Positions 1 to 64,000 of a stretch of 64,000 nucleotides of DNA are shown here, in pieces (position 1 is the first letter of the stretch; every line of letters starts with the position of its first letter). The stretch comes from a virus, in the IMG/VR virus record IMGVR_UViG_3300025853_000041, positions 32,001 to 96,000 of that record. The stretch is one strand, 5' to 3'. Both the position numbers and the translations under genes were made by a program. Under the pieces are notes generated by a model. The model searched no databases, was not told the DNA's origin, and was given only the letters and a program-made list of their open reading frames with translations.

Positions 1-1
1 T

Positions 2-838
2 GCTCAAGCAGTAGTTGAAATTGCTTTCCAAGATGATGATGGAAAAGTTCGTAAATCATGGATGGATAAGCAAGAGGCTGATTACTACATGGCAATGAAC
101 AAAGAGATGGCAACATATGCTCTTTATTCTCGTCTTGGTGACCAACCTTTGATTGACCCTGATTCAGGATATCCAATCAACCCTGGTGCTGGTATGGAAC
201 AGCAAATTAGTTTTGGTGGAAATGTAGAACGATTTACTACAATGTCTGCTGAACTAATTGAAGCATTTTTTGATAGAATTGTGTACTCTCGAATAAATCC
301 AGGAGATTTAGGAGAGGTAGTAGGATTATCTGGACATTATGGAATGAAAGATTTCTCTAAAGCTCTTGATACTTGGACAGGTAGTAAAGCTATTATCCGA
401 GAAAGTTCTACATTCATTAAAGGTGCTCAAGGAGTTCATAACAACTCATTGCGTACTGGATATCAGTTTGTAACTTATGACCTACCTAATGGTGGAGCAT
501 TTAAGTTAGTTCACAATGCTATGAATGATGATAAGTCTATTCACCGAGATATTGACCCACTTACAGGTGTGCCTTTACAGTCACAAAGGGTTACAATCCT
601 TGATGTAACTGGTGGAAATGGTGATAGCTTATCTAAAGACAACATCAAACTTGTTCGTAAGAATAAAGTTTATGGTAGCACACGAATTTTAGGTCGAGTT
701 GGACCAGGTGGAGTTAGCACTGGAGACAGAGCAACACATTCAGGTGATTACTATGAAGTACATATCTCAGATAGTATTGGAATAGAAATCACAGATTCAA
801 CTGTAACTGGTGAATTAGTGAAAACTGTTAACGAATAA
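2..838 (+). CDS. Major capsid protein, C-terminal part (5'-truncated by window edge)
   Basis: The frame is open from base 2 (AQAVVEIAFQDDDGKVRKSWMDKQEADY...). The GAGMEQQI and FKLVHNAMNDD segments and the position directly ahead of the conserved crAss-like structural block fit a crAss-type MCP. Confidence 0.75.
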   Translation, partial: AQAVVEIAFQDDDGKVRKSWMDKQEADYYMAMNKEMATYALYSRLGDQPLIDPDSGYPINPGAGMEQQISFGGNVERFTTMSAELIEAFFDRIVYSRINPGDLGEVVGLSGHYGMKDFSKALDTWTGSKAIIRESSTFIKGAQGVHNNSLRTGYQFVTYDLPNGGAFKLVHNAMNDDKSIHRDIDPLTGVPLQSQRVTILDVTGGNGDSLSKDNIKLVRKNKVYGSTRILGRVGPGGVSTGDRATHSGDYYEVHISDSIGIEITDSTVTGELVKTVNE

Positions 839-852
839 AATAAGATAGAGCA

Positions 853-1674
853 ATGGTAGATAAAGATTTAAAAATAGAAATCAGACCAATACCAGGAAGA
901 GATGGTATAAAAAGTTTTTCCGAAAACTTGGAATACTTTTCTCAGGCTCACATATTAGCCCCTTTTGTAAACCCTGTTACACTTAAATATGCAACAGGGC
1001 TTACTCAAGAGGAAGTTGAAAAATTACACTCAGATGGTTTTCCATATGATTTAGATTCAACTTATAGGCGAGGTGTAAGTCACCCATTCTGGGAAAGTCA
1101 AATCGTAAAGGTAGAATTAAGCAATAGTCCAATCTTTCTGTATCCAGGCAAAAATCAAATTGACTTCGTGAAATATAAGTATTTATTGGTAAACAATTAT
1201 ATTTATAAAAGTGAAGAAGAGATGAATACTGGAAGCAAGCCAGAAGCAACTCATTATATTTTTAATGAAAGTGCAGCTAATAAGATTAAGGCATCTAAGT
1301 TAGAGAGTCGTAACTCTTTAATAAAAGAAGTTTCAAATCTTTCTTTAGCGAGAAAAAGGCAACTTATTTTAATTTTACTGAATGAGAACACTGATAATAA
1401 GGATGAAGATTATTTAACTGTAAGATTTGAGGATATATTTAATAAAAAAGAGTTATCTTTGGAACTTCAAGAGTTACTTAAACAGGATTCTGAGCAAATA
1501 TCACTGACTGCTGACATAAAATCAGCTATTCAGAAAAATGTACTTAAACGTACTAAAAAAGGAATTTTCTACTTTGAAACCAATTTAGGTTTCAGTGAGG
1601 ATGATGTTAGAGAGACACTATCATCTTCAGATAATCAAGAGGTTTTATTAAATATAAAATCTAAAATACAATAA
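853..1674 (+). CDS. Conserved crAss-like protein downstream of MCP (gene 75-like)
   Basis: 273-aa ORF right after the MCP. The HPFWES...L motif and helical C-terminus resemble the conserved post-MCP gene of crAss-like phages. Confidence 0.6.
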   Translation: MVDKDLKIEIRPIPGRDGIKSFSENLEYFSQAHILAPFVNPVTLKYATGLTQEEVEKLHSDGFPYDLDSTYRRGVSHPFWESQIVKVELSNSPIFLYPGKNQIDFVKYKYLLVNNYIYKSEEEMNTGSKPEATHYIFNESAANKIKASKLESRNSLIKEVSNLSLARKRQLILILLNENTDNKDEDYLTVRFEDIFNKKELSLELQELLKQDSEQISLTADIKSAIQKNVLKRTKKGIFYFETNLGFSEDDVRETLSSSDNQEVLLNIKSKIQ

Positions 1675-1676
1675 TT

Positions 1677-2891
1677 ATGAAACATACATTAGCACAGAAT
1701 AAGCAGCTCTTTCGAGTTGATGCAATAGCAGATTCTAAAACACTTGACCTTTTGGCAGATGGAGAATTTGGTGTATATGCTGAAGGCTCTGATACGAGTT
1801 TACCAGCAGCAACAGTTTGGGCTGGCTTACCAGACCGATTTAGATTTGTATCTAAATTGAATGGAGAAGTTTATTACTCTATGGACATTATTGACAAAGC
1901 GTCAGTTAGTAGAGCAGTATCACAAGATTATACTGCACCTGTGGTTAACATTTGGGAAGGCACTGTTGCCTCAACTGAGTGTGACTGCATTAGTACAGCT
2001 ACAATCAGAATTAATTTGGATGAAGAGTCACTTATGCGTGAGCGTGGACTTTCTTGGGTGAATATGGATACACATGTAGCCAGTTCTCCATCAGAGTTGA
2101 CAGCAGCTTGTGACTGTACTGGAAATCCAACTTATGACAATCACAATATTAGTCGTGAGTTGTTTAACCAAGTTAACAATGCAAATTCACCTTTTTACTT
2201 AGCAAAATTACGTTATGATGTAACAGGTTTAACTACCTATGCTGATGATGCAGCCAGAGATGCAGCAATTCCAGCTCCAACAGGAGGTGAACTTGTGTTG
2301 AACACTGCTGATGCAGCAATGCAAGTCTATGACATTGCAACAACTGCATGGATTGACGTAGCCAGCTTAACAGGATACATTTCAAATGTAGATGCATTTA
2401 TTACAGGTACAGCTATCTTGAATACAGATGCTACTCCTGCAACAGATACAGGAATGTTGATTCTTGTTATAGAAGGGAAACCAGCTACAACCAGAGATTA
2501 TAAAGACCTTGATGTTAATTATATCTTCCCAAGAGGAGTGAAATTGACACCTGCTGTTAAAATCAATGGTAATGCAGGTCCTTCTATTGAGTTCACTGAA
2601 ACACAAGATGTGGTTTATGAATTGGGTGCAGGAGCAGACTTGAGAGCAACTGAATTTGATTGCATGTCACTTTACACTAACTTGAATAACTATCCTCAAT
2701 TGAGTGATGGTATTGCAAGTGGAGATTTAGTTTATCAATTCGTTAATGGCGTTAGCTATAATGTAGTAAACTTTGAGTTTGCCACAGACAAGGTTAATAA
2801 AAATGATGGAGATAAGCGTTCTTTTGCAGTGATGTTAGCAACAGATGATGCTGGAGTTTATGCAGCATTAGAGGCTTTACTTAACGTATAA
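1677..2891 (+). CDS. Putative structural/auxiliary capsid protein (gene 74-like)
   Basis: 404 aa, Ala/Thr/Asp-rich and beta-rich with CxC motifs; syntenic position in the capsid module. Confidence 0.55.
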   Translation: MKHTLAQNKQLFRVDAIADSKTLDLLADGEFGVYAEGSDTSLPAATVWAGLPDRFRFVSKLNGEVYYSMDIIDKASVSRAVSQDYTAPVVNIWEGTVASTECDCISTATIRINLDEESLMRERGLSWVNMDTHVASSPSELTAACDCTGNPTYDNHNISRELFNQVNNANSPFYLAKLRYDVTGLTTYADDAARDAAIPAPTGGELVLNTADAAMQVYDIATTAWIDVASLTGYISNVDAFITGTAILNTDATPATDTGMLILVIEGKPATTRDYKDLDVNYIFPRGVKLTPAVKINGNAGPSIEFTETQDVVYELGAGADLRATEFDCMSLYTNLNNYPQLSDGIASGDLVYQFVNGVSYNVVNFEFATDKVNKNDGDKRSFAVMLATDDAGVYAALEALLNV

Positions 2892-2910
2892 CCCTTTAAA
2901 TTAGAACCTT

Positions 2911-3615
2911 GTGACTATAAAAGATATGCATTATGACTTCAAATCGAAGTTAAATAAAATCGACAGCCAACAAACTCGGAACCTTAAAATACCTGAGATT
3001 GATTGGAAACTTAATGAGGCACAAGAACTTTTTGTTAAAATGGTAGCAAAGCCCAGACTTAAAAATAGTTTGGGTTTTGAGACCTCACAAAGAAGTATAG
3101 ATGACATTAGGACAGTAGTTAATGATAGCTACTGTCTTACTGTTGTTAATAATGTGCTTGCTTTACCAGGGGATTACTGGCACTTTCTTTCAGGAACAAG
3201 TTATATGAATAAAGGAGAGTGTGTTGAATTTCCAGCCACTATTACGATTAGACAACATGATGATGATTTTGAAAACAGCCCATTTGATTGTTCTTCATTT
3301 GAATGGAGAGTTGTAAATGCTATTTTCACTAAAGATGGAATAAAGTTACATGATGATGGTACATTTACTAACAAAAGAGCTTGTATTTCATATATAAAAA
3401 CATTACCTTATATCCATAATGCTGAAAGCTGGAGAGGTGGAGGAGGATATAATTTACCCTCAGGGGAATTATTAACTGGGACTCAGGACTGTATATTGCC
3501 TGCACACACCCATAGAGAGATTGTGGACTTAGCTGTCCTTATTGCTGCAGGAGACTTACAATTACCTGACTATCAAGTTAAACAAGCTAAATTAAACTTA
3601 AATAAACTAAACTAA
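2911..3615 (+). CDS. Tail ring/head-tail connector protein (gene 73-like)
   Basis: GTG start. Contains EIDWKLNEAQ, GFETSQRSIDDIR and C-terminal LPAHTHREIVDLAV, as in crAss-like ring proteins. Confidence 0.65.
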   Translation: MTIKDMHYDFKSKLNKIDSQQTRNLKIPEIDWKLNEAQELFVKMVAKPRLKNSLGFETSQRSIDDIRTVVNDSYCLTVVNNVLALPGDYWHFLSGTSYMNKGECVEFPATITIRQHDDDFENSPFDCSSFEWRVVNAIFTKDGIKLHDDGTFTNKRACISYIKTLPYIHNAESWRGGGGYNLPSGELLTGTQDCILPAHTHREIVDLAVLIAAGDLQLPDYQVKQAKLNLNKLN

Positions 3616-3616
3616 G

Positions 3617-4201
3617 ATGGTAATAAATATATTAAGCATAGATTCTACTTTCACAACTATTACTTGTTCTTTATCTGCTGATGTAGGAAATAAAGTTCTT
3701 AAAGTTATAGGTTGGACAGGAGATACCTATTTAGATTATAACAATGTTATAGATTTAACTGCATTGTTATCTGGTGTAGATGAAAATGAAGATTTTTCAA
3801 TAACTGCAGCAGATATGGGAGTTGAAAGTTTTGCAGGTTTCTTTGCTTTTGAAGTTTATTCTGATGAAGCTGTATCAGAGGAAAGTTCTGTTATAGGAAT
3901 TGTCACCAACTTTTTACCTTACCATGAGTGTATGCTAGATAAGGTACTTAGTATTACAATAAAAAACTGTGAGATAAGTAATGATGAATGTGGAGAGAAA
4001 AAAGAAGTTCTATTTATTAGTACAGTCTTAGATACTTTATATGATACAATGAATTTTGGATTGTATGAAGAAGCTATTCAAATTATAGATACATTAAATG
4101 ACCTATGTGAAGTTTGTGCTGTGTGCCCAGACTTAGGAGAAGATTTAACTGGAACAGGTTTTGGATACAAAACAGTGGATAATATTATAACTTTAGTATA
4201 A
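3617..4201 (+). CDS. Putative virion (tail hub/ring-associated) protein, Cys-rich C-terminus
   Basis: 194-aa acidic ORF in the structural operon with a CEVCAVCP motif. Confidence 0.45.
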   Translation: MVINILSIDSTFTTITCSLSADVGNKVLKVIGWTGDTYLDYNNVIDLTALLSGVDENEDFSITAADMGVESFAGFFAFEVYSDEAVSEESSVIGIVTNFLPYHECMLDKVLSITIKNCEISNDECGEKKEVLFISTVLDTLYDTMNFGLYEEAIQIIDTLNDLCEVCAVCPDLGEDLTGTGFGYKTVDNIITLV

Positions 4202-4545
4202 TGAGTGATTTAAACAATACAAACATATTAGTAGGAAGTGTAAAAAAAGCTTTAGATATGAGGCTTATTTTAGGTGATACTATAAGCACAGACACTATTG
4301 TACTGTTTAATACTCTTAAAAAAGCACTAGAGTATTCACAAACACAATATAATGCAGGAAATCTTGAGTATTCAACAAAAATTAGAACAATAGAAGGTTT
4401 AATGAAAAGTTTGAGGTATAAATGCCCAAGCATATGTAATTACCATACACAATTTGTTAGTGCATTTGACTTCAAAGCAAGTAATGCTACTATCACCATT
4501 GATACTGTTAATTACAAGATTAGCCAACTACAAATACAAATATAA
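4201..4545 (+). CDS. Hypothetical virion-module protein
   Basis: 114-aa ORF coupled by TAATG overlaps on both sides. Confidence 0.55.
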   Translation: MSDLNNTNILVGSVKKALDMRLILGDTISTDTIVLFNTLKKALEYSQTQYNAGNLEYSTKIRTIEGLMKSLRYKCPSICNYHTQFVSAFDFKASNATITIDTVNYKISQLQIQI

Positions 4546-6320
4546 TGGCACAACAAAACATCAACATAGGGACACCTAATGGACAGAATGGAGATTTCGT
4601 AAGAGATGCTTTTAGTAAAGCAGAAGACAACTTCACAGAATTATATAATATAAGTACTAATAGTGTAGATGCAGGAGCTGAATGGCGTGGAGGTTTAGAC
4701 TTTTATGTCTTTGCAAACAGCTTTAAAGTTGAAAATGTATGGTATAGTGCAGTAGCACAAACTTTAAGTCTTGCTGCTGCTAATGCAACTTTTGATAGAA
4801 TCGATTTAGCAGTAGCTAATATAAATGGTACAGTGCAAATTATTACAGGAGAAATTACAGGTGCAACACCTGCTGAGCCTAATTATGACCACGAAACACA
4901 ATTCCCTATCAAATTTATCTTTGTTTCTGCAGGTGCCACAGACCCAACAGGATATGGGAATGTTCAAATATTTGATGAAGATTTAGGAGACCCAACAGAA
5001 TGGAATTTCACAGCAGATGCACCAGAAGTAACAATTAATCCAGCCATATCCTATTCAGGAACTAAATCAGTTGAAGGTTTGAACACACTTCATGAAACTG
5101 CTTATTTTAGTTCACCATCAGCAGTAAATACAGCCGAAATGAATACTTTATCTTTTTGGGTAAAGTTAAAAGAGAACTATCAAGTAAAAGGTAAAATATT
5201 TGTTTATTTTGGTAGTGGTGCTGCTGAAACTCAAAGAGTCCCTATAAGTGTAGCTGAGATTAGACATAATCAATATGGTTTTGATGCTTTAGATACTGGT
5301 TGGCAACAAATTATTTTGCCTATTGCAGATGTGGATATTTATATTCCTGCTGTATCAGTAATTGAAATCAAACCTTACAAAGATATTGGAGGTACTACTG
5401 GATGGTATATTGATGATGTAATATTACAAACATCAACTACTGGAGGAATACCCACAGAACCTACTATACCTTCAAAAACTTCAGGAATAGAGAATGATGG
5501 TGCTGATGGTACTTCTACCTATGTAGAAGCTTCAGTTTTAGGGGCAGTAGCAACAAGTAATGATTACAATGATTTACTTAATCTTCCTGCACTAGTAACA
5601 GTAGCAACATCAGGGGATTACAATGATTTAAGTAATTTACCTTCTTTAGCTACTGTGGCTACATCAGGAGATTACAACGACTTAAGTAATTTACCAAGTT
5701 TAGCAACAGTTGCTACATCAGGTGACTATAATGATTTAAGTAATCTGCCAACTCTTTCTGATGAAATCTCAACAACTACTTTTAGACTAGTAGATGGAGC
5801 AACACCAACAAAAAAGATGTCATTTGATGTCTCAAATGTCCCAGCAGTAACAACTTGGGGAATGAGCTTTATAGGAGAAGGAACAATAATCACAGAAGAG
5901 TGGTTGACAGCTAACCCTTCTTCTCCAGTATCAAGTGTAAAAGAAGTGAAAGTAACTTTAACTCCTGCCCAACTATTGAATTTACAAACTACACCAGTTG
6001 TAGTAGTACCAGCAGGAGGAGCAAATACAGTTATAAAGATTCTAGCTATTACTGGATATCTTAACTTTAATACAGTTGCTTACGACTTTACAACACAACT
6101 TGATTTTAAATATGAAACAAGTGGTATTGAAATAAATGTAGGAGTAATTGCAGATTGGAATGCTGGAGCTATTCAAGCTTTTGATATTGATAAAACAGGA
6201 CCAAGTGGAGGAGAGTTATCAATTAATGAAGGTATAGCTTTATCTACTGTTACAAATGCAACAGTAGGTAATAGTGATATTAAACTTACAATTTTATATG
6301 CAATACAAGATTTTAGTTAA
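4545..6320 (+). CDS. Tail fibre/spike protein with possible carbohydrate-binding domain and 18-aa repeats
   Basis: The N-terminus QQNINIGTPNGQNGDFVRDAFSKAEDNFTELY matches the widespread fibre/baseplate-attachment motif (INIG...GDxxRxAFxKxxxNFxELY). The central segment (LSFWVK...WQQIILP...WYIDDV) is CBM/galactose-binding-like, followed by ATSGDYNDL repeats. Confidence 0.7.
   Translation: MAQQNINIGTPNGQNGDFVRDAFSKAEDNFTELYNISTNSVDAGAEWRGGLDFYVFANSFKVENVWYSAVAQTLSLAAANATFDRIDLAVANINGTVQIITGEITGATPAEPNYDHETQFPIKFIFVSAGATDPTGYGNVQIFDEDLGDPTEWNFTADAPEVTINPAISYSGTKSVEGLNTLHETAYFSSPSAVNTAEMNTLSFWVKLKENYQVKGKIFVYFGSGAAETQRVPISVAEIRHNQYGFDALDTGWQQIILPIADVDIYIPAVSVIEIKPYKDIGGTTGWYIDDVILQTSTTGGIPTEPTIPSKTSGIENDGADGTSTYVEASVLGAVATSNDYNDLLNLPALVTVATSGDYNDLSNLPSLATVATSGDYNDLSNLPSLATVATSGDYNDLSNLPTLSDEISTTTFRLVDGATPTKKMSFDVSNVPAVTTWGMSFIGEGTIITEEWLTANPSSPVSSVKEVKVTLTPAQLLNLQTTPVVVVPAGGANTVIKILAITGYLNFNTVAYDFTTQLDFKYETSGIEINVGVIADWNAGAIQAFDIDKTGPSGGELSINEGIALSTVTNATVGNSDIKLTILYAIQDFS
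5547..5756 (+). repeat. Four tandem 54-bp coding repeats (VATSGDYNDLSNLPSLAT)
   Basis: Units start at 5547, 5601, 5655 and 5709. The peptides are near-identical and the third codon positions have diverged. Confidence 0.9.
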
Positions 6321-6328
6321 TATTTAAA

Positions 6329-6766
6329 ATGAAAAAAAGTAAACTGATATTAAAATTTATAATAGGGATAGTGCTTCTTGCACTATCTCTATTTCTAATG
6401 AAAGAAACTTTTATTTTAGGAATCGTTAGTGTATTAGTTGCTAATATCTACAAAAGAAGATTCTTTGAAGGTTTAGCTAGAATAGGAGACATATTTACAG
6501 CAGGAGCTTATTGTATTGATGTGTTTGGATGTGTAGTCTTACAAGTACCTTTAAACTGGTTATTCTTATCTAAGAATAGCAAACATAAATTTGGCAGCAA
6601 GTATGAGACTATTAGTTATGTTTTAGGTAAAAACCAAATAGGTATAACTTTAACTAAGGTAGGAAAAGGACTTGTTGCAATTTTAGATTTTTTAGACCCT
6701 GGGCATTGCTTAAATACAGTGATATATACAGAGGGAATATTTGGCAACAAAAAAATAAGAAAATAA
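6329..6766 (+). CDS. Small membrane protein (possible lysis accessory)
   Basis: Hydrophobic N-terminal helices and a C-terminal FG..YETISYVLGKN...LDFLDPGHC motif typical of a phage membrane-protein family. Confidence 0.5.
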   Translation: MKKSKLILKFIIGIVLLALSLFLMKETFILGIVSVLVANIYKRRFFEGLARIGDIFTAGAYCIDVFGCVVLQVPLNWLFLSKNSKHKFGSKYETISYVLGKNQIGITLTKVGKGLVAILDFLDPGHCLNTVIYTEGIFGNKKIRK

Positions 6767-6829
6767 GATGCTAAATTTAGCTCTTAAATGCTGCAGAAAG
6801 TATTATAATTAAACAATAAAACAATAAAA

Positions 6830-8062
6830 ATGATAAATCTAGACTTAAAAAATACAAAAGACAAAAACTTAATAAGAACTCAATTAAATTTTCAAGAGAT
6901 ATACAGAGAGTTAGGGAATATTCCAGCTCCTGTTGCAAGTGCTCCTTCTCTAGGAGACTTAGAATTATCTGCTATTGGAAATAACTTTGGTTTGGAAAGT
7001 GTTGCTTTAGTGCATGGTACAGGTCCTGGAACAATTACTTTAGAAAATGGCAGCTCTAATGTTGTAGGTAATGGAACAGAATTTACTGACTCTTCTTTTA
7101 AAGGATTAGAATATTGGTACCAAATAGTTGTAATACTGCCAGGAGGAGTACACAAATATATTTCTTTTGCAGACCCAGCACCAGATGATGTAACTCATGA
7201 ATTTTCTGGTGATGGAGTATATGATAATCCTTACTATGAAGGGGTTCCTTCAGCAACTTGGGATGGACCTTCAGGAGAATATAATTATTTAATAGGTTTT
7301 GGTACTGCGTTAACTGGATATAATAGTGTAGGATTTGGATATGCTAACATCCACAGTAATGATGATGGTGCTGTCTTTGGTCAGGAAAACAGAGTAACTG
7401 GTCTAAGAGATGTAGTATTTGGAAAATATAACATTACTGTAAGTGGAGTACAGTCTTTTCAAAGATTTATTCATGGGCAAAATAACCATTCAGGAGGTAT
7501 TAAAAATTTTCAAATATTTGGAGACAATAATAACTTTGATGGTTTTAGTGGAGGTATCTTTGCTGTTTTTGGAGATAATAATTCTGCAACTAGCAATGTA
7601 TCCAATGGAGCTATATTTGGAAGTAATAATATTATGTCAAGACAAGGGGCTCACATTTTTGGAAGTAATAATATCAATTATGGGACACCTAATTATTTAT
7701 TTGGGAACAATCTAACAGGGCATTCAGGTTATGAATTTGTTTTTGGTCAATATAACACAACTTATACACCAAATTCACTTTTTCTTTGGGATGCTGCAGA
7801 TAGATTAATAGTTATAGGTAATGGTACAGGTGCAGGAAGTCTCAGTGATGCTCTAGTTATGTACAAAAATGGGCAAACTGTTTTTGGTGCAACAGTAGCA
7901 GTAGGAGAATATATAGTAGCTACTTTACCAGTAGCCCCTGCAACAGGAAGTATGGCTTATGTTACAGATGCAACAGCTCCAACTTATTTAGGAACTCTAA
8001 CAGGAGGTGGTGCAGTAGTGTGTCCAGTATTCTATAATGGAACTGCTTGGGTATCTCACTAA
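6830..8062 (+). CDS. Receptor-binding fibre/spike with YadA-head-like (FGxxN) beta-roll repeats
   Basis: Repeated (I/V)FGxxN units about every 14 aa, followed by FGQYNTTYTP...DRLIVIGNG...SDALVMYKNG and a C-terminal VFYNGTAW fibre tip. Confidence 0.65.
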   Translation: MINLDLKNTKDKNLIRTQLNFQEIYRELGNIPAPVASAPSLGDLELSAIGNNFGLESVALVHGTGPGTITLENGSSNVVGNGTEFTDSSFKGLEYWYQIVVILPGGVHKYISFADPAPDDVTHEFSGDGVYDNPYYEGVPSATWDGPSGEYNYLIGFGTALTGYNSVGFGYANIHSNDDGAVFGQENRVTGLRDVVFGKYNITVSGVQSFQRFIHGQNNHSGGIKNFQIFGDNNNFDGFSGGIFAVFGDNNSATSNVSNGAIFGSNNIMSRQGAHIFGSNNINYGTPNYLFGNNLTGHSGYEFVFGQYNTTYTPNSLFLWDAADRLIVIGNGTGAGSLSDALVMYKNGQTVFGATVAVGEYIVATLPVAPATGSMAYVTDATAPTYLGTLTGGGAVVCPVFYNGTAWVSH

Positions 8063-8105
8063 ACAATAAAAAAGACAAAAACCTTTTTATTTAAGGATTA
8101 ATTTG

Positions 8106-8113
8106 TATATTTG
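8106..8113 (+). promoter_or_regulatory. Bacteroidota sigma70 -7 promoter element (TATATTTG) upstream of holin
   Basis: Intergenic TATATTTG(CA) matches the TAnnTTTG consensus; no clear -33 TTTG seen. Confidence 0.55.
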
Positions 8114-8170
8114 CAAAATAATATATTATAATGTCCTCATTTTTCTATTTGAACTTAAAAGAGTATTATA

Positions 8171-8758
8171 ATGAAAACAATTCAAATGCATAGACCATTT
8201 TATCTTTTAAATTTAGTATCAAATTTTAATTGGAAGAATCTTTGGATACTACTTCCAGCTCCACTTTTAGCTCAAATAGAAACTGTGATATACCCATTAA
8301 TAGCACTCTTTTTTGTTATATCTATTGATTTACTTACTGCATTGGTATCTTATTTTTGCCAGCTTAGACAAGAAAGAACAACTTCTTTGAAATTTTCAGA
8401 TTATAGATATGGAATTATATCAGGAGGAATAAGACAAACAATAGCAAAATCATACCAATATATAATGGCAGCCATTGTAGTCTTTGTAGTAGAAATCTAT
8501 GGCTTTGGAGGTGAAATTGAATTTACAGTACCATTAATTAATTTAGATGCTACTTTAACAAAATTTTTACTTTGGGCATTTGTTATGATTGAAGTAAAGA
8601 GTATTGATGAGAATTTAAAAGATGTTTCAGGAAAATCAGCCATAGGTTCTATTGCTGATATCTTCACATATTTTAGGGAAATTACTTCCAAAGTAACAGG
8701 ACAGACAAACAAAGAAGTCAAGTACTGGGAAGACAATGAAAACCCTGAAGGTCACTAA
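8171..8758 (+). CDS. Holin (phage holin family 4-like)
   Basis: Three to four hydrophobic helices, a D-L-L-T motif in TM1, SGGIRQTIAK and IEVKSIDEN, matching the family-4 holin pattern. Confidence 0.7.
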   Translation: MKTIQMHRPFYLLNLVSNFNWKNLWILLPAPLLAQIETVIYPLIALFFVISIDLLTALVSYFCQLRQERTTSLKFSDYRYGIISGGIRQTIAKSYQYIMAAIVVFVVEIYGFGGEIEFTVPLINLDATLTKFLLWAFVMIEVKSIDENLKDVSGKSAIGSIADIFTYFREITSKVTGQTNKEVKYWEDNENPEGH

Positions 8759-8767
8759 AAAATACAT

Positions 8768-10090
8768 ATGATAAAAAAACAAATAATTAACCACCTTGTT
8801 AACAATGGTGGAAAATTAGGTACAGGAGAAACTTGGCTATCAATAGCTGAAAGATATGAAATTACAGCTCCAAATAAAAAGAGAGCACAAAAAGACAGTA
8901 AATACAGGAAAAAAGCAATAAGTAGGGAAGCTCAAAGAATGTGGCAATCCTATATAAAACAAGAAAAAAAGTTAAGTCTAGTAAAACAAACCTTTAAAAA
9001 TAATGAATTACAGTTTGAGACATTCAAACAAGAGGTAAAACAAGAGGTAGATATAGATTACGATAACTTTGAAATTGAAAGAGTAACAACTAATCCAAAT
9101 GGTAATCCTTGGATTAAAATGAAAAAGAAAGAGAATTTCTATTCTGAAGAGCATCTACAAACTTTAAAAGAAATTCTTACAAAAGAAATTACACCTTACA
9201 AATATGAACCCAACCTTTTCACAAACAATAAAGCACACTTTGTATATGGTTCAGATAAGCATATAGGAGCTCTTACTAAATTAGACTCCATTTATCAGAA
9301 CAAATATGATAGAAGTGTAATGAGAGAAAGAATAGTTTATGCTACTATTAAAAATATTGAGGAAAGTGTTGCTTTACATGGAAAATTTGAAGCTTTATAT
9401 ATTATGGATTTTGGTGATGCTTTAGATGGGTATAATCAAAAGACCACAGGAGGACTAAGAGGAACATCCTCACACACACTACCTCAACAATTAAATAATA
9501 GAGAGCAACAAGATTTTTATGTAGAATTACATAGAGAGTTGTTTGATTTAATTGTAAAAGGAGAATATGCAGCAGAAATCTATTTTGTTGCCACAAGTAA
9601 CTCAAATCATGGTGGAGACTTTGAATATGGAGCTATGAGACACCTTCAAACTTATTTGGAGTGTAAATACCCATTTATCAAAACTTATGTCTCCTACCAG
9701 CCTTATAATCATTTTGTCTTTGGAGGTCATGCAATAGTTTTTGGTCATGGAAAAGATGATGAAGATATGAAGAATGGTTTACCTTTAGTTATTAATGATA
9801 AGGTCTCTACTGTTCTTTCTGATTATATTAGGGTAAATGAACTAGATAAATACAATGTTAGTGTCATAAGTGGAGATTTACATCAATCAGCAGAAGGGTA
9901 CGCTAAAAACTTTAGATATAAGAAAGTACTATCCCAATATGGTAGTAGTAAATGGATGCACACAAACTTTGGTTCAGGACAACCTGGGCTATCATCTGAG
10001 GTGTATGTTTACAATTCTAAAAAGATTTATAAAGAGGACGAATTCTTTGATATTGAAAATGAATCCAATACAGGGATAGATTTTAAATAA
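8768..10090 (+). CDS. Calcineurin-like metallophosphoesterase with N-terminal extension
   Basis: Motifs SDKHIG, DFGDALDG, SNHG, GHG and GDLHQ occur in canonical order. Confidence 0.75.
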   Translation: MIKKQIINHLVNNGGKLGTGETWLSIAERYEITAPNKKRAQKDSKYRKKAISREAQRMWQSYIKQEKKLSLVKQTFKNNELQFETFKQEVKQEVDIDYDNFEIERVTTNPNGNPWIKMKKKENFYSEEHLQTLKEILTKEITPYKYEPNLFTNNKAHFVYGSDKHIGALTKLDSIYQNKYDRSVMRERIVYATIKNIEESVALHGKFEALYIMDFGDALDGYNQKTTGGLRGTSSHTLPQQLNNREQQDFYVELHRELFDLIVKGEYAAEIYFVATSNSNHGGDFEYGAMRHLQTYLECKYPFIKTYVSYQPYNHFVFGGHAIVFGHGKDDEDMKNGLPLVINDKVSTVLSDYIRVNELDKYNVSVISGDLHQSAEGYAKNFRYKKVLSQYGSSKWMHTNFGSGQPGLSSEVYVYNSKKIYKEDEFFDIENESNTGIDFK

Positions 10091-10097
10091 TTTTTAT

Positions 10098-10105
10098 TAT
10101 CTTTG
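10098..10105 (+). promoter_or_regulatory. Bacteroidota -7 promoter element (TATCTTTG) just upstream of nuclease ATG
   Basis: TAnnTTTG match in a 19-bp intergenic gap, ending 5 nt before the start codon at 10110. Confidence 0.45.
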
Positions 10106-10109
10106 TCAG

Positions 10110-10820
10110 ATGAATGAAAATAAAATCATTGGTTTCTTTAAAGATTTAGAATTTAATGAACCCAACCACATATATAGTGTAAATGGAAACAGGATTAAAA
10201 ATTCTGTTTCCAAACTTATTAAAAGATTTGTCAAGAAAACAGATTTTGACGATATTGCTATAAGTATTGATAATAGAGATAGTCTTCCCAATGGGACTAC
10301 CTCTATGATGTGGAAACTTAACTCTGAGGTGTCCTTATCTATTGGAACTGCAGCTCATTATTTTGGAGAGATGTATCCTTTCAATAAAATATTAAAACCT
10401 TCAAATGGTTATGAAGAGGCAATAGTTAAGTTTTGGAATGATTTACCTGACCATATAGTTCCTGTTGTAATGGAACTAAAGATGTACCATAAAGACTATA
10501 TGTTTGCAGGTACTGGGGATATTCTTCTATATAACACTAAGACAGGGCATTATATTATAGGAGATTACAAAACTAATAAAGACCTCTTTAAGAATTTTAA
10601 AGAGCAAAGGATGTTAAAAATCTTTAAGGATTTATTAGACATGCCTATAAACCACTATCAATTACAACTTTCTTTCTACCAAATATTGTTTGAACAAACA
10701 GGATATACAGTAGAAGGAAGAAAAATTATTTGGTTAAAACCTAATGGAGAATATGAAATGTTTGACGCTCAGGATTATACAAATGAATTAAAAGAATATT
10801 TAAAATCAAATAAGGTATGA
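10110..10820 (+). CDS. PD-(D/E)XK nuclease (Cas4/RecB-like, crAss-type)
   Basis: Motifs F.E..H.Y, GTAAHY, E, AGTGDIL, IGDYKT and HYQLQLSFY. Confidence 0.8.
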   Translation: MNENKIIGFFKDLEFNEPNHIYSVNGNRIKNSVSKLIKRFVKKTDFDDIAISIDNRDSLPNGTTSMMWKLNSEVSLSIGTAAHYFGEMYPFNKILKPSNGYEEAIVKFWNDLPDHIVPVVMELKMYHKDYMFAGTGDILLYNTKTGHYIIGDYKTNKDLFKNFKEQRMLKIFKDLLDMPINHYQLQLSFYQILFEQTGYTVEGRKIIWLKPNGEYEMFDAQDYTNELKEYLKSNKV

Positions 10821-11344
10821 AATTAGAATATTATGTGGAGAAACTCCCACGTTTATTTTGGAGAGTCAAACAATTAGAAGTAGCCACAGGAGGAATAGAA
10901 GAGGGTAGTAAAAAGTTGATTCAATATACAGTAGATAACTACACAGCTTTATTAGCTGTGCCAACTCCTTCTGTAAATGAATTTGCTTTTGTAAAGAATT
11001 CCCAGGGAACTAGTTGGCTTCCAGGGACACTAGGGGGAACATACTATGGTAAAGGGTTATATATATACAGTGGAGCTGATTGGGTAGAAGCTAATATAGA
11101 AATTAACACAGCTTTAGCAGACCTTTATAGAGAACACCAAGTAGAGTTTATTACTTCTGACATAGTATTAGAAGATTCAACAACTTTTGATGGACAAATA
11201 GTTATTAAAAATGTTACAGAAGGTCCTTTAAATGTGAACACAGTAGCTTTAGATAAACTTGAAGGTTTAGACACTCAAATTATATATGGGGGAGAATCTT
11301 TTACAATAAGAAAATATCAAATAAACGATTACAGAATAGTTTAA
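10817..11344 (+). CDS. Putative virion fibre-like protein
   Basis: 175 aa with an ATGA overlap; KGLYIYSGADW and a C-terminal beta-rich tip typical of short fibre modules. Confidence 0.4.
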   Translation: MKLEYYVEKLPRLFWRVKQLEVATGGIEEGSKKLIQYTVDNYTALLAVPTPSVNEFAFVKNSQGTSWLPGTLGGTYYGKGLYIYSGADWVEANIEINTALADLYREHQVEFITSDIVLEDSTTFDGQIVIKNVTEGPLNVNTVALDKLEGLDTQIIYGGESFTIRKYQINDYRIV

Positions 11345-11360
11345 AATAAAATAAGAAATT

Positions 11361-12155
11361 ATGACACTTATAAGAAATACAAACAATTGGATTGAACACG
11401 CTAAAGAGATTATCTTTGCAGAAGATGGTGTTCGTGTTAGTGTAGAGGCAAAGAATAAAGACCTACTTAAATTTGGTAGAAATAGTCTAGTCAACACTTT
11501 AAAATCTACTATAATGACATTACCTGCTGGAATAGACAATGAAATCTTTGTGAATTCTAATTTAATAAATACAATGGTTTCAACCAATCCAGGAGATACC
11601 CAGACAGTAGAGCTTGAAGGGCATACAATAAGTGGTGGTTTATTTACATTTGTAGTTCAAAATGTTACTCTTACAGGTCAAACACCAGTAGCTTTATCAA
11701 CACCTCTTGCAAGAGTATCTAGAATTCGTAACAGACTTTCAGCTACTGATTTACTTGGGACTATTTATGTAACCGAGACTGACACATTTTCAGCAGGTGG
11801 TGTTCCTAATACACCTTCAAAAGTACATATAATGGTGAATGCAGGGTTAAATAATTCAGAAAAAGCAGCCACCACCATATCTAATAACGATTATTGGTTA
11901 GTCACAAAATTTTATGGGGATTGTCTTGAAAAAACAGCTACCTATGGGACTGTACATTTTGAAGTCAGATTACCAGGGGGTGTTTTCTTTAATCTAGTAG
12001 ATATAGCTGCATCAACAAATTTTTCTGGTGTACACTTTTTTGAACCCTATGTTATTATAAAACCAAATTCAGATGTGAGATTAAGAGCATTATCGAGTGC
12101 TGTTGGAAAAGATTTTTCTGGGGGAATTCAAGGGGTTTTATTAACTGCACAATAA
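11361..12155 (+). CDS. Putative virion protein (beta-sandwich)
   Basis: 264-aa Thr/Val/Ser-rich ORF in the tail module with KFGRN and IIKPNSDVRLRA segments. Confidence 0.45.
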   Translation: MTLIRNTNNWIEHAKEIIFAEDGVRVSVEAKNKDLLKFGRNSLVNTLKSTIMTLPAGIDNEIFVNSNLINTMVSTNPGDTQTVELEGHTISGGLFTFVVQNVTLTGQTPVALSTPLARVSRIRNRLSATDLLGTIYVTETDTFSAGGVPNTPSKVHIMVNAGLNNSEKAATTISNNDYWLVTKFYGDCLEKTATYGTVHFEVRLPGGVFFNLVDIAASTNFSGVHFFEPYVIIKPNSDVRLRALSSAVGKDFSGGIQGVLLTAQ

Positions 12156-12179
12156 ATTATGAAAACAAAAAAATAAATT

Positions 12180-12950
12180 ATGATAATAAGAGAAATCATA
12201 CAAAGGGTTCAGTCACTATACTCAAAAGGAGTACAGTCTGATGATAGTAGATTGTCTTCAAGACATGTTTACAATAAACTCTTATCCACAAGGGCTAAGA
12301 TTTTAACACAAAAAATTAATAAGAGACAACCTATAAGTCAATGGGTATATCAAACTTTACCTTGTGTAGAGATGATTTCAGCTCTACCTTCTGAGTGCCC
12401 CTGTTTGCCTCCAGTTGGATGTAAGATTCTTAGAAGTAAATACCCATTACCAGCACCTTTAGTAGGGCATATGAATGGGCATGTCTTACAATCAGTTACA
12501 TCTATTGAAGGTAGTATAATATTTTCTGAGACCAATTGGGAGAAGAAAAAATATGCTGTTGGTAATAAATACACAGCAAAGAAACCTGATTTTTTTATAA
12601 GAAATAATTATCTGTATATTACAACTAAAACAGCTCCTAAAGTTATAGCAGTGACTGGTCTATTTAATGACCCACTTGAAGCAGCTAAGTATCCAAGTAT
12701 TTGTGGTACAACAGATTGTAAAGATACAACTATTATTACAGAAAGTAAGTATGAAGAGCAAACAGGATATAAGCCTGAGGATAATTGTCCTGAGTGTCTT
12801 AGTCCTTTAGATTTAGAGTTGCCTTTAGATAATGAAACAGTAGATACAGTAATAGAGATAGCAGTGATAGAACTTATTGATAGATTTGTCCCTAATGTAG
12901 AGGACACTAGCAATAATAGTACTGACACACCAAAAGAACAAAGTAAATAA
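12180..12950 (+). CDS. Tail ring protein
   Basis: Motifs SDDSRLSSRHVY, YQTLPCVEM, NNYLYI and GLFNDP, as in crAss-like ring proteins. Confidence 0.65.
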   Translation: MIIREIIQRVQSLYSKGVQSDDSRLSSRHVYNKLLSTRAKILTQKINKRQPISQWVYQTLPCVEMISALPSECPCLPPVGCKILRSKYPLPAPLVGHMNGHVLQSVTSIEGSIIFSETNWEKKKYAVGNKYTAKKPDFFIRNNYLYITTKTAPKVIAVTGLFNDPLEAAKYPSICGTTDCKDTTIITESKYEEQTGYKPEDNCPECLSPLDLELPLDNETVDTVIEIAVIELIDRFVPNVEDTSNNSTDTPKEQSK

Positions 12951-13408
12951 TGAAAAATTTAAGAGAAAGTTATAAATTATATAAAACCTTAGTAAACAAT
13001 CCAATAGATATTAAAGACTATTTATTGTTAGCTGCCCAGTATAATTCTTTTTTGATAGAAAAAGTATTAGCTGGTAAAGAAGTTACCCTTCCTTCAAGAA
13101 TGGGTACTTTATCAATTGTAGGCAGAAAACAAAAAATAAGATTTGATGAAGATGGAAAAGTAGTTGGTTTAGCCCCTGATTGGGTAAAAACTAAAGAATT
13201 GTGGTTAAATAATCCACAAGCTAAAAAAGAAAAGAAACTTCTCTACCATACCAATCCACATACAGATAATGTGAGGTATAAGTTTTTATGGTCAAAGAAA
13301 AATGTTGCAGTAGAGAATAAAACTCTATATTCATTAAGATTGACTAGAGATAACAAAAGAGCTGTACATAAAAAAATTATGGAGGGCACTTTATATAAAA
13401 CAGTTTAA
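12950..13408 (+). CDS. IHF/HU-like DNA-binding protein
   Basis: Basic 152-aa protein with EVTLPSRMGTLSI, PDWVKTKELW and N.HT..Y.F.W; conserved position before the tail tubular gene in crAss-like phages. Confidence 0.7.
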   Translation: MKNLRESYKLYKTLVNNPIDIKDYLLLAAQYNSFLIEKVLAGKEVTLPSRMGTLSIVGRKQKIRFDEDGKVVGLAPDWVKTKELWLNNPQAKKEKKLLYHTNPHTDNVRYKFLWSKKNVAVENKTLYSLRLTRDNKRAVHKKIMEGTLYKTV

Positions 13409-13409
13409 A

Positions 13410-13670
13410 ATGGATGGACTAGAAAACAAAGAGGTAACAATTATTGGAAAAGACAATAGTACATTACCAGAAGGAGCAAAGGTAACAAAGAAAAGAGTTG
13501 ATATTACAGTAGAACAGATTGAGAATGGATTTATTCTTAAGAAAAACTATGATATAAGCTATACTTTAGGTGGTAAACAAGATTATTTATACTACTGTAA
13601 AAAAGTTTACAGTGAAGATAACCCTATTGAAATAAAAGAAGATAAAATGCTTGCAGATTATTTCGACTAA
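13410..13670 (+). CDS. Hypothetical protein
   Basis: 86-aa ORF with tight spacing to both neighbours. Confidence 0.6.
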   Translation: MDGLENKEVTIIGKDNSTLPEGAKVTKKRVDITVEQIENGFILKKNYDISYTLGGKQDYLYYCKKVYSEDNPIEIKEDKMLADYFD

Positions 13671-13682
13671 AAATATAAAAAG

Positions 13683-14594
13683 ATGAGTATGTTAAATTAT
13701 GTAACTATTGACAGGATATTTTCCAAACTACACAGGGACTTAAGAGGTACTGAAACAAATGAAACTGATGTTATTGAATGGATTGGGGAAGCTTTAGATT
13801 TCTTAAAAGTACCTCAAGTACTTGAAGAGAGGGTAGCTATTGTTACTGTATCTGATTATCACGCTGAGATACCTGATAATTTACATATGGTTACTCAGAT
13901 AGCAAGAAATAATAGTTGGACAAAATCTTGTGCCTGTGAAGGAGCATGTGCTTGTACAACAGAAGAAACAGTGGTGGAAACTGCTACTCCCTGTGACGAG
14001 GACCCATGTAATACTGTAAATCCAGAAATTACTTTAGATGATTGGTCCTATACAATCTGGACCAGTTCAGAGCTATACCAAAGAAATTATACTCCTGTCA
14101 GGCTTGCCACAGGAAGTTTTTTCAACAATTTAGTATGTAAAGAAAAAGATTTATCTCTATATTTGACCTGTGAGGATGAATATACCATTGTGGGTACTAC
14201 TTGTAAGAGGCTTAGATTTAATTTTATTGAAGGTCAGGTAGCTATTTCTTATTTAAAGAATGTGGCAGATGAAGATACTGGATATCCTTTAATACCTGAG
14301 AACATCTCTTATATAACAGCAATCACTTATTATATCAAGTGGAAGTTAGCTGAATTATTTGAATGGGCAGGCAGAGAAGGTTGGGCAGGTAAGGCAGAAA
14401 AAGCTGAACAAAGATGGCTTAAGTATGCAAGACAAGCAAAGAACCAACAAAAAATGCCAAAGACTTTAGATGAATATCAAAATCTTTTAGAGCAAACACA
14501 CTACTTAATTCCAAATCACAAGAGATATTATGGTTACTTTGGAAACTTAGGTAAAAGCCAAACAAGACAATTTAATAATTTTAATCGAGTATAA
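13683..14594 (+). CDS. Tail tubular protein (P22 gp4-like)
   Basis: DVIEWIGEAL, G.V.ISY and DEDTGYPLIP...AITYYI motifs; lies directly upstream of the stabilisation protein. Confidence 0.7.
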   Translation: MSMLNYVTIDRIFSKLHRDLRGTETNETDVIEWIGEALDFLKVPQVLEERVAIVTVSDYHAEIPDNLHMVTQIARNNSWTKSCACEGACACTTEETVVETATPCDEDPCNTVNPEITLDDWSYTIWTSSELYQRNYTPVRLATGSFFNNLVCKEKDLSLYLTCEDEYTIVGTTCKRLRFNFIEGQVAISYLKNVADEDTGYPLIPENISYITAITYYIKWKLAELFEWAGREGWAGKAEKAEQRWLKYARQAKNQQKMPKTLDEYQNLLEQTHYLIPNHKRYYGYFGNLGKSQTRQFNNFNRV

Positions 14595-17500
14595 TGGCAA
14601 AGAAAATAACAGAAACTGGTATAGGGCTACATTTAGATAGTGCTATCGTAGAAAGACCTAAAGGAACTTATAGATATGCCCTCAATGCAGTTATGGAAAC
14701 TGACCTTGGGGACATTTCTCTTTTATCTAATGAAGAAAGTAATGAGCCCTGTGCCTATTTGCCACAAGGTTACACTCCTCTTGGAAAAGTTTATATTGGT
14801 GATAATAGAACTGCTATATTTTCAAAAAGTGCTGATGGTTTACTTGATGAGATAGGTATATTAGATAATGCTTGTACATATACTACACATGTAAATGGGG
14901 ATTTAGGTTTTAGTATAAACCACCAGATAGATGCTACATACAGATTAAGAAGAGGATGTGAAACTACAATTTACTGGGTAGATGGAAAGAACAATAAACC
15001 TATGTATTATGTATTTGAAAAACCTCAACAATTTAAAGATGGAGCTGGAGATTGGCTTAAAACAAAATTTGAACTTCAAAGAAGTTATAGAAAAGTACCA
15101 AAATTTGAAGATGTAATTTTACAGAATTCAGGTGGTGCTCTTCCTCCAGGGTCTTACAATATTGCAGTACAATATTTAGATGAAAATCTCAATCCTACTG
15201 AGTGGATTGCCACATCAGAGGTAATTATTTGCTATGGGGATGATACCACAGAAGCATATTTAGAAATTGAAGGAGAGATTAATATTGCAGAAGGAGCAGA
15301 TGTAGAAGATTATAGAACTTTTGGAGATACAGATAAGTCTATAAAAGTAGTGATGGATAATTTAGATGAAACTTTTTTATATTATCGATTAGCTTTTATA
15401 GGAGCAAACAATGGTAGTGGTCAAATTAATGAAATCCATTTTACTGAAAAACTGCCAACTCAAAACAATATTTTTATATACACTGGAACAAATTTTGAAA
15501 CAGAGGGTACTCTTGAAGAGATAGCTGAATTCAACAGTATAATTGAATCAGCAGGAAGTATAGAACAAGCAGACAATATATTAATTTTAGGTAACACTCA
15601 AGGAAAACAAATAAACTATTGTAATCTGCAAAGATATGCTTCTCGAATAAATACAGATTTGGTCACTAAAAAAGTGTTCACAAATCAAATGGTTGATGAA
15701 GCTAATCCAAAATACCCAACAGCCAGATTTAATGGTGTAGGGTATCAGCCAGGGGAAATATACTCTTTAGGAGTTGTGTATGTATTTGGAGATGGTACAC
15801 AAACTCCTGTATATCATATTCCTGGAAAAAACCCTACTATTTTAGATTCAGGATTAAACAATGTCTCTCAAGATTTTGTTTTTGCTCCTGGAGAAAATGT
15901 ATATCCTATGTCTCCTGATAATGAGAGTCTTAACAGTGTGTACAGTGATAATGATACTTGTTCAAATTCAGACTATTGGGGTACAGATTCCATAGGAGAT
16001 GCACTAAAATTTTCAAAAGTAAGACACCACAGATTTCCAAAAAGAAGTGAGTTAGGTATTGATTTTGTAAATGTAGAAACTGTTATTGGTGGAGACACAA
16101 CTTTTTACCAAGTCTCTTTAAATATAACTGGAAATTTAGTTACAAACTGGATTTGTGATGAGGCAGGGGTGACTGCTGGAACATGTAGTGTAGTAGGAGA
16201 ACAAGTACCTATGCCAACATTCCAAGCAAGAGTCACTTTTGATGTTGATGGTGTAACTGACTATTTAATTGTAAATATTAATCCTTCAGATTATATTGAG
16301 TCAGGTTTGACTACTGCTATTAATATTACAGAATACTCAGACTATTATACCACACCTTTAATTACTATCACTAACATAGAAGAAAGTTTAGATGATGGCA
16401 CAAGTGCAAGTATTGGAGTAAGTTCAGGAACAGGAGATGCAGAACATGGGCTTCTTAGTTATCAAGCTGCTTCAGGAACTGCTGTCTTTACAGCAGAAAC
16501 AAAAATATATTCAACACAAATTTATGGGTTGAAATTTTCAAACATTGAATTACCACCTACTTCAGTAACAAATGGAGAGAAAATTATTGGTTATTATATT
16601 GTTAGAAATGAGAGAACCGAAGAAGAAAAAACTATTTTAGACACTGCTGTTTTAACTCCTTCTACTATCAACGAAAAATATATTGCTCATGGATTACTAT
16701 ATCCTGAGTTTGGGACACTTGATAGAAAAATCTCAGATAGGGTATTTGGATTAATCTCACCTGAATTTCTTTTTGAAGGTAAGAAATATCCTGAGTTCAC
16801 TAGCTTAAAACAAGAAGGTAGATTCAGTGTTATTGACAGACTAAAAAGTAAATCGAGATATCTTGATATCACTGATGGGAGTAGTTATGATTCTTCAGTA
16901 CATAAAAGTGGTGGAGGTAAAGATAAAGATGGTTGGTCAATAAAAGCCATCACAAGAGATAATATAACAGAATTTGAAAAAGTATATGATGATTTCAACT
17001 TAGTACAAGATGATGTAGAAGATATTTTTTATTTAGATGCTTTACAAAGTCGAGACATTGAAGATGATTCTTTTTCTGTATTTAATATTGCAGGAGACAA
17101 CAAAGTGGGTATTTTACAATTAAAAGAAGACACTAGTGCTGTAATTGATAACACTCTCCCTTATGTATATTTAGAAAGACCAATTGCAGATTCTTATTCT
17201 ACATTTAGGTCACTTCCTTATTATAAGGTTAGTCAAAACCTTCATGAATTTTATTTAGCTGATGGTGAGACATATGACCCAGCTAGTGCTGAAGCCACTT
17301 TATTTAATGGTGATACTTATATTACAGCTTTGAGATATTTGAATACAGTATGGTGGGACAATAGAGTAGCTAAAAGAGCAGGAAGAACTTCTGTTTGGGA
17401 TTACATTATTGGAGCTATTTTACTTGTAATAGGGACTATCTTACTAATATTTGGTGGGTCTGGAGCTCTTGTTATAGGAGCTGGTATCGCAATTATAGGA

Positions 17501-20434
17501 GGTTCATCCTTATTTGTTTCATCAGGTATCAGAAGAGATGCTTTGGTAAGAGCTTATTATGATGAGTATGATAAAGGACTTAGAGAAACTTTATTAGATG
17601 ATTGGATAAACTATGAGTATATTGATTTACCTTGTGATAGAGGTGGGAGCAATAAGTGTCATACCCCTGAAGATGATGAGATAGAGTGGGCTGCTGACTG
17701 TGTAACAGACATGTGGTTTGAATCTCAGGTTAACATATCTTTAAGATATGGAATGAGTTCAAGACCTTCTACATTCTTAGCTGCTCCAGGTAAAATAGAA
17801 TCTGGAAATGATTTCTTAGAACGACACTATGAACATTTTGATATCTATAAACAAAGAGATGTATCTATTTATCCTTTTACAAAATTAGATTCTCATATAA
17901 TGGAGAAACTTATAACATTCAATCCTGAAAGAGAAGACAGTAAAGAGTATATAGGACACCCATTAGGAGAGTGGTATAAGATAAACCCTGATTATAAAAG
18001 AACTAACAAAGAGAAAGTGTTTTTTCACTTACCTCTTGAATATGACTGTTGTTCAGAGTGCCAAGAAGATTTTCCTCATAGGATTAATTACTCACAACAA
18101 TCTTATCAAGAAGAACTTACTGATAATTTTAGAGTGTTTTTACCTAATAATTATAGAGACATAGAGGGAGAGACAGGGCAAATTACAGATTTGTTCAGAA
18201 TTAAAAATAATATATACATACACACTGAAGAAGGATTGTGGCACCAACCTCAAAACTTTCAAGAGAGAGTTACTGGAGATATTGTATCCTTTCTTGGTAC
18301 AGGAGAATATTTTAGTACTCCTCCAAGAAAAATATTAGATGATAATAAAGCATCAGGTGGTTCAAGGCATAAAGATGCAACTATTAAAACTAAACATGGT
18401 GTATTCTTTCCTTCTGAAAATGAAGGGAAAGTATATGTTTTTGATGGTAATGAGTTGAAACCTATTAGTGACCTGGGACTCAACTCCTGGTTCTCTGAAA
18501 ATGGTAAAATTCAATTGCTTTCAGATTATTATGAGACTACTGGAAGACCTTATCCTTATGATAGTAATCCTTCTAATGTAGCAGGAGTAGGGTATGTAGC
18601 AGTTTATGATAGTTTAAAGGAAAGATATATTCTTACAAAACAAGACAGAATTCTTGCTGATACAATCACAGGAGACACTGAGATATGTGTAGATAACAAT
18701 GGTAATACAATTTTGATAGCAGACTATCAAGCAACTATTGATACTTATGAAGGTAATGGATGGACATTTTTAGGTCTTGAAAACTGTCAACTAAAATTTG
18801 AAAAAATTACTTATACAACTGAAACAATAACAGGAGAAGTAACAGCAGAAGAACCTTTACCTAATGATGTAGATATTCATGTATTCTATGATACTTCAGG
18901 TTCTTTTGATGCAGCAGGGTTAGCTCAGTTACATGCAACTGTTGATGCTTGGGTAGCTAATTATGGTGCTAGTAATCCTGATTGGATTGGTAATGTATAT
19001 GAATATGATGATGCTACTGAGCAATGGCTTAAGTATGCTGACATTATGGAGAGCACTACATACTTTGGTCAAGACCTTAGTACTAAGAATGTGCTAGTTG
19101 TTTCATTTTGTAATGAAGCTCAGGGAACTCAGGGTGATGGACCTTACCATGGAGTAGGACCAGTTGACAATCCTCTACCTGCTGTGGAAGCAACTTTTAC
19201 TGCTGACTATAATAATTTTACAGAAATTACATACCCTAAGTACTTATCCTTTATAGGTATTCATTATCCTGTTGTATTTGGACCAGGTACTCCATCTAGT
19301 GATTTAACTAGTTCAAGAAACTTTGTATTACATTCATTAGCAGCATTAAAAGGAGTTCCTTATACTTTAGCTGAAGTAAATGCTTTAAGTGAGAATTTAG
19401 GTTTTGATACTGGAGAATGGGCAACTTTAAAAGCTTCTTTACAAGGGGCTAATCCTTATCCTAACAATGGTTTAGAAAATTTTGGTTGGCTGGTACAGGA
19501 AGATAGATATGTCTCAGCAGCAGGCAGTATAATCACTCCTGCACAGTTTCAAGAGGACATCACAGCTCTATTAGAAGGAAGTAATACTACAACAGTTACA
19601 GAAACTGTGGTAGAGGTTCAAGTTCCTGTTCTTAATACAGAATTTGTATCTGGAGTTGTAGGAGACATAACTAAAGCTGATAATTCGTGGACTATGAGTT
19701 TCAACTTAAAGAAAAGTTCTTGGACTTCTTGGCACTCCTATATACCAAACTTCTTTATGCATATTGCAGATAAATTTTGGAGTTGGAAAATTGGTAAGAA
19801 GGCAACAGAGAAAGTTGCAGAAGAACAAAATGTATTTTGGAAGCATAATAAGAAAGGACATTATCAAAATTTCTATGGAGAAAGACATCCTTTTACAGTA
19901 GAGTATGTGTCTATGGAAGATAAACTCAAAACAAAAATTACAGATGATATTCTTTTATATACTGAAGCAAGGAAATATAATTCTGCTATGAAGCAATATT
20001 TTGACCAAAAAGATGTCACTTTTAATAAGGCTATTTTCTATAATTCAAGTCAATGTACTGGAGAGGTTACGTTAAAAGTTAAAGATGGACCTTCATTAGA
20101 CGATAAAAATTATCTTCTTGACCAGGTAATTGATATCTCTGCAGGCACTATTATTATTGATAAAAATGAAAGAGACTGGTCTATAAACGACTTAAGAGAT
20201 ATAAGAGTAGATATTGACCAACCTATATGGGATGCTGATATAATGTCACGCCAATCTGAATATTATACAGATAAAATATTAAATGTTTCATCTTTGGATG
20301 AAAATAAAGATTGGACTGAATTAGAAAGTTTAAGGGATAAATATTTGGTAGTTAGATTAATATTTGATACTTTTGACGATGTCAAGTTGATATTGAACTA
20401 TTCCATTGATTCTCAGACAGATTCCCAAAGGTAA
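14594..20434 (+). CDS. Tail stabilisation/muzzle protein (P22 gp10-like) with inserted domains
   Basis: 1946 aa. N-terminal GLHLD...YRYALNAV...SNEESN and IYWVDG, FPHRINYS...FLPNNYRDI, C-terminal WTMSF...WTSWHSYIP and LRDKYLVVRL, as in crAss-like Tstab. Confidence 0.75.
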   Translation: MAKKITETGIGLHLDSAIVERPKGTYRYALNAVMETDLGDISLLSNEESNEPCAYLPQGYTPLGKVYIGDNRTAIFSKSADGLLDEIGILDNACTYTTHVNGDLGFSINHQIDATYRLRRGCETTIYWVDGKNNKPMYYVFEKPQQFKDGAGDWLKTKFELQRSYRKVPKFEDVILQNSGGALPPGSYNIAVQYLDENLNPTEWIATSEVIICYGDDTTEAYLEIEGEINIAEGADVEDYRTFGDTDKSIKVVMDNLDETFLYYRLAFIGANNGSGQINEIHFTEKLPTQNNIFIYTGTNFETEGTLEEIAEFNSIIESAGSIEQADNILILGNTQGKQINYCNLQRYASRINTDLVTKKVFTNQMVDEANPKYPTARFNGVGYQPGEIYSLGVVYVFGDGTQTPVYHIPGKNPTILDSGLNNVSQDFVFAPGENVYPMSPDNESLNSVYSDNDTCSNSDYWGTDSIGDALKFSKVRHHRFPKRSELGIDFVNVETVIGGDTTFYQVSLNITGNLVTNWICDEAGVTAGTCSVVGEQVPMPTFQARVTFDVDGVTDYLIVNINPSDYIESGLTTAINITEYSDYYTTPLITITNIEESLDDGTSASIGVSSGTGDAEHGLLSYQAASGTAVFTAETKIYSTQIYGLKFSNIELPPTSVTNGEKIIGYYIVRNERTEEEKTILDTAVLTPSTINEKYIAHGLLYPEFGTLDRKISDRVFGLISPEFLFEGKKYPEFTSLKQEGRFSVIDRLKSKSRYLDITDGSSYDSSVHKSGGGKDKDGWSIKAITRDNITEFEKVYDDFNLVQDDVEDIFYLDALQSRDIEDDSFSVFNIAGDNKVGILQLKEDTSAVIDNTLPYVYLERPIADSYSTFRSLPYYKVSQNLHEFYLADGETYDPASAEATLFNGDTYITALRYLNTVWWDNRVAKRAGRTSVWDYIIGAILLVIGTILLIFGGSGALVIGAGIAIIGGSSLFVSSGIRRDALVRAYYDEYDKGLRETLLDDWINYEYIDLPCDRGGSNKCHTPEDDEIEWAADCVTDMWFESQVNISLRYGMSSRPSTFLAAPGKIESGNDFLERHYEHFDIYKQRDVSIYPFTKLDSHIMEKLITFNPEREDSKEYIGHPLGEWYKINPDYKRTNKEKVFFHLPLEYDCCSECQEDFPHRINYSQQSYQEELTDNFRVFLPNNYRDIEGETGQITDLFRIKNNIYIHTEEGLWHQPQNFQERVTGDIVSFLGTGEYFSTPPRKILDDNKASGGSRHKDATIKTKHGVFFPSENEGKVYVFDGNELKPISDLGLNSWFSENGKIQLLSDYYETTGRPYPYDSNPSNVAGVGYVAVYDSLKERYILTKQDRILADTITGDTEICVDNNGNTILIADYQATIDTYEGNGWTFLGLENCQLKFEKITYTTETITGEVTAEEPLPNDVDIHVFYDTSGSFDAAGLAQLHATVDAWVANYGASNPDWIGNVYEYDDATEQWLKYADIMESTTYFGQDLSTKNVLVVSFCNEAQGTQGDGPYHGVGPVDNPLPAVEATFTADYNNFTEITYPKYLSFIGIHYPVVFGPGTPSSDLTSSRNFVLHSLAALKGVPYTLAEVNALSENLGFDTGEWATLKASLQGANPYPNNGLENFGWLVQEDRYVSAAGSIITPAQFQEDITALLEGSNTTTVTETVVEVQVPVLNTEFVSGVVGDITKADNSWTMSFNLKKSSWTSWHSYIPNFFMHIADKFWSWKIGKKATEKVAEEQNVFWKHNKKGHYQNFYGERHPFTVEYVSMEDKLKTKITDDILLYTEARKYNSAMKQYFDQKDVTFNKAIFYNSSQCTGEVTLKVKDGPSLDDKNYLLDQVIDISAGTIIIDKNERDWSINDLRDIRVDIDQPIWDADIMSRQSEYYTDKILNVSSLDENKDWTELESLRDKYLVVRLIFDTFDDVKLILNYSIDSQTDSQR

Positions 20435-20462
20435 AGTTTTAAATTAATTAATTAAGATAAAT

Positions 20463-21974
20463 ATGAAAAAGAAAAAAGTTAAGAAATATCAATTGGGAAC
20501 AGGAAAAAATGGTGTTGTAAGACATTATATTGAAAGTCCTGCTGAAACTATGGTAGAAAATGATATCATGATGGCAAAAGCAAAAGCTGAAGCTGCTGAC
20601 AATCAGTGGGCTAAAGGTTTAGACTTGTTTGGGAATATGGCAATCCAATATGGAATGTCTCAAGCAGGAGGCTTAGGTGGTGTTGGACAAGGAATAGGAG
20701 AAGGAATGGGAAATATATTTGGAGGAAACAACACAAAAGGTATGATGGAAATACCAGGAGCAGTGGTTAGTAGAGCAGCTTTTGGAGGAACAGCAGGAGA
20801 AGTGCCAGTGGAAGTTGAAGGAGATGAGGTAGCAGAGTTGCCTGATGGTGGACTAATTGATTTTGAAGGTCCTTCACATGAAGATGGTGGTATAAATACA
20901 AATTTACCAGAAGGAACAGATATTTTTTCTAAGAGGATTAAAGTGAGTGGAAAAACAATGGCTGAGAGAAGATTAGCCAGAATGAAGAAGGAAAAAACTT
21001 TAACAGACCTATTAAAAGGGTCAAATTCTCATGATGTGGTTCTTAATCAAACTCTAAAAAGAACACAAGAAAACAACGCTATGGAACAAGAAAAAGATAA
21101 AAGATTACAACATGTGGTAAAACTATTACATGGAATGACAACTGCTAAAGTCAACCCAGGAACCCCTCAAGAAGCTAGTTTTGGTACATTCTTTAAAGGA
21201 CTTTTTGGTGATTCAGAAACAGGAGAAAAAGGAAGTCTGAATTTCACAGGAGGAGATTTAGTAGGTTTGGCTGGTACATTGTATTCAGCATTTGAACCTA
21301 TGAAAAACACACAAGAACAAAGAGCAGGAGATACTCCTAATATAAATGCTTTTAAAGATTTTGGTGTGGACGCTTTAGATACAATGGAGTCAGCAAAAAG
21401 TTATATAGGAAGTGTACAAGATAATGCTTTACAAGATATTGAATCTAGTAGAACTAAAGCTACTCTACAAAACAGACAATCAGCAAGAGGTGTAAATGTT
21501 ATGAGAGCATTAGACACAGCTACTCAACTTAATGCTGACAAAGCAAAAGGGGATATCTATGATAAGTTTGCCACACAAATGATGAACATGCTTACAAGAC
21601 AAGCAGGTTTAGAGAATGAGCAAGATTTACAAGTAATGACAGGAGAGCAAACTAGAGATGATGCTGATAGACGAGACAGAGATAATTACTACTCTCAATT
21701 AGCTAAAGATATTGCAAGTAAAGGACAAGGCATTCAACAAGCAGGAAAAATGCTTAATCAAAATAAAGCAAATACTGTTTCTGAAAATTTACTTAATCAA
21801 ACTTCAAAAAATTATAGAGTTGATAGTAATGGTAATATCCTTCTTAAAAGTGGAGATAGAGAAATGAGTGTAGAAGAAAGTTTAGCTTATGCACAATCAT
21901 TAGGTTTTAAGACAGTAGAAGCATACCTTGAAAGTCTTTTACCTGGTGCAACAACTGAAAAAACAACTGATTAA
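20463..21974 (+). CDS. Cargo/ejection protein 1
   Basis: VEVEGDE...GPSHEDGG...IFSKR motif, Gly-rich amphipathic segments, coiled coils and no Cys; follows Tstab. Confidence 0.6.
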   Translation: MKKKKVKKYQLGTGKNGVVRHYIESPAETMVENDIMMAKAKAEAADNQWAKGLDLFGNMAIQYGMSQAGGLGGVGQGIGEGMGNIFGGNNTKGMMEIPGAVVSRAAFGGTAGEVPVEVEGDEVAELPDGGLIDFEGPSHEDGGINTNLPEGTDIFSKRIKVSGKTMAERRLARMKKEKTLTDLLKGSNSHDVVLNQTLKRTQENNAMEQEKDKRLQHVVKLLHGMTTAKVNPGTPQEASFGTFFKGLFGDSETGEKGSLNFTGGDLVGLAGTLYSAFEPMKNTQEQRAGDTPNINAFKDFGVDALDTMESAKSYIGSVQDNALQDIESSRTKATLQNRQSARGVNVMRALDTATQLNADKAKGDIYDKFATQMMNMLTRQAGLENEQDLQVMTGEQTRDDADRRDRDNYYSQLAKDIASKGQGIQQAGKMLNQNKANTVSENLLNQTSKNYRVDSNGNILLKSGDREMSVEESLAYAQSLGFKTVEAYLESLLPGATTEKTTD

Positions 21975-21976
21975 TT

Positions 21977-23833
21977 ATGGGAAGATACTATGAAACTGCT
22001 AAACCTACCTTTGTAGATGATATTATTTACAAAGCACCTTATGAACTAATTGCAAGAGCTTTACAAACTAAAGACCTACAAGTAGAACAAGATAATGCTA
22101 CCATTGATGAATTTGATGTGTTAGGTGAAGATAAAAAATATACTGAGAAAGACAAAGAGAAAAGAAATGCTATTCTCAATGAATATAGAGCAGAGGCTGA
22201 TAAAATAGCTCAGCAAATTCAAGCTAACCCTCAGCATAGAAGTGCTTATATGAGGCAAATTGATGCTGCTAAAAGAAAGTTTGAAAAAGAAATTAGCACT
22301 GGATTCTTAGAGGCTGCAGACAGAAATTATAGTTTACGAGAAGCTGAAAGAAAGAAAATAGAGGCTAGAACTGATATAGGTGCAGAACAAAAAGCTGTTG
22401 CCCTTGCTCAATTGGACCACCTATTTAAAGGGTCTGATGCTGAGGAAGACAATGTTTATCAAGAAGGTATGCATATATATGAGAAGTTAGATGAAGAGAA
22501 ATTCATTAAAGATAAGAAAGCTGTAATCACAGCTAACTCTATAAAAACAAAAACTAATAGAACTGATGGTTGGTATTTTACAACTGATACAGGAGACAGA
22601 AAATTTATTGAGGAGGATAAACTAGACGATATCTTTGAAAATTCTACTGGTGTAGGTAAATGGGAGAAAGCTTTGTTGCAAAGACTAGATTGGCAAGTTG
22701 ACCAAGGAGTTATTACACCTGAAGAAAGAGATAGAACTTTCTATGAATCAAGAGAAACATTTAAACAAGATTTTATTAAGTCTTTAGAATTTGAACAAAA
22801 AGATACAGCAGAAAATATTTTATCCAAAGATGGTACTGCTGCTCAAAGACAAAGTCTTTCTATGGCTTGGGGTAGATATAATAAAGAAATGGATGAAATA
22901 GAAGATACAGGACAAGTTACTATTGATAGAGATATGATTCCTGTGCCTGAAGAAAATAAAACTGAAACTGATATGGAAGCTACTGCCTATAATGCTTCAG
23001 CTAAAAACTTTAAAAACTCTATTAGAGAAAGATTATTGGCTTCAGGTAATTTTACTACTGAAGTTCCTGTAAGTGGGGATGCACCTCAAACTGAAGCTGC
23101 AACTGCAGGTGTACAGACAGATGAAGAAGCTCTTAATGCAGCAGTAGAGGCTGAGTATAAAGAGACTCTTGACATTTTAGCATTACCTTTAGAGCAAAGA
23201 CGAGATGCTACTAAAAGTATGATTGAAAATGGATACTTACCTTCAGAAATTAATAATCTGATTAACTTTGCTGAGAACAAAAAAGAAGTATATGATGCTG
23301 CTGTTATGACCAGTAAAGAAAAGAAAACATTTAAAGAAGATACTTATAGTCTTATTCCTCCTACTTTAGTGGGACAGGTTACTTTACCTGATGGAACAGT
23401 CAAGAATATGACTAAAGCTGAATTTGAAAAAACAGCAGAGACTTTAATACCTACTAAAAAGACAGTAGAAAAACCTTTATTTGTAGTATCAAATGGAGAG
23501 AAAATTGCTGCTTGGAAAAGCTCCTCAGGTAACTTAATTAAAATTAGAACAGTAGATGGAGAAGATGTTCCTTTATCTGAATATGACCCTAATGGAGAGT
23601 ATGAAGCAGGTAAAAAAGCAGGTACAGAAAAAGCCACAGAAGTTGTTGGAGTTCAAGAAGACTTTGATATTAATAAAATGAGTCTTTCAACAACCAAAAA
23701 ATACAAATCAAATAGTCCACTACAAAGAAAAACTGAGAACCAAAAACTCAACATTCATGTAACAACCTCTGAAGGTCCTATGGTATTTAGAATCAACAGA
23801 ACTAAAGAGGGAGATTACACATCAATAAAATAA
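21977..23833 (+). CDS. Cargo/ejection protein 2
   Basis: 618-aa helical, charged, Cys-free protein between cargo 1 and the vRNAP. Confidence 0.55.
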   Translation: MGRYYETAKPTFVDDIIYKAPYELIARALQTKDLQVEQDNATIDEFDVLGEDKKYTEKDKEKRNAILNEYRAEADKIAQQIQANPQHRSAYMRQIDAAKRKFEKEISTGFLEAADRNYSLREAERKKIEARTDIGAEQKAVALAQLDHLFKGSDAEEDNVYQEGMHIYEKLDEEKFIKDKKAVITANSIKTKTNRTDGWYFTTDTGDRKFIEEDKLDDIFENSTGVGKWEKALLQRLDWQVDQGVITPEERDRTFYESRETFKQDFIKSLEFEQKDTAENILSKDGTAAQRQSLSMAWGRYNKEMDEIEDTGQVTIDRDMIPVPEENKTETDMEATAYNASAKNFKNSIRERLLASGNFTTEVPVSGDAPQTEAATAGVQTDEEALNAAVEAEYKETLDILALPLEQRRDATKSMIENGYLPSEINNLINFAENKKEVYDAAVMTSKEKKTFKEDTYSLIPPTLVGQVTLPDGTVKNMTKAEFEKTAETLIPTKKTVEKPLFVVSNGEKIAAWKSSSGNLIKIRTVDGEDVPLSEYDPNGEYEAGKKAGTEKATEVVGVQEDFDINKMSLSTTKKYKSNSPLQRKTENQKLNIHVTTSEGPMVFRINRTKEGDYTSIK

Positions 23834-23840
23834 AAAATTT

Positions 23841-26800
23841 ATGAACGAAGAAGATATCTTACAACTCAAATTAGCTGGGTACATAGTAGAGAATGGGAAT
23901 ATATTAAGTCCTGAAGGTCAGTTTTTATCTAACGTAGAAGTTAATGGTAAAGCTTACAATTCTCTTGATTCAGAAGAAGATTATAATTATCTTAAAGAAG
24001 CTGAAGAAACTATTTTATCAGATAGAACTGCTGCTGAAGAAGCCAAAAATCAACAAAAAGAAAAGATTACTCAATATGAAGCAAATCCTTTAATTTTTGC
24101 TGACCTTGATGATGTGTCTGATGAGGTGTTTACTGAATATATGGACAAAAAGGCTGAAGATAATGAGCCTGGAGCCTATATGCTTAAAGATGATTTGATT
24201 GCTGAAAAGAAATCAGAAGCTATTCAAGAGGACCTAGTTAATAATTTAGAGACAGGTGAGCCATTAAGTACAAACACAATCTTCACTGAAATTCAAAAAG
24301 ATACTATGTTTCAAGACAAAGGTATTAATTTTGATATTTTAAAAGAAGTATTACCTACTGAGAATAGAATAAAAGAAATTGAAAACGTAGATGAAGATGT
24401 GGACACTATACTAAAAGGTGTCACATCTGAAAAAAAGGATAAAGATAGAAATATTTTTAGCAAGTTAGGAGATTGGATGTGGGATGGCATATATAGTGGT
24501 ATTGCTGCATTGACTCCTGATGGTGTTGGAATGGATGATAAAGACCTTAAAAAAGAGTATGTTGGGTTAAATGAAAAAAGAAAAAATCTTTTAAAACCTG
24601 AGATTGCTAAAATAAGTAATGTCTTAAAAGAAGAATTAGATTTTTACAATAAAGACTATGAAGAAAATTATTCCAATGCTGGTGCTCTATTTGGTAGAGA
24701 AGACCAAGATATTAATAATTATGTTAGACGACAATTACAATCTAAAATAAATTATTTAGACTCTTTTGTTGATGATGCAAATGTTTATAACTTAATCAGT
24801 GAAGAATTTTTAACTGATGTGGGAACACTTGGGTTAAGAGATGCTCATGATGCTGTTAAGTATCGTGCCCATTTAATAGGTAAACTAGAGAATGGAGAAG
24901 AACTAACACCTACTGAACAAAGAGCTGTTGAGAATCTAGGAAGAATAGATTTATTGGGTGGTTTAGATTTAGAACAAAGTACATTATATAATTTAACTTA
25001 TGGTGCAGGACATTCTGTATCTTATTTAGCTGGTGGTGTCTTTGGTAGAATGGCTGGTAAAGTTGTTGGTAAAGGCATTGCCAAAGGTGTTACAGGAGCT
25101 GTTGGGTCTAACTTTGCAAGTAAATTAGCCACTGCAGGTGGTAAGCAAGTTGTAAAAGAGTCTATTGGAAGAACAGTAGGTTTAGTAGGAGATATTGCAA
25201 CTCAAGCTACACTACATACTTCTAATTTAGCAAATACTATTGACAATTATTATGGAACAGTTCATATGGGCTTTGATGAAGATGGTAATAAAGTTCTAGA
25301 AACAGATAGAATGCAATATGAATCTGTTCAAAGAGATATAACTTTATATGAAGATGCATTAAATAGTGGACTTGTTCCTGAAGACCAACTAGAAGCAACA
25401 AAAAGTAATCTAAAATACCTAAAACAAATGTTTAGTGAGATGAAAGAGCCTCAAACAGTTGGAGGTGCTCTGGCTAAATCTTGGACAGGCAACTTTGTTG
25501 AATCTGCTTCAGAGGTGGCAACTCTTAATGTTCTTAAAGGTATTCCTAATAACCTTGTAACTAGAAAACTAACTGAAGGACTTAGAAAAACACCTACTTG
25601 GAAAAATTTAGTTTCAAAGACAAAATCTTTCACAGCAGGACCTACTAATATTCTAAATAAAATAAATAAGCCTTTCCCTAAAACTATGGAAGCTTTGAAC
25701 AGCTTCTCTGGGAATAGATTAGGAAATGTCACTATTGGTGGCAACTTAGAAGAGGCATTAGAAGAAGTTGCAGTACAGGTAGTCCCAGTTTGGGGAGAAA
25801 CTGACAAAGAAGCTGCAGCAAGAAAAGATGAACTACTTCATGGAAGTTTCTATTTCAATGTTTTAGCTCAAGCTCCACTACAAAAAATAATTATGAGCCC
25901 TGTTGGTACTGCCATCAGAGGTAAAAATTATATAAATAGGAAATTAGATGCAGATTACAGACAAACTAAAAAGAATTTCAATGAGTTAATGAAAGACTTA
26001 CAAAAAGGAGGTCTTGAAAAAGAAGAGTTTGATGAAATACTAATGGCTGCAGGAAGTGGAAACTTTAGCCAACTAGAATATAAGAACAAGATTAAGGAGT
26101 TAGATGAAAGAGGTGAAACTGTACAAGCTAATAAGATTCGAGAAAATAGAATCTTTAATGCAGCTTTTATGGCAATGAAACATGGTAAAGGCAAAGAGTT
26201 CATTTCTGCTTTAGAAAAATCTTTAGCTAAGCAACAAGCACCAACTACAATTCCTACACAAAAAGAGGCAGCTACTATTGCTGCAACTATACAGGCTATT
26301 ACTGAAGCAAAAGCTGTTCAAAAAAGTATGAAAAAAGTTGAAGGGCTACCTAATGCTGAATTTATTTTGAACTTAGAATATAATAAAAGAAACTTAGAAA
26401 AGAATAAAGAAGGTATTAGAGCAGAATTGTCTGCTATTGATGCTTCTGAGTTACTAAGTGATGAGCAGAAAGAAGGGCAAAGACTTATGTGGGATGGTCT
26501 TATGGAAGATACAGAAAAAGGTCTTAGGGTTTTAAATAAAAAGATAGAAGGTGAAAAATCACCTACAAAAATAAAAAGATATAAGGATGAGGCTTCTATG
26601 ATGGTGTTTGCAAAACGTCATTTAGAACAACAGAAAAAAGAAGGAGTAGAACAAATGAGCTTAGAGACAGCAATAGAAGAAGCTTATGGTAAGTCTATTT
26701 CTAATTCGAGTAAGAAGAAAGTCCTTAAAACAATGGAAGCAGTAGAAATACTACAAATAGCTCAACAAGAAGCTAAAGAAAAAGCTGCTCCAATAGTAGA

Positions 26801-29800
26801 AGAACCCACAGAAGAGGTTAGCCCTGAGGACAGTCCAGAGACTGTTGAGGGGAATGAAATCACTGATACTGGCATCCCAGAGGCTGCACCTCCTGTGACT
26901 ACAACTCCATTTGGCACTGTCTCAACAGATAGAAACCAAGAAGTTGAAATGTTAGCAGAGGAATTCAAAGAAGCAGTATCAGAAGATATGGAAACTATTG
27001 AAGGTATGATTGAAGATGCACCTGAAGCTCCACCTATGGACATTTTTATGGACATGGATGAAGATGAGATGATTGAATCTTTAGGAGGTAAAAATCAAGG
27101 TAATCCTTTAGTAAGTATAGGTAACAAGATGAAAGATTTTGTTGCAAAGGCTAAGAAAACCACAGGTAGAGATGTAACTTTTGAAGATTTCTTATTAGCT
27201 GTTGCTGGTAGAGGACCAATATCTGATTACAAAAGCTACTTAACCTTATTTGCAAATGCTTGGAGCAATGCAGGTTTAGGTCAAGTAAATGCTCAAGAAA
27301 AGTATATAGCTGCAGTTGAGATGGCAAACCTACTTAATGAAAAAATTGAGATGGCTACCAATGAAGTTCTAGAAATATCTCCAGAGCAAACTAAAAAATT
27401 AGAAACAGAAGAAAAAGCTTTAGGTTTAACAACCACTGAAACAGAGGTAGTTAATCGTGATGCTAATGGAATTCCTGTTGTTACTCAAAAAAGAGATAAT
27501 GTCTTTGACGAGATTTACAAGATTAATAATGCTGCACTTGAGTTTACAGAAGAAGAAGTAACTGACCCTGAAACAGGAGAGGTATATATTCGTAGAACTA
27601 CTGCTCCTATTGCAAAAAGAAATGAAGAAGCAGGCACAAATATTAATAATCTTGTACATCCTGACAAAAATAATAAAGGAGATATTGTCACTGTTCCTAA
27701 ACCTGTCCCAGAAGAGATAGGAAGTATTATGGTTTCAGTGAGAAATGATAAAGGAAGAACAGTTAAAAGAATATCTTTTGCAGAATGGGCTGAAGAGAAT
27801 AGAGGAGACATGAGTATGGAAGAATTCTCTGAAACTGATGAATACATTGCAAAAGTTCCTATGTTTTATGTAGATAGTGAAGGACAAAAAATAGGCTGGG
27901 TAGCAGAGGCTGACTGGTTTAACCCTTCAACTGAAGGAGAAATGTCTGAAGCTGACAGAAACAACATTAAAGTAAGTAACCTTTCTGGAACTGAATTAGC
28001 TGAAATCGAAAGAAAAAAGCAAAGTGCTCTTTCATTAAGAAAAGAAATCTTAGCAGGGAATGTAGAACAATTTGAAATAGTTTCAGATGGTACTTCATTT
28101 GTTAGGTTATACTTCAAACAAGATGAAGAAGGTAACACTATACCTCCAAAACCTTTATCTGAGGTAGCTCCTGATAGTCAGATAGCAATAATGGGAGTTA
28201 ATGGTCTGCATTTTGTAGATGGTCAAACTCAAATTAGTACTGATGATATAATCAATTGGGGAGACAGTGATTCTGGTTTCTCAAGAAAAGTAGAAAAAGT
28301 TTCTGCTGATGGGAAATCTAAAAAGTTTGTTGTAGAGAATGCTAATAAAGCTGTATATCTTCAACATGTAGCTACTGTCAATGGAGTTAAAAAATATGAG
28401 ATTAGTCTCACTCAAAGACAAAATGATGAAAATGGTGCAGGTGTACCTAAATCAGTAATTGAGACTGTAAGAATTTTGGCTGCTGCTAATACTATTTTAA
28501 TGAATGATACCTTTAGTGTTAAAAAACCTGGTAACATTCCTTTCATTGCTAAGGATAATCCTTATAGAATGACAAAAGAGCAAGCTCAACAGATTCATGA
28601 TAAAGTTAAAAAAGAAACAGGACTTTCTTTATCTACATCTCTAAATGAGTTGATAGAAGGACTTGTTAACATTAAAGATGCTAAGGGAGGAAAAGTGAGT
28701 AGTGGTCTTACAATAGCTAGTCTATCTAACAGGTGGGACAAAGATAATGGTCATGCTGTTAAAGATTCACAGTTTGTTGAGAATACTAAATTTGGTAGAG
28801 ACACACATTTAGGTAAAATTGTATCTATTGCTAAAACAGATAATGGACAATTTGAAGTAAATGTTATTGCAGAAAGTTATATTGACTACTTAAAGGACAC
28901 ACATAAGACTAATATGATGGGTTACAATGTAGGCACAAGTGATAATCCTGTATATACTCCTGCTATTCAACAAGCAGTTAGAATCAAGCCAATCAGAAAA
29001 GTAAAACCAGTTAATGAAATTGTAGAAGAAAACACTACTGCTCCTACTGTTATACAAAAAACAGAGAAGATTGTAGAAGAAGTTAACAATATGGATGAAA
29101 TTGCTGAGGTTTTGGATATTGAAGTGGAAACCAAAACTGAAGAGCAAAAAGTTGCAAGAGAGGCTGCTTTAAATAAAGCCATTGCTACTATTGAAGCTCT
29201 TGGAGGTCAGGTAAACACTGTTGAAGAAAGTGATGAACTTATTGTTTCTGAAATGACTTCAGCACAAAATGTTACTGATTCAATATTAATTACTGAAGGA
29301 TTAACAGTAGAACAAGAAGAAGACCTTATTGGTAGTCTTGCTGCTGAACTGGCAGATAAAAACGCTGATTATAAGCAGATAATGATGAACCTAAATAGTG
29401 ATTTAGCTCATGCAAATACTGCTATTACTAATTCTAAAAATGATTTAATTGATTTTAAAGGTAATCCTACTGTGGATGCTGTGTTAAATTCTTTAAATAC
29501 TTTGAGCACACAAATTCAAAAAGTAAGAGAGAATAGAGATAGGCTGTTAGCTGAAGCTTCTGATAGAGGCAGAAGAGACAGTTTTGTTGTTGATGTTTAT
29601 GAGGAGACAGAAGGAATGTCTGAAAAAGATTATGGTAAAAAAAGTAATGAAGCATTACCAGTAGATAAACTGGGGACTGCTTTGAAAAGAATATTTGCTA
29701 AAGTAGAAACAGGGCAAAAAGGATTCTTAGGTAGAAATAAAATTGCACCATTTAAAAGTATGTATGATACTGTTTTATTAACACTATCTGAATCTATTGG

Positions 29801-32800
29801 AGCAACAACAGACTTTAAAGATATGATGAATATCTTAAGAGAATACTCTGATAGTAACTATTGGATGAAATCTTTAATTGAAAAATTAGAGGCTTCTGAT
29901 GAACAAATACAAAATGCTTTTGTTTATAACATGCATGCTCAAAAAGTTACAGCTTATTTTTCAGGTTTTACTCAAAACAATAATACTTTGAATGCTACAT
30001 TTTATGAGAGTAATTCAAATTCTGCAGTGAGAGCCATTAAAAGAAACTGGCAAGATAACTTTAATAGAACTGCATTAAATGATATGGGTCAATTGAACTT
30101 GGAAGAGGTTAATAGGCTATACAATGAATACTTAAGTTGGGGTAAAAGTCCTGAGAAACAAGATTCTGACACTTTAAGATATTGGTTAGACAACTTTGGT
30201 ATTCGTTTATCAGAGAAGACCATGGAACAGCTTATGTTAGGAGAACTAAGGATTGTAAAAGATGGTGTAGCAGTTAAGCAACCATTTAAGGCTTTATTTG
30301 AGCATTCTGCAGGTGTATTCAATATTTTGAATGAATACCTTATAAAAAACAAAGATGCAAAAGGAGACTTAGGTTTCAGCACAAACACAAAATTAAATCC
30401 TTTCAGTGATATGCACTCTTTATTAGAGCAATTAGCATATCTGGAAGCTAAAAATAATAATAAATATGCCAGTACTACAAGAAGGTCAGGTGGTAAAACT
30501 TTATCTGAAGTAGAGAATATGACATATTTTTACCAACAAATAAGAAAACTTAAAAACTCAGTATTGAGTAAAAACAGTTATGTTGATAAATTAAGAAAAA
30601 CAAGCTTTGCTCAAGATTCTTATATGTTGAGAATGCTTAAAGAAGACCCTGAATTTGTTGAAGCTTTTGACCATGGTTTGATGGACCTTATGGCATTGAA
30701 AGATATCTATAAAGATTCTCCAATGTTTGCAAGTATAGAAGAATTAAGTGAAGAAGATTATCAATTAGCTTTAAGAATTGCATTCCAAGCTAAAGGTAGA
30801 GATGCAAAAATGGACAAGAAAACTGGTTTTAAAATCAGATTATCAAACATGAATACTCTAACCAATTCTGATAAAGGTAGAATGGTAATGTTGAAAACTT
30901 TTGTCTATGATTTTTTCAGAAGTGAACAAGCTTTTGATAAAGACGAAAAGGGGAACTTCGTATTTTCTGATAATTTGAATGAATTGATGTGGAATGATTA
31001 TGTGATGCCTGAATTAAGAAGAATGCACACTTTCATTAATTCAAATCAAGTGACTGATATCAAAGGATATTCAGAGGGAGCTGTTAGATTTAATGTGTTC
31101 CCTGTCCTTAATACTATTACAAACAAAAAAGGGCAAACTATAAAAGAAGCTATTGAAGCTGGAGCCAGTTTAGAACAAATTAAAGAACAGTTTAAAACTG
31201 ATGCCACTAAAGAAGTAGAGAAAAATACTTTTGCAGAAGCTGAAAAAGTTTCAACTAAAAGAAAAACTAATAATGATGCAGAATATTTGGCAGGAAGAAA
31301 AGTTGGAACTCCTGAAGAAAAAAACTTTTTAGCTGAAGTTGATTTTATTTTGAATTCTAAACTGAGTTCAATGAATTATATGCAAATGGTTGCAGGAGAC
31401 CCAGCATTATACTATAAATCAAAAGCTGACAGTACCTCCAAAAATTTAAAAGAGGCTACTAAAGCTTCTATGCAAAGTGCTATTAACCTTGGTAAAAGGA
31501 TGGCAGCAATGATTGCACCAGGAAAGAATTTAGCCAACTCAAAAGGAAACAAGTATATTCAATTATTTATGGATGACATATATGGGTCAGCTTCTAATTT
31601 AGAAGACATTATAGGTTGGCACTATCCTGTTGAAGAGATTGATGAGATGAATCCTGAAACAAAGATGTCTTACAGAGCAATGATTAAAGTTTCTGTATCA
31701 GGAGACACTAAATATGACAAGATATTGAAAGCACAGTTTGATACTGTTTCAGATTTTATTGGAATTGAATCTACTGATGCTCAAGAATACTCAAGTGTTA
31801 AAGAACATCTTTATATCCTTGAAAAGCAAGGACGTTTACCTCAAGAGACAATTAATGAAATTCGTGAAAAGATTGATATGCAGCATAAATTTTACCACAC
31901 TAAATCTAATGTGGGTAAACCTATTCCTGCTGAGTTGTCTTTGAGCACTATAATTAACAGCAAAAATAAAGCAATTGATGGTAAAACACAATTAGAGATT
32001 TTATTACAACCTATTAAGCCTGTTTATACAGGTAGTATGTTAGAAGGAGATGTGAATAGAATAGTCTATATAAAAACCTCATCTTTCCCTTTAATACCTG
32101 AACTGACTGCTGGAACTAAGTTAGATAAACTTAGAGTACAAATGGAAAGAATAGAGCTTGAAACAGGAAAAACAGTGAGAGCTGTACACCATTCAGGAGC
32201 TAAAGTAGGTGGTTTTACTGCTGATAAAACTATAACTAACTTTGATGATGTAATTACAGCAGAAAATCATATGGTCTTAGATAGAGAACATTTTAAAATT
32301 CAGCAGGATGTTCCAAGTAAAGCTGGAAAACCTCAAGATGATTATGTATCTATGGGTACTCAAATCTTTAAACTTTTATTTGGAGATGGTATTGATACTA
32401 TGGAAGGGTTTGAATTTGATGGAGAACCTATTACAGGACAGGAACTTAAAGAGAAATTTTTCCAAACATTCTCAGGAATGGTAAATATGAAAAGAGGAGA
32501 TTTATTAGAATCTTTAGGTTTGGACAAAAATATGGTTCCTAAAAATCTTGCAAAATCAAAAGAATTATTACAGAAACTACTTATTGCTGAAGCTAAGAGT
32601 AGAGGTTTTGCCAAGCAGGACCTTAAAGCTTTAGAGTTAGTAGGAAAAAATAAAAACTTTAGATTGCCACTATGGGCTTCAGGAAACAGTAATAAGTTTG
32701 AAGCAATGTTAAATGCATTAATCAATAATAAAATCTTCAGACAAAAGATTCCAGGTAACAAGTTTGTTACTGCTTCTGAAGGAAACATGGAGCTCCAAGA

Positions 32801-35800
32801 GGGGATTGAAGGATACCAACATATGAGTAAAGTAATTCGTATTGGAAACTATAAAGGAGGAGAGCTACAAAGTACAACCACAAAAGATGGTAAACTACTT
32901 AAAGCTCAAGTACTTATGCCTTCAAGAATAAAATTAGGAGGAAGATTAGTTGATATCTTTGACGACTTTATAGAAGAAACTGGAGAGGGTACTTACATTA
33001 AGTTAGTAGATGGAGCATATCAATTGAAGACTGAAATGATGGATGAAAAACTATTAGAACAGTTTGTATTTAGAATCCCTACTTCTTCTCATGGTTTAGG
33101 CTCAGCAGTTGAAATTGCAGGATTCCTTCCACCAGAGTCAGGAGATTTAGTTATAACTCCTAAAAGTTTTGTTGCTCAAATGGGTCAAGATTTTGATATT
33201 GATGCTTTAACAGCATATCAATATAATCATGTAGTGAGAGAAGATGGAAGAATTGAAAAATTAACTCAAGAGAACAAAGATGTATATTTAGAAGAAAAGA
33301 AAAGACAAATTGCTGATTTAGAACAATCTATCAGACAAAATGGTAAATATGGTCCTGAGACTGCAATATTATTTAATGATATTTTAGCTTCATTATTAGG
33401 AGAAGAAGAAAGTTTAGCTTTCAATATGTATCCTGAAACTGAAGAGGAATTACAAGAAGCTATCAAAAAGCTTAAATCTGAGATTCCTAAAAACATGGAT
33501 AAGAAACTATTAGAAAATGACTTTATTCAAATTCATATTTCTGTATTCTCTAATCCAGCAGCTCAACAAAAAATAAACAAAGCTTTATCTATGGCATTTG
33601 CTGAAGGACAGGCTGAAGATATTGAAGAACTTATTCAAAGTCTTGAGGAAGAGGGTACGACATTTGACATGTTGTCTCCTGAATATCAAAGAGTTAAAAT
33701 GGATAATGGTTCAACAGGGCAGGTTGCTATTGGTATTTACGCCAAAGCAATTACCTTACACAGTAATATGCAACAAGCTTTAGTAAAAGGTGGTGTGCAT
33801 CTTACACGAAAAGTATTTAAGAATGGTAAGCTAAAGAAAACAAGAGCTGGGATTGCAATTGGTAATCTCTACTCTTCTGGAAACTTTGGTACAGATATGA
33901 CAATATCAAATTCTAAGAATAAAACTATTTTAGGTTTAAGAAGAGCTATCTCAACAGTGTTAGATGAAAGAGCAAATACTGCAACAGATAATGAAAAAGC
34001 ACAAATTTTGGGTAAAACTGGTTTGAACCATAAGAGTGCAATTGCTGTTGATAGTATGTTGGCTATGTTAGGTTTTGATGCTGAGCACCAAATTATAGGG
34101 AAAGCATCAGGTTATACTGCGACAGAAAAACCTTCAGAATTTAATGAGGATAATCCATTTCATAGAAGCAAAAAGATTGCAGGTGGTAAAACAATTTACT
34201 ATAAAGAATATTCTATACCTTATCTTCTACACTCTCAACCTATTGTGAAGGAATTCTTTGCTTTACTTGGAGAGAAAGAGTCGATTAGTGCTGAAGAATT
34301 CTCTATGAATCCAAAAGGAGAGGTTATACAAGAACTAATTCTTAAGTATGGTGGACCAGAATATACCATAGTAAATGGAGAGTATGGTATAATGATACCT
34401 GCACAAGATGGCACAGATAGAATGTACTTTGAATCTTCACAAAGAAATGAAGAGTTTACAGGACAGAGATTAGCTGACAATATAAAATTAGGAGATAAGG
34501 CAGACACTATACAACAATTAGAGATTCTTGCTTTATATACTCAATTAATGACAGATGCTGATGGGATTAAAGAAGCTAACAAACATGTTGACCTGGATAA
34601 CTTAGGAAAATCAATGTGGGAGTCTTCTACAAAAGAAGAGGAATTTAGAGAATATTTTACAAACCTAGAGGCTAATTCTAATCTTGAAGGTATTGAAAAT
34701 CTTGTAGGAGAATTCTATGAGAGATTTGAAGTTGAACAGATGGAAGAGGCTGACCAAGAGGGATTATTATATTTAGGAGATAATATCTTCTTAAAACCTA
34801 CTACTAATCAGGGAGTTATGATTGGCTCAGCTTTATCTTTAAGTGCAAATATCTTTAATGGGTTATTCCCTGCCAAGAGTGTGTACTTAAATAAAGTGGT
34901 TAATAAAATTCTTGCAAATAGCAGAATAAACCCCAATAATTCTTTTGCTGTTATTAAGGCAAAAGAGAAGATTTTTCAAGAGGTTAAAAAATATTTGACA
35001 AGTGCTGAAATACTTGGATTATTCAATACAAATGCTAAAGAAGTCAGAGAAAATCTTTTCATTGACGTTCCTGGATACAACACATCCTTAAGCAGTTACA
35101 CTGATTATGTCTTAGCAGCAGGCTTGAAGAAAAATGAGAGTTCAGAGTATAAAGCTGGTTTAGATAAAGTGAGAGGAAACTTATTCCTTAACCTATTAAA
35201 TTTCCAATATGGAGAAAATGGTAAACCATCTTTAATAACTTTCAACAATCAAGAATCTTTTGAAGCTAACCAAGAGGCTATCTATACAGCATTTAAAGAA
35301 CTTATTGCTGAAGATATATCTCTTCCAAGAATTATGAGAAATGGTAAATCAGAGTATTACTCAACAAGACTCTTGGCTCAAGAGCTTATAGCCTATTCTT
35401 ATTCTTCTGGAGGTGTTATTCAAGGAGCAGTAGAATTTCATAAATTCTTGCCAATTGAATATTTAGATGATATGGTCACTAAAACTGCTCAAGGAAAAGA
35501 AATGACACCTTCAACAGTTCTTAGAAGATTCCACACACTATTCAACAATGATGATAATAATGTGGTATTCTTAGAAGAGTTTGAGCAACAGTTTTACCAG
35601 AACAATCCAGGGATGGCAGCTCAACATAAGTTGAAAAGAAGTCCTATCAAAGAAGGTGGAGAGTTTTACACTCTTAAATTTTCTACTGAAGGACCATTAC
35701 CAACATATATTTCTGAAAGAGCACCAAATGTAGGAGGCAAAAACAGAAGTAAGCTTAAACAACATCAGTGGAAACTGTATAAATTAGATAGTGCATCTAA

Positions 35801-36920
35801 AGTGTACTATCCAATTACCACTTTAGGAACTTTTGGTATGGCTGAATATGAATATCAAAATCAAAACTTAACTTCAAGTATGCTTGAAAAAGAGTTTGTC
35901 AATAATAAAGCTTCAGGAATAGAGGTTCAAATGAGAGAAGATGATATTTTAGGGGAACTTCCTGGGGAGGGCACACCTTTAGTTGATGCAGTTGGTATGA
36001 TTGCCAATGGCGAGTTTGGAGATAGTCAAAGACTAATCCAAATAGCTAAGTTTATTGGACCATTATTGAAAACTCAAGACACTCTTAAGTATAATCAAGG
36101 GAATGTATTTGCTAAAGGTAGTACAGGAAAGAAAACTGGGCAGGTTTCACTTAACACTGATAAAATTAGTTCAAGAGAAGATTATGCAATTACACTATTG
36201 CATGAGTCTCTTCATAATTTGACTTCTAGGTTTATGACAGAATTCCTTAATGAAGATGGCACTGTTAAGAAAAATGCTCCAAGTGAAATGTACACTTTTA
36301 TGAATGTTTATAATCAGTATAAAACAGAGTTAAGAAAACTTGACCCTGATAAGTATGACCAATTCATGAAAGAATTTACTGCTTACAAGGAAAAAAGAAA
36401 GAATAATGAATCTGTGAGACCTGATGGGTTTACTTTAAAAGGTGATGAATTTGAAGCTTATTATGCTATGGTAAATCCAAAAGAATTCTTAGCAGTAACC
36501 TTATCAAATGAGAATGACCACTTTAAAAAGTTAGCAAATCAAATGGATTATTATTCAAAAGTAAAAGGATTTAGAAACAAATTAGTAGATATTATTACAA
36601 GAATCGTTAATATAATCGCTAAAAGAGAGAATTTACGAGAAAATTCAGTAGCTTTGCAGGCGATACAAGAAAGCCTGATGGTAGTTAAAGCTGGTTCAAA
36701 GTTTAATTACCAAGCTCAGAAAAGTATAACTCCAGACTTTATGCCTCCTGATATTAGAGATGACATCGGAATGCCTGCTGGAAGATTAGCAGAAATAGAG
36801 GCAATGATGTTACAGGATTCTCAATTACAAGAATTACCTGAAGGTTTCATGCCTGAAGGTGCTTCAGCAGGAGCTTCTTTCTTAAGTGTTACAGAAGACA
36901 TAAATAACAAATGTAAATAA
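23841..36920 (+). CDS. Giant virion-packaged RNA polymerase polyprotein (two-barrel RNAP with N-terminal extension and C-terminal zincin domain)
   Basis: 4359 aa. Catalytic GQDFDID at 33183-33203 is preceded by FRIPT; also TDAQ, QPIKPVY, IKTSSFPLIP, SGAKVG and ATDNEK. C-terminal HESLH (36201-36215) plus downstream KEF forms a zincin motif. Confidence 0.9.
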   Translation: MNEEDILQLKLAGYIVENGNILSPEGQFLSNVEVNGKAYNSLDSEEDYNYLKEAEETILSDRTAAEEAKNQQKEKITQYEANPLIFADLDDVSDEVFTEYMDKKAEDNEPGAYMLKDDLIAEKKSEAIQEDLVNNLETGEPLSTNTIFTEIQKDTMFQDKGINFDILKEVLPTENRIKEIENVDEDVDTILKGVTSEKKDKDRNIFSKLGDWMWDGIYSGIAALTPDGVGMDDKDLKKEYVGLNEKRKNLLKPEIAKISNVLKEELDFYNKDYEENYSNAGALFGREDQDINNYVRRQLQSKINYLDSFVDDANVYNLISEEFLTDVGTLGLRDAHDAVKYRAHLIGKLENGEELTPTEQRAVENLGRIDLLGGLDLEQSTLYNLTYGAGHSVSYLAGGVFGRMAGKVVGKGIAKGVTGAVGSNFASKLATAGGKQVVKESIGRTVGLVGDIATQATLHTSNLANTIDNYYGTVHMGFDEDGNKVLETDRMQYESVQRDITLYEDALNSGLVPEDQLEATKSNLKYLKQMFSEMKEPQTVGGALAKSWTGNFVESASEVATLNVLKGIPNNLVTRKLTEGLRKTPTWKNLVSKTKSFTAGPTNILNKINKPFPKTMEALNSFSGNRLGNVTIGGNLEEALEEVAVQVVPVWGETDKEAAARKDELLHGSFYFNVLAQAPLQKIIMSPVGTAIRGKNYINRKLDADYRQTKKNFNELMKDLQKGGLEKEEFDEILMAAGSGNFSQLEYKNKIKELDERGETVQANKIRENRIFNAAFMAMKHGKGKEFISALEKSLAKQQAPTTIPTQKEAATIAATIQAITEAKAVQKSMKKVEGLPNAEFILNLEYNKRNLEKNKEGIRAELSAIDASELLSDEQKEGQRLMWDGLMEDTEKGLRVLNKKIEGEKSPTKIKRYKDEASMMVFAKRHLEQQKKEGVEQMSLETAIEEAYGKSISNSSKKKVLKTMEAVEILQIAQQEAKEKAAPIVEEPTEEVSPEDSPETVEGNEITDTGIPEAAPPVTTTPFGTVSTDRNQEVEMLAEEFKEAVSEDMETIEGMIEDAPEAPPMDIFMDMDEDEMIESLGGKNQGNPLVSIGNKMKDFVAKAKKTTGRDVTFEDFLLAVAGRGPISDYKSYLTLFANAWSNAGLGQVNAQEKYIAAVEMANLLNEKIEMATNEVLEISPEQTKKLETEEKALGLTTTETEVVNRDANGIPVVTQKRDNVFDEIYKINNAALEFTEEEVTDPETGEVYIRRTTAPIAKRNEEAGTNINNLVHPDKNNKGDIVTVPKPVPEEIGSIMVSVRNDKGRTVKRISFAEWAEENRGDMSMEEFSETDEYIAKVPMFYVDSEGQKIGWVAEADWFNPSTEGEMSEADRNNIKVSNLSGTELAEIERKKQSALSLRKEILAGNVEQFEIVSDGTSFVRLYFKQDEEGNTIPPKPLSEVAPDSQIAIMGVNGLHFVDGQTQISTDDIINWGDSDSGFSRKVEKVSADGKSKKFVVENANKAVYLQHVATVNGVKKYEISLTQRQNDENGAGVPKSVIETVRILAAANTILMNDTFSVKKPGNIPFIAKDNPYRMTKEQAQQIHDKVKKETGLSLSTSLNELIEGLVNIKDAKGGKVSSGLTIASLSNRWDKDNGHAVKDSQFVENTKFGRDTHLGKIVSIAKTDNGQFEVNVIAESYIDYLKDTHKTNMMGYNVGTSDNPVYTPAIQQAVRIKPIRKVKPVNEIVEENTTAPTVIQKTEKIVEEVNNMDEIAEVLDIEVETKTEEQKVAREAALNKAIATIEALGGQVNTVEESDELIVSEMTSAQNVTDSILITEGLTVEQEEDLIGSLAAELADKNADYKQIMMNLNSDLAHANTAITNSKNDLIDFKGNPTVDAVLNSLNTLSTQIQKVRENRDRLLAEASDRGRRDSFVVDVYEETEGMSEKDYGKKSNEALPVDKLGTALKRIFAKVETGQKGFLGRNKIAPFKSMYDTVLLTLSESIGATTDFKDMMNILREYSDSNYWMKSLIEKLEASDEQIQNAFVYNMHAQKVTAYFSGFTQNNNTLNATFYESNSNSAVRAIKRNWQDNFNRTALNDMGQLNLEEVNRLYNEYLSWGKSPEKQDSDTLRYWLDNFGIRLSEKTMEQLMLGELRIVKDGVAVKQPFKALFEHSAGVFNILNEYLIKNKDAKGDLGFSTNTKLNPFSDMHSLLEQLAYLEAKNNNKYASTTRRSGGKTLSEVENMTYFYQQIRKLKNSVLSKNSYVDKLRKTSFAQDSYMLRMLKEDPEFVEAFDHGLMDLMALKDIYKDSPMFASIEELSEEDYQLALRIAFQAKGRDAKMDKKTGFKIRLSNMNTLTNSDKGRMVMLKTFVYDFFRSEQAFDKDEKGNFVFSDNLNELMWNDYVMPELRRMHTFINSNQVTDIKGYSEGAVRFNVFPVLNTITNKKGQTIKEAIEAGASLEQIKEQFKTDATKEVEKNTFAEAEKVSTKRKTNNDAEYLAGRKVGTPEEKNFLAEVDFILNSKLSSMNYMQMVAGDPALYYKSKADSTSKNLKEATKASMQSAINLGKRMAAMIAPGKNLANSKGNKYIQLFMDDIYGSASNLEDIIGWHYPVEEIDEMNPETKMSYRAMIKVSVSGDTKYDKILKAQFDTVSDFIGIESTDAQEYSSVKEHLYILEKQGRLPQETINEIREKIDMQHKFYHTKSNVGKPIPAELSLSTIINSKNKAIDGKTQLEILLQPIKPVYTGSMLEGDVNRIVYIKTSSFPLIPELTAGTKLDKLRVQMERIELETGKTVRAVHHSGAKVGGFTADKTITNFDDVITAENHMVLDREHFKIQQDVPSKAGKPQDDYVSMGTQIFKLLFGDGIDTMEGFEFDGEPITGQELKEKFFQTFSGMVNMKRGDLLESLGLDKNMVPKNLAKSKELLQKLLIAEAKSRGFAKQDLKALELVGKNKNFRLPLWASGNSNKFEAMLNALINNKIFRQKIPGNKFVTASEGNMELQEGIEGYQHMSKVIRIGNYKGGELQSTTTKDGKLLKAQVLMPSRIKLGGRLVDIFDDFIEETGEGTYIKLVDGAYQLKTEMMDEKLLEQFVFRIPTSSHGLGSAVEIAGFLPPESGDLVITPKSFVAQMGQDFDIDALTAYQYNHVVREDGRIEKLTQENKDVYLEEKKRQIADLEQSIRQNGKYGPETAILFNDILASLLGEEESLAFNMYPETEEELQEAIKKLKSEIPKNMDKKLLENDFIQIHISVFSNPAAQQKINKALSMAFAEGQAEDIEELIQSLEEEGTTFDMLSPEYQRVKMDNGSTGQVAIGIYAKAITLHSNMQQALVKGGVHLTRKVFKNGKLKKTRAGIAIGNLYSSGNFGTDMTISNSKNKTILGLRRAISTVLDERANTATDNEKAQILGKTGLNHKSAIAVDSMLAMLGFDAEHQIIGKASGYTATEKPSEFNEDNPFHRSKKIAGGKTIYYKEYSIPYLLHSQPIVKEFFALLGEKESISAEEFSMNPKGEVIQELILKYGGPEYTIVNGEYGIMIPAQDGTDRMYFESSQRNEEFTGQRLADNIKLGDKADTIQQLEILALYTQLMTDADGIKEANKHVDLDNLGKSMWESSTKEEEFREYFTNLEANSNLEGIENLVGEFYERFEVEQMEEADQEGLLYLGDNIFLKPTTNQGVMIGSALSLSANIFNGLFPAKSVYLNKVVNKILANSRINPNNSFAVIKAKEKIFQEVKKYLTSAEILGLFNTNAKEVRENLFIDVPGYNTSLSSYTDYVLAAGLKKNESSEYKAGLDKVRGNLFLNLLNFQYGENGKPSLITFNNQESFEANQEAIYTAFKELIAEDISLPRIMRNGKSEYYSTRLLAQELIAYSYSSGGVIQGAVEFHKFLPIEYLDDMVTKTAQGKEMTPSTVLRRFHTLFNNDDNNVVFLEEFEQQFYQNNPGMAAQHKLKRSPIKEGGEFYTLKFSTEGPLPTYISERAPNVGGKNRSKLKQHQWKLYKLDSASKVYYPITTLGTFGMAEYEYQNQNLTSSMLEKEFVNNKASGIEVQMREDDILGELPGEGTPLVDAVGMIANGEFGDSQRLIQIAKFIGPLLKTQDTLKYNQGNVFAKGSTGKKTGQVSLNTDKISSREDYAITLLHESLHNLTSRFMTEFLNEDGTVKKNAPSEMYTFMNVYNQYKTELRKLDPDKYDQFMKEFTAYKEKRKNNESVRPDGFTLKGDEFEAYYAMVNPKEFLAVTLSNENDHFKKLANQMDYYSKVKGFRNKLVDIITRIVNIIAKRENLRENSVALQAIQESLMVVKAGSKFNYQAQKSITPDFMPPDIRDDIGMPAGRLAEIEAMMLQDSQLQELPEGFMPEGASAGASFLSVTEDINNKCK

Positions 36921-36925
36921 TAATT

Positions 36926-39900
36926 ATGGCAGGAATATGTAAAACTACCTTAAATGAGGTAAAGCAAAACTATGAAGAGAGAGTTGGTAAATATATCAAT
37001 ACTCTATATGGAAAAAGTTTTGAAGAAATAACTGACCCAATGAATCCATTACATAAAGTGAATGGAATCAAGTTTTTAAATGTTAAAAAAGACAACATAA
37101 GTCCAACAACCTTCTCTATTGAAATTAATAGAGAGGGTTTAAACAAACTTATAATTAAAGAGACCTTCAGAATTGTTAATGAGGATGTTGATGAAACTTT
37201 TGACCCAACTCTTCCACCTGATGATTTTGAACTTCCTGAAGGAATGATGCCTGAAGGTGTCCCTAATATGCCTGGAGTTTTGCCTCCTGGTATGGTTCCT
37301 ACTGCTAAGCCTGATTATCCTTACAGATTTGAAGAGACTTTAGCTCATAGAAGACAGTTAAAAGACAGTATTGACAGAAAGATTCAATTGCTTCAAAATG
37401 AAGAGCTTGCAGAAGAGACTTCTAAACAACAATTGGAACAGATAGCTTATCTAAAAGATATTTCTGTAAAATTATTTAAAGAAATTCAATTCTTAGAAAA
37501 AAATGAAGGAGATGTAGATGCTTTTGTAGATAATATAGCCACAGATATTAAAAATACTATGGGGCTATTGAAAAACCCTACAATTGAAAACTTAGAGTTT
37601 GCAAGAAAATATCTTCAAATGTTAGACTATTTTGTTAGAGATGATGAGACTGGATTCTTAAAGTCTTCTTATTCGACACTTAAAGATACTAATCCTGATA
37701 TACACAATAAAATAGTACAGGCAAGACAAGGGATAACTGAGGCTAAAGATGATTTAGCAGCTAAAGTAAACCTTCAAGTAGAAGAAAAAATTAAATACCA
37801 TATAAGACAAAAGGAAGAATATCAAAATGCTGATGAAGCTTTCTTAGAGAGTGAAGCTAAAAGATTATTCAAAGAGCAATTTGCTGAGCAACAAGAAATT
37901 TGGTATGGATTAAAGTTTTACACTAAAATGGAAGATATGGAAGAAGAAGGTAATGTTCTTGTTTCTGTAATTAAGAAAGCTTATGATGATGCTGTTAGAA
38001 ACAATGGTAAAAAAGGTGTAGAAGACAAGTTGCTGGCAAAAGAAAAAAGTATAGTAAACAGACTGATTGAGACAGGAAATTATGTAGGTAGCTTCTTCAA
38101 GAAGAAAGCCCTATGGGATGTCTTTAAAACAGATAATGAAGGGGAAAACAGATTGATTAATCCTTTTACTGTTTCTTGGCAAAAATTTAAAAAAGCTAAT
38201 GAAGTTAAACAAAGAGTTATTTCTAAAATATTTTATAACTTTTCAGCAGAATCTTCTGATACTCAATTAGCTGCAATAGATAAGCACTATGAAACTTTAA
38301 AGAAAGAGGCTGACTTTATAGATATAAGAAAACTGCCTGAGATAATTGCTAACAAAGATTTTGATGAATTTAAAGGCTCTTTTTCAACTGATGCAGAAGC
38401 TCTTGCTTACAGAGATGAAATAATTGCAAGGATTGGAAGAAGAGAATACAATAAACTTATAAAAGAAGCAGAAGACAATATTAATTCTTTTATGATTGAA
38501 AAAGAAGTTAAATTTAATCAATTAAAAGATGAATATGGTGTTACAAATGGACAGGAATTACAGAATGCAATGTATAGAGCAGGAGCTGAAAGTGTCTGGA
38601 ATTTCTATTTACAGAATTATTACACTAAATCTCCTTTTATCTTTGCAGAAAACCACTTTGACCAAGCAACTGGCAACAAGATTGCTAAAGTCTATTTTGT
38701 TGAAAACAAACAATACCTTAATTATGATGCAAGAGCTAACTTAGAGTATAGTACTTTTATACCTAAGACTAAATATCATGATAGCAAATTTGAAGAAAAG
38801 ATTAAAGGAGACAAAGTTCTGCTAGAAGCTTGGGAGTTAATGGACGAACTTGTAGAATACAGTAATAAAAATGGGGCTGATTATAATGCTGATACTGACT
38901 TAGATACAGATTTAGGACATGAAAGAAAAAGAACCCACTTATTAACTGATGTTCTTGGTCTCCTTTCTCCAACAGCTTTAACGAACCTTAAAAAAATAAT
39001 GAGGAGACTTACATCAACTATATCTGGTGAAGGTTGGGTTGATGAGACTGCTGAAGACAAAAGAATAGCAGGACAAAGGGTCACTACTGAGAAGAAAATT
39101 ATGCAACAATTTAATAAATTGATTGCTATTGATGGTCTCAAGCAAGTAAACATGACTGAAGCTCAAATTGAAGAGTATAGAGAAAGAGCTTTAAATTTAG
39201 TTAATAAGCATGCTGATACTGAAAACCTATTACACAATATTATCACTTCCTCTCAAATGACAGGTTCTTTTAAAGCTAAAAAAGAAGTAGAAACATATCT
39301 ACAATTTATAGCAAATCAATTAAGAGGAGCAAAAGGCAGAAAAGCTTTTACAGAAATAGTTGACTTTTTTATTAATAGAAATTTATATGCAATTAATAAT
39401 AGGGGTAAAACTGCTAAAGGCAAGTTTAGAAATGAGTTTGGAAGAAGGGTAAAACATTATCCACATGAACACGAAGAAATCAGAAAAGAAATCAAAGAGG
39501 GTTTGAAAGTTCTAAAAAAGAGAGCTAAAAAAGAACCTAATAATAAAGAACTTGCATTACAGATTGCTGATTTAGAAAAGATGTATGAAGATGGAGTTGT
39601 ATATGTAAATGGTAGAGATGTCACTGAAGCAATGTTATTTAAGGTAAAAGCTTTTACTGCTTTTGCTATAAATGGTTCAGCTCAGGTTACAAACATGGCT
39701 ATTGCAAGTGCTAATGCTTATGAAGTAGATGGCAGACCAGGATTTTGGAAAGCTGGCATATACACTAGAAGTATGTCTTTTGCAAGAAAATATAAGAATA
39801 TAAAATTAATTACCTCTAAGAAAATGCGAGAACAAAGAAAGATTATGGACCTCTTTCTAAAAAGTGCAGACTTAGTGCAGAATAGTGCAAATGAAATATA

Positions 39901-41590
39901 CAGGGAGCAATCATCCAGATTTGGTTCTGCTGTTAAAGAAGTTATTAAAAATCCAACTAATTTTGTTGGAGAGGTAGAGAAAACAATTCAAAAACCTCAA
40001 CTATTAGCTTTACTTACAGAGGTTTTTGTTGAAGACAAAAATGGACAAAAAGTACCAGTTTTTGATGTAAAAAAAGGAGAGTTTCCTGCATTTACATTAA
40101 AAGATGGTGTGCTTGTTTTAAAGAAAGATTTTGATACAAAGAAAAATAGAGATACTTTTATAAGTTTTAACTCTCAAGAGGCAGCAAATATTTTTGGGGA
40201 GTCTGGAAAAATACCTAAAGCTATTGCTTATATAAATGGTGATTATCGTAATTCTACTACTTATTTAGCTGAAAAATATATAGTGACTGCAATGACCTTA
40301 ATGTTTAAAAGATGGGCAATTGCAACAATCTACAAGAAGGCTGATATTTACAAAAGATTAGCTAAAAATGACCAACATATTGCAGGGAATGGGTTTCAAC
40401 TATTAAAAGCTGGTATCTTTGCCACAGCAGTAGGCTCAGCAGGACTTTTAGGTGGTGTATTCACTATGCCTGTTGTTATGGGAATAGGAATTGGTTGGTA
40501 TGCTATATCACAAAGAAAAGCTTTTCTTAAGCAAATTCAAGAAGACCAAACTAAGTTAGAACAAATCTATAAAAATACTAAAGAAGTGCAACTAGCAGTT
40601 TCTATGGAAAAATATGTTAAGGGTAGTTTAACTATTGCAACTTTAGCTTTATCTACTGCAGCTCAAGCATTACTTAATATACCTAGTAGGTGGATAGGAA
40701 GAGATGTCATAGATAGTGACAAACTTAAAAGTATGGTTTACATTGATAAGAAAAATCTACAACAAAAAGCAGTAGATGAGATACAAGCAGATTTATACTT
40801 TTTGCAGACATCAACAGCTTTAGTCTTAAGAAATATGATTTATGGTGTGATGTTACATTCACTTTATTCTTTACTTGACCCAGGATTTGATGACGATGAA
40901 GAAAAAGAAGCATATAAAAAAGCAGTTGAAGCTGAAAAAGGTATTTATTTTGCAGGAGAAGATGAAAGAACTAAAATTCAGACAGTTATGGAATATCCTG
41001 GACTTTCAACCTATTATGCTTTAAACAACATGTTGGCTTCTTTTGCTGAAGATATGTCCCTTACTGAAAATTGGACAGGGCTTCAAAGAATGGGTCAAGC
41101 AGGTAGTATTGAAGATGCTTGGAATGTTGGAGAAGAGCTTGTAAAGGATGAAGAATACGAAAGAGGTAAAAATGCAGGACGTAAAAAAGGAGTTGTACTT
41201 GCTGAAAGATATGTTACTCCTTCTGCTGTAAACTTATTTGGATTTGGTAACAAAATGGAAAAAGACTACAATACAGAGGGTATAGTGGACAGGTCAAACA
41301 AAACTAATCTTGAGATAATGACTGATATCCATAAAGAAGCTAAGAAGGTAGCTAAGAAAAACCACGAAGAAGTGGTTAAAACTTGGGCAGAATATGAAAG
41401 TTTACCAGAAGGAGAAAGAGCAGATTGGGTGAAAAAAGAACTCACCAAATTTTCAAGAAATGAATATCCATCATTAAAACCAGAAGATTTTAATAAGGAT
41501 GGTTCATTAACTGCTGAAGGTATGGATAAAGTAAGAAATTATAGAGCTGGTATCCCTGAAGATTTATTGAAAGAGCTTAAACTTGAGTAG
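36926..41590 (+). CDS. Large cargo/ejection protein with predicted membrane segments
   Basis: 1554 aa, helical, with INGDY...MFKRW and the hydrophobic stretch AGIFATAVGSAGLLGGVFTMPVVMGIGIGWYAI; last gene of the virion operon. Confidence 0.65.
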   Translation: MAGICKTTLNEVKQNYEERVGKYINTLYGKSFEEITDPMNPLHKVNGIKFLNVKKDNISPTTFSIEINREGLNKLIIKETFRIVNEDVDETFDPTLPPDDFELPEGMMPEGVPNMPGVLPPGMVPTAKPDYPYRFEETLAHRRQLKDSIDRKIQLLQNEELAEETSKQQLEQIAYLKDISVKLFKEIQFLEKNEGDVDAFVDNIATDIKNTMGLLKNPTIENLEFARKYLQMLDYFVRDDETGFLKSSYSTLKDTNPDIHNKIVQARQGITEAKDDLAAKVNLQVEEKIKYHIRQKEEYQNADEAFLESEAKRLFKEQFAEQQEIWYGLKFYTKMEDMEEEGNVLVSVIKKAYDDAVRNNGKKGVEDKLLAKEKSIVNRLIETGNYVGSFFKKKALWDVFKTDNEGENRLINPFTVSWQKFKKANEVKQRVISKIFYNFSAESSDTQLAAIDKHYETLKKEADFIDIRKLPEIIANKDFDEFKGSFSTDAEALAYRDEIIARIGRREYNKLIKEAEDNINSFMIEKEVKFNQLKDEYGVTNGQELQNAMYRAGAESVWNFYLQNYYTKSPFIFAENHFDQATGNKIAKVYFVENKQYLNYDARANLEYSTFIPKTKYHDSKFEEKIKGDKVLLEAWELMDELVEYSNKNGADYNADTDLDTDLGHERKRTHLLTDVLGLLSPTALTNLKKIMRRLTSTISGEGWVDETAEDKRIAGQRVTTEKKIMQQFNKLIAIDGLKQVNMTEAQIEEYRERALNLVNKHADTENLLHNIITSSQMTGSFKAKKEVETYLQFIANQLRGAKGRKAFTEIVDFFINRNLYAINNRGKTAKGKFRNEFGRRVKHYPHEHEEIRKEIKEGLKVLKKRAKKEPNNKELALQIADLEKMYEDGVVYVNGRDVTEAMLFKVKAFTAFAINGSAQVTNMAIASANAYEVDGRPGFWKAGIYTRSMSFARKYKNIKLITSKKMREQRKIMDLFLKSADLVQNSANEIYREQSSRFGSAVKEVIKNPTNFVGEVEKTIQKPQLLALLTEVFVEDKNGQKVPVFDVKKGEFPAFTLKDGVLVLKKDFDTKKNRDTFISFNSQEAANIFGESGKIPKAIAYINGDYRNSTTYLAEKYIVTAMTLMFKRWAIATIYKKADIYKRLAKNDQHIAGNGFQLLKAGIFATAVGSAGLLGGVFTMPVVMGIGIGWYAISQRKAFLKQIQEDQTKLEQIYKNTKEVQLAVSMEKYVKGSLTIATLALSTAAQALLNIPSRWIGRDVIDSDKLKSMVYIDKKNLQQKAVDEIQADLYFLQTSTALVLRNMIYGVMLHSLYSLLDPGFDDDEEKEAYKKAVEAEKGIYFAGEDERTKIQTVMEYPGLSTYYALNNMLASFAEDMSLTENWTGLQRMGQAGSIEDAWNVGEELVKDEEYERGKNAGRKKGVVLAERYVTPSAVNLFGFGNKMEKDYNTEGIVDRSNKTNLEIMTDIHKEAKKVAKKNHEEVVKTWAEYESLPEGERADWVKKELTKFSRNEYPSLKPEDFNKDGSLTAEGMDKVRNYRAGIPEDLLKELKLE

Positions 41591-41605
41591 ATTCAGTATG
41601 CAGAC

Positions 41606-41642
41606 AAAAAGAAAGAGAGTTAAATTTTAACTCTCTTTTTTT
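41606..41642. terminator. Bidirectional intrinsic terminator between convergent modules
   Basis: 12-bp stem AAAGAGAGTTAA (41612-41623) / TTAACTCTCTTT (41627-41638), with an A-tract before and a T-tract after. Confidence 0.85.
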
Positions 41643-42078
41643 ATATATTATCCATAATTAATCCCCTTATCTTTGGAACATTTTTATGGTCATTGTGTTC
41701 CACTTTAGTCCATATAGTAGCTTTAAGAACGTCTATATTTGCTTTTCTGGCTTTTATTACTCTGTGGTATCCATCAATTAAATGATACTCTTGTCCAATT
41801 TGAACCATACTAATATAATGTAAATCTCTTAAATTTTCATATAAAAGCATTTCTGATTGAGCTTCTTTTAATTTTGATTTAGACATCTTAATGTTATTGA
41901 TATCTATAAGCCCAGGTCTTAAATCAAATTTATCTAATTGAAACAACATACCAAACCATTCATTGAAATTGTCCTTATATGCCAATTCTATTTCTTTCTC
42001 CATCTCTGGCTTCATCTCAATTAATAGGTCTTTAATTCTATCTTTTGTCTTTATAAGTATTTGTTTTATTTTTCCCAT
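41641..42078 (-). CDS. ParB/Sulfiredoxin-like domain protein
   Basis: YHLIDGYHRV motif. Confidence 0.6.
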   Translation of the reverse strand: MGKIKQILIKTKDRIKDLLIEMKPEMEKEIELAYKDNFNEWFGMLFQLDKFDLRPGLIDINNIKMSKSKLKEAQSEMLLYENLRDLHYISMVQIGQEYHLIDGYHRVIKARKANIDVLKATIWTKVEHNDHKNVPKIRGLIMDNI

Positions 42079-42804
42079 TTAAAATTCTATTAATTTATAT
42101 GTTACACCAATTCCTACTTGAAATCCAGTGTTTATTGTGTTTCCTACTTTTGTCAACCCATACCCAACATAAGGACCTACAATGAAATTTTTCTGTTTTT
42201 GAGTTACATTGTATATTCTCATGTCTGTAATATTTGAATAAGGATTTGCATCTTTAGCTGTTGCAAAAGTTTTCTTTTTCTTAAAAAATCCCTGACTTTC
42301 TGAGCCAACAACTATACTAAGATTATGATATGTTTTTAAAGATATAGTTGTAGAATCTTTTGTAGCTCTACTATTTATCTTATACCATTTGTCTTCAATA
42401 GTTGCACTGTATATTGGGTCGTTATCTACATCCTCAGTTACTTCTGTAACACCTCCTGCATTTATATCTGTCTCTGATGTGATTACTCCAGCAGTCCCAT
42501 TTGAGTCCTTAAAAAGCTTCCTATTCTCTTTTACTAATCTTTGTAATTGTTGAATAGCTTCGTTTTGAGATTCTAAAGCTAAAAAGGTCTTAGCATTGCT
42601 TGTTTCTAAGACTTGAATCTTAGCTACATTTTCTCCATCTTTATTCTTCCAAACTTGTAATTCAGCTAAACTTCCTTCAATTAGTGTTTCCTGTTCTGCT
42701 CTTAAATTTTTCTCATTAAAATATAGGGTGGCTACTAAAATTAAAGCAGCAACTAAAACTACATCTTTAAGAACTCTGAATGTTTTATTTTTATTTATAC
42801 TCAT
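42079..42804 (-). CDS. Membrane-anchored coiled-coil protein, putative spanin
   Basis: Single N-terminal TM helix, coiled coil, and a C-terminal amphipathic beta-hairpin ending ...GIGVTYKLIEF. Confidence 0.5.
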   Translation of the reverse strand: MSINKNKTFRVLKDVVLVAALILVATLYFNEKNLRAEQETLIEGSLAELQVWKNKDGENVAKIQVLETSNAKTFLALESQNEAIQQLQRLVKENRKLFKDSNGTAGVITSETDINAGGVTEVTEDVDNDPIYSATIEDKWYKINSRATKDSTTISLKTYHNLSIVVGSESQGFFKKKKTFATAKDANPYSNITDMRIYNVTQKQKNFIVGPYVGYGLTKVGNTINTGFQVGIGVTYKLIEF

Positions 42805-42816
42805 TTTTATTTTTAT

Positions 42817-42855
42817 TAAGAAAAGTTCTTTGCCTAATCATAGACAAAGAACTTT
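42817..42855 (-). terminator. Intrinsic terminator/hairpin (minus strand)
   Basis: 15-bp stem on the minus strand (AAAGTTCTTTGTCTA-TGAT-TAGGCAAAGAACTTT) with one G-U pair, running into a U-rich tail. Confidence 0.7.
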
Positions 42856-42869
42856 CTGTTTATTACATT

Positions 42870-43106
42870 TTAATCATTTAAAAATGTATCTATTTGATTA
42901 TTAGTGTAGGCAGAAGAAAACTCTACTGTCCTACCATTAGCACCTATAAAAACCACTAAGTTATTTCGATAGTTAAGTTTAATTTGTTTTCCTGTTAAAT
43001 GGTCAGTGAAATATTTCACATCTTCATCCTCTCTATCATGGAAAGTTAAACCTAATTCTACTAAATACTCGAATAAGTCGATATTAGCTACATAAAATTT
43101 GCTCAT
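42870..43106 (-). CDS. Hypothetical protein
   Basis: 78-aa ORF with an AT-rich leader. Confidence 0.6.
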   Translation of the reverse strand: MSKFYVANIDLFEYLVELGLTFHDREDEDVKYFTDHLTGKQIKLNYRNNLVVFIGANGRTVEFSSAYTNNQIDTFLND

Positions 43107-43146
43107 TTTATATAATTTATATTTATATTAAAAAATGTTTTTGTCT

Positions 43147-43695
43147 TTAAGAGTCTGTACTACCAAAGCCATCTTCTCCTCTAACATCCTTATAAGGGTC
43201 ATGTCCTAGGATATAACTCTGTTGGTCAATTGGACTATTTTCCCAAATAAATTCTATATCAGGTCTAGTAACTATTGCAGGAACTAGTTGTGCAATCCTT
43301 TCACCTTTTTCTACTTTATTTAAGAAAGGTGTAGAATTGTATAATATAATTCCAATTTCTCCCTGATAGTCTTCATCTACTGTTCCTGGTCCATTAAGTA
43401 CAGAAAGTCCTCGTTTTAAAGACATTCCACTTCTGGCTCTAACTTGTAGTTCAGTGTTTTCAGGTAAAATTGCTTTTATTCCTGTTCCAAAAAGAATTCT
43501 TTCTAATGACCTGAGTTTTATGTATCCTCTTTCATTAAATCCTTCTTGTACTTTTTTTAAATTTTCAGGCTCAATTTCTCTATCTCCTCTAAAGACCTTC
43601 AAGATTTTAAATGCTGTAACATCCATTCCTGAGGCTTTTTCTGAATAATATTTAGGTTGGTCTGCTCCTTCTTCTATTAAGAATTTTATCATCAT
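43147..43695 (-). CDS. dut: dUTPase (trimeric)
   Basis: Motifs SGMDV, RARSG, GTVDEDYQGEI, ERIAQL and RGEDGFGST. Confidence 0.95.
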   Translation of the reverse strand: MMIKFLIEEGADQPKYYSEKASGMDVTAFKILKVFRGDREIEPENLKKVQEGFNERGYIKLRSLERILFGTGIKAILPENTELQVRARSGMSLKRGLSVLNGPGTVDEDYQGEIGIILYNSTPFLNKVEKGERIAQLVPAIVTRPDIEFIWENSPIDQQSYILGHDPYKDVRGEDGFGSTDS

Positions 43696-43772
43696 TTATT
43701 ATTTATTTCTGTTATGTAAAGAGAATAAAGCCAATCTTCCATTCCCATATACGAAAAAACTACATTAATCAT
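43692..43772 (-). CDS. Micro-ORF, 26 aa (MINVVFSYMGMEDWLYSLYITEINNK)
   Basis: Fills the gap exactly: its ATG overlaps the upstream stop and its TGA overlaps the dut ATG (ATGA). Confidence 0.5.
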   Translation of the reverse strand: MINVVFSYMGMEDWLYSLYITEINNK

Positions 43773-44022
43773 ACTGAGTATCATTAATCTTTTTGACTAT
43801 ACGATATACACCATCATCTGTCATGAATTGGTGTCCTCTCATAGCAAAAATTTCAATATCCTTATCCTCTAGTTCTTGTTGGAATATAGGGATATGAAGT
43901 TCGTGTTCTTTACTGACTTCTAAATCATCAAATTCAAATGACCTATTATTAGTATCAGTAATTTCTTCTGATGGTTCAGTGACCTTTTTTACAAGTCTCC
44001 ATTCTATTCCATTTACTTCCAT
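43765..44022 (-). CDS. Hypothetical protein
   Basis: 85-aa ORF starting 2 nt after the RNR stop. Confidence 0.6.
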   Translation of the reverse strand: MEVNGIEWRLVKKVTEPSEEITDTNNRSFEFDDLEVSKEHELHIPIFQQELEDKDIEIFAMRGHQFMTDDGVYRIVKKINDTQYD

Positions 44023-44024
44023 AG

Positions 44025-45992
44025 TTATATGATTTCACATGAGCCACCAGCACAAGCAACAGTCTCGTTAACTACTGTGTTGTCTTCCTCCTCAACAATT
44101 AGGGTCAAATCAATCTTGTTTTCTTTAATGTATTTTAATTTTCTATTGAAAACTTCATCATCAACTGTTTCAAAAGGTTCATTTTTATATGTTCCTCCAT
44201 CAAAAGGTAAGACTGATAAACCATTAAAACTGTTTTTATTTTTCCACATCCATTCACCAACAACTTCCCATTCATCCTCTTTTACAGAGACAGTAGCAGA
44301 AACATTATTTGTATTTGGTCCTCTTCTGTGTCCACTATGTACCCAATTGAGGTTCATATCTTTGATTCTTTCAAGAAATGTAAGAGCAGTTTCATTGTCT
44401 CTCAATATAGCCTCTTCAGGTGCTATTTGAGGTATTCCAATAACTGCACTATCAAGTTGGTACTCCATATTCTGTATTAATTCAGGATGGTGTATAGACA
44501 TAAAAGTATGAAGGTCATCTCCAATTTTACATTGAATATTCCTAATATATTTAGGTCCATGCCATGCATGAATTCCAGAGGCTGTACCTACAACACAAGA
44601 AGTTGTTCCTGAGGGCTTAATAGTTGTATTTCTTGCTGCACTTCTGATACCAATTTCTTGAGCAACTCTGTGGTTCTCTTCCATTCCTATCTCAGCAGCT
44701 TTTTCCATATCCAACCCTTCAAGATTTCCATCTGCAACTCCTGTAATTCCAATACCAATCAAAGCATCTTTCTCTGTATTTGTCTTCCAAATATTTCTAA
44801 GATAGTGAAAATCAGTGATACCAGCTTGCAAAGTTCCGAAGAATCCTGCAACTCTAGCTCTATCTTCTAAATCAGCTTGAGCTAACACATTTGAAAAAGG
44901 ACCTCCATTTTCATAATAGTTATCCATGTATCCTGTTCTAACTAATAGGTCTATATCTTCATCATCAGCACAACTCATATCTCCAAGAGTCCCAGCATTT
45001 ATTTCTGTTAAATTACAGAAAGTAAAAGGTCTCAAAGATATCTCACAACAAGGATTAGTCCCATATTCAGGGTCATTGGTGAAATAGATACCTGGTTCTC
45101 CAGAGTTGGAATCAACAACCATTTGCCATAAAGCATCAAATTCTGCTTTTTTAACCCTATTTCTTAGGATAACTGCAGAGTTATTAGCTCTTCCTAATTC
45201 TGGATGAAGTTCCCACCAACTACCATGTTTAGCAGTTGCCATTACTTTGTCATCCATTGAGAATAGAGCAATTAATGCAGCTCTACGAATTCCTCCAGCA
45301 AGAACAGCATCAGCAATCAAGCAACAGATTCTATGTACCTCAAAAGTTGATAGTTGACTACCATTCTCTTTGTCAGCTAAAATTGACTCAATTTTCACTA
45401 ATGCAATTTTTAAAGGTTCAGGACCAGGAGCCCTACCACCAGCAGTAACAAGTCTTGCTCCTTTCTCTCTAATATCTGAATAATCAAATCTTGGAGCTAC
45501 TTTTGTTTTTCCAAAATAAGCTTTCATTAATTGTTTTATGGCATCAGACCATCCTTCAATAGAATCTCCTATTAAGAACTTAGCTTTTTTAGTAGGCTTT
45601 GTAATCTCAGGCAGTCTTTCAACATGGTGTTTTTGAACAGAGTATCCTACTCCAGTTCCACCAAGTAGTAAAAACATTAATTCACTAAAAGCTCTATAAT
45701 CATCAATAGGTAAATATGAACAATTATATCCTCTAGCTTCATTCTTTTCCATTGCTGGTCCTGCAAATTGCAAAGCCCTCATAGAAGGTAATACTTTTTT
45801 ACTGTGAAGATATGCTCCATTTAAAATAATTTCATCTTTTAAATCAGGATATCTTTTTATCATCATTGTTAAGTATCTATCTACGACTTCTGTCCAGGTT
45901 TCTCTTCTATTCACCTCAGGCAGATATTTTGCATATTTAGTATAAACTACTACATCTGATAATATTTTTTGCGTATTTATTTCATTTTTCAT
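44025..45992 (-). CDS. nrdJ: Class II (adenosylcobalamin-dependent) ribonucleotide reductase, monomeric type
   Basis: RRETW, PSMR, YNC, GTGVGYSV, GGIRRAA, TNPCCEI, CNLTE, TIKPSGT and C-terminal ACAGGSCEI; no beta-subunit gene nearby. Confidence 0.9.
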   Translation of the reverse strand: MKNEINTQKILSDVVVYTKYAKYLPEVNRRETWTEVVDRYLTMMIKRYPDLKDEIILNGAYLHSKKVLPSMRALQFAGPAMEKNEARGYNCSYLPIDDYRAFSELMFLLLGGTGVGYSVQKHHVERLPEITKPTKKAKFLIGDSIEGWSDAIKQLMKAYFGKTKVAPRFDYSDIREKGARLVTAGGRAPGPEPLKIALVKIESILADKENGSQLSTFEVHRICCLIADAVLAGGIRRAALIALFSMDDKVMATAKHGSWWELHPELGRANNSAVILRNRVKKAEFDALWQMVVDSNSGEPGIYFTNDPEYGTNPCCEISLRPFTFCNLTEINAGTLGDMSCADDEDIDLLVRTGYMDNYYENGGPFSNVLAQADLEDRARVAGFFGTLQAGITDFHYLRNIWKTNTEKDALIGIGITGVADGNLEGLDMEKAAEIGMEENHRVAQEIGIRSAARNTTIKPSGTTSCVVGTASGIHAWHGPKYIRNIQCKIGDDLHTFMSIHHPELIQNMEYQLDSAVIGIPQIAPEEAILRDNETALTFLERIKDMNLNWVHSGHRRGPNTNNVSATVSVKEDEWEVVGEWMWKNKNSFNGLSVLPFDGGTYKNEPFETVDDEVFNRKLKYIKENKIDLTLIVEEEDNTVVNETVACAGGSCEII

Positions 45993-46001
45993 TAATTTAA
46001 G

Positions 46002-46517
46002 TTAATTTATATGTTTTTTTAGGTTTGAAAACCTCATTAAAAACTCTGCTTCTGCTTTCTCAGATGTCCAACAATCAATTTCTCCATCATTCAGTCTAAT
46101 AAATTCCCACTCATAATGTAGAGCTTGTAAATCTATAAACTTTGTGGCAGAAGAATAAGGATAATTGTAACCATATTTTTGGGCTAACACCTTACTTAAT
46201 TTGTTTTCAAGGTCTTTATACCCAGGTAATAACTTTTTTAAAGGTGATGGGCAATCTCCAAGATAAGCTTCAGTTGCATCATGCATGAGTCTTTCTAGTC
46301 TCTCATCTTCAGCAATTTCGATATAATAATCATGACACCAACAACAATGTTGTGCCACTGAATATAGATTAGCAGTATGTCCTAACCATCTTGGGATTAG
46401 GCTTAAAGCATGAGCTATATCATTAATATCAATTGTATCAGGGTCCATTTTGAGATAATCAAAATAGACACCTGAATACGTTTTAATACTGTTTGGCATA
46501 AATAAATTTTCTTTCAT
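46002..46517 (-). CDS. HD-domain phosphohydrolase (YfbR/YfdR-like 5'-deoxynucleotidase)
   Basis: DIAHALS...RWLGH...YSVAQH...LMHDATEAYLGDCPSPLK. Confidence 0.85.
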   Translation of the reverse strand: MKENLFMPNSIKTYSGVYFDYLKMDPDTIDINDIAHALSLIPRWLGHTANLYSVAQHCCWCHDYYIEIAEDERLERLMHDATEAYLGDCPSPLKKLLPGYKDLENKLSKVLAQKYGYNYPYSSATKFIDLQALHYEWEFIRLNDGEIDCWTSEKAEAEFLMRFSNLKKHIN

Positions 46518-48134
46518 CTAATTTGTATAATTTGCTACTGTCACATCATCTTTGTTGATAATAGCATAGTTACTTGAAAGTAATGTACAAACAATAGAAA
46601 CTGAACTTTCTAAAGCAATTCTCACTACTTTATAAGGGTCTATAATTCCTGCTTCCATCATTGAGTCAACAAACTCTCTATTTTTAACATCATATCCTGT
46701 TCCTTCAGGTCTTGACTCTATACCTAATTCAATTACTTCAGGTATTAATCCTGCATTTACAATAATTTGTCTAAAAGGTGCTTTAACTACATTTAAGAGA
46801 GTGTTGTATCCAGCTATTAAGTCTTCACTTATTGCTGGCTTAAACTTTTTACCTCTTAAATGATTACTAGCTGCAAGCAATTCAGTACCACCTCCATTGA
46901 TAATTCCTTCTTGAAGAGCTGCTTTAACTGCATATTTACAATCTTCAGCTCTATCAAATAATTCCTTACCTTCTTCTTTAGACATAGCTCCAATTTTAAG
47001 AACAGCTACACCACTAGTGAGTTTTCCTAATCTTTCATTCAAGATATCAACCTCATACTTATTACCTTTAAAGTGCTCAAGCTGAGATTTAATAAATGCT
47101 TCTCTTTCAGCAATAGCTTCTTCTGTTCCAAAACCACCAATAAATGCAGTATCTTTTGCAGTAATTTCAGCTCTTTCCATTTCTCCTAACCAACTTGGGT
47201 CAAAATCTTCAGGTTGAGTATCTTTACTTACCACTTTAGCTCCAAATAGAGCAGCCATGTCATGAAGTCTTTCAACTCTCTTATTACCATAGCCAGGAGA
47301 CTGAACAATTGCAGAAACTACATTACCTTGAATGTGGTTTACTACTAAACCTCTCAGTGCACTGTCTTTTACGTCTTCAGCAACAATAATCAATGGTCTG
47401 TTTTTCTGCCCAGCAGCTTCAACAGCAGCAAATACTTGTTTAAATTGAGATACCACTCCATCAAAAAGTAAAATAAGAGGAGTGTCAAACTCTGTTTTCA
47501 TCCTGGTTTTGTCTGTAACTGAATAAGGAGAAATATATCCCCTATCAAATTGCATACCTTGAATAATATTTTGAGTTGTCTGCATTCCACTACCTTCAGT
47601 AATAGATATTACTCCATTAACACCCAATTCATTATAAATATTTGTAATTGTTTCAGCTAAAACTTCATCTCCATTAGAAGAAATTAATGCAACAGATTTT
47701 AGTTCTTCAGTATTTAATTCCACGTCTTTAGACCTTTCATTAACATACTTTAAAACATCTACCATTGCAATTTTTATCCCTCTAATAAATTCTGCAGGAG
47801 CTACTCCTAGAGCTAATTGTCTTTTCCCTGCATTATACAGAGCTTGAGCAAATACAGTTGCAGTAGTAGTCCCATCACCAGCTAAATTATTAGCTTTTAA
47901 GGCTACATTTTTAACTAATTCTGCACCAATACTTTCAATAGTATTAGGGTCAAAAACAATCTCTTCTGCAACACTTACTCCATCTTTGGTTACAATTATT
48001 TCACCAAATACATTCTTTATTGCAACAGTGTTACCCATAGGACCTAATGTATCTTTAACTGCATTAGCTAAGTCATTTATCCCTCTACTGATTCCTTCTC
48101 TGAAATCATCTTCTTTTACTATTTTTTCTGTCAT
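46518..48134 (-). CDS. groEL: Chaperonin GroEL (phage-encoded)
   Basis: TLGPMG, VTKDGVSVA, AGDGTTTATV, GMQFDRGYISPY, GGG and GIIDPYKV; lacks the GGM tail. Confidence 0.95.
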   Translation of the reverse strand: MTEKIVKEDDFREGISRGINDLANAVKDTLGPMGNTVAIKNVFGEIIVTKDGVSVAEEIVFDPNTIESIGAELVKNVALKANNLAGDGTTTATVFAQALYNAGKRQLALGVAPAEFIRGIKIAMVDVLKYVNERSKDVELNTEELKSVALISSNGDEVLAETITNIYNELGVNGVISITEGSGMQTTQNIIQGMQFDRGYISPYSVTDKTRMKTEFDTPLILLFDGVVSQFKQVFAAVEAAGQKNRPLIIVAEDVKDSALRGLVVNHIQGNVVSAIVQSPGYGNKRVERLHDMAALFGAKVVSKDTQPEDFDPSWLGEMERAEITAKDTAFIGGFGTEEAIAEREAFIKSQLEHFKGNKYEVDILNERLGKLTSGVAVLKIGAMSKEEGKELFDRAEDCKYAVKAALQEGIINGGGTELLAASNHLRGKKFKPAISEDLIAGYNTLLNVVKAPFRQIIVNAGLIPEVIELGIESRPEGTGYDVKNREFVDSMMEAGIIDPYKVVRIALESSVSIVCTLLSSNYAIINKDDVTVANYTN

Positions 48135-48394
48135 AATATTAATAATATACTTTCATAGTTCATCACTATGTATTTTTTACCTTTAATACTCATCTCTTCA
48201 CCATCAAAAAACTTCTTATATTTAATGGTGGGCTTATTTTCTAGTAGAACTCTTGCTTTTTCAGGTACAGCTTCTCCACATTGGATAACTGTACCCTCTA
48301 AAGTGTTTTCTTTATCTTCCTCAGGAACATATACTCCTGATTTTGAGGTTTCATCAGATAATTCTACTAATACATTTTTATGTATTACATTCAT
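48131..48394 (-). CDS. groES: Co-chaperonin GroES
   Basis: VLVE...TSKSGVYVP (mobile loop), GTVIQCG and G.KYIVM..ESIL; ATGA overlap with groEL. Confidence 0.85.
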   Translation of the reverse strand: MNVIHKNVLVELSDETSKSGVYVPEEDKENTLEGTVIQCGEAVPEKARVLLENKPTIKYKKFFDGEEMSIKGKKYIVMNYESILLIL

Positions 48395-48569
48395 CTTTTA
48401 CTATTTTAATTTCTTCTAAAAAAACTTGATTTCTTGAATAGGCTAACTTTAATCCATCTCTTACTCCTTCAGCATATTCTTTTGTTTTTCCCAATATTCT
48501 ATGGGTGAAAACAGGCACATGGTCAAAATACCCTTGAGCCTCTACTGTAATTAGAAAATCTTTATTCAT
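48378..48569 (-). CDS. Hypothetical protein (63 aa; start re-called at 48569)
   Basis: The ATG at 48569 overlaps the end of the upstream gene; the longer 48725 start would overlap it by 164 nt. Confidence 0.55.
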   Translation of the reverse strand: MNKDFLITVEAQGYFDHVPVFTHRILGKTKEYAEGVRDGLKLAYSRNQVFLEEIKIVKDECNT

Positions 48570-48801
48570 CTGATTTTTCTCTACCTTTTTCAAATCCCAT
48601 ATTATACCCATCTGAATAGGTATTCTCTCCTGCTCTTGAATTTGGACAGACAGGTACATTTGGTGTTTCACAGTTATAATCTTTATAACAGTAACCATTA
48701 ATGTACCCATCTTTCCAACCATCACAAAAGGTCTTACCTTCTATGATATACGCCATGAGCAGCATACTTAAAAGTGTTATAATCATAATTCCTATTTTCA
48801 T
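48562..48801 (-). CDS. Small secreted/membrane protein, Cys-rich
   Basis: N-terminal hydrophobic helix, four Cys, and GWxDGYxxGY / YxDGYxxG motifs. Confidence 0.55.
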   Translation of the reverse strand: MKIGIMIITLLSMLLMAYIIEGKTFCDGWKDGYINGYCYKDYNCETPNVPVCPNSRAGENTYSDGYNMGFEKGREKSDE

Positions 48802-48992
48802 AGTTCAATATTTTGGCTTGCTTTCATAGTGACTTCAAAAGTTGTTACATCATTGAAGTTTACAGTCTTTGCTTGTGACCCAACCTCAAGAGATATGCTC
48901 AAATTATGTTTATTCACTAATTCATCAATGTTATGAGAAAGCTTTAATAAAAGCTCTCTAGTTTCTTGTAAAAATTCTTTTGTGTTTTCCAT
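48798..48992 (-). CDS. Hypothetical protein
   Basis: 64-aa ORF with an ATGA overlap downstream. Confidence 0.55.
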   Translation of the reverse strand: MENTKEFLQETRELLLKLSHNIDELVNKHNLSISLEVGSQAKTVNFNDVTTFEVTMKASQNIEL

Positions 48993-48994
48993 AT

Positions 48995-50473
48995 TTATAG
49001 GTTTAAATAATATAATTCTTTTTTTGCTCTACTGCGAGCTACATACTTAAGATTCTGCTCTTGTACCATTTGTTCAGGTGAAGTTGCAAATTTAGATGGA
49101 ATTAAATTTTCATTTAAAATATAAACAATATCAGCCTCCAATCCTTTAGCCTTATGAATAGTACAAAGCATTACTGCCTTGTCTTTCACTTTAAAAAGAT
49201 TTTTCACTTTGTCTAATAAAACCTTAATGATTTCATAATCTGTACTCATATGAGATACCAATGCTTTGAAATTGGTGTAGTTCTCCTTAAAGATATACAT
49301 TTTCATTCTACCATTATCAGATTTATCTTTTTGAAGGTCTTCTAAAACATATTGTAATTCCCTTTTAGTTCCTGAAACAGTATAATTTAAGTAGGGTTTT
49401 AAGAATCTTGTAATTGAAGTTAGAATATCATCACCTTTTATATAAACAGGCATACCAGAGCCAAGAAGCTCAAAGTAGAGCTTAATTATAGGGCTTGTAT
49501 TTCTGCATATTATCATAGATTCTGGCTTTATTTCATTTACATTTTCTACTTTACTTACTATTCCTTTTTCTTCTGTCCCATACTCCATTACATCATATAC
49601 CTCATTTGTTTCATCGATTATGTTTTGAGCACATCTGTAACAAATATCAAGAGGTAATTCTTCTACATCACCCATACTCTTAAACTTATCAAAAGACGAC
49701 GAATAAGCTCCACTGAACCCATAAATTGATTGGTTTCTGTCTCCCACAGCTATCCATTTAATGATAGTGCCTTGGGCAATCAAATTCTCAACGAGTTTAT
49801 GTTGTGCTAAATTCAAGTCCTGAGCTTCATCTACCATTAAATAATATGGTTCAATTGGTATATGAAGATTGTCTCTTGCTGCTAAGTAAATCATGTCATT
49901 GAAGTCAATAACAACAGTTTTCCCTGTATAACTTTCTTCCCTTAATTTTACGAAGTCAGCCCACAAAGATACAATTTTTTCGTGATTGACAAAATTTTTA
50001 TCCATACTTTCCATATGTTTTTTAATTTCGTCAATATCATCGTTTAAAAATAGCCTGGATATGTCGTTCATATCCATAAGAGTATAACTTAATTTAAGCT
50101 TATCTTCCCATCTCATTTTTCTGAAGATACTCTTATGTTTATTCTGTAAAAGTTTCAGAAGTTCAAAATTTTTTCCATTTTTTATTACTACTTTACTCTT
50201 CTTTTTGTAATGATTTCTAATTGCTGAAAGACCTAAAGAATGCATTGTAAGCGATTTTCCTTGATTTAGTTTGTTTTCATCAATCTTGCTTTGAATTTCT
50301 TCCTGCACAGATTTATTAAAAGCTAAAAATAAGGTTCTATACTTACAATACTTTAGCAGCTCAAGTAAGGTTGTGGTCTTACCTGAGCCTGCTACTGCAT
50401 TAATTAAAATGTTCTTATCAGTGTTATTCCAAACATCAAAAATCTTCTGCTGTTTACCACTTGGTTTAAACAT
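48995..50473 (-). CDS. SF1 UvrD/Rep-like helicase
   Basis: AVAGSGKT, VDEAQD, VGDRNQSIYGFSGA, CYRC, TIHKAKGLE and YVARSRAK. Confidence 0.9.
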   Translation of the reverse strand: MFKPSGKQQKIFDVWNNTDKNILINAVAGSGKTTTLLELLKYCKYRTLFLAFNKSVQEEIQSKIDENKLNQGKSLTMHSLGLSAIRNHYKKKSKVVIKNGKNFELLKLLQNKHKSIFRKMRWEDKLKLSYTLMDMNDISRLFLNDDIDEIKKHMESMDKNFVNHEKIVSLWADFVKLREESYTGKTVVIDFNDMIYLAARDNLHIPIEPYYLMVDEAQDLNLAQHKLVENLIAQGTIIKWIAVGDRNQSIYGFSGAYSSSFDKFKSMGDVEELPLDICYRCAQNIIDETNEVYDVMEYGTEEKGIVSKVENVNEIKPESMIICRNTSPIIKLYFELLGSGMPVYIKGDDILTSITRFLKPYLNYTVSGTKRELQYVLEDLQKDKSDNGRMKMYIFKENYTNFKALVSHMSTDYEIIKVLLDKVKNLFKVKDKAVMLCTIHKAKGLEADIVYILNENLIPSKFATSPEQMVQEQNLKYVARSRAKKELYYLNL

Positions 50474-50597
50474 TGTTTTTTGTTTTTATTTGTTTTCTTT
50501 TATATCTATTAGTTTTCTCATTTTTTTGAGGATAGTATTTTAGGTTGTTTAAATCTTCATCTAAATCTAATATACTTTGTGCACAACAAGTTATCAT
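50466..50597 (-). CDS. Micro-ORF, 43 aa (MITCCAQSILDLDEDLNNLKYYPQKNEKTNRYKRKQIKTKNNV)
   Basis: Fills the intergenic gap, has an A-rich leader, and its stop overlaps the helicase start. Confidence 0.45.
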   Translation of the reverse strand: MITCCAQSILDLDEDLNNLKYYPQKNEKTNRYKRKQIKTKNNV

Positions 50598-50614
50598 ATA
50601 TTTTTTCTTTTATA

Positions 50615-51145
50615 TTAATAAGACATAGCACCAAAGATTTCCCAAGCACCATTTCGTTCATTATTTGCTTTCTTATAATCTATCTTAGCCACCATTGTTT
50701 TCTGACCTTCAAGGACTTTAGCTATATGAACAGTCAAGTAATCATCAGGAAATTTCTCTACCCATGCTCTTGCTTTCTTAATAGCAGCTCCCTGTGTTGG
50801 TTCATCTACAACCATCTCTGCATAGTTATTTCTATAACTAGTTGCTCTATATCTGGTGACCCATTTTCTGGTGCCTGTGGCAGGATAGTTTGTTACAACA
50901 GTCTTTATTTTATTAGTATTTGTTGTGGGCTTTCTGATGCATTTTGCTATTGCAGGTTCGTGCTTGTTCATATCATCACACCTATCAAACTCTTTTGCTG
51001 ATACTTCTCTTACTTCTGAGCAATTATTCCATTGCCCATTATATATGTCTTCACCATACTCTTCTCTACATTCATCTTGTAGTTTTTTAAAAGCTTCCTG
51101 TAATGTTCTTCCAGTGATTGTTGCTCTTTTTGTTATTGTTCCCAT
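50615..51145 (-). CDS. Hypothetical phage protein
   Basis: 176-aa ORF (MG...AF..L......EYG.DIYNG motif). Confidence 0.65.
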   Translation of the reverse strand: MGTITKRATITGRTLQEAFKKLQDECREEYGEDIYNGQWNNCSEVREVSAKEFDRCDDMNKHEPAIAKCIRKPTTNTNKIKTVVTNYPATGTRKWVTRYRATSYRNNYAEMVVDEPTQGAAIKKARAWVEKFPDDYLTVHIAKVLEGQKTMVAKIDYKKANNERNGAWEIFGAMSY

Positions 51146-51163
51146 TTCAAAATTTTTTAAATA

Positions 51164-51340
51164 TTAATCTTCTTCTTCTTTTTCGAGCCACAACTCTACT
51201 TTAACAGGAGTACCATTCTCATCTACTGGTATCCATGTGTTCCATAAGCCACCTCTTTCATTATGGAAAGAGGTAGCCATATCTTCTAAATCTTCTTCTG
51301 AGAAATAGATTTTTACTGTTTTTATGTTATCTTTTGGCAT
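51164..51340 (-). CDS. Small acidic protein, 58 aa (MPKDNIKTVKIYFSEEDLEDMA...LEKEEED)
   Basis: ATG 2 nt after the dNMP kinase stop; open to TAA at 51164; below the length cutoff of the ORF track. Confidence 0.65.
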   Translation of the reverse strand: MPKDNIKTVKIYFSEEDLEDMATSFHNERGGLWNTWIPVDENGTPVKVELWLEKEEED

Positions 51341-51342
51341 AT

Positions 51343-52149
51343 TTAAACTATTAATGGCAGGATATTTATAACTTCATCCAAAAGTTTATCAAGCCCAAAT
51401 TCACAATTGATTACTACATCAAACTCAGCATCATCTAAAGCTGTTTCAGATGGGTGGTCTCCAGTGTCTTCCTTTCCAATTAGGTTTACTCTAATTGTCA
51501 AACCACCTTTTTCCTTTACAGCAGCTAACTCATTTGGAAATCTCATATCTGTAATAAGCCAATTAGGATATTCTTTTCGTTGTTGTATATCAGGAGCAAA
51601 GCCAACAGGGTATTTAGCTTTATTTTCTTCTGATATAGGTTCTATAATTATCTCAGGATGATAATCAGCAAATAAAGCATAAACCCAAACATTAGGGTGA
51701 ATTATCTGTCTTCCACATTCAGTACCAAGTAATTGTAATAATAATCTTGGAGTCAATCTTCTTTCCTGCAATCCAATACCTCTTAATCTATTATCCTCTT
51801 CATAATCAAGAGCATCATTTTCTGTAAGAAATATTTTATTATGAGTATGCCAAACATCTTCATATTCAGTTTCATAGAGAAGGTCATATACTGTCCATTC
51901 TGGTCCTAACTCTTTATTCTTGAAGTCTCTATCTTCAAAATCTTCTTCTTCACATCCAAGTAATATTGCAGCAATTTGCTTTAATTTACCACCAAATTTT
52001 TTGATTCGAAAACTTCCAGTATCTATATAGTTAGAAAATCTATCAACACTAGGTACTCTTTTTTCCCACAGTAAATATTGAATCATTAAAGCTACTGTAT
52101 CTTTTCCTGAGCCCATTTTACCTGATAGTCCTATTAAATTGTGTTTCAT
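51343..52149 (-). CDS. Deoxynucleoside monophosphate kinase (T4 gp1-like)
   Basis: GLSGKMGSGKDT, TPRLLLQLLGTECGR, ITDMRFPNE and HPSET. Confidence 0.9.
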   Translation of the reverse strand: MKHNLIGLSGKMGSGKDTVALMIQYLLWEKRVPSVDRFSNYIDTGSFRIKKFGGKLKQIAAILLGCEEEDFEDRDFKNKELGPEWTVYDLLYETEYEDVWHTHNKIFLTENDALDYEEDNRLRGIGLQERRLTPRLLLQLLGTECGRQIIHPNVWVYALFADYHPEIIIEPISEENKAKYPVGFAPDIQQRKEYPNWLITDMRFPNELAAVKEKGGLTIRVNLIGKEDTGDHPSETALDDAEFDVVINCEFGLDKLLDEVINILPLIV

Positions 52150-53273
52150 AATATCCCTTTTAAATAATCTATTCGTATTGGTTCTACTGAATCTTCTATT
52201 TGAATATCAGTATGAAAACCTTGTTTTTGATAATGTACATATTCCGTTATGAGTTGTTTCCACCCTTTTTGTGCAGGATAGAATAGAGTCCTATCAGAAT
52301 CAGAAGCTTTGAAGGTCCCAGCAGGACTGCCATTAGCTCCATGATAAAGAGAACTGTGTGTTAATTCAAACACTAATGGAGTTCCAATATTTGTAGTTGA
52401 TTCTACAATAAATTGAAATGGTTGTAATATCTCATCTCTATTAGTAACTGGTATGTCAAAATACTCACATAGAGCATAAGAATACCAAGAAGCTTGGATG
52501 TCATATCTATGCATTCTAATTTTACTAATGAATTGAAGAGTATTTCCATTCATAGTTTTAAGGTCAATAGGTTGTATTTTAACAATGTTTCCACTACTGT
52601 CTTTAAATACAATTACTAAATCCATTAAAGCCTTACACTCTATACCTCTATAAGTAAAGTACATAGGAAGTTGGTAATAGAAATCGATATTTTCAATTTC
52701 TGCTTGTTCTTCTCTATTAAAATATTTTGCTGTTCTGAAATTTGTTTTAAGAGATGTTACAATATTTTGAATATTGTCATACATATCTGCAGAAATAATC
52801 TCTTTTCCAAAAGCTCTTTTCTTATCCTCAAAATAAGCTACTCCTGCTTCAATAAGTTTTGCTACTCTGGTTTCAGCTTTCCACCTCATTTGCCATTCCA
52901 TTGCATTTGCTGCTTCAAGAATCCATTCTTCACAATCTTCAAAATTAAGATTCAAACTGCCTTCAGCTTCTGCTAAAACAAAGACATAATCTACTATTTT
53001 CATTTCAACCTCAGTAGGTTTTTTATCTAATTGAGAAACATAGTATTTATCTTCAAATACTCCTTCTTCTCCTGTTAGAATACAGTCAACTGCTCCACCT
53101 ATTAAAAAATAATCAGGTGTTGGACCATTCTCTTCTTCTTGTTTATTTCTTTTTGCTATCGATATCATCAAACTGTCCAAACCACCTTGTAGTTCTTTCA
53201 GTGTTGATTGATTAATAGCAGGAGATGCAAAATATTTGTCAATCTCTACTTGTGGTGTTATTATTAATCCCAT
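52146..53273 (-). CDS. PD-(D/E)XK exonuclease (RecE/exonuclease VIII-like)
   Basis: YF...AINQSTLK, IGGAVDC, CKALMDLV, IDLKT and YDIQASWY. Confidence 0.75.
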   Translation of the reverse strand: MGLIITPQVEIDKYFASPAINQSTLKELQGGLDSLMISIAKRNKQEEENGPTPDYFLIGGAVDCILTGEEGVFEDKYYVSQLDKKPTEVEMKIVDYVFVLAEAEGSLNLNFEDCEEWILEAANAMEWQMRWKAETRVAKLIEAGVAYFEDKKRAFGKEIISADMYDNIQNIVTSLKTNFRTAKYFNREEQAEIENIDFYYQLPMYFTYRGIECKALMDLVIVFKDSSGNIVKIQPIDLKTMNGNTLQFISKIRMHRYDIQASWYSYALCEYFDIPVTNRDEILQPFQFIVESTTNIGTPLVFELTHSSLYHGANGSPAGTFKASDSDRTLFYPAQKGWKQLITEYVHYQKQGFHTDIQIEDSVEPIRIDYLKGIL

Positions 53274-53388
53274 CTTTCTTTTTGTTTTTTGTTAATTTTT
53301 CATCTCTAATATAGACTTCACACTCATCATTTGAGCAATATTTCTGTATTGTGGGCTCTCCACAAAGATGACATCTTCTTACTCCCAT
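53239..53388 (-). CDS. Micro zinc-finger protein, 49 aa (MGVRRCHLCGEPTIQKYCSNDEC...)
   Basis: CxxC-x8-CxxxxC motif with a basic tail; its ATG overlaps the end of the resolvase gene and it fills the gap before the exonuclease. Confidence 0.6.
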   Translation of the reverse strand: MGVRRCHLCGEPTIQKYCSNDECEVYIRDEKLTKNKKKDGINNNTTSRD

Positions 53389-53942
53389 GTTCTTGCTTTT
53401 ACTAATTCTTTAAATTTTTCAAAACTCATTGCTATGAGAGAAGCTCCCTCATTACTTCGGAACATCATCATATTTTCAGGACTCTCTTCTAAAATTTCTT
53501 TAAATGACCATCCTCTTTTTTGTCCTTCTTTAGTGGGTAAACCTATTACATCCTTCATTCCACCAGGGAATAGTTTTCTAAAATCTTTAGTCCACATAAA
53601 AACTAGCTCATCATACTCATCTTTTTTCCTCCCTCTTCCAGTGTCTTTTTTATGTATGAGTATATCTGGCTGTTTGTGGATAGCATCATAAGGAGGAAAT
53701 AACTCTGGTAACCTCTCTCTAATAATTGCTAAAGTTTTAAACTCATTTAAACCTTTTGCGTAACCTGCTTTGATTTGTACATTAAAAGGTAAAAAGTTGA
53801 GGTCAATCCCAGCATCATCTAACATCCTATTTGATTGTCTGGAGGTCTTACAGAAGGTAAAACCAAGGTCTTCTCTGAAAACCTTGGCATAATACCTCTC
53901 TGCATTTGAACCTTTTCTCTTATTGGCTGCTCCCTTGCCCAT
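53379..53942 (-). CDS. Holliday junction resolvase-like PD-(D/E)XK protein
   Basis: KRKGSNAER...TSR..DDAGIDL...NVQIK. Confidence 0.7.
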   Translation of the reverse strand: MGKGAANKRKGSNAERYYAKVFREDLGFTFCKTSRQSNRMLDDAGIDLNFLPFNVQIKAGYAKGLNEFKTLAIIRERLPELFPPYDAIHKQPDILIHKKDTGRGRKKDEYDELVFMWTKDFRKLFPGGMKDVIGLPTKEGQKRGWSFKEILEESPENMMMFRSNEGASLIAMSFEKFKELVKARTWE

Positions 53943-55107
53943 ATTGTTTCTTTAAGGCTAAGCAGGCTTTAATATCATCCATTCTGTCTAAAATTCTACT
54001 ACGACTTAGTTCAGGAATGGCTGGTAAATTAAGTTTGTAAGCAGCAGATTCTTCTGATGCTACTTCGCCAACATAAGAAATCATGTCAATGAAGTTATCT
54101 TCAAATCCACTATCTATGTCCTCATCAATGATTTTTCCACCTTCATCAAAAGCTACAACAGAGACAGGATAATAAGCACAAACTCTCATTTTTCCATAAC
54201 TATCTCTTGGTGGAACAGCTACAACATCACTTGGATTCACAAGAACTCTAAGTCCAGTGTCTCCAAAATAGTTACTTTGTAACCAACCTTTACCTGCAAC
54301 ATGTAATCCACGACTACAAGTTACATCAGAGTCAGAATTACATCTTTCTCTTGGCATTGTAACAGGTTCTCCAATTCTGATTCTGAATTTACCAGTGTAA
54401 CCATCAGTATAAACAGGTGCTGTTCCTACTTCAGATAACCTATTATACAAATTGTATAAAATACCTTTTGTTTCTATCAAATTCTTTTCTGAAGTAGAAC
54501 AAGCCATCTCACCATTATTGTCAATACCTATATAAAAGTTTTTAGGGCTCTTTTTTAGTTTATGGCGTACTCTTGTGAATTGTTCACTGATAAATCTTAC
54601 CCAAGAAGAGTCTAAATCTGTCCCTTCTTGATGAAGAACAACATTTCTGTATGCTACAAATAAGCCTGAGCTTGAAATTGACATACCATACCTGTTTAAA
54701 AACCAGAATAAATTCTGTCGTGCTTCTCTATTTGTGTTTAATGAACACAAAGTCCAGAAGTTCAAATAAGAAGATAATAGTTCAATTTCATCATTCTGTT
54801 CAGCATTCCAAATAGCCTTAGCTAAATCTTGAGGTACACTTAATTCAGAAATAGATGAGATATAAAAACTCTCATTTCTTACGCTAATATATTCAGATTT
54901 GTTGAAACTGTTCAACATTTCTTGTAATTCTTCTCCTTCTTTTATTAAGATTGAGTACTGAGGTGCAAGAATATTTCTTACAGATTCAGGGTGATACTGA
55001 TTTGAGACTACTAAGTCATAAAGCTCATCAGTACATTCATTGTTTGATAAAATTGTTCCATCTTCAAGAACAACTGTCAAATTCGATTTAATTCGTGTTA
55101 TTTTCAT
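53920..55107 (-). CDS. rIIB: rIIB-like protein
   Basis: LFWFL, GLFVAYRNV, IGEPVTMPR, CSRGLHV and VNPSDVVAVP...KMRVCAY; follows rIIA. Confidence 0.85.
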   Translation of the reverse strand: MKITRIKSNLTVVLEDGTILSNNECTDELYDLVVSNQYHPESVRNILAPQYSILIKEGEELQEMLNSFNKSEYISVRNESFYISSISELSVPQDLAKAIWNAEQNDEIELLSSYLNFWTLCSLNTNREARQNLFWFLNRYGMSISSSGLFVAYRNVVLHQEGTDLDSSWVRFISEQFTRVRHKLKKSPKNFYIGIDNNGEMACSTSEKNLIETKGILYNLYNRLSEVGTAPVYTDGYTGKFRIRIGEPVTMPRERCNSDSDVTCSRGLHVAGKGWLQSNYFGDTGLRVLVNPSDVVAVPPRDSYGKMRVCAYYPVSVVAFDEGGKIIDEDIDSGFEDNFIDMISYVGEVASEESAAYKLNLPAIPELSRSRILDRMDDIKACLALKKQYGQGSSQ

Positions 55108-57466
55108 CTTTCTCTATTATATTATTAATTGTTTCTTTTTTTAATTTTACTACTGCTTTGACACTTGGTCTAATCAGTTTTCTGCACAGGACATAATCTA
55201 CAATAGTATTAATCCTTTTTTCTGGAATATTGCAAGAATAATTACCACCTTCTACGAAGTTTAAGATAAATAAAGCATTCTCCATTTCTCTTCTATGCTC
55301 TTCAAACAAGCCTTTCATATCTTCGTTAAAATAGTTTTTATCTTCACAAAGTTGTCTTATTTCTTGTGCATATTCCAAATTCTCTTCAGATACATGTTGA
55401 TTATAATAAGTACTGCTTTTAGGTCCATATTGATAAACAAAATCATTTAAAACATTCAAAGCATCTCTTAATTTAGGTGATATAGCATCTAAGTTATGTA
55501 TTTTTGCCATTTTATCTAAATCTGGGTACTGCTCGAATATGTATTGTGCTGTTCCAATATTCCTAATTAAAGGATACTCTGGTTTCATAAGCTTATCAAA
55601 ATTTATAAAATTATCTATATGTTTTAAAAGTTTTTTCTTTGTAGGAGCAATCTCAAGAAGAGTTACAGGTACTCGTCTATTCAAATATTTATATAACTTT
55701 CTTAATCCTACACTCTTTGCCTCATCGTAAATAACTAAAGATTTAAACTCTTGAGACAATTTAGACATAAAATAAGTTTTAGAATCAGAGGTCACTTTAT
55801 TCCCTTGTCCATATCTTAAAGTATGAAGGTTTACATTTTGAGACCAATCAAAACCAGCTCTTTTTACAGTCTTACGCTTTAGTTTATCTGCAGCTTTAGT
55901 ATCTGTAATCCATTTTTTAGGCACAATAGCATCTGAAAAAGTAGGTACAGTTTTAAAATTACCTATAATATATGCAATTATTAGTTTAAGTGCTCTTTTA
56001 TCATAATCCCAACTTTTTTTATCATACCCAAGGCGATGTCTTTCTTTTGCTCTTTCAGAATCTCTTTTAACTTCCTTAATCACCTTTTTATAATACTTCT
56101 TGAGGTCTTTCTCTTTTTTAATAAACATCGCTCCATGCTCAAAAGTTTCCCTAATATATCTTTTTGATATATTGTTTAAATTTCCAACATCAGAATAGAA
56201 TAATTTATTAAAACTCGATTTAAGCCCATTTACTGAAGTATAAAAATTTGCATAGGTTAGTTTACCATTTTTAAGTTTATAGGACACATGGACAAGTAAA
56301 GTGCTCATTACGGTCTCTAAACTGTTCAAAAAGGAATCAGGATTATAAAATTCTCCATTATAGGTGATTTTTCTATTACCATCTGTTAGTTTGATTTTAA
56401 CATCTTCATCAGGATTATTATCACCTACAATAAAATATAAATAATCTGTATTCTTTAAAGCCTCAATATAGCTTCCCATATTGTCGTAATCTTTGGTTTT
56501 TTCTGCTAAGGCTAGAGCCTTAATTTCCTCCAAAGCTTTCTCTAATTTAGCTTCAATAGTTGCTTTATTTTTAGTAGAATACAATATTTCCTCTCTGTTA
56601 GGTGTCACATCTAAATCTCCAATATCAAACAATAAACTAATAGGATATTCTTTAACCTTTTGAGAATATTGGGTATCTAAACTATCCACTCTTACTGGAT
56701 ATCTAACTTTACCTAATAAAAGATTTAACTCTTTTTTACTATCTAAAGTGTTTACCCAAAAATTGTCAAACTTTTTGATTTTAAAGTTATTGTATCTATA
56801 TTCAATATCGACCCTATTATAATAGTAATCATCTCCATTATTTATAACATCCTCAGGAGCAATAATATACAAATTTTCAAAATATACTAATTGAGTTTTA
56901 ATTGCTTCTGCAAAACTTTTTAAATCTCCACTTTGAATATTCAATTTAACTTCTAACCCATTTCTCTCATCAGTAGCTACCTCATGTAAAAGGTCTATTG
57001 AAATAGTATTTCCATCTTTATACATCATATAGATATACTTAGTTCCCTCATAGTTTGAAGTAATATATACTATATCAGAATATGCTAAAGCTGAAAATCT
57101 TCCTATTCCAAATCCACCAATTTGACTATTATCTGACCTTTTTGTTGAGCTCCCAATATTTTTGTAAATAGTATTAAACCTTTCTGGGCTTAACCCTACA
57201 CCGAAATCTTGAATTCTACAAAAGAGCACTCCTTCTGAACTTTTTCCTAATTCTAAGATAACAGGCTCTTCTACTCCTGCCTCTACATGAGAATCCCAAG
57301 CATTACTTACTGTCTCTCTGATAAAAGATTCAATAGGCTTTGAATATAGATTGGTTGATAAGATTGTAACTATAAAATCAATATTACTTGTATCAATTGA
57401 TACATTATTGTTCTTTATATCTCCTACTTGTACTACGTCTTTTTTCTTGTCTGTTTCAAATATCAT
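55088..57466 (-). CDS. rIIA: rIIA-like protein (N-terminal GHKL ATPase)
   Basis: LYSKPIESFIRETVSNAWDSH, IQDFGVGLS, STKR...IGGFGIG and TPNREEI. Confidence 0.85.
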   Translation of the reverse strand: MIFETDKKKDVVQVGDIKNNNVSIDTSNIDFIVTILSTNLYSKPIESFIRETVSNAWDSHVEAGVEEPVILELGKSSEGVLFCRIQDFGVGLSPERFNTIYKNIGSSTKRSDNSQIGGFGIGRFSALAYSDIVYITSNYEGTKYIYMMYKDGNTISIDLLHEVATDERNGLEVKLNIQSGDLKSFAEAIKTQLVYFENLYIIAPEDVINNGDDYYYNRVDIEYRYNNFKIKKFDNFWVNTLDSKKELNLLLGKVRYPVRVDSLDTQYSQKVKEYPISLLFDIGDLDVTPNREEILYSTKNKATIEAKLEKALEEIKALALAEKTKDYDNMGSYIEALKNTDYLYFIVGDNNPDEDVKIKLTDGNRKITYNGEFYNPDSFLNSLETVMSTLLVHVSYKLKNGKLTYANFYTSVNGLKSSFNKLFYSDVGNLNNISKRYIRETFEHGAMFIKKEKDLKKYYKKVIKEVKRDSERAKERHRLGYDKKSWDYDKRALKLIIAYIIGNFKTVPTFSDAIVPKKWITDTKAADKLKRKTVKRAGFDWSQNVNLHTLRYGQGNKVTSDSKTYFMSKLSQEFKSLVIYDEAKSVGLRKLYKYLNRRVPVTLLEIAPTKKKLLKHIDNFINFDKLMKPEYPLIRNIGTAQYIFEQYPDLDKMAKIHNLDAISPKLRDALNVLNDFVYQYGPKSSTYYNQHVSEENLEYAQEIRQLCEDKNYFNEDMKGLFEEHRREMENALFILNFVEGGNYSCNIPEKRINTIVDYVLCRKLIRPSVKAVVKLKKETINNIIEKDENNTN

Positions 57467-57470
57467 TTTA

Positions 57471-58190
57471 TTACCAATTTATTGTACCTAAGCTCTTGAG
57501 TCTTAGGATTGTGTTAGTTAAATAAAAACCATCATTTGAAAAACTATCATCAGCATTTTCAAAAAATGTAGAAGCTGGGTGACTACCTGGAATAACATAA
57601 TTTAATTTGTCATCCACAATAATCTCTTCTATGGTTTCTTTATCATACTTTGATGTTATCAAAGGGTTTTCTATTTTTGTGATGAAACTTATAGGGTCTG
57701 CTCCCCACAACATCCATACACAAGGATTAGCGTGACTAATATAAGAAACAACAGTTTCTATAAAGTTTCGCCAATTTAACCTATGACTGTAAGCTTTTCC
57801 TATCTCAACAGTCAAAGCAGTATTTAGCAAAAATACTCCTTGCTTCTCCCATTTTTCTAAAGTGTTCCATTCACTTGATTGTTCTAAAGACCAATAAACT
57901 GTTCTAACAACTTCTTGTCTTATTTTTTCAAGGATATTTGGGGATTTTGCATCTCTTTTGACTCCATAAGCCAATCCATTAGCAGTCCTTGGTAAAGGAT
58001 ATGGTTCTTGTCCTAATATTACCACTTTAATGTCTTTTACAGGCATCTCAAAAACTCTAAAAATTAGAGATAATTCAGGCTGTATAGACATAGTATTAAG
58101 ACTTTCGAGAAATTCAACCATAGGCTCTTTATAAGCCAAGCTATGTAATAATGGTATCCAAGATTCATGCACATTTTTAAATAGATTCAT
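57471..58190 (-). CDS. ung: Uracil-DNA glycosylase family 1 (variant catalytic motif)
   Basis: KVVILGQEPYP, ANGLAY, WEKQGVFLLNTALTV, MLWG and SHPAS. Confidence 0.85.
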   Translation of the reverse strand: MNLFKNVHESWIPLLHSLAYKEPMVEFLESLNTMSIQPELSLIFRVFEMPVKDIKVVILGQEPYPLPRTANGLAYGVKRDAKSPNILEKIRQEVVRTVYWSLEQSSEWNTLEKWEKQGVFLLNTALTVEIGKAYSHRLNWRNFIETVVSYISHANPCVWMLWGADPISFITKIENPLITSKYDKETIEEIIVDDKLNYVIPGSHPASTFFENADDSFSNDGFYLTNTILRLKSLGTINW

Positions 58191-59263
58191 AATAATATTC
58201 TTTTAGCTTTTAAAAAATTAATTAATTCTTGTCGTCCCTTTTTGTGTATTAAATCTGAAGGGTCAGATATCTTTTTTGCCAAACACCATTCTGGCAAATA
58301 TACGCTTCTAGCTTTATTATCAGAAGGGTAGTTTATTAAATTGACAAGGTCCTGAGCAGCTTTTATACCTGCTGCATCATTGTCAAAAAGTACTACTACC
58401 TCATCAAAACTATCCACCAAGTTCCAAAAAGCATTACTTTTTGGGAACATTCCTTCATTTTGTAACCATCTCACATTAAGCCCCAGGTTTCTTAATACTC
58501 TGAAATCTTTATATGACTTGGTTATGACTAATAGTCTGCCTGATTTGATAGGAGAAAGCATTCCTCCTACATCATCTGCAGTACAATTTGTTATGAATCT
58601 TTTACTTCCTTTTTGCTTAGGTCTGTAAATTTTCTTATTTCCACTCTCAAATTCAGTGTAAGCATATGCAATATCCTTTACTCTGAACATATGGTCTCCT
58701 GTCTTAGTATTGAAAAGCTTAAACTTTCTAATAGGAAAAACTTTATCTTCTATTAGGTTGTCTTTAGAGATTAAATATCTGTGTTCCCAAAAATTTCTAT
58801 CAACTATTAAGAAATCTCTGGTATTCATTAGTATTTTTACTCTCTTCTTTTCTTTTTTTAAGGAAGGTCTAGTGTAAACTTTGTGTATTATGTCATGTTT
58901 AACATCTTTACCATCAATTAGCTTAGCTTTTATGAATTCTAAAGTCTTATAGAAATTAGGTAATCCAAAATAAACCATAACTGCATCAAAGCAATCGATA
59001 TTTGACATCTTTACACCATTTATAACTCTTGTATCAGCAAAATCAGTAAACCTTAATTTATTTGTATTAAGGTCTATTTCAAACCAGCATCCAGGTGAGT
59101 TGTCTTCTCTAAATGGAGAAGTAATATACTCAAACTCAACAGGCTTAAAACCAAAGACTAATTGGAATATGTCTTCTTGTGAGACATATTCCAATATTTT
59201 GTCTTTGCTAATAAAACCACTTTCTATTATGTCAGTATCAGTAGTTCTATTAAATTCTGCCAT
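58187..59263 (-). CDS. dnaG: DNA primase (Toprim, crAss-type)
   Basis: SPFREDNSP, FTDFA, KIYRP, ITKSYKD, LFDNDAAG and SDPSD. Confidence 0.85.
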   Translation of the reverse strand: MAEFNRTTDTDIIESGFISKDKILEYVSQEDIFQLVFGFKPVEFEYITSPFREDNSPGCWFEIDLNTNKLRFTDFADTRVINGVKMSNIDCFDAVMVYFGLPNFYKTLEFIKAKLIDGKDVKHDIIHKVYTRPSLKKEKKRVKILMNTRDFLIVDRNFWEHRYLISKDNLIEDKVFPIRKFKLFNTKTGDHMFRVKDIAYAYTEFESGNKKIYRPKQKGSKRFITNCTADDVGGMLSPIKSGRLLVITKSYKDFRVLRNLGLNVRWLQNEGMFPKSNAFWNLVDSFDEVVVLFDNDAAGIKAAQDLVNLINYPSDNKARSVYLPEWCLAKKISDPSDLIHKKGRQELINFLKAKRILL

Positions 59264-59274
59264 CTACAATAATT

Positions 59275-60030
59275 TTACCATTGAGATTTTACAGCAGTTA
59301 CACCAGCACTAGCTGCAGCAGCAGTAGCAGGCTCTTCACCTTCTATTTGCTGAATAGCTTTATTACTTTTCATGAAGTTTTCACTTCTTGTGAATGGGTG
59401 CTCATTACCAGCTCCATCAACATAACGAAGCCCAGCTTCATCAGCAGGATTGAAAGCTCCACCAACAGGTGCAATATGAGGAGCCAAGAAACGACCACCT
59501 TTCATATTTTTAGGTAATTGAAGGAAAGTTCTTTCATTACCTTCACCAATATTCCACTGATATTCTAAGAATACATCTACTGGAATTGTAGCAAAATTTC
59601 CTGGTTTGATACCACACATAGCAGTAGCCCAAGTTGCAAAATTGGTAACATTACCATTTTGCAAAGCACTTTTAATTTGGTCTTCTGTTGCACCTAATGC
59701 TTTTACAGCATGCACAATTACAGCTTCTCGCTGAGCTTTCTCTGCATTGTAAAGTTCATTATACCCTGGTTCACCTTCAGAGATTTTATTATCTCCTTTG
59801 AATAGGTCTCCTGTGATATCATAGATACGACTTCTGAATTCCTTTTCACCAATTTTGACAGTTATGTCAATAGCATCAGCTAATGATTCATCTGCTCCTG
59901 CATTTGGGTTATACTCTAATTTGGTAATATTAACTGCTTGGTTAAGACCAAATCTACCACCTTGTTTACTTTTTAGTGAGTCATCATTATCATTCTGATA
60001 TCCCCAACTTGTTTTTGTGTTTTCACTCAT
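59275..60030 (-). CDS. Putative single-stranded DNA-binding protein
   Basis: Lies between the ATPase and primase; beta-rich core with a flexible Ala-rich tail ending in W. Confidence 0.45.
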   Translation of the reverse strand: MSENTKTSWGYQNDNDDSLKSKQGGRFGLNQAVNITKLEYNPNAGADESLADAIDITVKIGEKEFRSRIYDITGDLFKGDNKISEGEPGYNELYNAEKAQREAVIVHAVKALGATEDQIKSALQNGNVTNFATWATAMCGIKPGNFATIPVDVFLEYQWNIGEGNERTFLQLPKNMKGGRFLAPHIAPVGGAFNPADEAGLRYVDGAGNEHPFTRSENFMKSNKAIQQIEGEEPATAAAASAGVTAVKSQW

Positions 60031-60067
60031 TTTTTACTAATTTTTTAATATATTAAAATTAAAACTC

Positions 60068-60463
60068 TTAATGCCAAGTTGCCTTGGGTATTTCTTGTGT
60101 TTCTTCTACTTCTTCTTCTACTTCGTCTTCTACTTCTTCTTCTGTTTCTTCCATTGTAGTATTGGAAACTTCATCTTCATCTGCAACAATTTCCATAGTA
60201 GGCTCAGAACCTTTAACTTCTTCAGCAACAACATCAATATTATTTACTGTTTCGCATTCAGTCTCATCTTCAACAATAACAAATGCTGCAGCTTTTGGTT
60301 TTTTTGTTTTCTTACCCTTTAATTCTGGGTGTTTAAACAGTTGTCCTAACTCAGTTTTGTTAAGTCCATAATGAAGTCTGATTTCTTCTCTGGTTTGACC
60401 ATTGCTTAGCATGTCTAAGACTTGTTTGATGCCTATTACTGGCGTTTCTTTTTTTGTGCTCAT
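60068..60463 (-). CDS. Hypothetical protein, HTH-like N-terminus and highly acidic tail
   Basis: LDMLSNGQTREEIRLHYGLNKTEL, followed by a Glu-rich C-terminus ending WH. Confidence 0.6.
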   Translation of the reverse strand: MSTKKETPVIGIKQVLDMLSNGQTREEIRLHYGLNKTELGQLFKHPELKGKKTKKPKAAAFVIVEDETECETVNNIDVVAEEVKGSEPTMEIVADEDEVSNTTMEETEEEVEDEVEEEVEETQEIPKATWH

Positions 60464-60465
60464 AA

Positions 60466-61137
60466 TTAATATGTTTTTAATGCATCGATTACTACATTGT
60501 AATCATTTTCAATTTTGCCATCAAATAATCCCATTGGGCTTCTGGCTGTGTTATACCCATTGTTCTGTGTTTCAAGAATAAAGTTTAAATCATCTCCTTC
60601 TTTCTCAACATTTGCATAAAATACTGCTTCAAGTTTACCTTCAATTTGCATTTTATTAGCTAAGTTTCCAAGAGTCTTTAATCTTATTCTTGTTTCTGCT
60701 CCTTCTTTATAAGTCTCAGTGTGACCTGTAAGAATAGCATATCTTTCCTCTTCAAACATCTCTTTTTCAAGACCTACTTTAATATGCTCTATAATCTCTG
60801 CATAAGATTTAGGAATTATATGGAATGGAGCAATAGGAGCTATTTTCTTCCCATACTCTAATTTTCCACCTTTCCATACTGGATTCTTATTATCAGCATT
60901 ATACCATATATTTGTTTTTGAAGGTAAGTTTCTCATCCCTGTGCTTTTACCCACCCCAGGTGGTCCAAGTATCAAAGCAATCTCAAAACCTAATTCTTGT
61001 AAATCAATTATGAAACGATAAATCTCAGTTCCATAATCTTTCCATTTATCATGTCCAGGTTTCTTTTTGTCTAACATATATTGATTTTCCTGAATTTGAG
61101 TCAGTGTATCAACACATATTGTGCTTATTTTTGTCAT
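60466..61137 (-). CDS. AAA_24/Sak4-like P-loop ATPase (permuted motif order)
   Basis: GPPGVGKST, ILTGH, LKTLG and ETQNNGYNTARSPMGLF; the Walker-B-like ICVDTLT is at the N-terminus. Confidence 0.8.
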   Translation of the reverse strand: MTKISTICVDTLTQIQENQYMLDKKKPGHDKWKDYGTEIYRFIIDLQELGFEIALILGPPGVGKSTGMRNLPSKTNIWYNADNKNPVWKGGKLEYGKKIAPIAPFHIIPKSYAEIIEHIKVGLEKEMFEEERYAILTGHTETYKEGAETRIRLKTLGNLANKMQIEGKLEAVFYANVEKEGDDLNFILETQNNGYNTARSPMGLFDGKIENDYNVVIDALKTY

Positions 61138-61146
61138 AGTTATCTT

Positions 61147-62265
61147 TTAATTTAATAATTTAAAACTCTTCAGACCACCAAACATATCAGTTCTGAAATG
61201 CTGTGGAAATTCGCAATGCCTACTTTCTACTAAATGAATAGTTCTTAGATTAGGAAATATTGGATTGTCTCTACTATCTCTAATTATAGTTCCAAAATGC
61301 TTTTTAAGATTATATCTTTGGTCATTTGGGTTAAAAATTGTAAACACATAATCTGCATCCTCTGCTAAGTTTCCTGTGTCCTTAATGTCATCACTACCTG
61401 GGAACAACATATCACCAAACTCTTTCATTCTTCCTATCTCTGATAAGCCTCTGTTTAAGTGAATGATATGTGCAAATGTGTAGTTACACCAATTTCTTAA
61501 CTCAACACTGTATTCAATGAATTTATCTACTGTCTGTTTCATTTGAAAACCTCTTTCAGGAAGTAATTTCCTAAGGTGGTCAGTAATGATTATAGTGTAT
61601 CTATCAGGTGTATTAGGTTTGTATCCTGTAATCCTTACAGATTTACCATATTTTTGTGTGATAAATTTTCCATCTTTTTCAGCATGTCTTTTAAGATACT
61701 TGTAAATTCCTGTGGGATTGTCCTTTTCTTCTATAAATGTTATGAATCCTTTTTCTATTTGCTCACCATTGGAGCTGTATTCCCCAAATAAGGGTATGAT
61801 TCTATCTTTATATATTTTTTGGACAAGTTCAAAAATCTCTGGTTTAACCTTAATAACTTTTGCATCATCATCTTGCAACCTTCCTCTAAGATAATCAGGA
61901 GATAAGCCAATTACATTTTCACCATCTTTAGTGACACCCTCTGGGAGAGTAATTGTTTCTACACCATAATCATGATAGAGGAAATAGGTAGCAAAATCAA
62001 ATTCTTTGGATACTCTGTCAAGTTCAAAAGAAAAATAAATCCATTCAATAGGAATATTAAAAGCCATTGCTTGTAAGAAAGGTTGAATCACAAATGCATA
62101 ATCTACAAATGTACTTTTTCCTGCCTTTGGAGCTGCAGCAATACCATATATTCTGCCTCTTTGGACTCCATTAATAGCTTTAGAAATATTCATTAATCCT
62201 TCTCCCATTGGTAGTCCTTTATTACCACCTGTTTGACCCTTTTTATATTCTTCTATGAAATTCAT
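61147..62265 (-). CDS. dnaB: Replicative DnaB-like helicase
   Basis: AAPKAGKST, YFSFE, IITDH, IIHLNR and DIKDTGNLAEDAD. Confidence 0.85.
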   Translation of the reverse strand: MNFIEEYKKGQTGGNKGLPMGEGLMNISKAINGVQRGRIYGIAAAPKAGKSTFVDYAFVIQPFLQAMAFNIPIEWIYFSFELDRVSKEFDFATYFLYHDYGVETITLPEGVTKDGENVIGLSPDYLRGRLQDDDAKVIKVKPEIFELVQKIYKDRIIPLFGEYSSNGEQIEKGFITFIEEKDNPTGIYKYLKRHAEKDGKFITQKYGKSVRITGYKPNTPDRYTIIITDHLRKLLPERGFQMKQTVDKFIEYSVELRNWCNYTFAHIIHLNRGLSEIGRMKEFGDMLFPGSDDIKDTGNLAEDADYVFTIFNPNDQRYNLKKHFGTIIRDSRDNPIFPNLRTIHLVESRHCEFPQHFRTDMFGGLKSFKLLN

Positions 62266-62856
62266 TTATTTACTTCTTCTTGTTCTTTTTTTAGGTGCTT
62301 CTGGAATATCTTCAACAACAACAGTAGCAGGCTCTATTGCCTGAGGTTTTGGTGGTGGTGAAGCTTTATATGTCACAGCAACAACATTAAATTCAGATAA
62401 TACGTCTTTAAGGACAGGTAATACATCCTTCCAAGAGCCTCCACCTATACCACAACCAATCTGAGGAACATAGACAGTAAATGTATGTCTTTGTTCAGGT
62501 GGTATTGTAAAAGTTAAAGCTTTGATGGAAGTTTTTAGAGCATCTATATCAAAATTTGCTCCTGGATTATATTGAGTATATAAGTTTGCACCTATTTTCA
62601 ATTGGTCCTGTGTATCAGCCAATACTACTGCACTAAAGCTTCCAAACCTTTGTGTAGCTAATCTTGAATCATATTGGTCCAGATAAAAAAGGGGAGGAAT
62701 ATTGTGCCTTATTTGAGCTGCAATCCCTGCTCCCATTTGTTTTTGACAATTTGCTCCATGCATTATGATAGCACTTGTCTCGCTTTTGAAGAATAGCTCA
62801 ATAGCATCCCCTTCAACCTCTACAAATGTAGGGCTTTTTTTCTTATTTTCACTCAT
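62266..62856 (-). CDS. Macrodomain (ADP-ribose processing) protein
   Basis: VEGDAI, HGANCQKQMGAGIAAQI, ANLYTQ and PQIGCGIGGGSW. Confidence 0.9.
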   Translation of the reverse strand: MSENKKKSPTFVEVEGDAIELFFKSETSAIIMHGANCQKQMGAGIAAQIRHNIPPLFYLDQYDSRLATQRFGSFSAVVLADTQDQLKIGANLYTQYNPGANFDIDALKTSIKALTFTIPPEQRHTFTVYVPQIGCGIGGGSWKDVLPVLKDVLSEFNVVAVTYKASPPPKPQAIEPATVVVEDIPEAPKKRTRRSK

Positions 62857-62895
62857 AAATTTTAATTATTTTATTAATATTTTAATAATAATACT

Positions 62896-63969
62896 CTACT
62901 TTTCATCTCGCCATGAGTCGAAAAATGCATGCCTTGGGAAGTCTTTGATAGGGGGCATTCCTGTATATTTGAAACTTTTCCCAATGTAGTTTTCTTTGTT
63001 ATCTAAAAGTTCTCTTCTGGCATCATGGTCAAAACCATTTAGTCCAACACAGAAAGTTCCTTTTCCTTCAAATTCTACTACAAAACCTTTAGCCATTCCA
63101 CTAGGAATTCTATCAGCTTTTAATTGAGAAGTCTTACTTCTACCTAATTCATTAACTGTTTTCTCAACACCCTCTTTTACCATTGTGGCTTCTTCCACAT
63201 CTAGTATCACACCATCATACTCATTTTTATCATCCTTCATTTTCAGAAGAGTACCTTGATTTAAGGTTGACCTTCCAAATTTATATGGATGAGTGCTATG
63301 AGTAAGTACAAGACCTTCATATCCTTGTTCAAGATTATATTCATATAGAGAATATAGGTCTTCAATAGACTCTGGTTTCATTCTATCTGGCATTCTAAGA
63401 TACATCTCTTCAAAACTATATAAACATAATCTTTTGAAAGCTTCTTGCCATCTCTCTTTGAATCCTATCAAATCTGGTCTGTCAGTGATAATAAAATCAA
63501 ATGCAAAACACTCCAAATCTTCATGAAATGTAGTTAAGAATTTAATATCTTTACCTCTGTACTTTTCTTGAAATGCTTCAGGTTTTTTCTCTTTCATCTT
63601 TGTAAGCTCATCGATATAATCCTGTGTAGTTACATCAGATTTAGAGAAAAACCTAAATATTTCATTGAATGGCATTCCATGCATATAGAATTCACCTTCA
63701 AGAATAATATTATTATCCAAGCAAACTTGATTCAGTTTAGCAAATCTTGCCTTAACAAGGTCACTTCCTGGTTCTTTCAGGCTTCTGGTTAAAACTTTTG
63801 GTCCTAAACCAAATTCCATTCTACATCCATCTTTCTTTGGAAAGATTATGTATTCTTCAATCCCACCATTCTTGGCAATTGTTGCTTCAAATGCTGTCTT
63901 ATCAAATGACCCATCTTTAGGGGCATTTGGTATTAAATTCGGTTTAAACTTTATTGGTATATTTCCCAT
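62896..63969 (-). CDS. lig: ATP-dependent DNA ligase
   Basis: Motif I PKKDGCR, LEGEFY, FDF, YEGLVL, YKFGRS, LLKMK and a C-terminal OB fold ending PRH...WRDEK. Confidence 0.9.
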   Translation of the reverse strand: MGNIPIKFKPNLIPNAPKDGSFDKTAFEATIAKNGGIEEYIIFPKKDGCRMEFGLGPKVLTRSLKEPGSDLVKARFAKLNQVCLDNNIILEGEFYMHGMPFNEIFRFFSKSDVTTQDYIDELTKMKEKKPEAFQEKYRGKDIKFLTTFHEDLECFAFDFIITDRPDLIGFKERWQEAFKRLCLYSFEEMYLRMPDRMKPESIEDLYSLYEYNLEQGYEGLVLTHSTHPYKFGRSTLNQGTLLKMKDDKNEYDGVILDVEEATMVKEGVEKTVNELGRSKTSQLKADRIPSGMAKGFVVEFEGKGTFCVGLNGFDHDARRELLDNKENYIGKSFKYTGMPPIKDFPRHAFFDSWRDEK

Positions 63970-64000
63970 ATTTTGTGTATTTTATGTTAATGTCCTCCAT

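Follow-up and report, generated by a model that had tools for sequence, protein, structure and literature searches.

Facing terminal cysteines at the gene breaks of the crAss-like phage cargo block and their probable pairing as an interchain disulfide

Organization of the cargo block

The window, a stretch of 64,000 nucleotides of the IMG/VR virus record IMGVR_UViG_3300025853_000041, contains four cargo ORFs, all of them on the plus strand. The first (20463..21974) encodes a protein of 503 aa which matches phrog_15413 and is homologous to FpV4 gp30, and the second (21977..23833) a protein of 618 aa which matches phrog_14670 and is homologous to FpV4 gp31; both are free of cysteine. They are followed by a giant ORF (23841..36920) for a polyprotein of 4359 aa, which bears an RNA polymerase of the virion type, ends in a zincin domain and has its sole cysteine as the penultimate residue. 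The last gene of the block (36926..41590) encodes a 1554-aa protein whose sole cysteine is residue 5. This protein had no PHROG match and its first 300 residues gave no match in Pfam. The PHROG annotation of the neighbouring ORFs of the window added little.

Comparison of the 4359-aa polyprotein with g066 of phi14:2 by blastp (E 1e-23) indicated that their RNA polymerases are homologous. Residues 3117-3121 (33189..33203, plus strand) form the DFDID motif, the catalytic signature of two-barrel RNA polymerases, and the columns D3117, F3118, D3119 and D3121 were invariant in the alignment A2. The HESLH zincin motif is found at residues 4121-4125 (36201..36215, plus strand), 237 residues before the terminal cysteine; H4121 was invariant in the alignment A3, and the match of this domain with the zincin region of phi14:2 g065 was weak (hhalign, E 6.5e-4). 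The columns of the C-terminal domain that were invariant in A2 included the zincin residues E4122, H4125 and E4215, together with G4093, Y4208, F4216 and C4358, the last of these being invariant in both alignments. By analogy, the giant polyprotein and the 1554-aa protein are most likely packed in the virion and injected; the presence in the virion of their homologues is known by mass spectrometry for phi14:2 (MS/MS annotation) and crAss001.

Cysteine depletion and placement

The four cargo ORFs, which total 7034 aa, contain only two cysteine codons. From the position-specific base composition 73 would be expected among their 7038 codons, and 65 from the cysteine frequency of the other ORFs of the window (0.92%), giving a Poisson probability of about 1e-25 for this depletion. 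Read in their two non-coding frames, these genes contain 95 and 410 TGY triplets. The cysteine frequency of the cargo proteins is thus 0.028% vs. 0.92% elsewhere in the window, a suppression of the type found in N4 and DEV.

The two codons flank a single junction. The TGT at 36912..36914 encodes Cys4358 of the polyprotein (position C-2), the proposed donor of a disulfide, and is followed by AAA and TAA. After a 5-nt spacer, TAATT (36921..36925), which gives a second in-frame TAA, the downstream gene begins, and its TGT at 36938..36940 encodes Cys5 (position N+5), the proposed partner, in the N-terminus MAGICK; all of these features are on the plus strand. By simple arithmetic, the chance that two random cysteines among 7034 residues both fall at five residues or fewer from the junction is about 2e-6. 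The sequence-only reading of this DNA had placed cysteines only at the facing ends of the last two of these four ORFs, and its coordinates, codons and protein lengths were all confirmed. It had also pointed to a CK dipeptide at both cysteines. This dipeptide is indeed present in the window, where each TGT sits inside an ATGTAAA string, but the dipeptide and the string are restricted to a close clade, and the flanking residues differ in other relatives.

Conservation of the terminal cysteines in relatives

The facing pair is not due to chance, as its conservation shows. Among 32 proteins homologous to the giant one (24-66% identity, measured on the C-terminal 600 aa), all but one carried a cysteine at 1-3 residues from the C-terminus, and 29 of these 31 had no further cysteine across more than 4000 aa. 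The complete homologues of the 1554-aa protein (24-67% identity) presented a single cysteine, always at residue 3-5. When the junctions between polyprotein and next protein were collected from metagenomes, both cysteines were present in 42 of 44 distinct junctions (79 loci), and the two exceptions were artefacts, one being a miscalled start and the other an N-masked end. Altogether, 128 dereplicated chain proteins (343,969 aa) contained 128 terminal and 72 internal cysteines. The internal ones represent 0.021% of the residues, vs. 0.29% in the neighbouring ORFs. In almost all phages the number of C-terminal cysteines along the chain equals that of N-terminal ones; L036 has two C-terminal cysteines and one N-terminal cysteine.

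The junction of the window had no match by blastn in the phage collection, and no relative was found in a single-protein scan of IMG/VR. An alignment scan of IMG/VR yielded L001 as the sole relative, and for the closest homologues we infer the pairing from L001 and from contigs of matching length.

Splits, fusions and insertions of the polyprotein

The polyprotein is divided differently among crAss-like phages. All 10 genuine internal splits carried a cysteine pair at the newly created ends, and these splits fall at no fewer than two places in the profile, near 1705 and around 2866-2961. The terminal cysteines of phi14:2 are located at C-1 of g067 and N+3 of g066, and at C-2 of g066 and N+3 of g065; those of FpV4 at C-2 of gp32 and N+3 of gp33. 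The junctions of crAss002 and p-crAssphage combine a C-2 cysteine with an MSC N-terminus, and the annotated starts of crAss002 gp33 and p-crAssphage QAU03811 appear to be too far upstream. In both cases the M-x-C motif shows where the downstream piece truly begins, which improves their annotation.

The pair was also retained when the pieces are separated by a ferritin-like gene or by other genes (0.5-5.9 kb of intervening DNA), and when they lie on opposite strands, as in the crAss001-like phage PhiCrAssBcn2 and in DAC15 (first gene reversed). The cysteine pair was absent in six pseudo-splits caused by frameshifts. Fused forms likewise had no cysteine at the equivalent point, as observed in the 2901-aa protein of L029 and in phi14:2 g065, in which the zincin is fused to the downstream protein, and the giant ORF of the window runs through the break sites of other phages without any cysteine there. 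Both expectations of the sequence-only reading thus held, namely that terminal-only cysteines would be found in adjacent genes of relatives (they co-occur in all relatives examined) and that the pair would vanish on gene fusion.

Nature of the link between the cargo proteins

The presence of the pair at each gene break and its absence on fusion suggest that the proteins are probably joined end to end by a disulfide. For the window, these sequence patterns make it probable that an interchain disulfide joins Cys4358 to Cys5 of the next protein in virions that have been assembled and released. With stubs of only 1 and 4 residues beyond the bond, both proteins would then act as one nearly linear chain, imitating the fused form that is encoded as a single polyprotein in other crAss-like phages. 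Keeping other cysteines out of the cargo block would protect its proteins from mispairing and from being trapped in the periplasm, where conditions are oxidising. The disulfide would keep the pieces joined as they unfold and are driven along the tail, a stage at which non-covalent contacts would be lost, and the reductants of the host cytoplasm would then part them. Several points count against a disulfide: the cargo proteins are synthesised in a reducing cytoplasm, the gut hosts are anaerobic, some lineages have extra terminal cysteines on other block proteins with no evident partner, L036 has unequal numbers of C-terminal and N-terminal cysteines, and the papers on the phi14:2 and crAss001 cargo are silent on such a bond. 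Intermolecular disulfides between structural proteins do exist in crAss001 virions (PMC10172136).

A metal bridge, in which both thiols share a metal ion with no S-S bond, possibly helped by neighbouring side chains or by the carboxylate or amine of the terminus, would also account for the co-occurrence of cysteines at each break, and a zinc-binding HExxH domain adjoins the junction of the window. Nevertheless, each end offers only one cysteine, with no conserved His, Asp or Cys beside it and with highly variable flanks, and such a bridge would be lost on unfolding. In addition, the only solved case with the same signature, that of cyanophage A4, is a disulfide. We consider this reading unlikely.

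The thiols could also serve another chemistry: they might attach to a third virion protein (portal or tail, for instance), form a thioester or a thioether, or be ligated enzymatically into a peptide bond. Several block proteins carry an extra terminal cysteine without an obvious partner (FpV4 gp30 at N+5, crAss002 gp30 at C-8 and p-crAssphage QAU03814 at C-2), suggesting that other partners may exist, and many disulfides occur in the tail proteins of crAss001 (PMC10172136). Against this stand the equal numbers of C-terminal and N-terminal cysteines in almost all phages and the negative outcome of a Pfam search of the terminal 300 residues for intein, ligase or thioester domains, so that we regard this possibility as quite improbable. 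Two further ideas were rejected. In split inteins the nucleophiles are set back from the ends, by about 100 aa at the C-terminus and about 35 aa at the N-terminus; cysteines at C-2 and N+3 are incompatible with this arrangement, the observed ones being at 1-3 residues from the ends, with no others, and the terminal 300 aa giving no Pfam hit. A lipoprotein-type N-terminal cysteine was discarded since no signal peptide precedes it in the MAGICK and M-x-C heads.

A cysteine switch like that of matrix metalloproteinase pro-domains was considered as well. The C-terminal cysteine would fold back to bind the zincin's catalytic zinc and so keep the protease latent in the particle, leaving the cysteine of the next protein to some separate function. 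This agrees with the C-terminal-domain columns invariant in A2, which comprise zincin active-site residues and the terminal cysteine, among others, and with the zincin proteins of crAss002, p-crAssphage and crAss001-like phages, which end with a cysteine about 185-215 residues past HExxH. However, pairs also occur at breaks lacking a nearby zincin (phi14:2 g067|g066, profile-1705, profile-2866 and PhiCrAssBcn2 gene 81|80), and the partner cysteine on the facing N-terminus, as well as the joint loss on fusion, are left unexplained. As a general explanation the switch was rejected because identical pairs lie far from any HExxH, and we find it very unlikely.

Finally, a nucleotide or translational signal with no protein function (ribosome hopping between matched TGT codons of the T4 gene 60 type, translational coupling, or a chance ATGTAAA repeat), to which the shared string, the 5-nt spacing and the TGT codon of 98 out of 102 terminal cysteines might point, is effectively refuted by the gene pairs that are not adjacent: the cysteines survive opposite-strand genes and insertions of 0.5-5.9 kb, the cysteine is followed by an identical residue on both sides at just 12 of 51 junctions, the flanks change with the cysteine retained, and the TGT preference is consistent with AT-rich codon usage.

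Implications for ejection of the cargo

No virus group in the human gut is more abundant than the crassviruses, which pack and inject RNA polymerase and partner proteins adding up to more than 600 kDa. In the structural atlas of crAss001 the cargo proteins were not resolved, and their ejection order was said to be probably set by their packing and mutual interactions (PMC10172136). A covalent end-to-end tether by disulfides, if true, would offer a concrete explanation, open to test, of the stoichiometry, the co-packaging and the order of ejection, and would account for a block that has been cut at many places in evolution with its function retained. The sequence-only reading further proposed that the linked proteins would travel as one thread, with a fixed ejection order, and be released by reduction or by the zincin.

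A more general and more tentative proposal, to which we would give somewhat less than an even chance, is that a terminal disulfide repairs, post-translationally, each break in the cargo polyprotein of crAss-like phages. In that case the RNA polymerase might exit the capsid joined to its partners in a continuous unfolded thread, 5000-9000 residues long, to be separated only by the reducing cytoplasm of the host, as a redox-gated delivery chain. If true, this would account for the free tolerance of splits, fusions and insertions in the block.

The words "cysteine" and "disulfide" are both absent from the phi14:2 preprint (10.1101/2020.03.07.982082), and the crAss001 atlas (PMC10172136) names no disulfide among the cargo RNA polymerase proteins; the terminal cysteines go unmentioned in both. 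No prior description in Crassvirales was found in our literature search, whose coverage lay mostly outside subscription journals. The sequence-only reading knew of no earlier account of such an arrangement. The lack of a precedent does not hold, as a disulfide between ejection proteins of A4 (PMC12002296) and the suppression of cysteine in the ejected proteins of N4-like phages (PMC11445570) are already published.

Comparison with known systems

A likeness in form was found in the cyanopodophage A4 (Anabaena phage A-4L), in whose pre-ejectosome a disulfide between gp27 Cys1715 and gp26 Cys5 was observed by cryo-EM (PNAS 2025, PMC12002296). In its genome (NC_024358) each of these is the sole cysteine of its protein, at C-3 of gp27 (1717 aa) and N+5 of gp26 (1114 aa). 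As in the window (C-2/N+5), lone cysteines thus occupy the facing ends of adjacent ejection-protein genes. The A4 bond was seen in the particle itself; A4 differs from crAss-like phages in that no RNA polymerase is involved and there is a single pair instead of a multi-link chain, and the A4 paper (PMC12002296) describes no rule tying cysteines to gene splits or fusions. Comparison of A4 gp27 and gp26 with the window proteins revealed no homology (hhalign probability 0.2%; hmmsearch --max E 0.09 or worse), and a homologous origin of both pairs was rejected on these results. As a consequence, A4 is a precedent by analogy only.

True relatives are the blocks of phi14:2 (gp67-gp66-gp65; Drobysheva et al., 10.1101/2020.03.07.982082) and crAss001 (gp47, gp50 and gp49; PMC10172136), which share with the window a homologous RNA polymerase, the zincin domain, the terminal-cysteine rule and a site downstream of a large virion structural gene (PHROG 15100). 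The summed mass of the three proteins is about 610 kDa in phi14:2, as estimated from 5398 aa, and about 694 kDa in crAss001. The window and phi14:2 differ in where the block is cut: in the window a single 4359-aa protein comprises gp67-like part, polymerase and zincin, with the break after the zincin, whereas phi14:2 is cut ahead of the polymerase and again ahead of the zincin.

The N4-type virion polymerase is T7-like and belongs to another type than that of crAss-like phages. In the ejection operon of Schitoviridae, represented by N4 gp50-gp52 and DEV gp71-gp73, cysteine is suppressed, which has been explained by the passage through the periplasm (PMC11445570), and we counted no cysteine across the 4294 aa of N4 gp50-52. 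As in the window, a giant virion RNA polymerase and its companions are nearly free of cysteine; unlike in the window, terminal cysteine pairs are wholly absent.

A further parallel is offered by clostridial neurotoxins and diphtheria toxin, whose two chains are held by an interchain disulfide that is reduced in the target cytosol (PMC6899712). These proteins are unrelated to those of the window and their delivery machine is different. As a working analogy, in both systems a zinc protease chain and its partner may be joined by one disulfide, pass unfolded through a narrow channel and be separated by reduction in the cytosol.

Cysteine Content of the Cargo Block

The giant ORF (23841-36920, plus strand) encodes 4359 amino acids with a single Cys, residue 4358, whose codon TGT (36912-36914, plus strand) is followed by Lys and TAA. 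A 5-nt spacer (TAATT) separates it from the downstream ORF (36926-41590, plus strand; 1554 aa), in which the single Cys is residue 5, encoded by TGT at 36938-36940 on the same strand. Codons, coordinates and ORF lengths were rechecked in the sequence, and the two lone facing Cys are as the sequence-only reading had described them. The 503-aa and 618-aa ORFs upstream of the giant ORF contain none. In the 7038 codons of the four cargo ORFs 2 Cys codons were observed, the expected number being 73 from position-specific base composition and 65 from the Cys content of the window's 35 other ORFs (0.92%; P ~1e-25 for this second estimate). TGY was frequent in the non-coding frames of the cargo genes (95 and 410 occurrences).

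In contrast to the cargo block, three virion-module ORFs (12180-12950, 13683-14594, and 14594-20434) are rich in Cys (8, 9, and 18, respectively). Intermolecular disulfides have been reported in portal-vertex and tail proteins of crAss001 (PMC10172136), and these ORFs are candidates for structural inter-subunit disulfides as in the crAss001 tail. Both in the window (36909-36942) and in the relative L001 (9985-10020), each Cys codon of the junction lies in an ATGTAAA string and two in-frame TAA codons close the upstream gene. These shared features, seen only in the close clade, most likely just reflect AT-rich Lys codons.

Identity and Conservation of the Proteins

Residues 3117-3121 of the giant protein are DFDID, the motif of crAss-type two-barrel RNA polymerases; the protein aligns with gp66 of phage phi14:2 (E 1e-23) and has the zincin motif HESLH (4121-4125) within its last 300 residues, with an invariant E4215. 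Using its C-terminal 2059 residues as query, the closest cultured relatives were the Flavobacterium psychrophilum phages FpV4 and Fpv1-3 (32% identity, 97% of query), whose gene order is that of the window. The 1946-aa ORF upstream of the cargo block matched a virion structural PHROG. The window is of the two-piece type, with the chain break after the zincin.

Cys is the last, second-last or third-last residue in 31 of 32 giant-protein homologues (3903-4845 aa; 24-66% identity over the C-terminal 600 aa), 29 of these 31 having no further Cys; the remaining homologue is a short and probably truncated protein. The residues flanking this Cys differ (KCK, TCK, KCN, LCQ, KCE, ICD, DCL, NCY, ECN, and others) and, as a consequence, it is the amino acid rather than the DNA string that is constrained. 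Among homologues of the 1554-aa protein, the nine complete ones (24-67% identity) share a sole Cys located at residue 3-5, and the tenth (P0011), which is short, keeps the N-terminal Cys but has extra Cys in a C-terminal tail that is aberrant.

Metagenome contigs from marine, freshwater and other environmental samples were scanned with a profile, and the 79 loci obtained were dereplicated. The sequence-only reading had predicted terminal-only Cys at the facing ends across Crassvirales, disappearing when genes are fused, and the count agreed with it: 42 of 44 polyprotein/next-protein junctions have a Cys at most 7 residues from the upstream C-terminus, usually the second-last residue (C-2, counting the last as C-1), together with a downstream Cys at residue 3-6, usually as M-x-C, and the pair is gone on fusion. 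The remaining two junctions reflect a miscalled start in L010 and an N-masked end in L039. The 128 dereplicated chain proteins (343,969 aa) contain 128 terminal vs. 72 internal Cys (0.021%), the content of neighboring ORFs being 0.29%.

Reference Crassviruses

In phi14:2, the sole Cys of g067 (1797 aa) is the last residue, those of the RNA polymerase g066 (2180 aa) are only at N+3 (third from the N-terminus) and C-2, and that of g065 (1421 aa) is only at N+3. The three chain genes of the crAss001-like phage PhiCrAssBcn2 have Cys at C-3, at N+5 and C-9, and at N+5, and those of DAC15 at C-3, at N+5 and C-1, and at N+4. In the crAss001-like phages and DAC15 (L085:9521-28711, L084:13742-31388) the first chain gene lies on the other strand and is convergent with the remaining two, yet all three have matching terminal Cys.

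The upstream Cys is at C-2 in gp32 of crAss002 and QAU03812 of p-crAssphage ZA, and their partners have an internal MSC at residues 33-35 (gp33, L083:13157-25894) and 22-24 (QAU03811, L086:11631-23906) of the annotated proteins. This MSC, which matches the conserved M-x-C head of downstream pieces, is probably the true start, the annotated ones probably lying too far upstream. Ahead of crAss002 gp33 there is a 170-nt gap in which an inverted repeat is apparent by eye.

Lone terminal Cys were also found on smaller upstream proteins of the block, namely FpV4 gp30 (N+5, L081:7854-9650), crAss002 gp30 (C-8, L083:2462-4135) and p-crAssphage QAU03814 (C-2, L086:737-3124), with no evident facing partner. 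FpV4 gp30 is homologous to the window's 503-aa protein, which unlike it has no terminal Cys; the other two were equated by position only. Two genes annotated as putative thioredoxins (L086:26078-26371 and 27088-27357) lie a few kb from the p-crAssphage ZA cargo block, on the opposite strand.

Splits and Fusions of the Chain

Mapping of all chain pieces onto the giant-protein profile showed genuine splits at two or more other profile positions, about 1705 (L032-L035) and about 2866-2961. At about 2866 eight loci are split, every one with a 157-163-aa gene between the pieces, and at about 2953 the pieces of L029 are separated by 5.9 kb of other genes. In all 10 genuine splits the upstream piece has a C-terminal Cys and the downstream piece an N-terminal one, and middle pieces have one Cys per end, such as the 2921-aa piece of L032, in which N+3 and C-3 are the only ones. 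The pair is absent from six pseudo-splits that are in fact overlapping frames or frameshifts, as expected of assembly errors. In L029 the downstream piece and the next protein form a single 2901-aa chain with no Cys at the fusion point, and g065 of phi14:2, whose only Cys is at N+3, appears to hold zincin and downstream protein in one chain, on the modest evidence of two collinear matches by hhalign (E about 6e-4 for each). The window's giant ORF has no Cys across the sites where other phages are split. As judged from these sequences, the Cys rule tracks the chain break and not a fixed protein position.

The gene inserted at the profile-2866 split (L069:13546-14022, L072:5439-5915; also L065, L068, L070, L075, L077, and L078) encodes a ferritin-like domain (PF00210, E 1e-12 to 1e-13) in L069 and L072, the two copies scanned, and could possibly be linked to iron or redox chemistry at the junction. 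A further split about profile 945 is possible in L036 (1339-9218), where the Cys count is unbalanced: after a 1198-aa ORF ending with Cys at C-2 come three inserted ORFs, including an 849-aa one with 12 Cys, and then a 235-aa ORF ending with Cys at C-3, ahead of an N+6 polymerase piece.

Possible Role of the Terminal Cysteines

The simplest chemistry joining two lone thiols would be a disulfide, which we propose as the probable link in crAss-like phages. A metal bridge between the thiols and other thiol chemistry at the termini are both improbable. A cysteine switch acting on the adjacent zincin is very improbable, as it leaves the junctions without zincin unexplained. Ribosome hopping or coupling was ruled out by the opposite-strand genes of PhiCrAssBcn2 and DAC15 and by the interrupted splits, and the residue after Cys also counts against it, being shared by the two ends at just 12 of 51 junctions. 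The presence of the pair only at chain breaks and a few residues from the ends suggests that chain continuity is the important feature. The disulfide would be the only contact surviving unfolding during tail passage, and its reduction in the host would release the linked pieces.

Comparison with Known Systems

The crAss001 cargo as listed in its structural atlas comprises gp45, gp46, gp47, gp49, and gp50, and reduced and non-reduced samples of this phage were run by mass spectrometry in that atlas, which makes no mention of cysteines in the polymerase proteins (PMC10172136). The phi14:2 polymerase was purified in DTT, and the words cysteine and disulfide are absent from its preprint (10.1101/2020.03.07.982082). 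Our literature search found no description of a terminal-Cys rule in Crassvirales. Cys suppression in ejected proteins of N4-like phages, with the periplasm argument, has already been published (PMC11445570); our own counts were 0 Cys for N4 gp50-52 and 1 for T7 gp14-16. The one solved case with the lone terminal-Cys-pair signature is that of cyanophage A4, in which cryo-EM revealed a disulfide from gp27 Cys1715 to gp26 Cys5 (PMC12002296). No homology was detectable between these proteins and those of crAss phages. According to the genome record, both residues are the sole Cys of their proteins (1717 and 1114 aa) and, as in the window (C-2/N+5), they lie near the facing ends (C-3/N+5).
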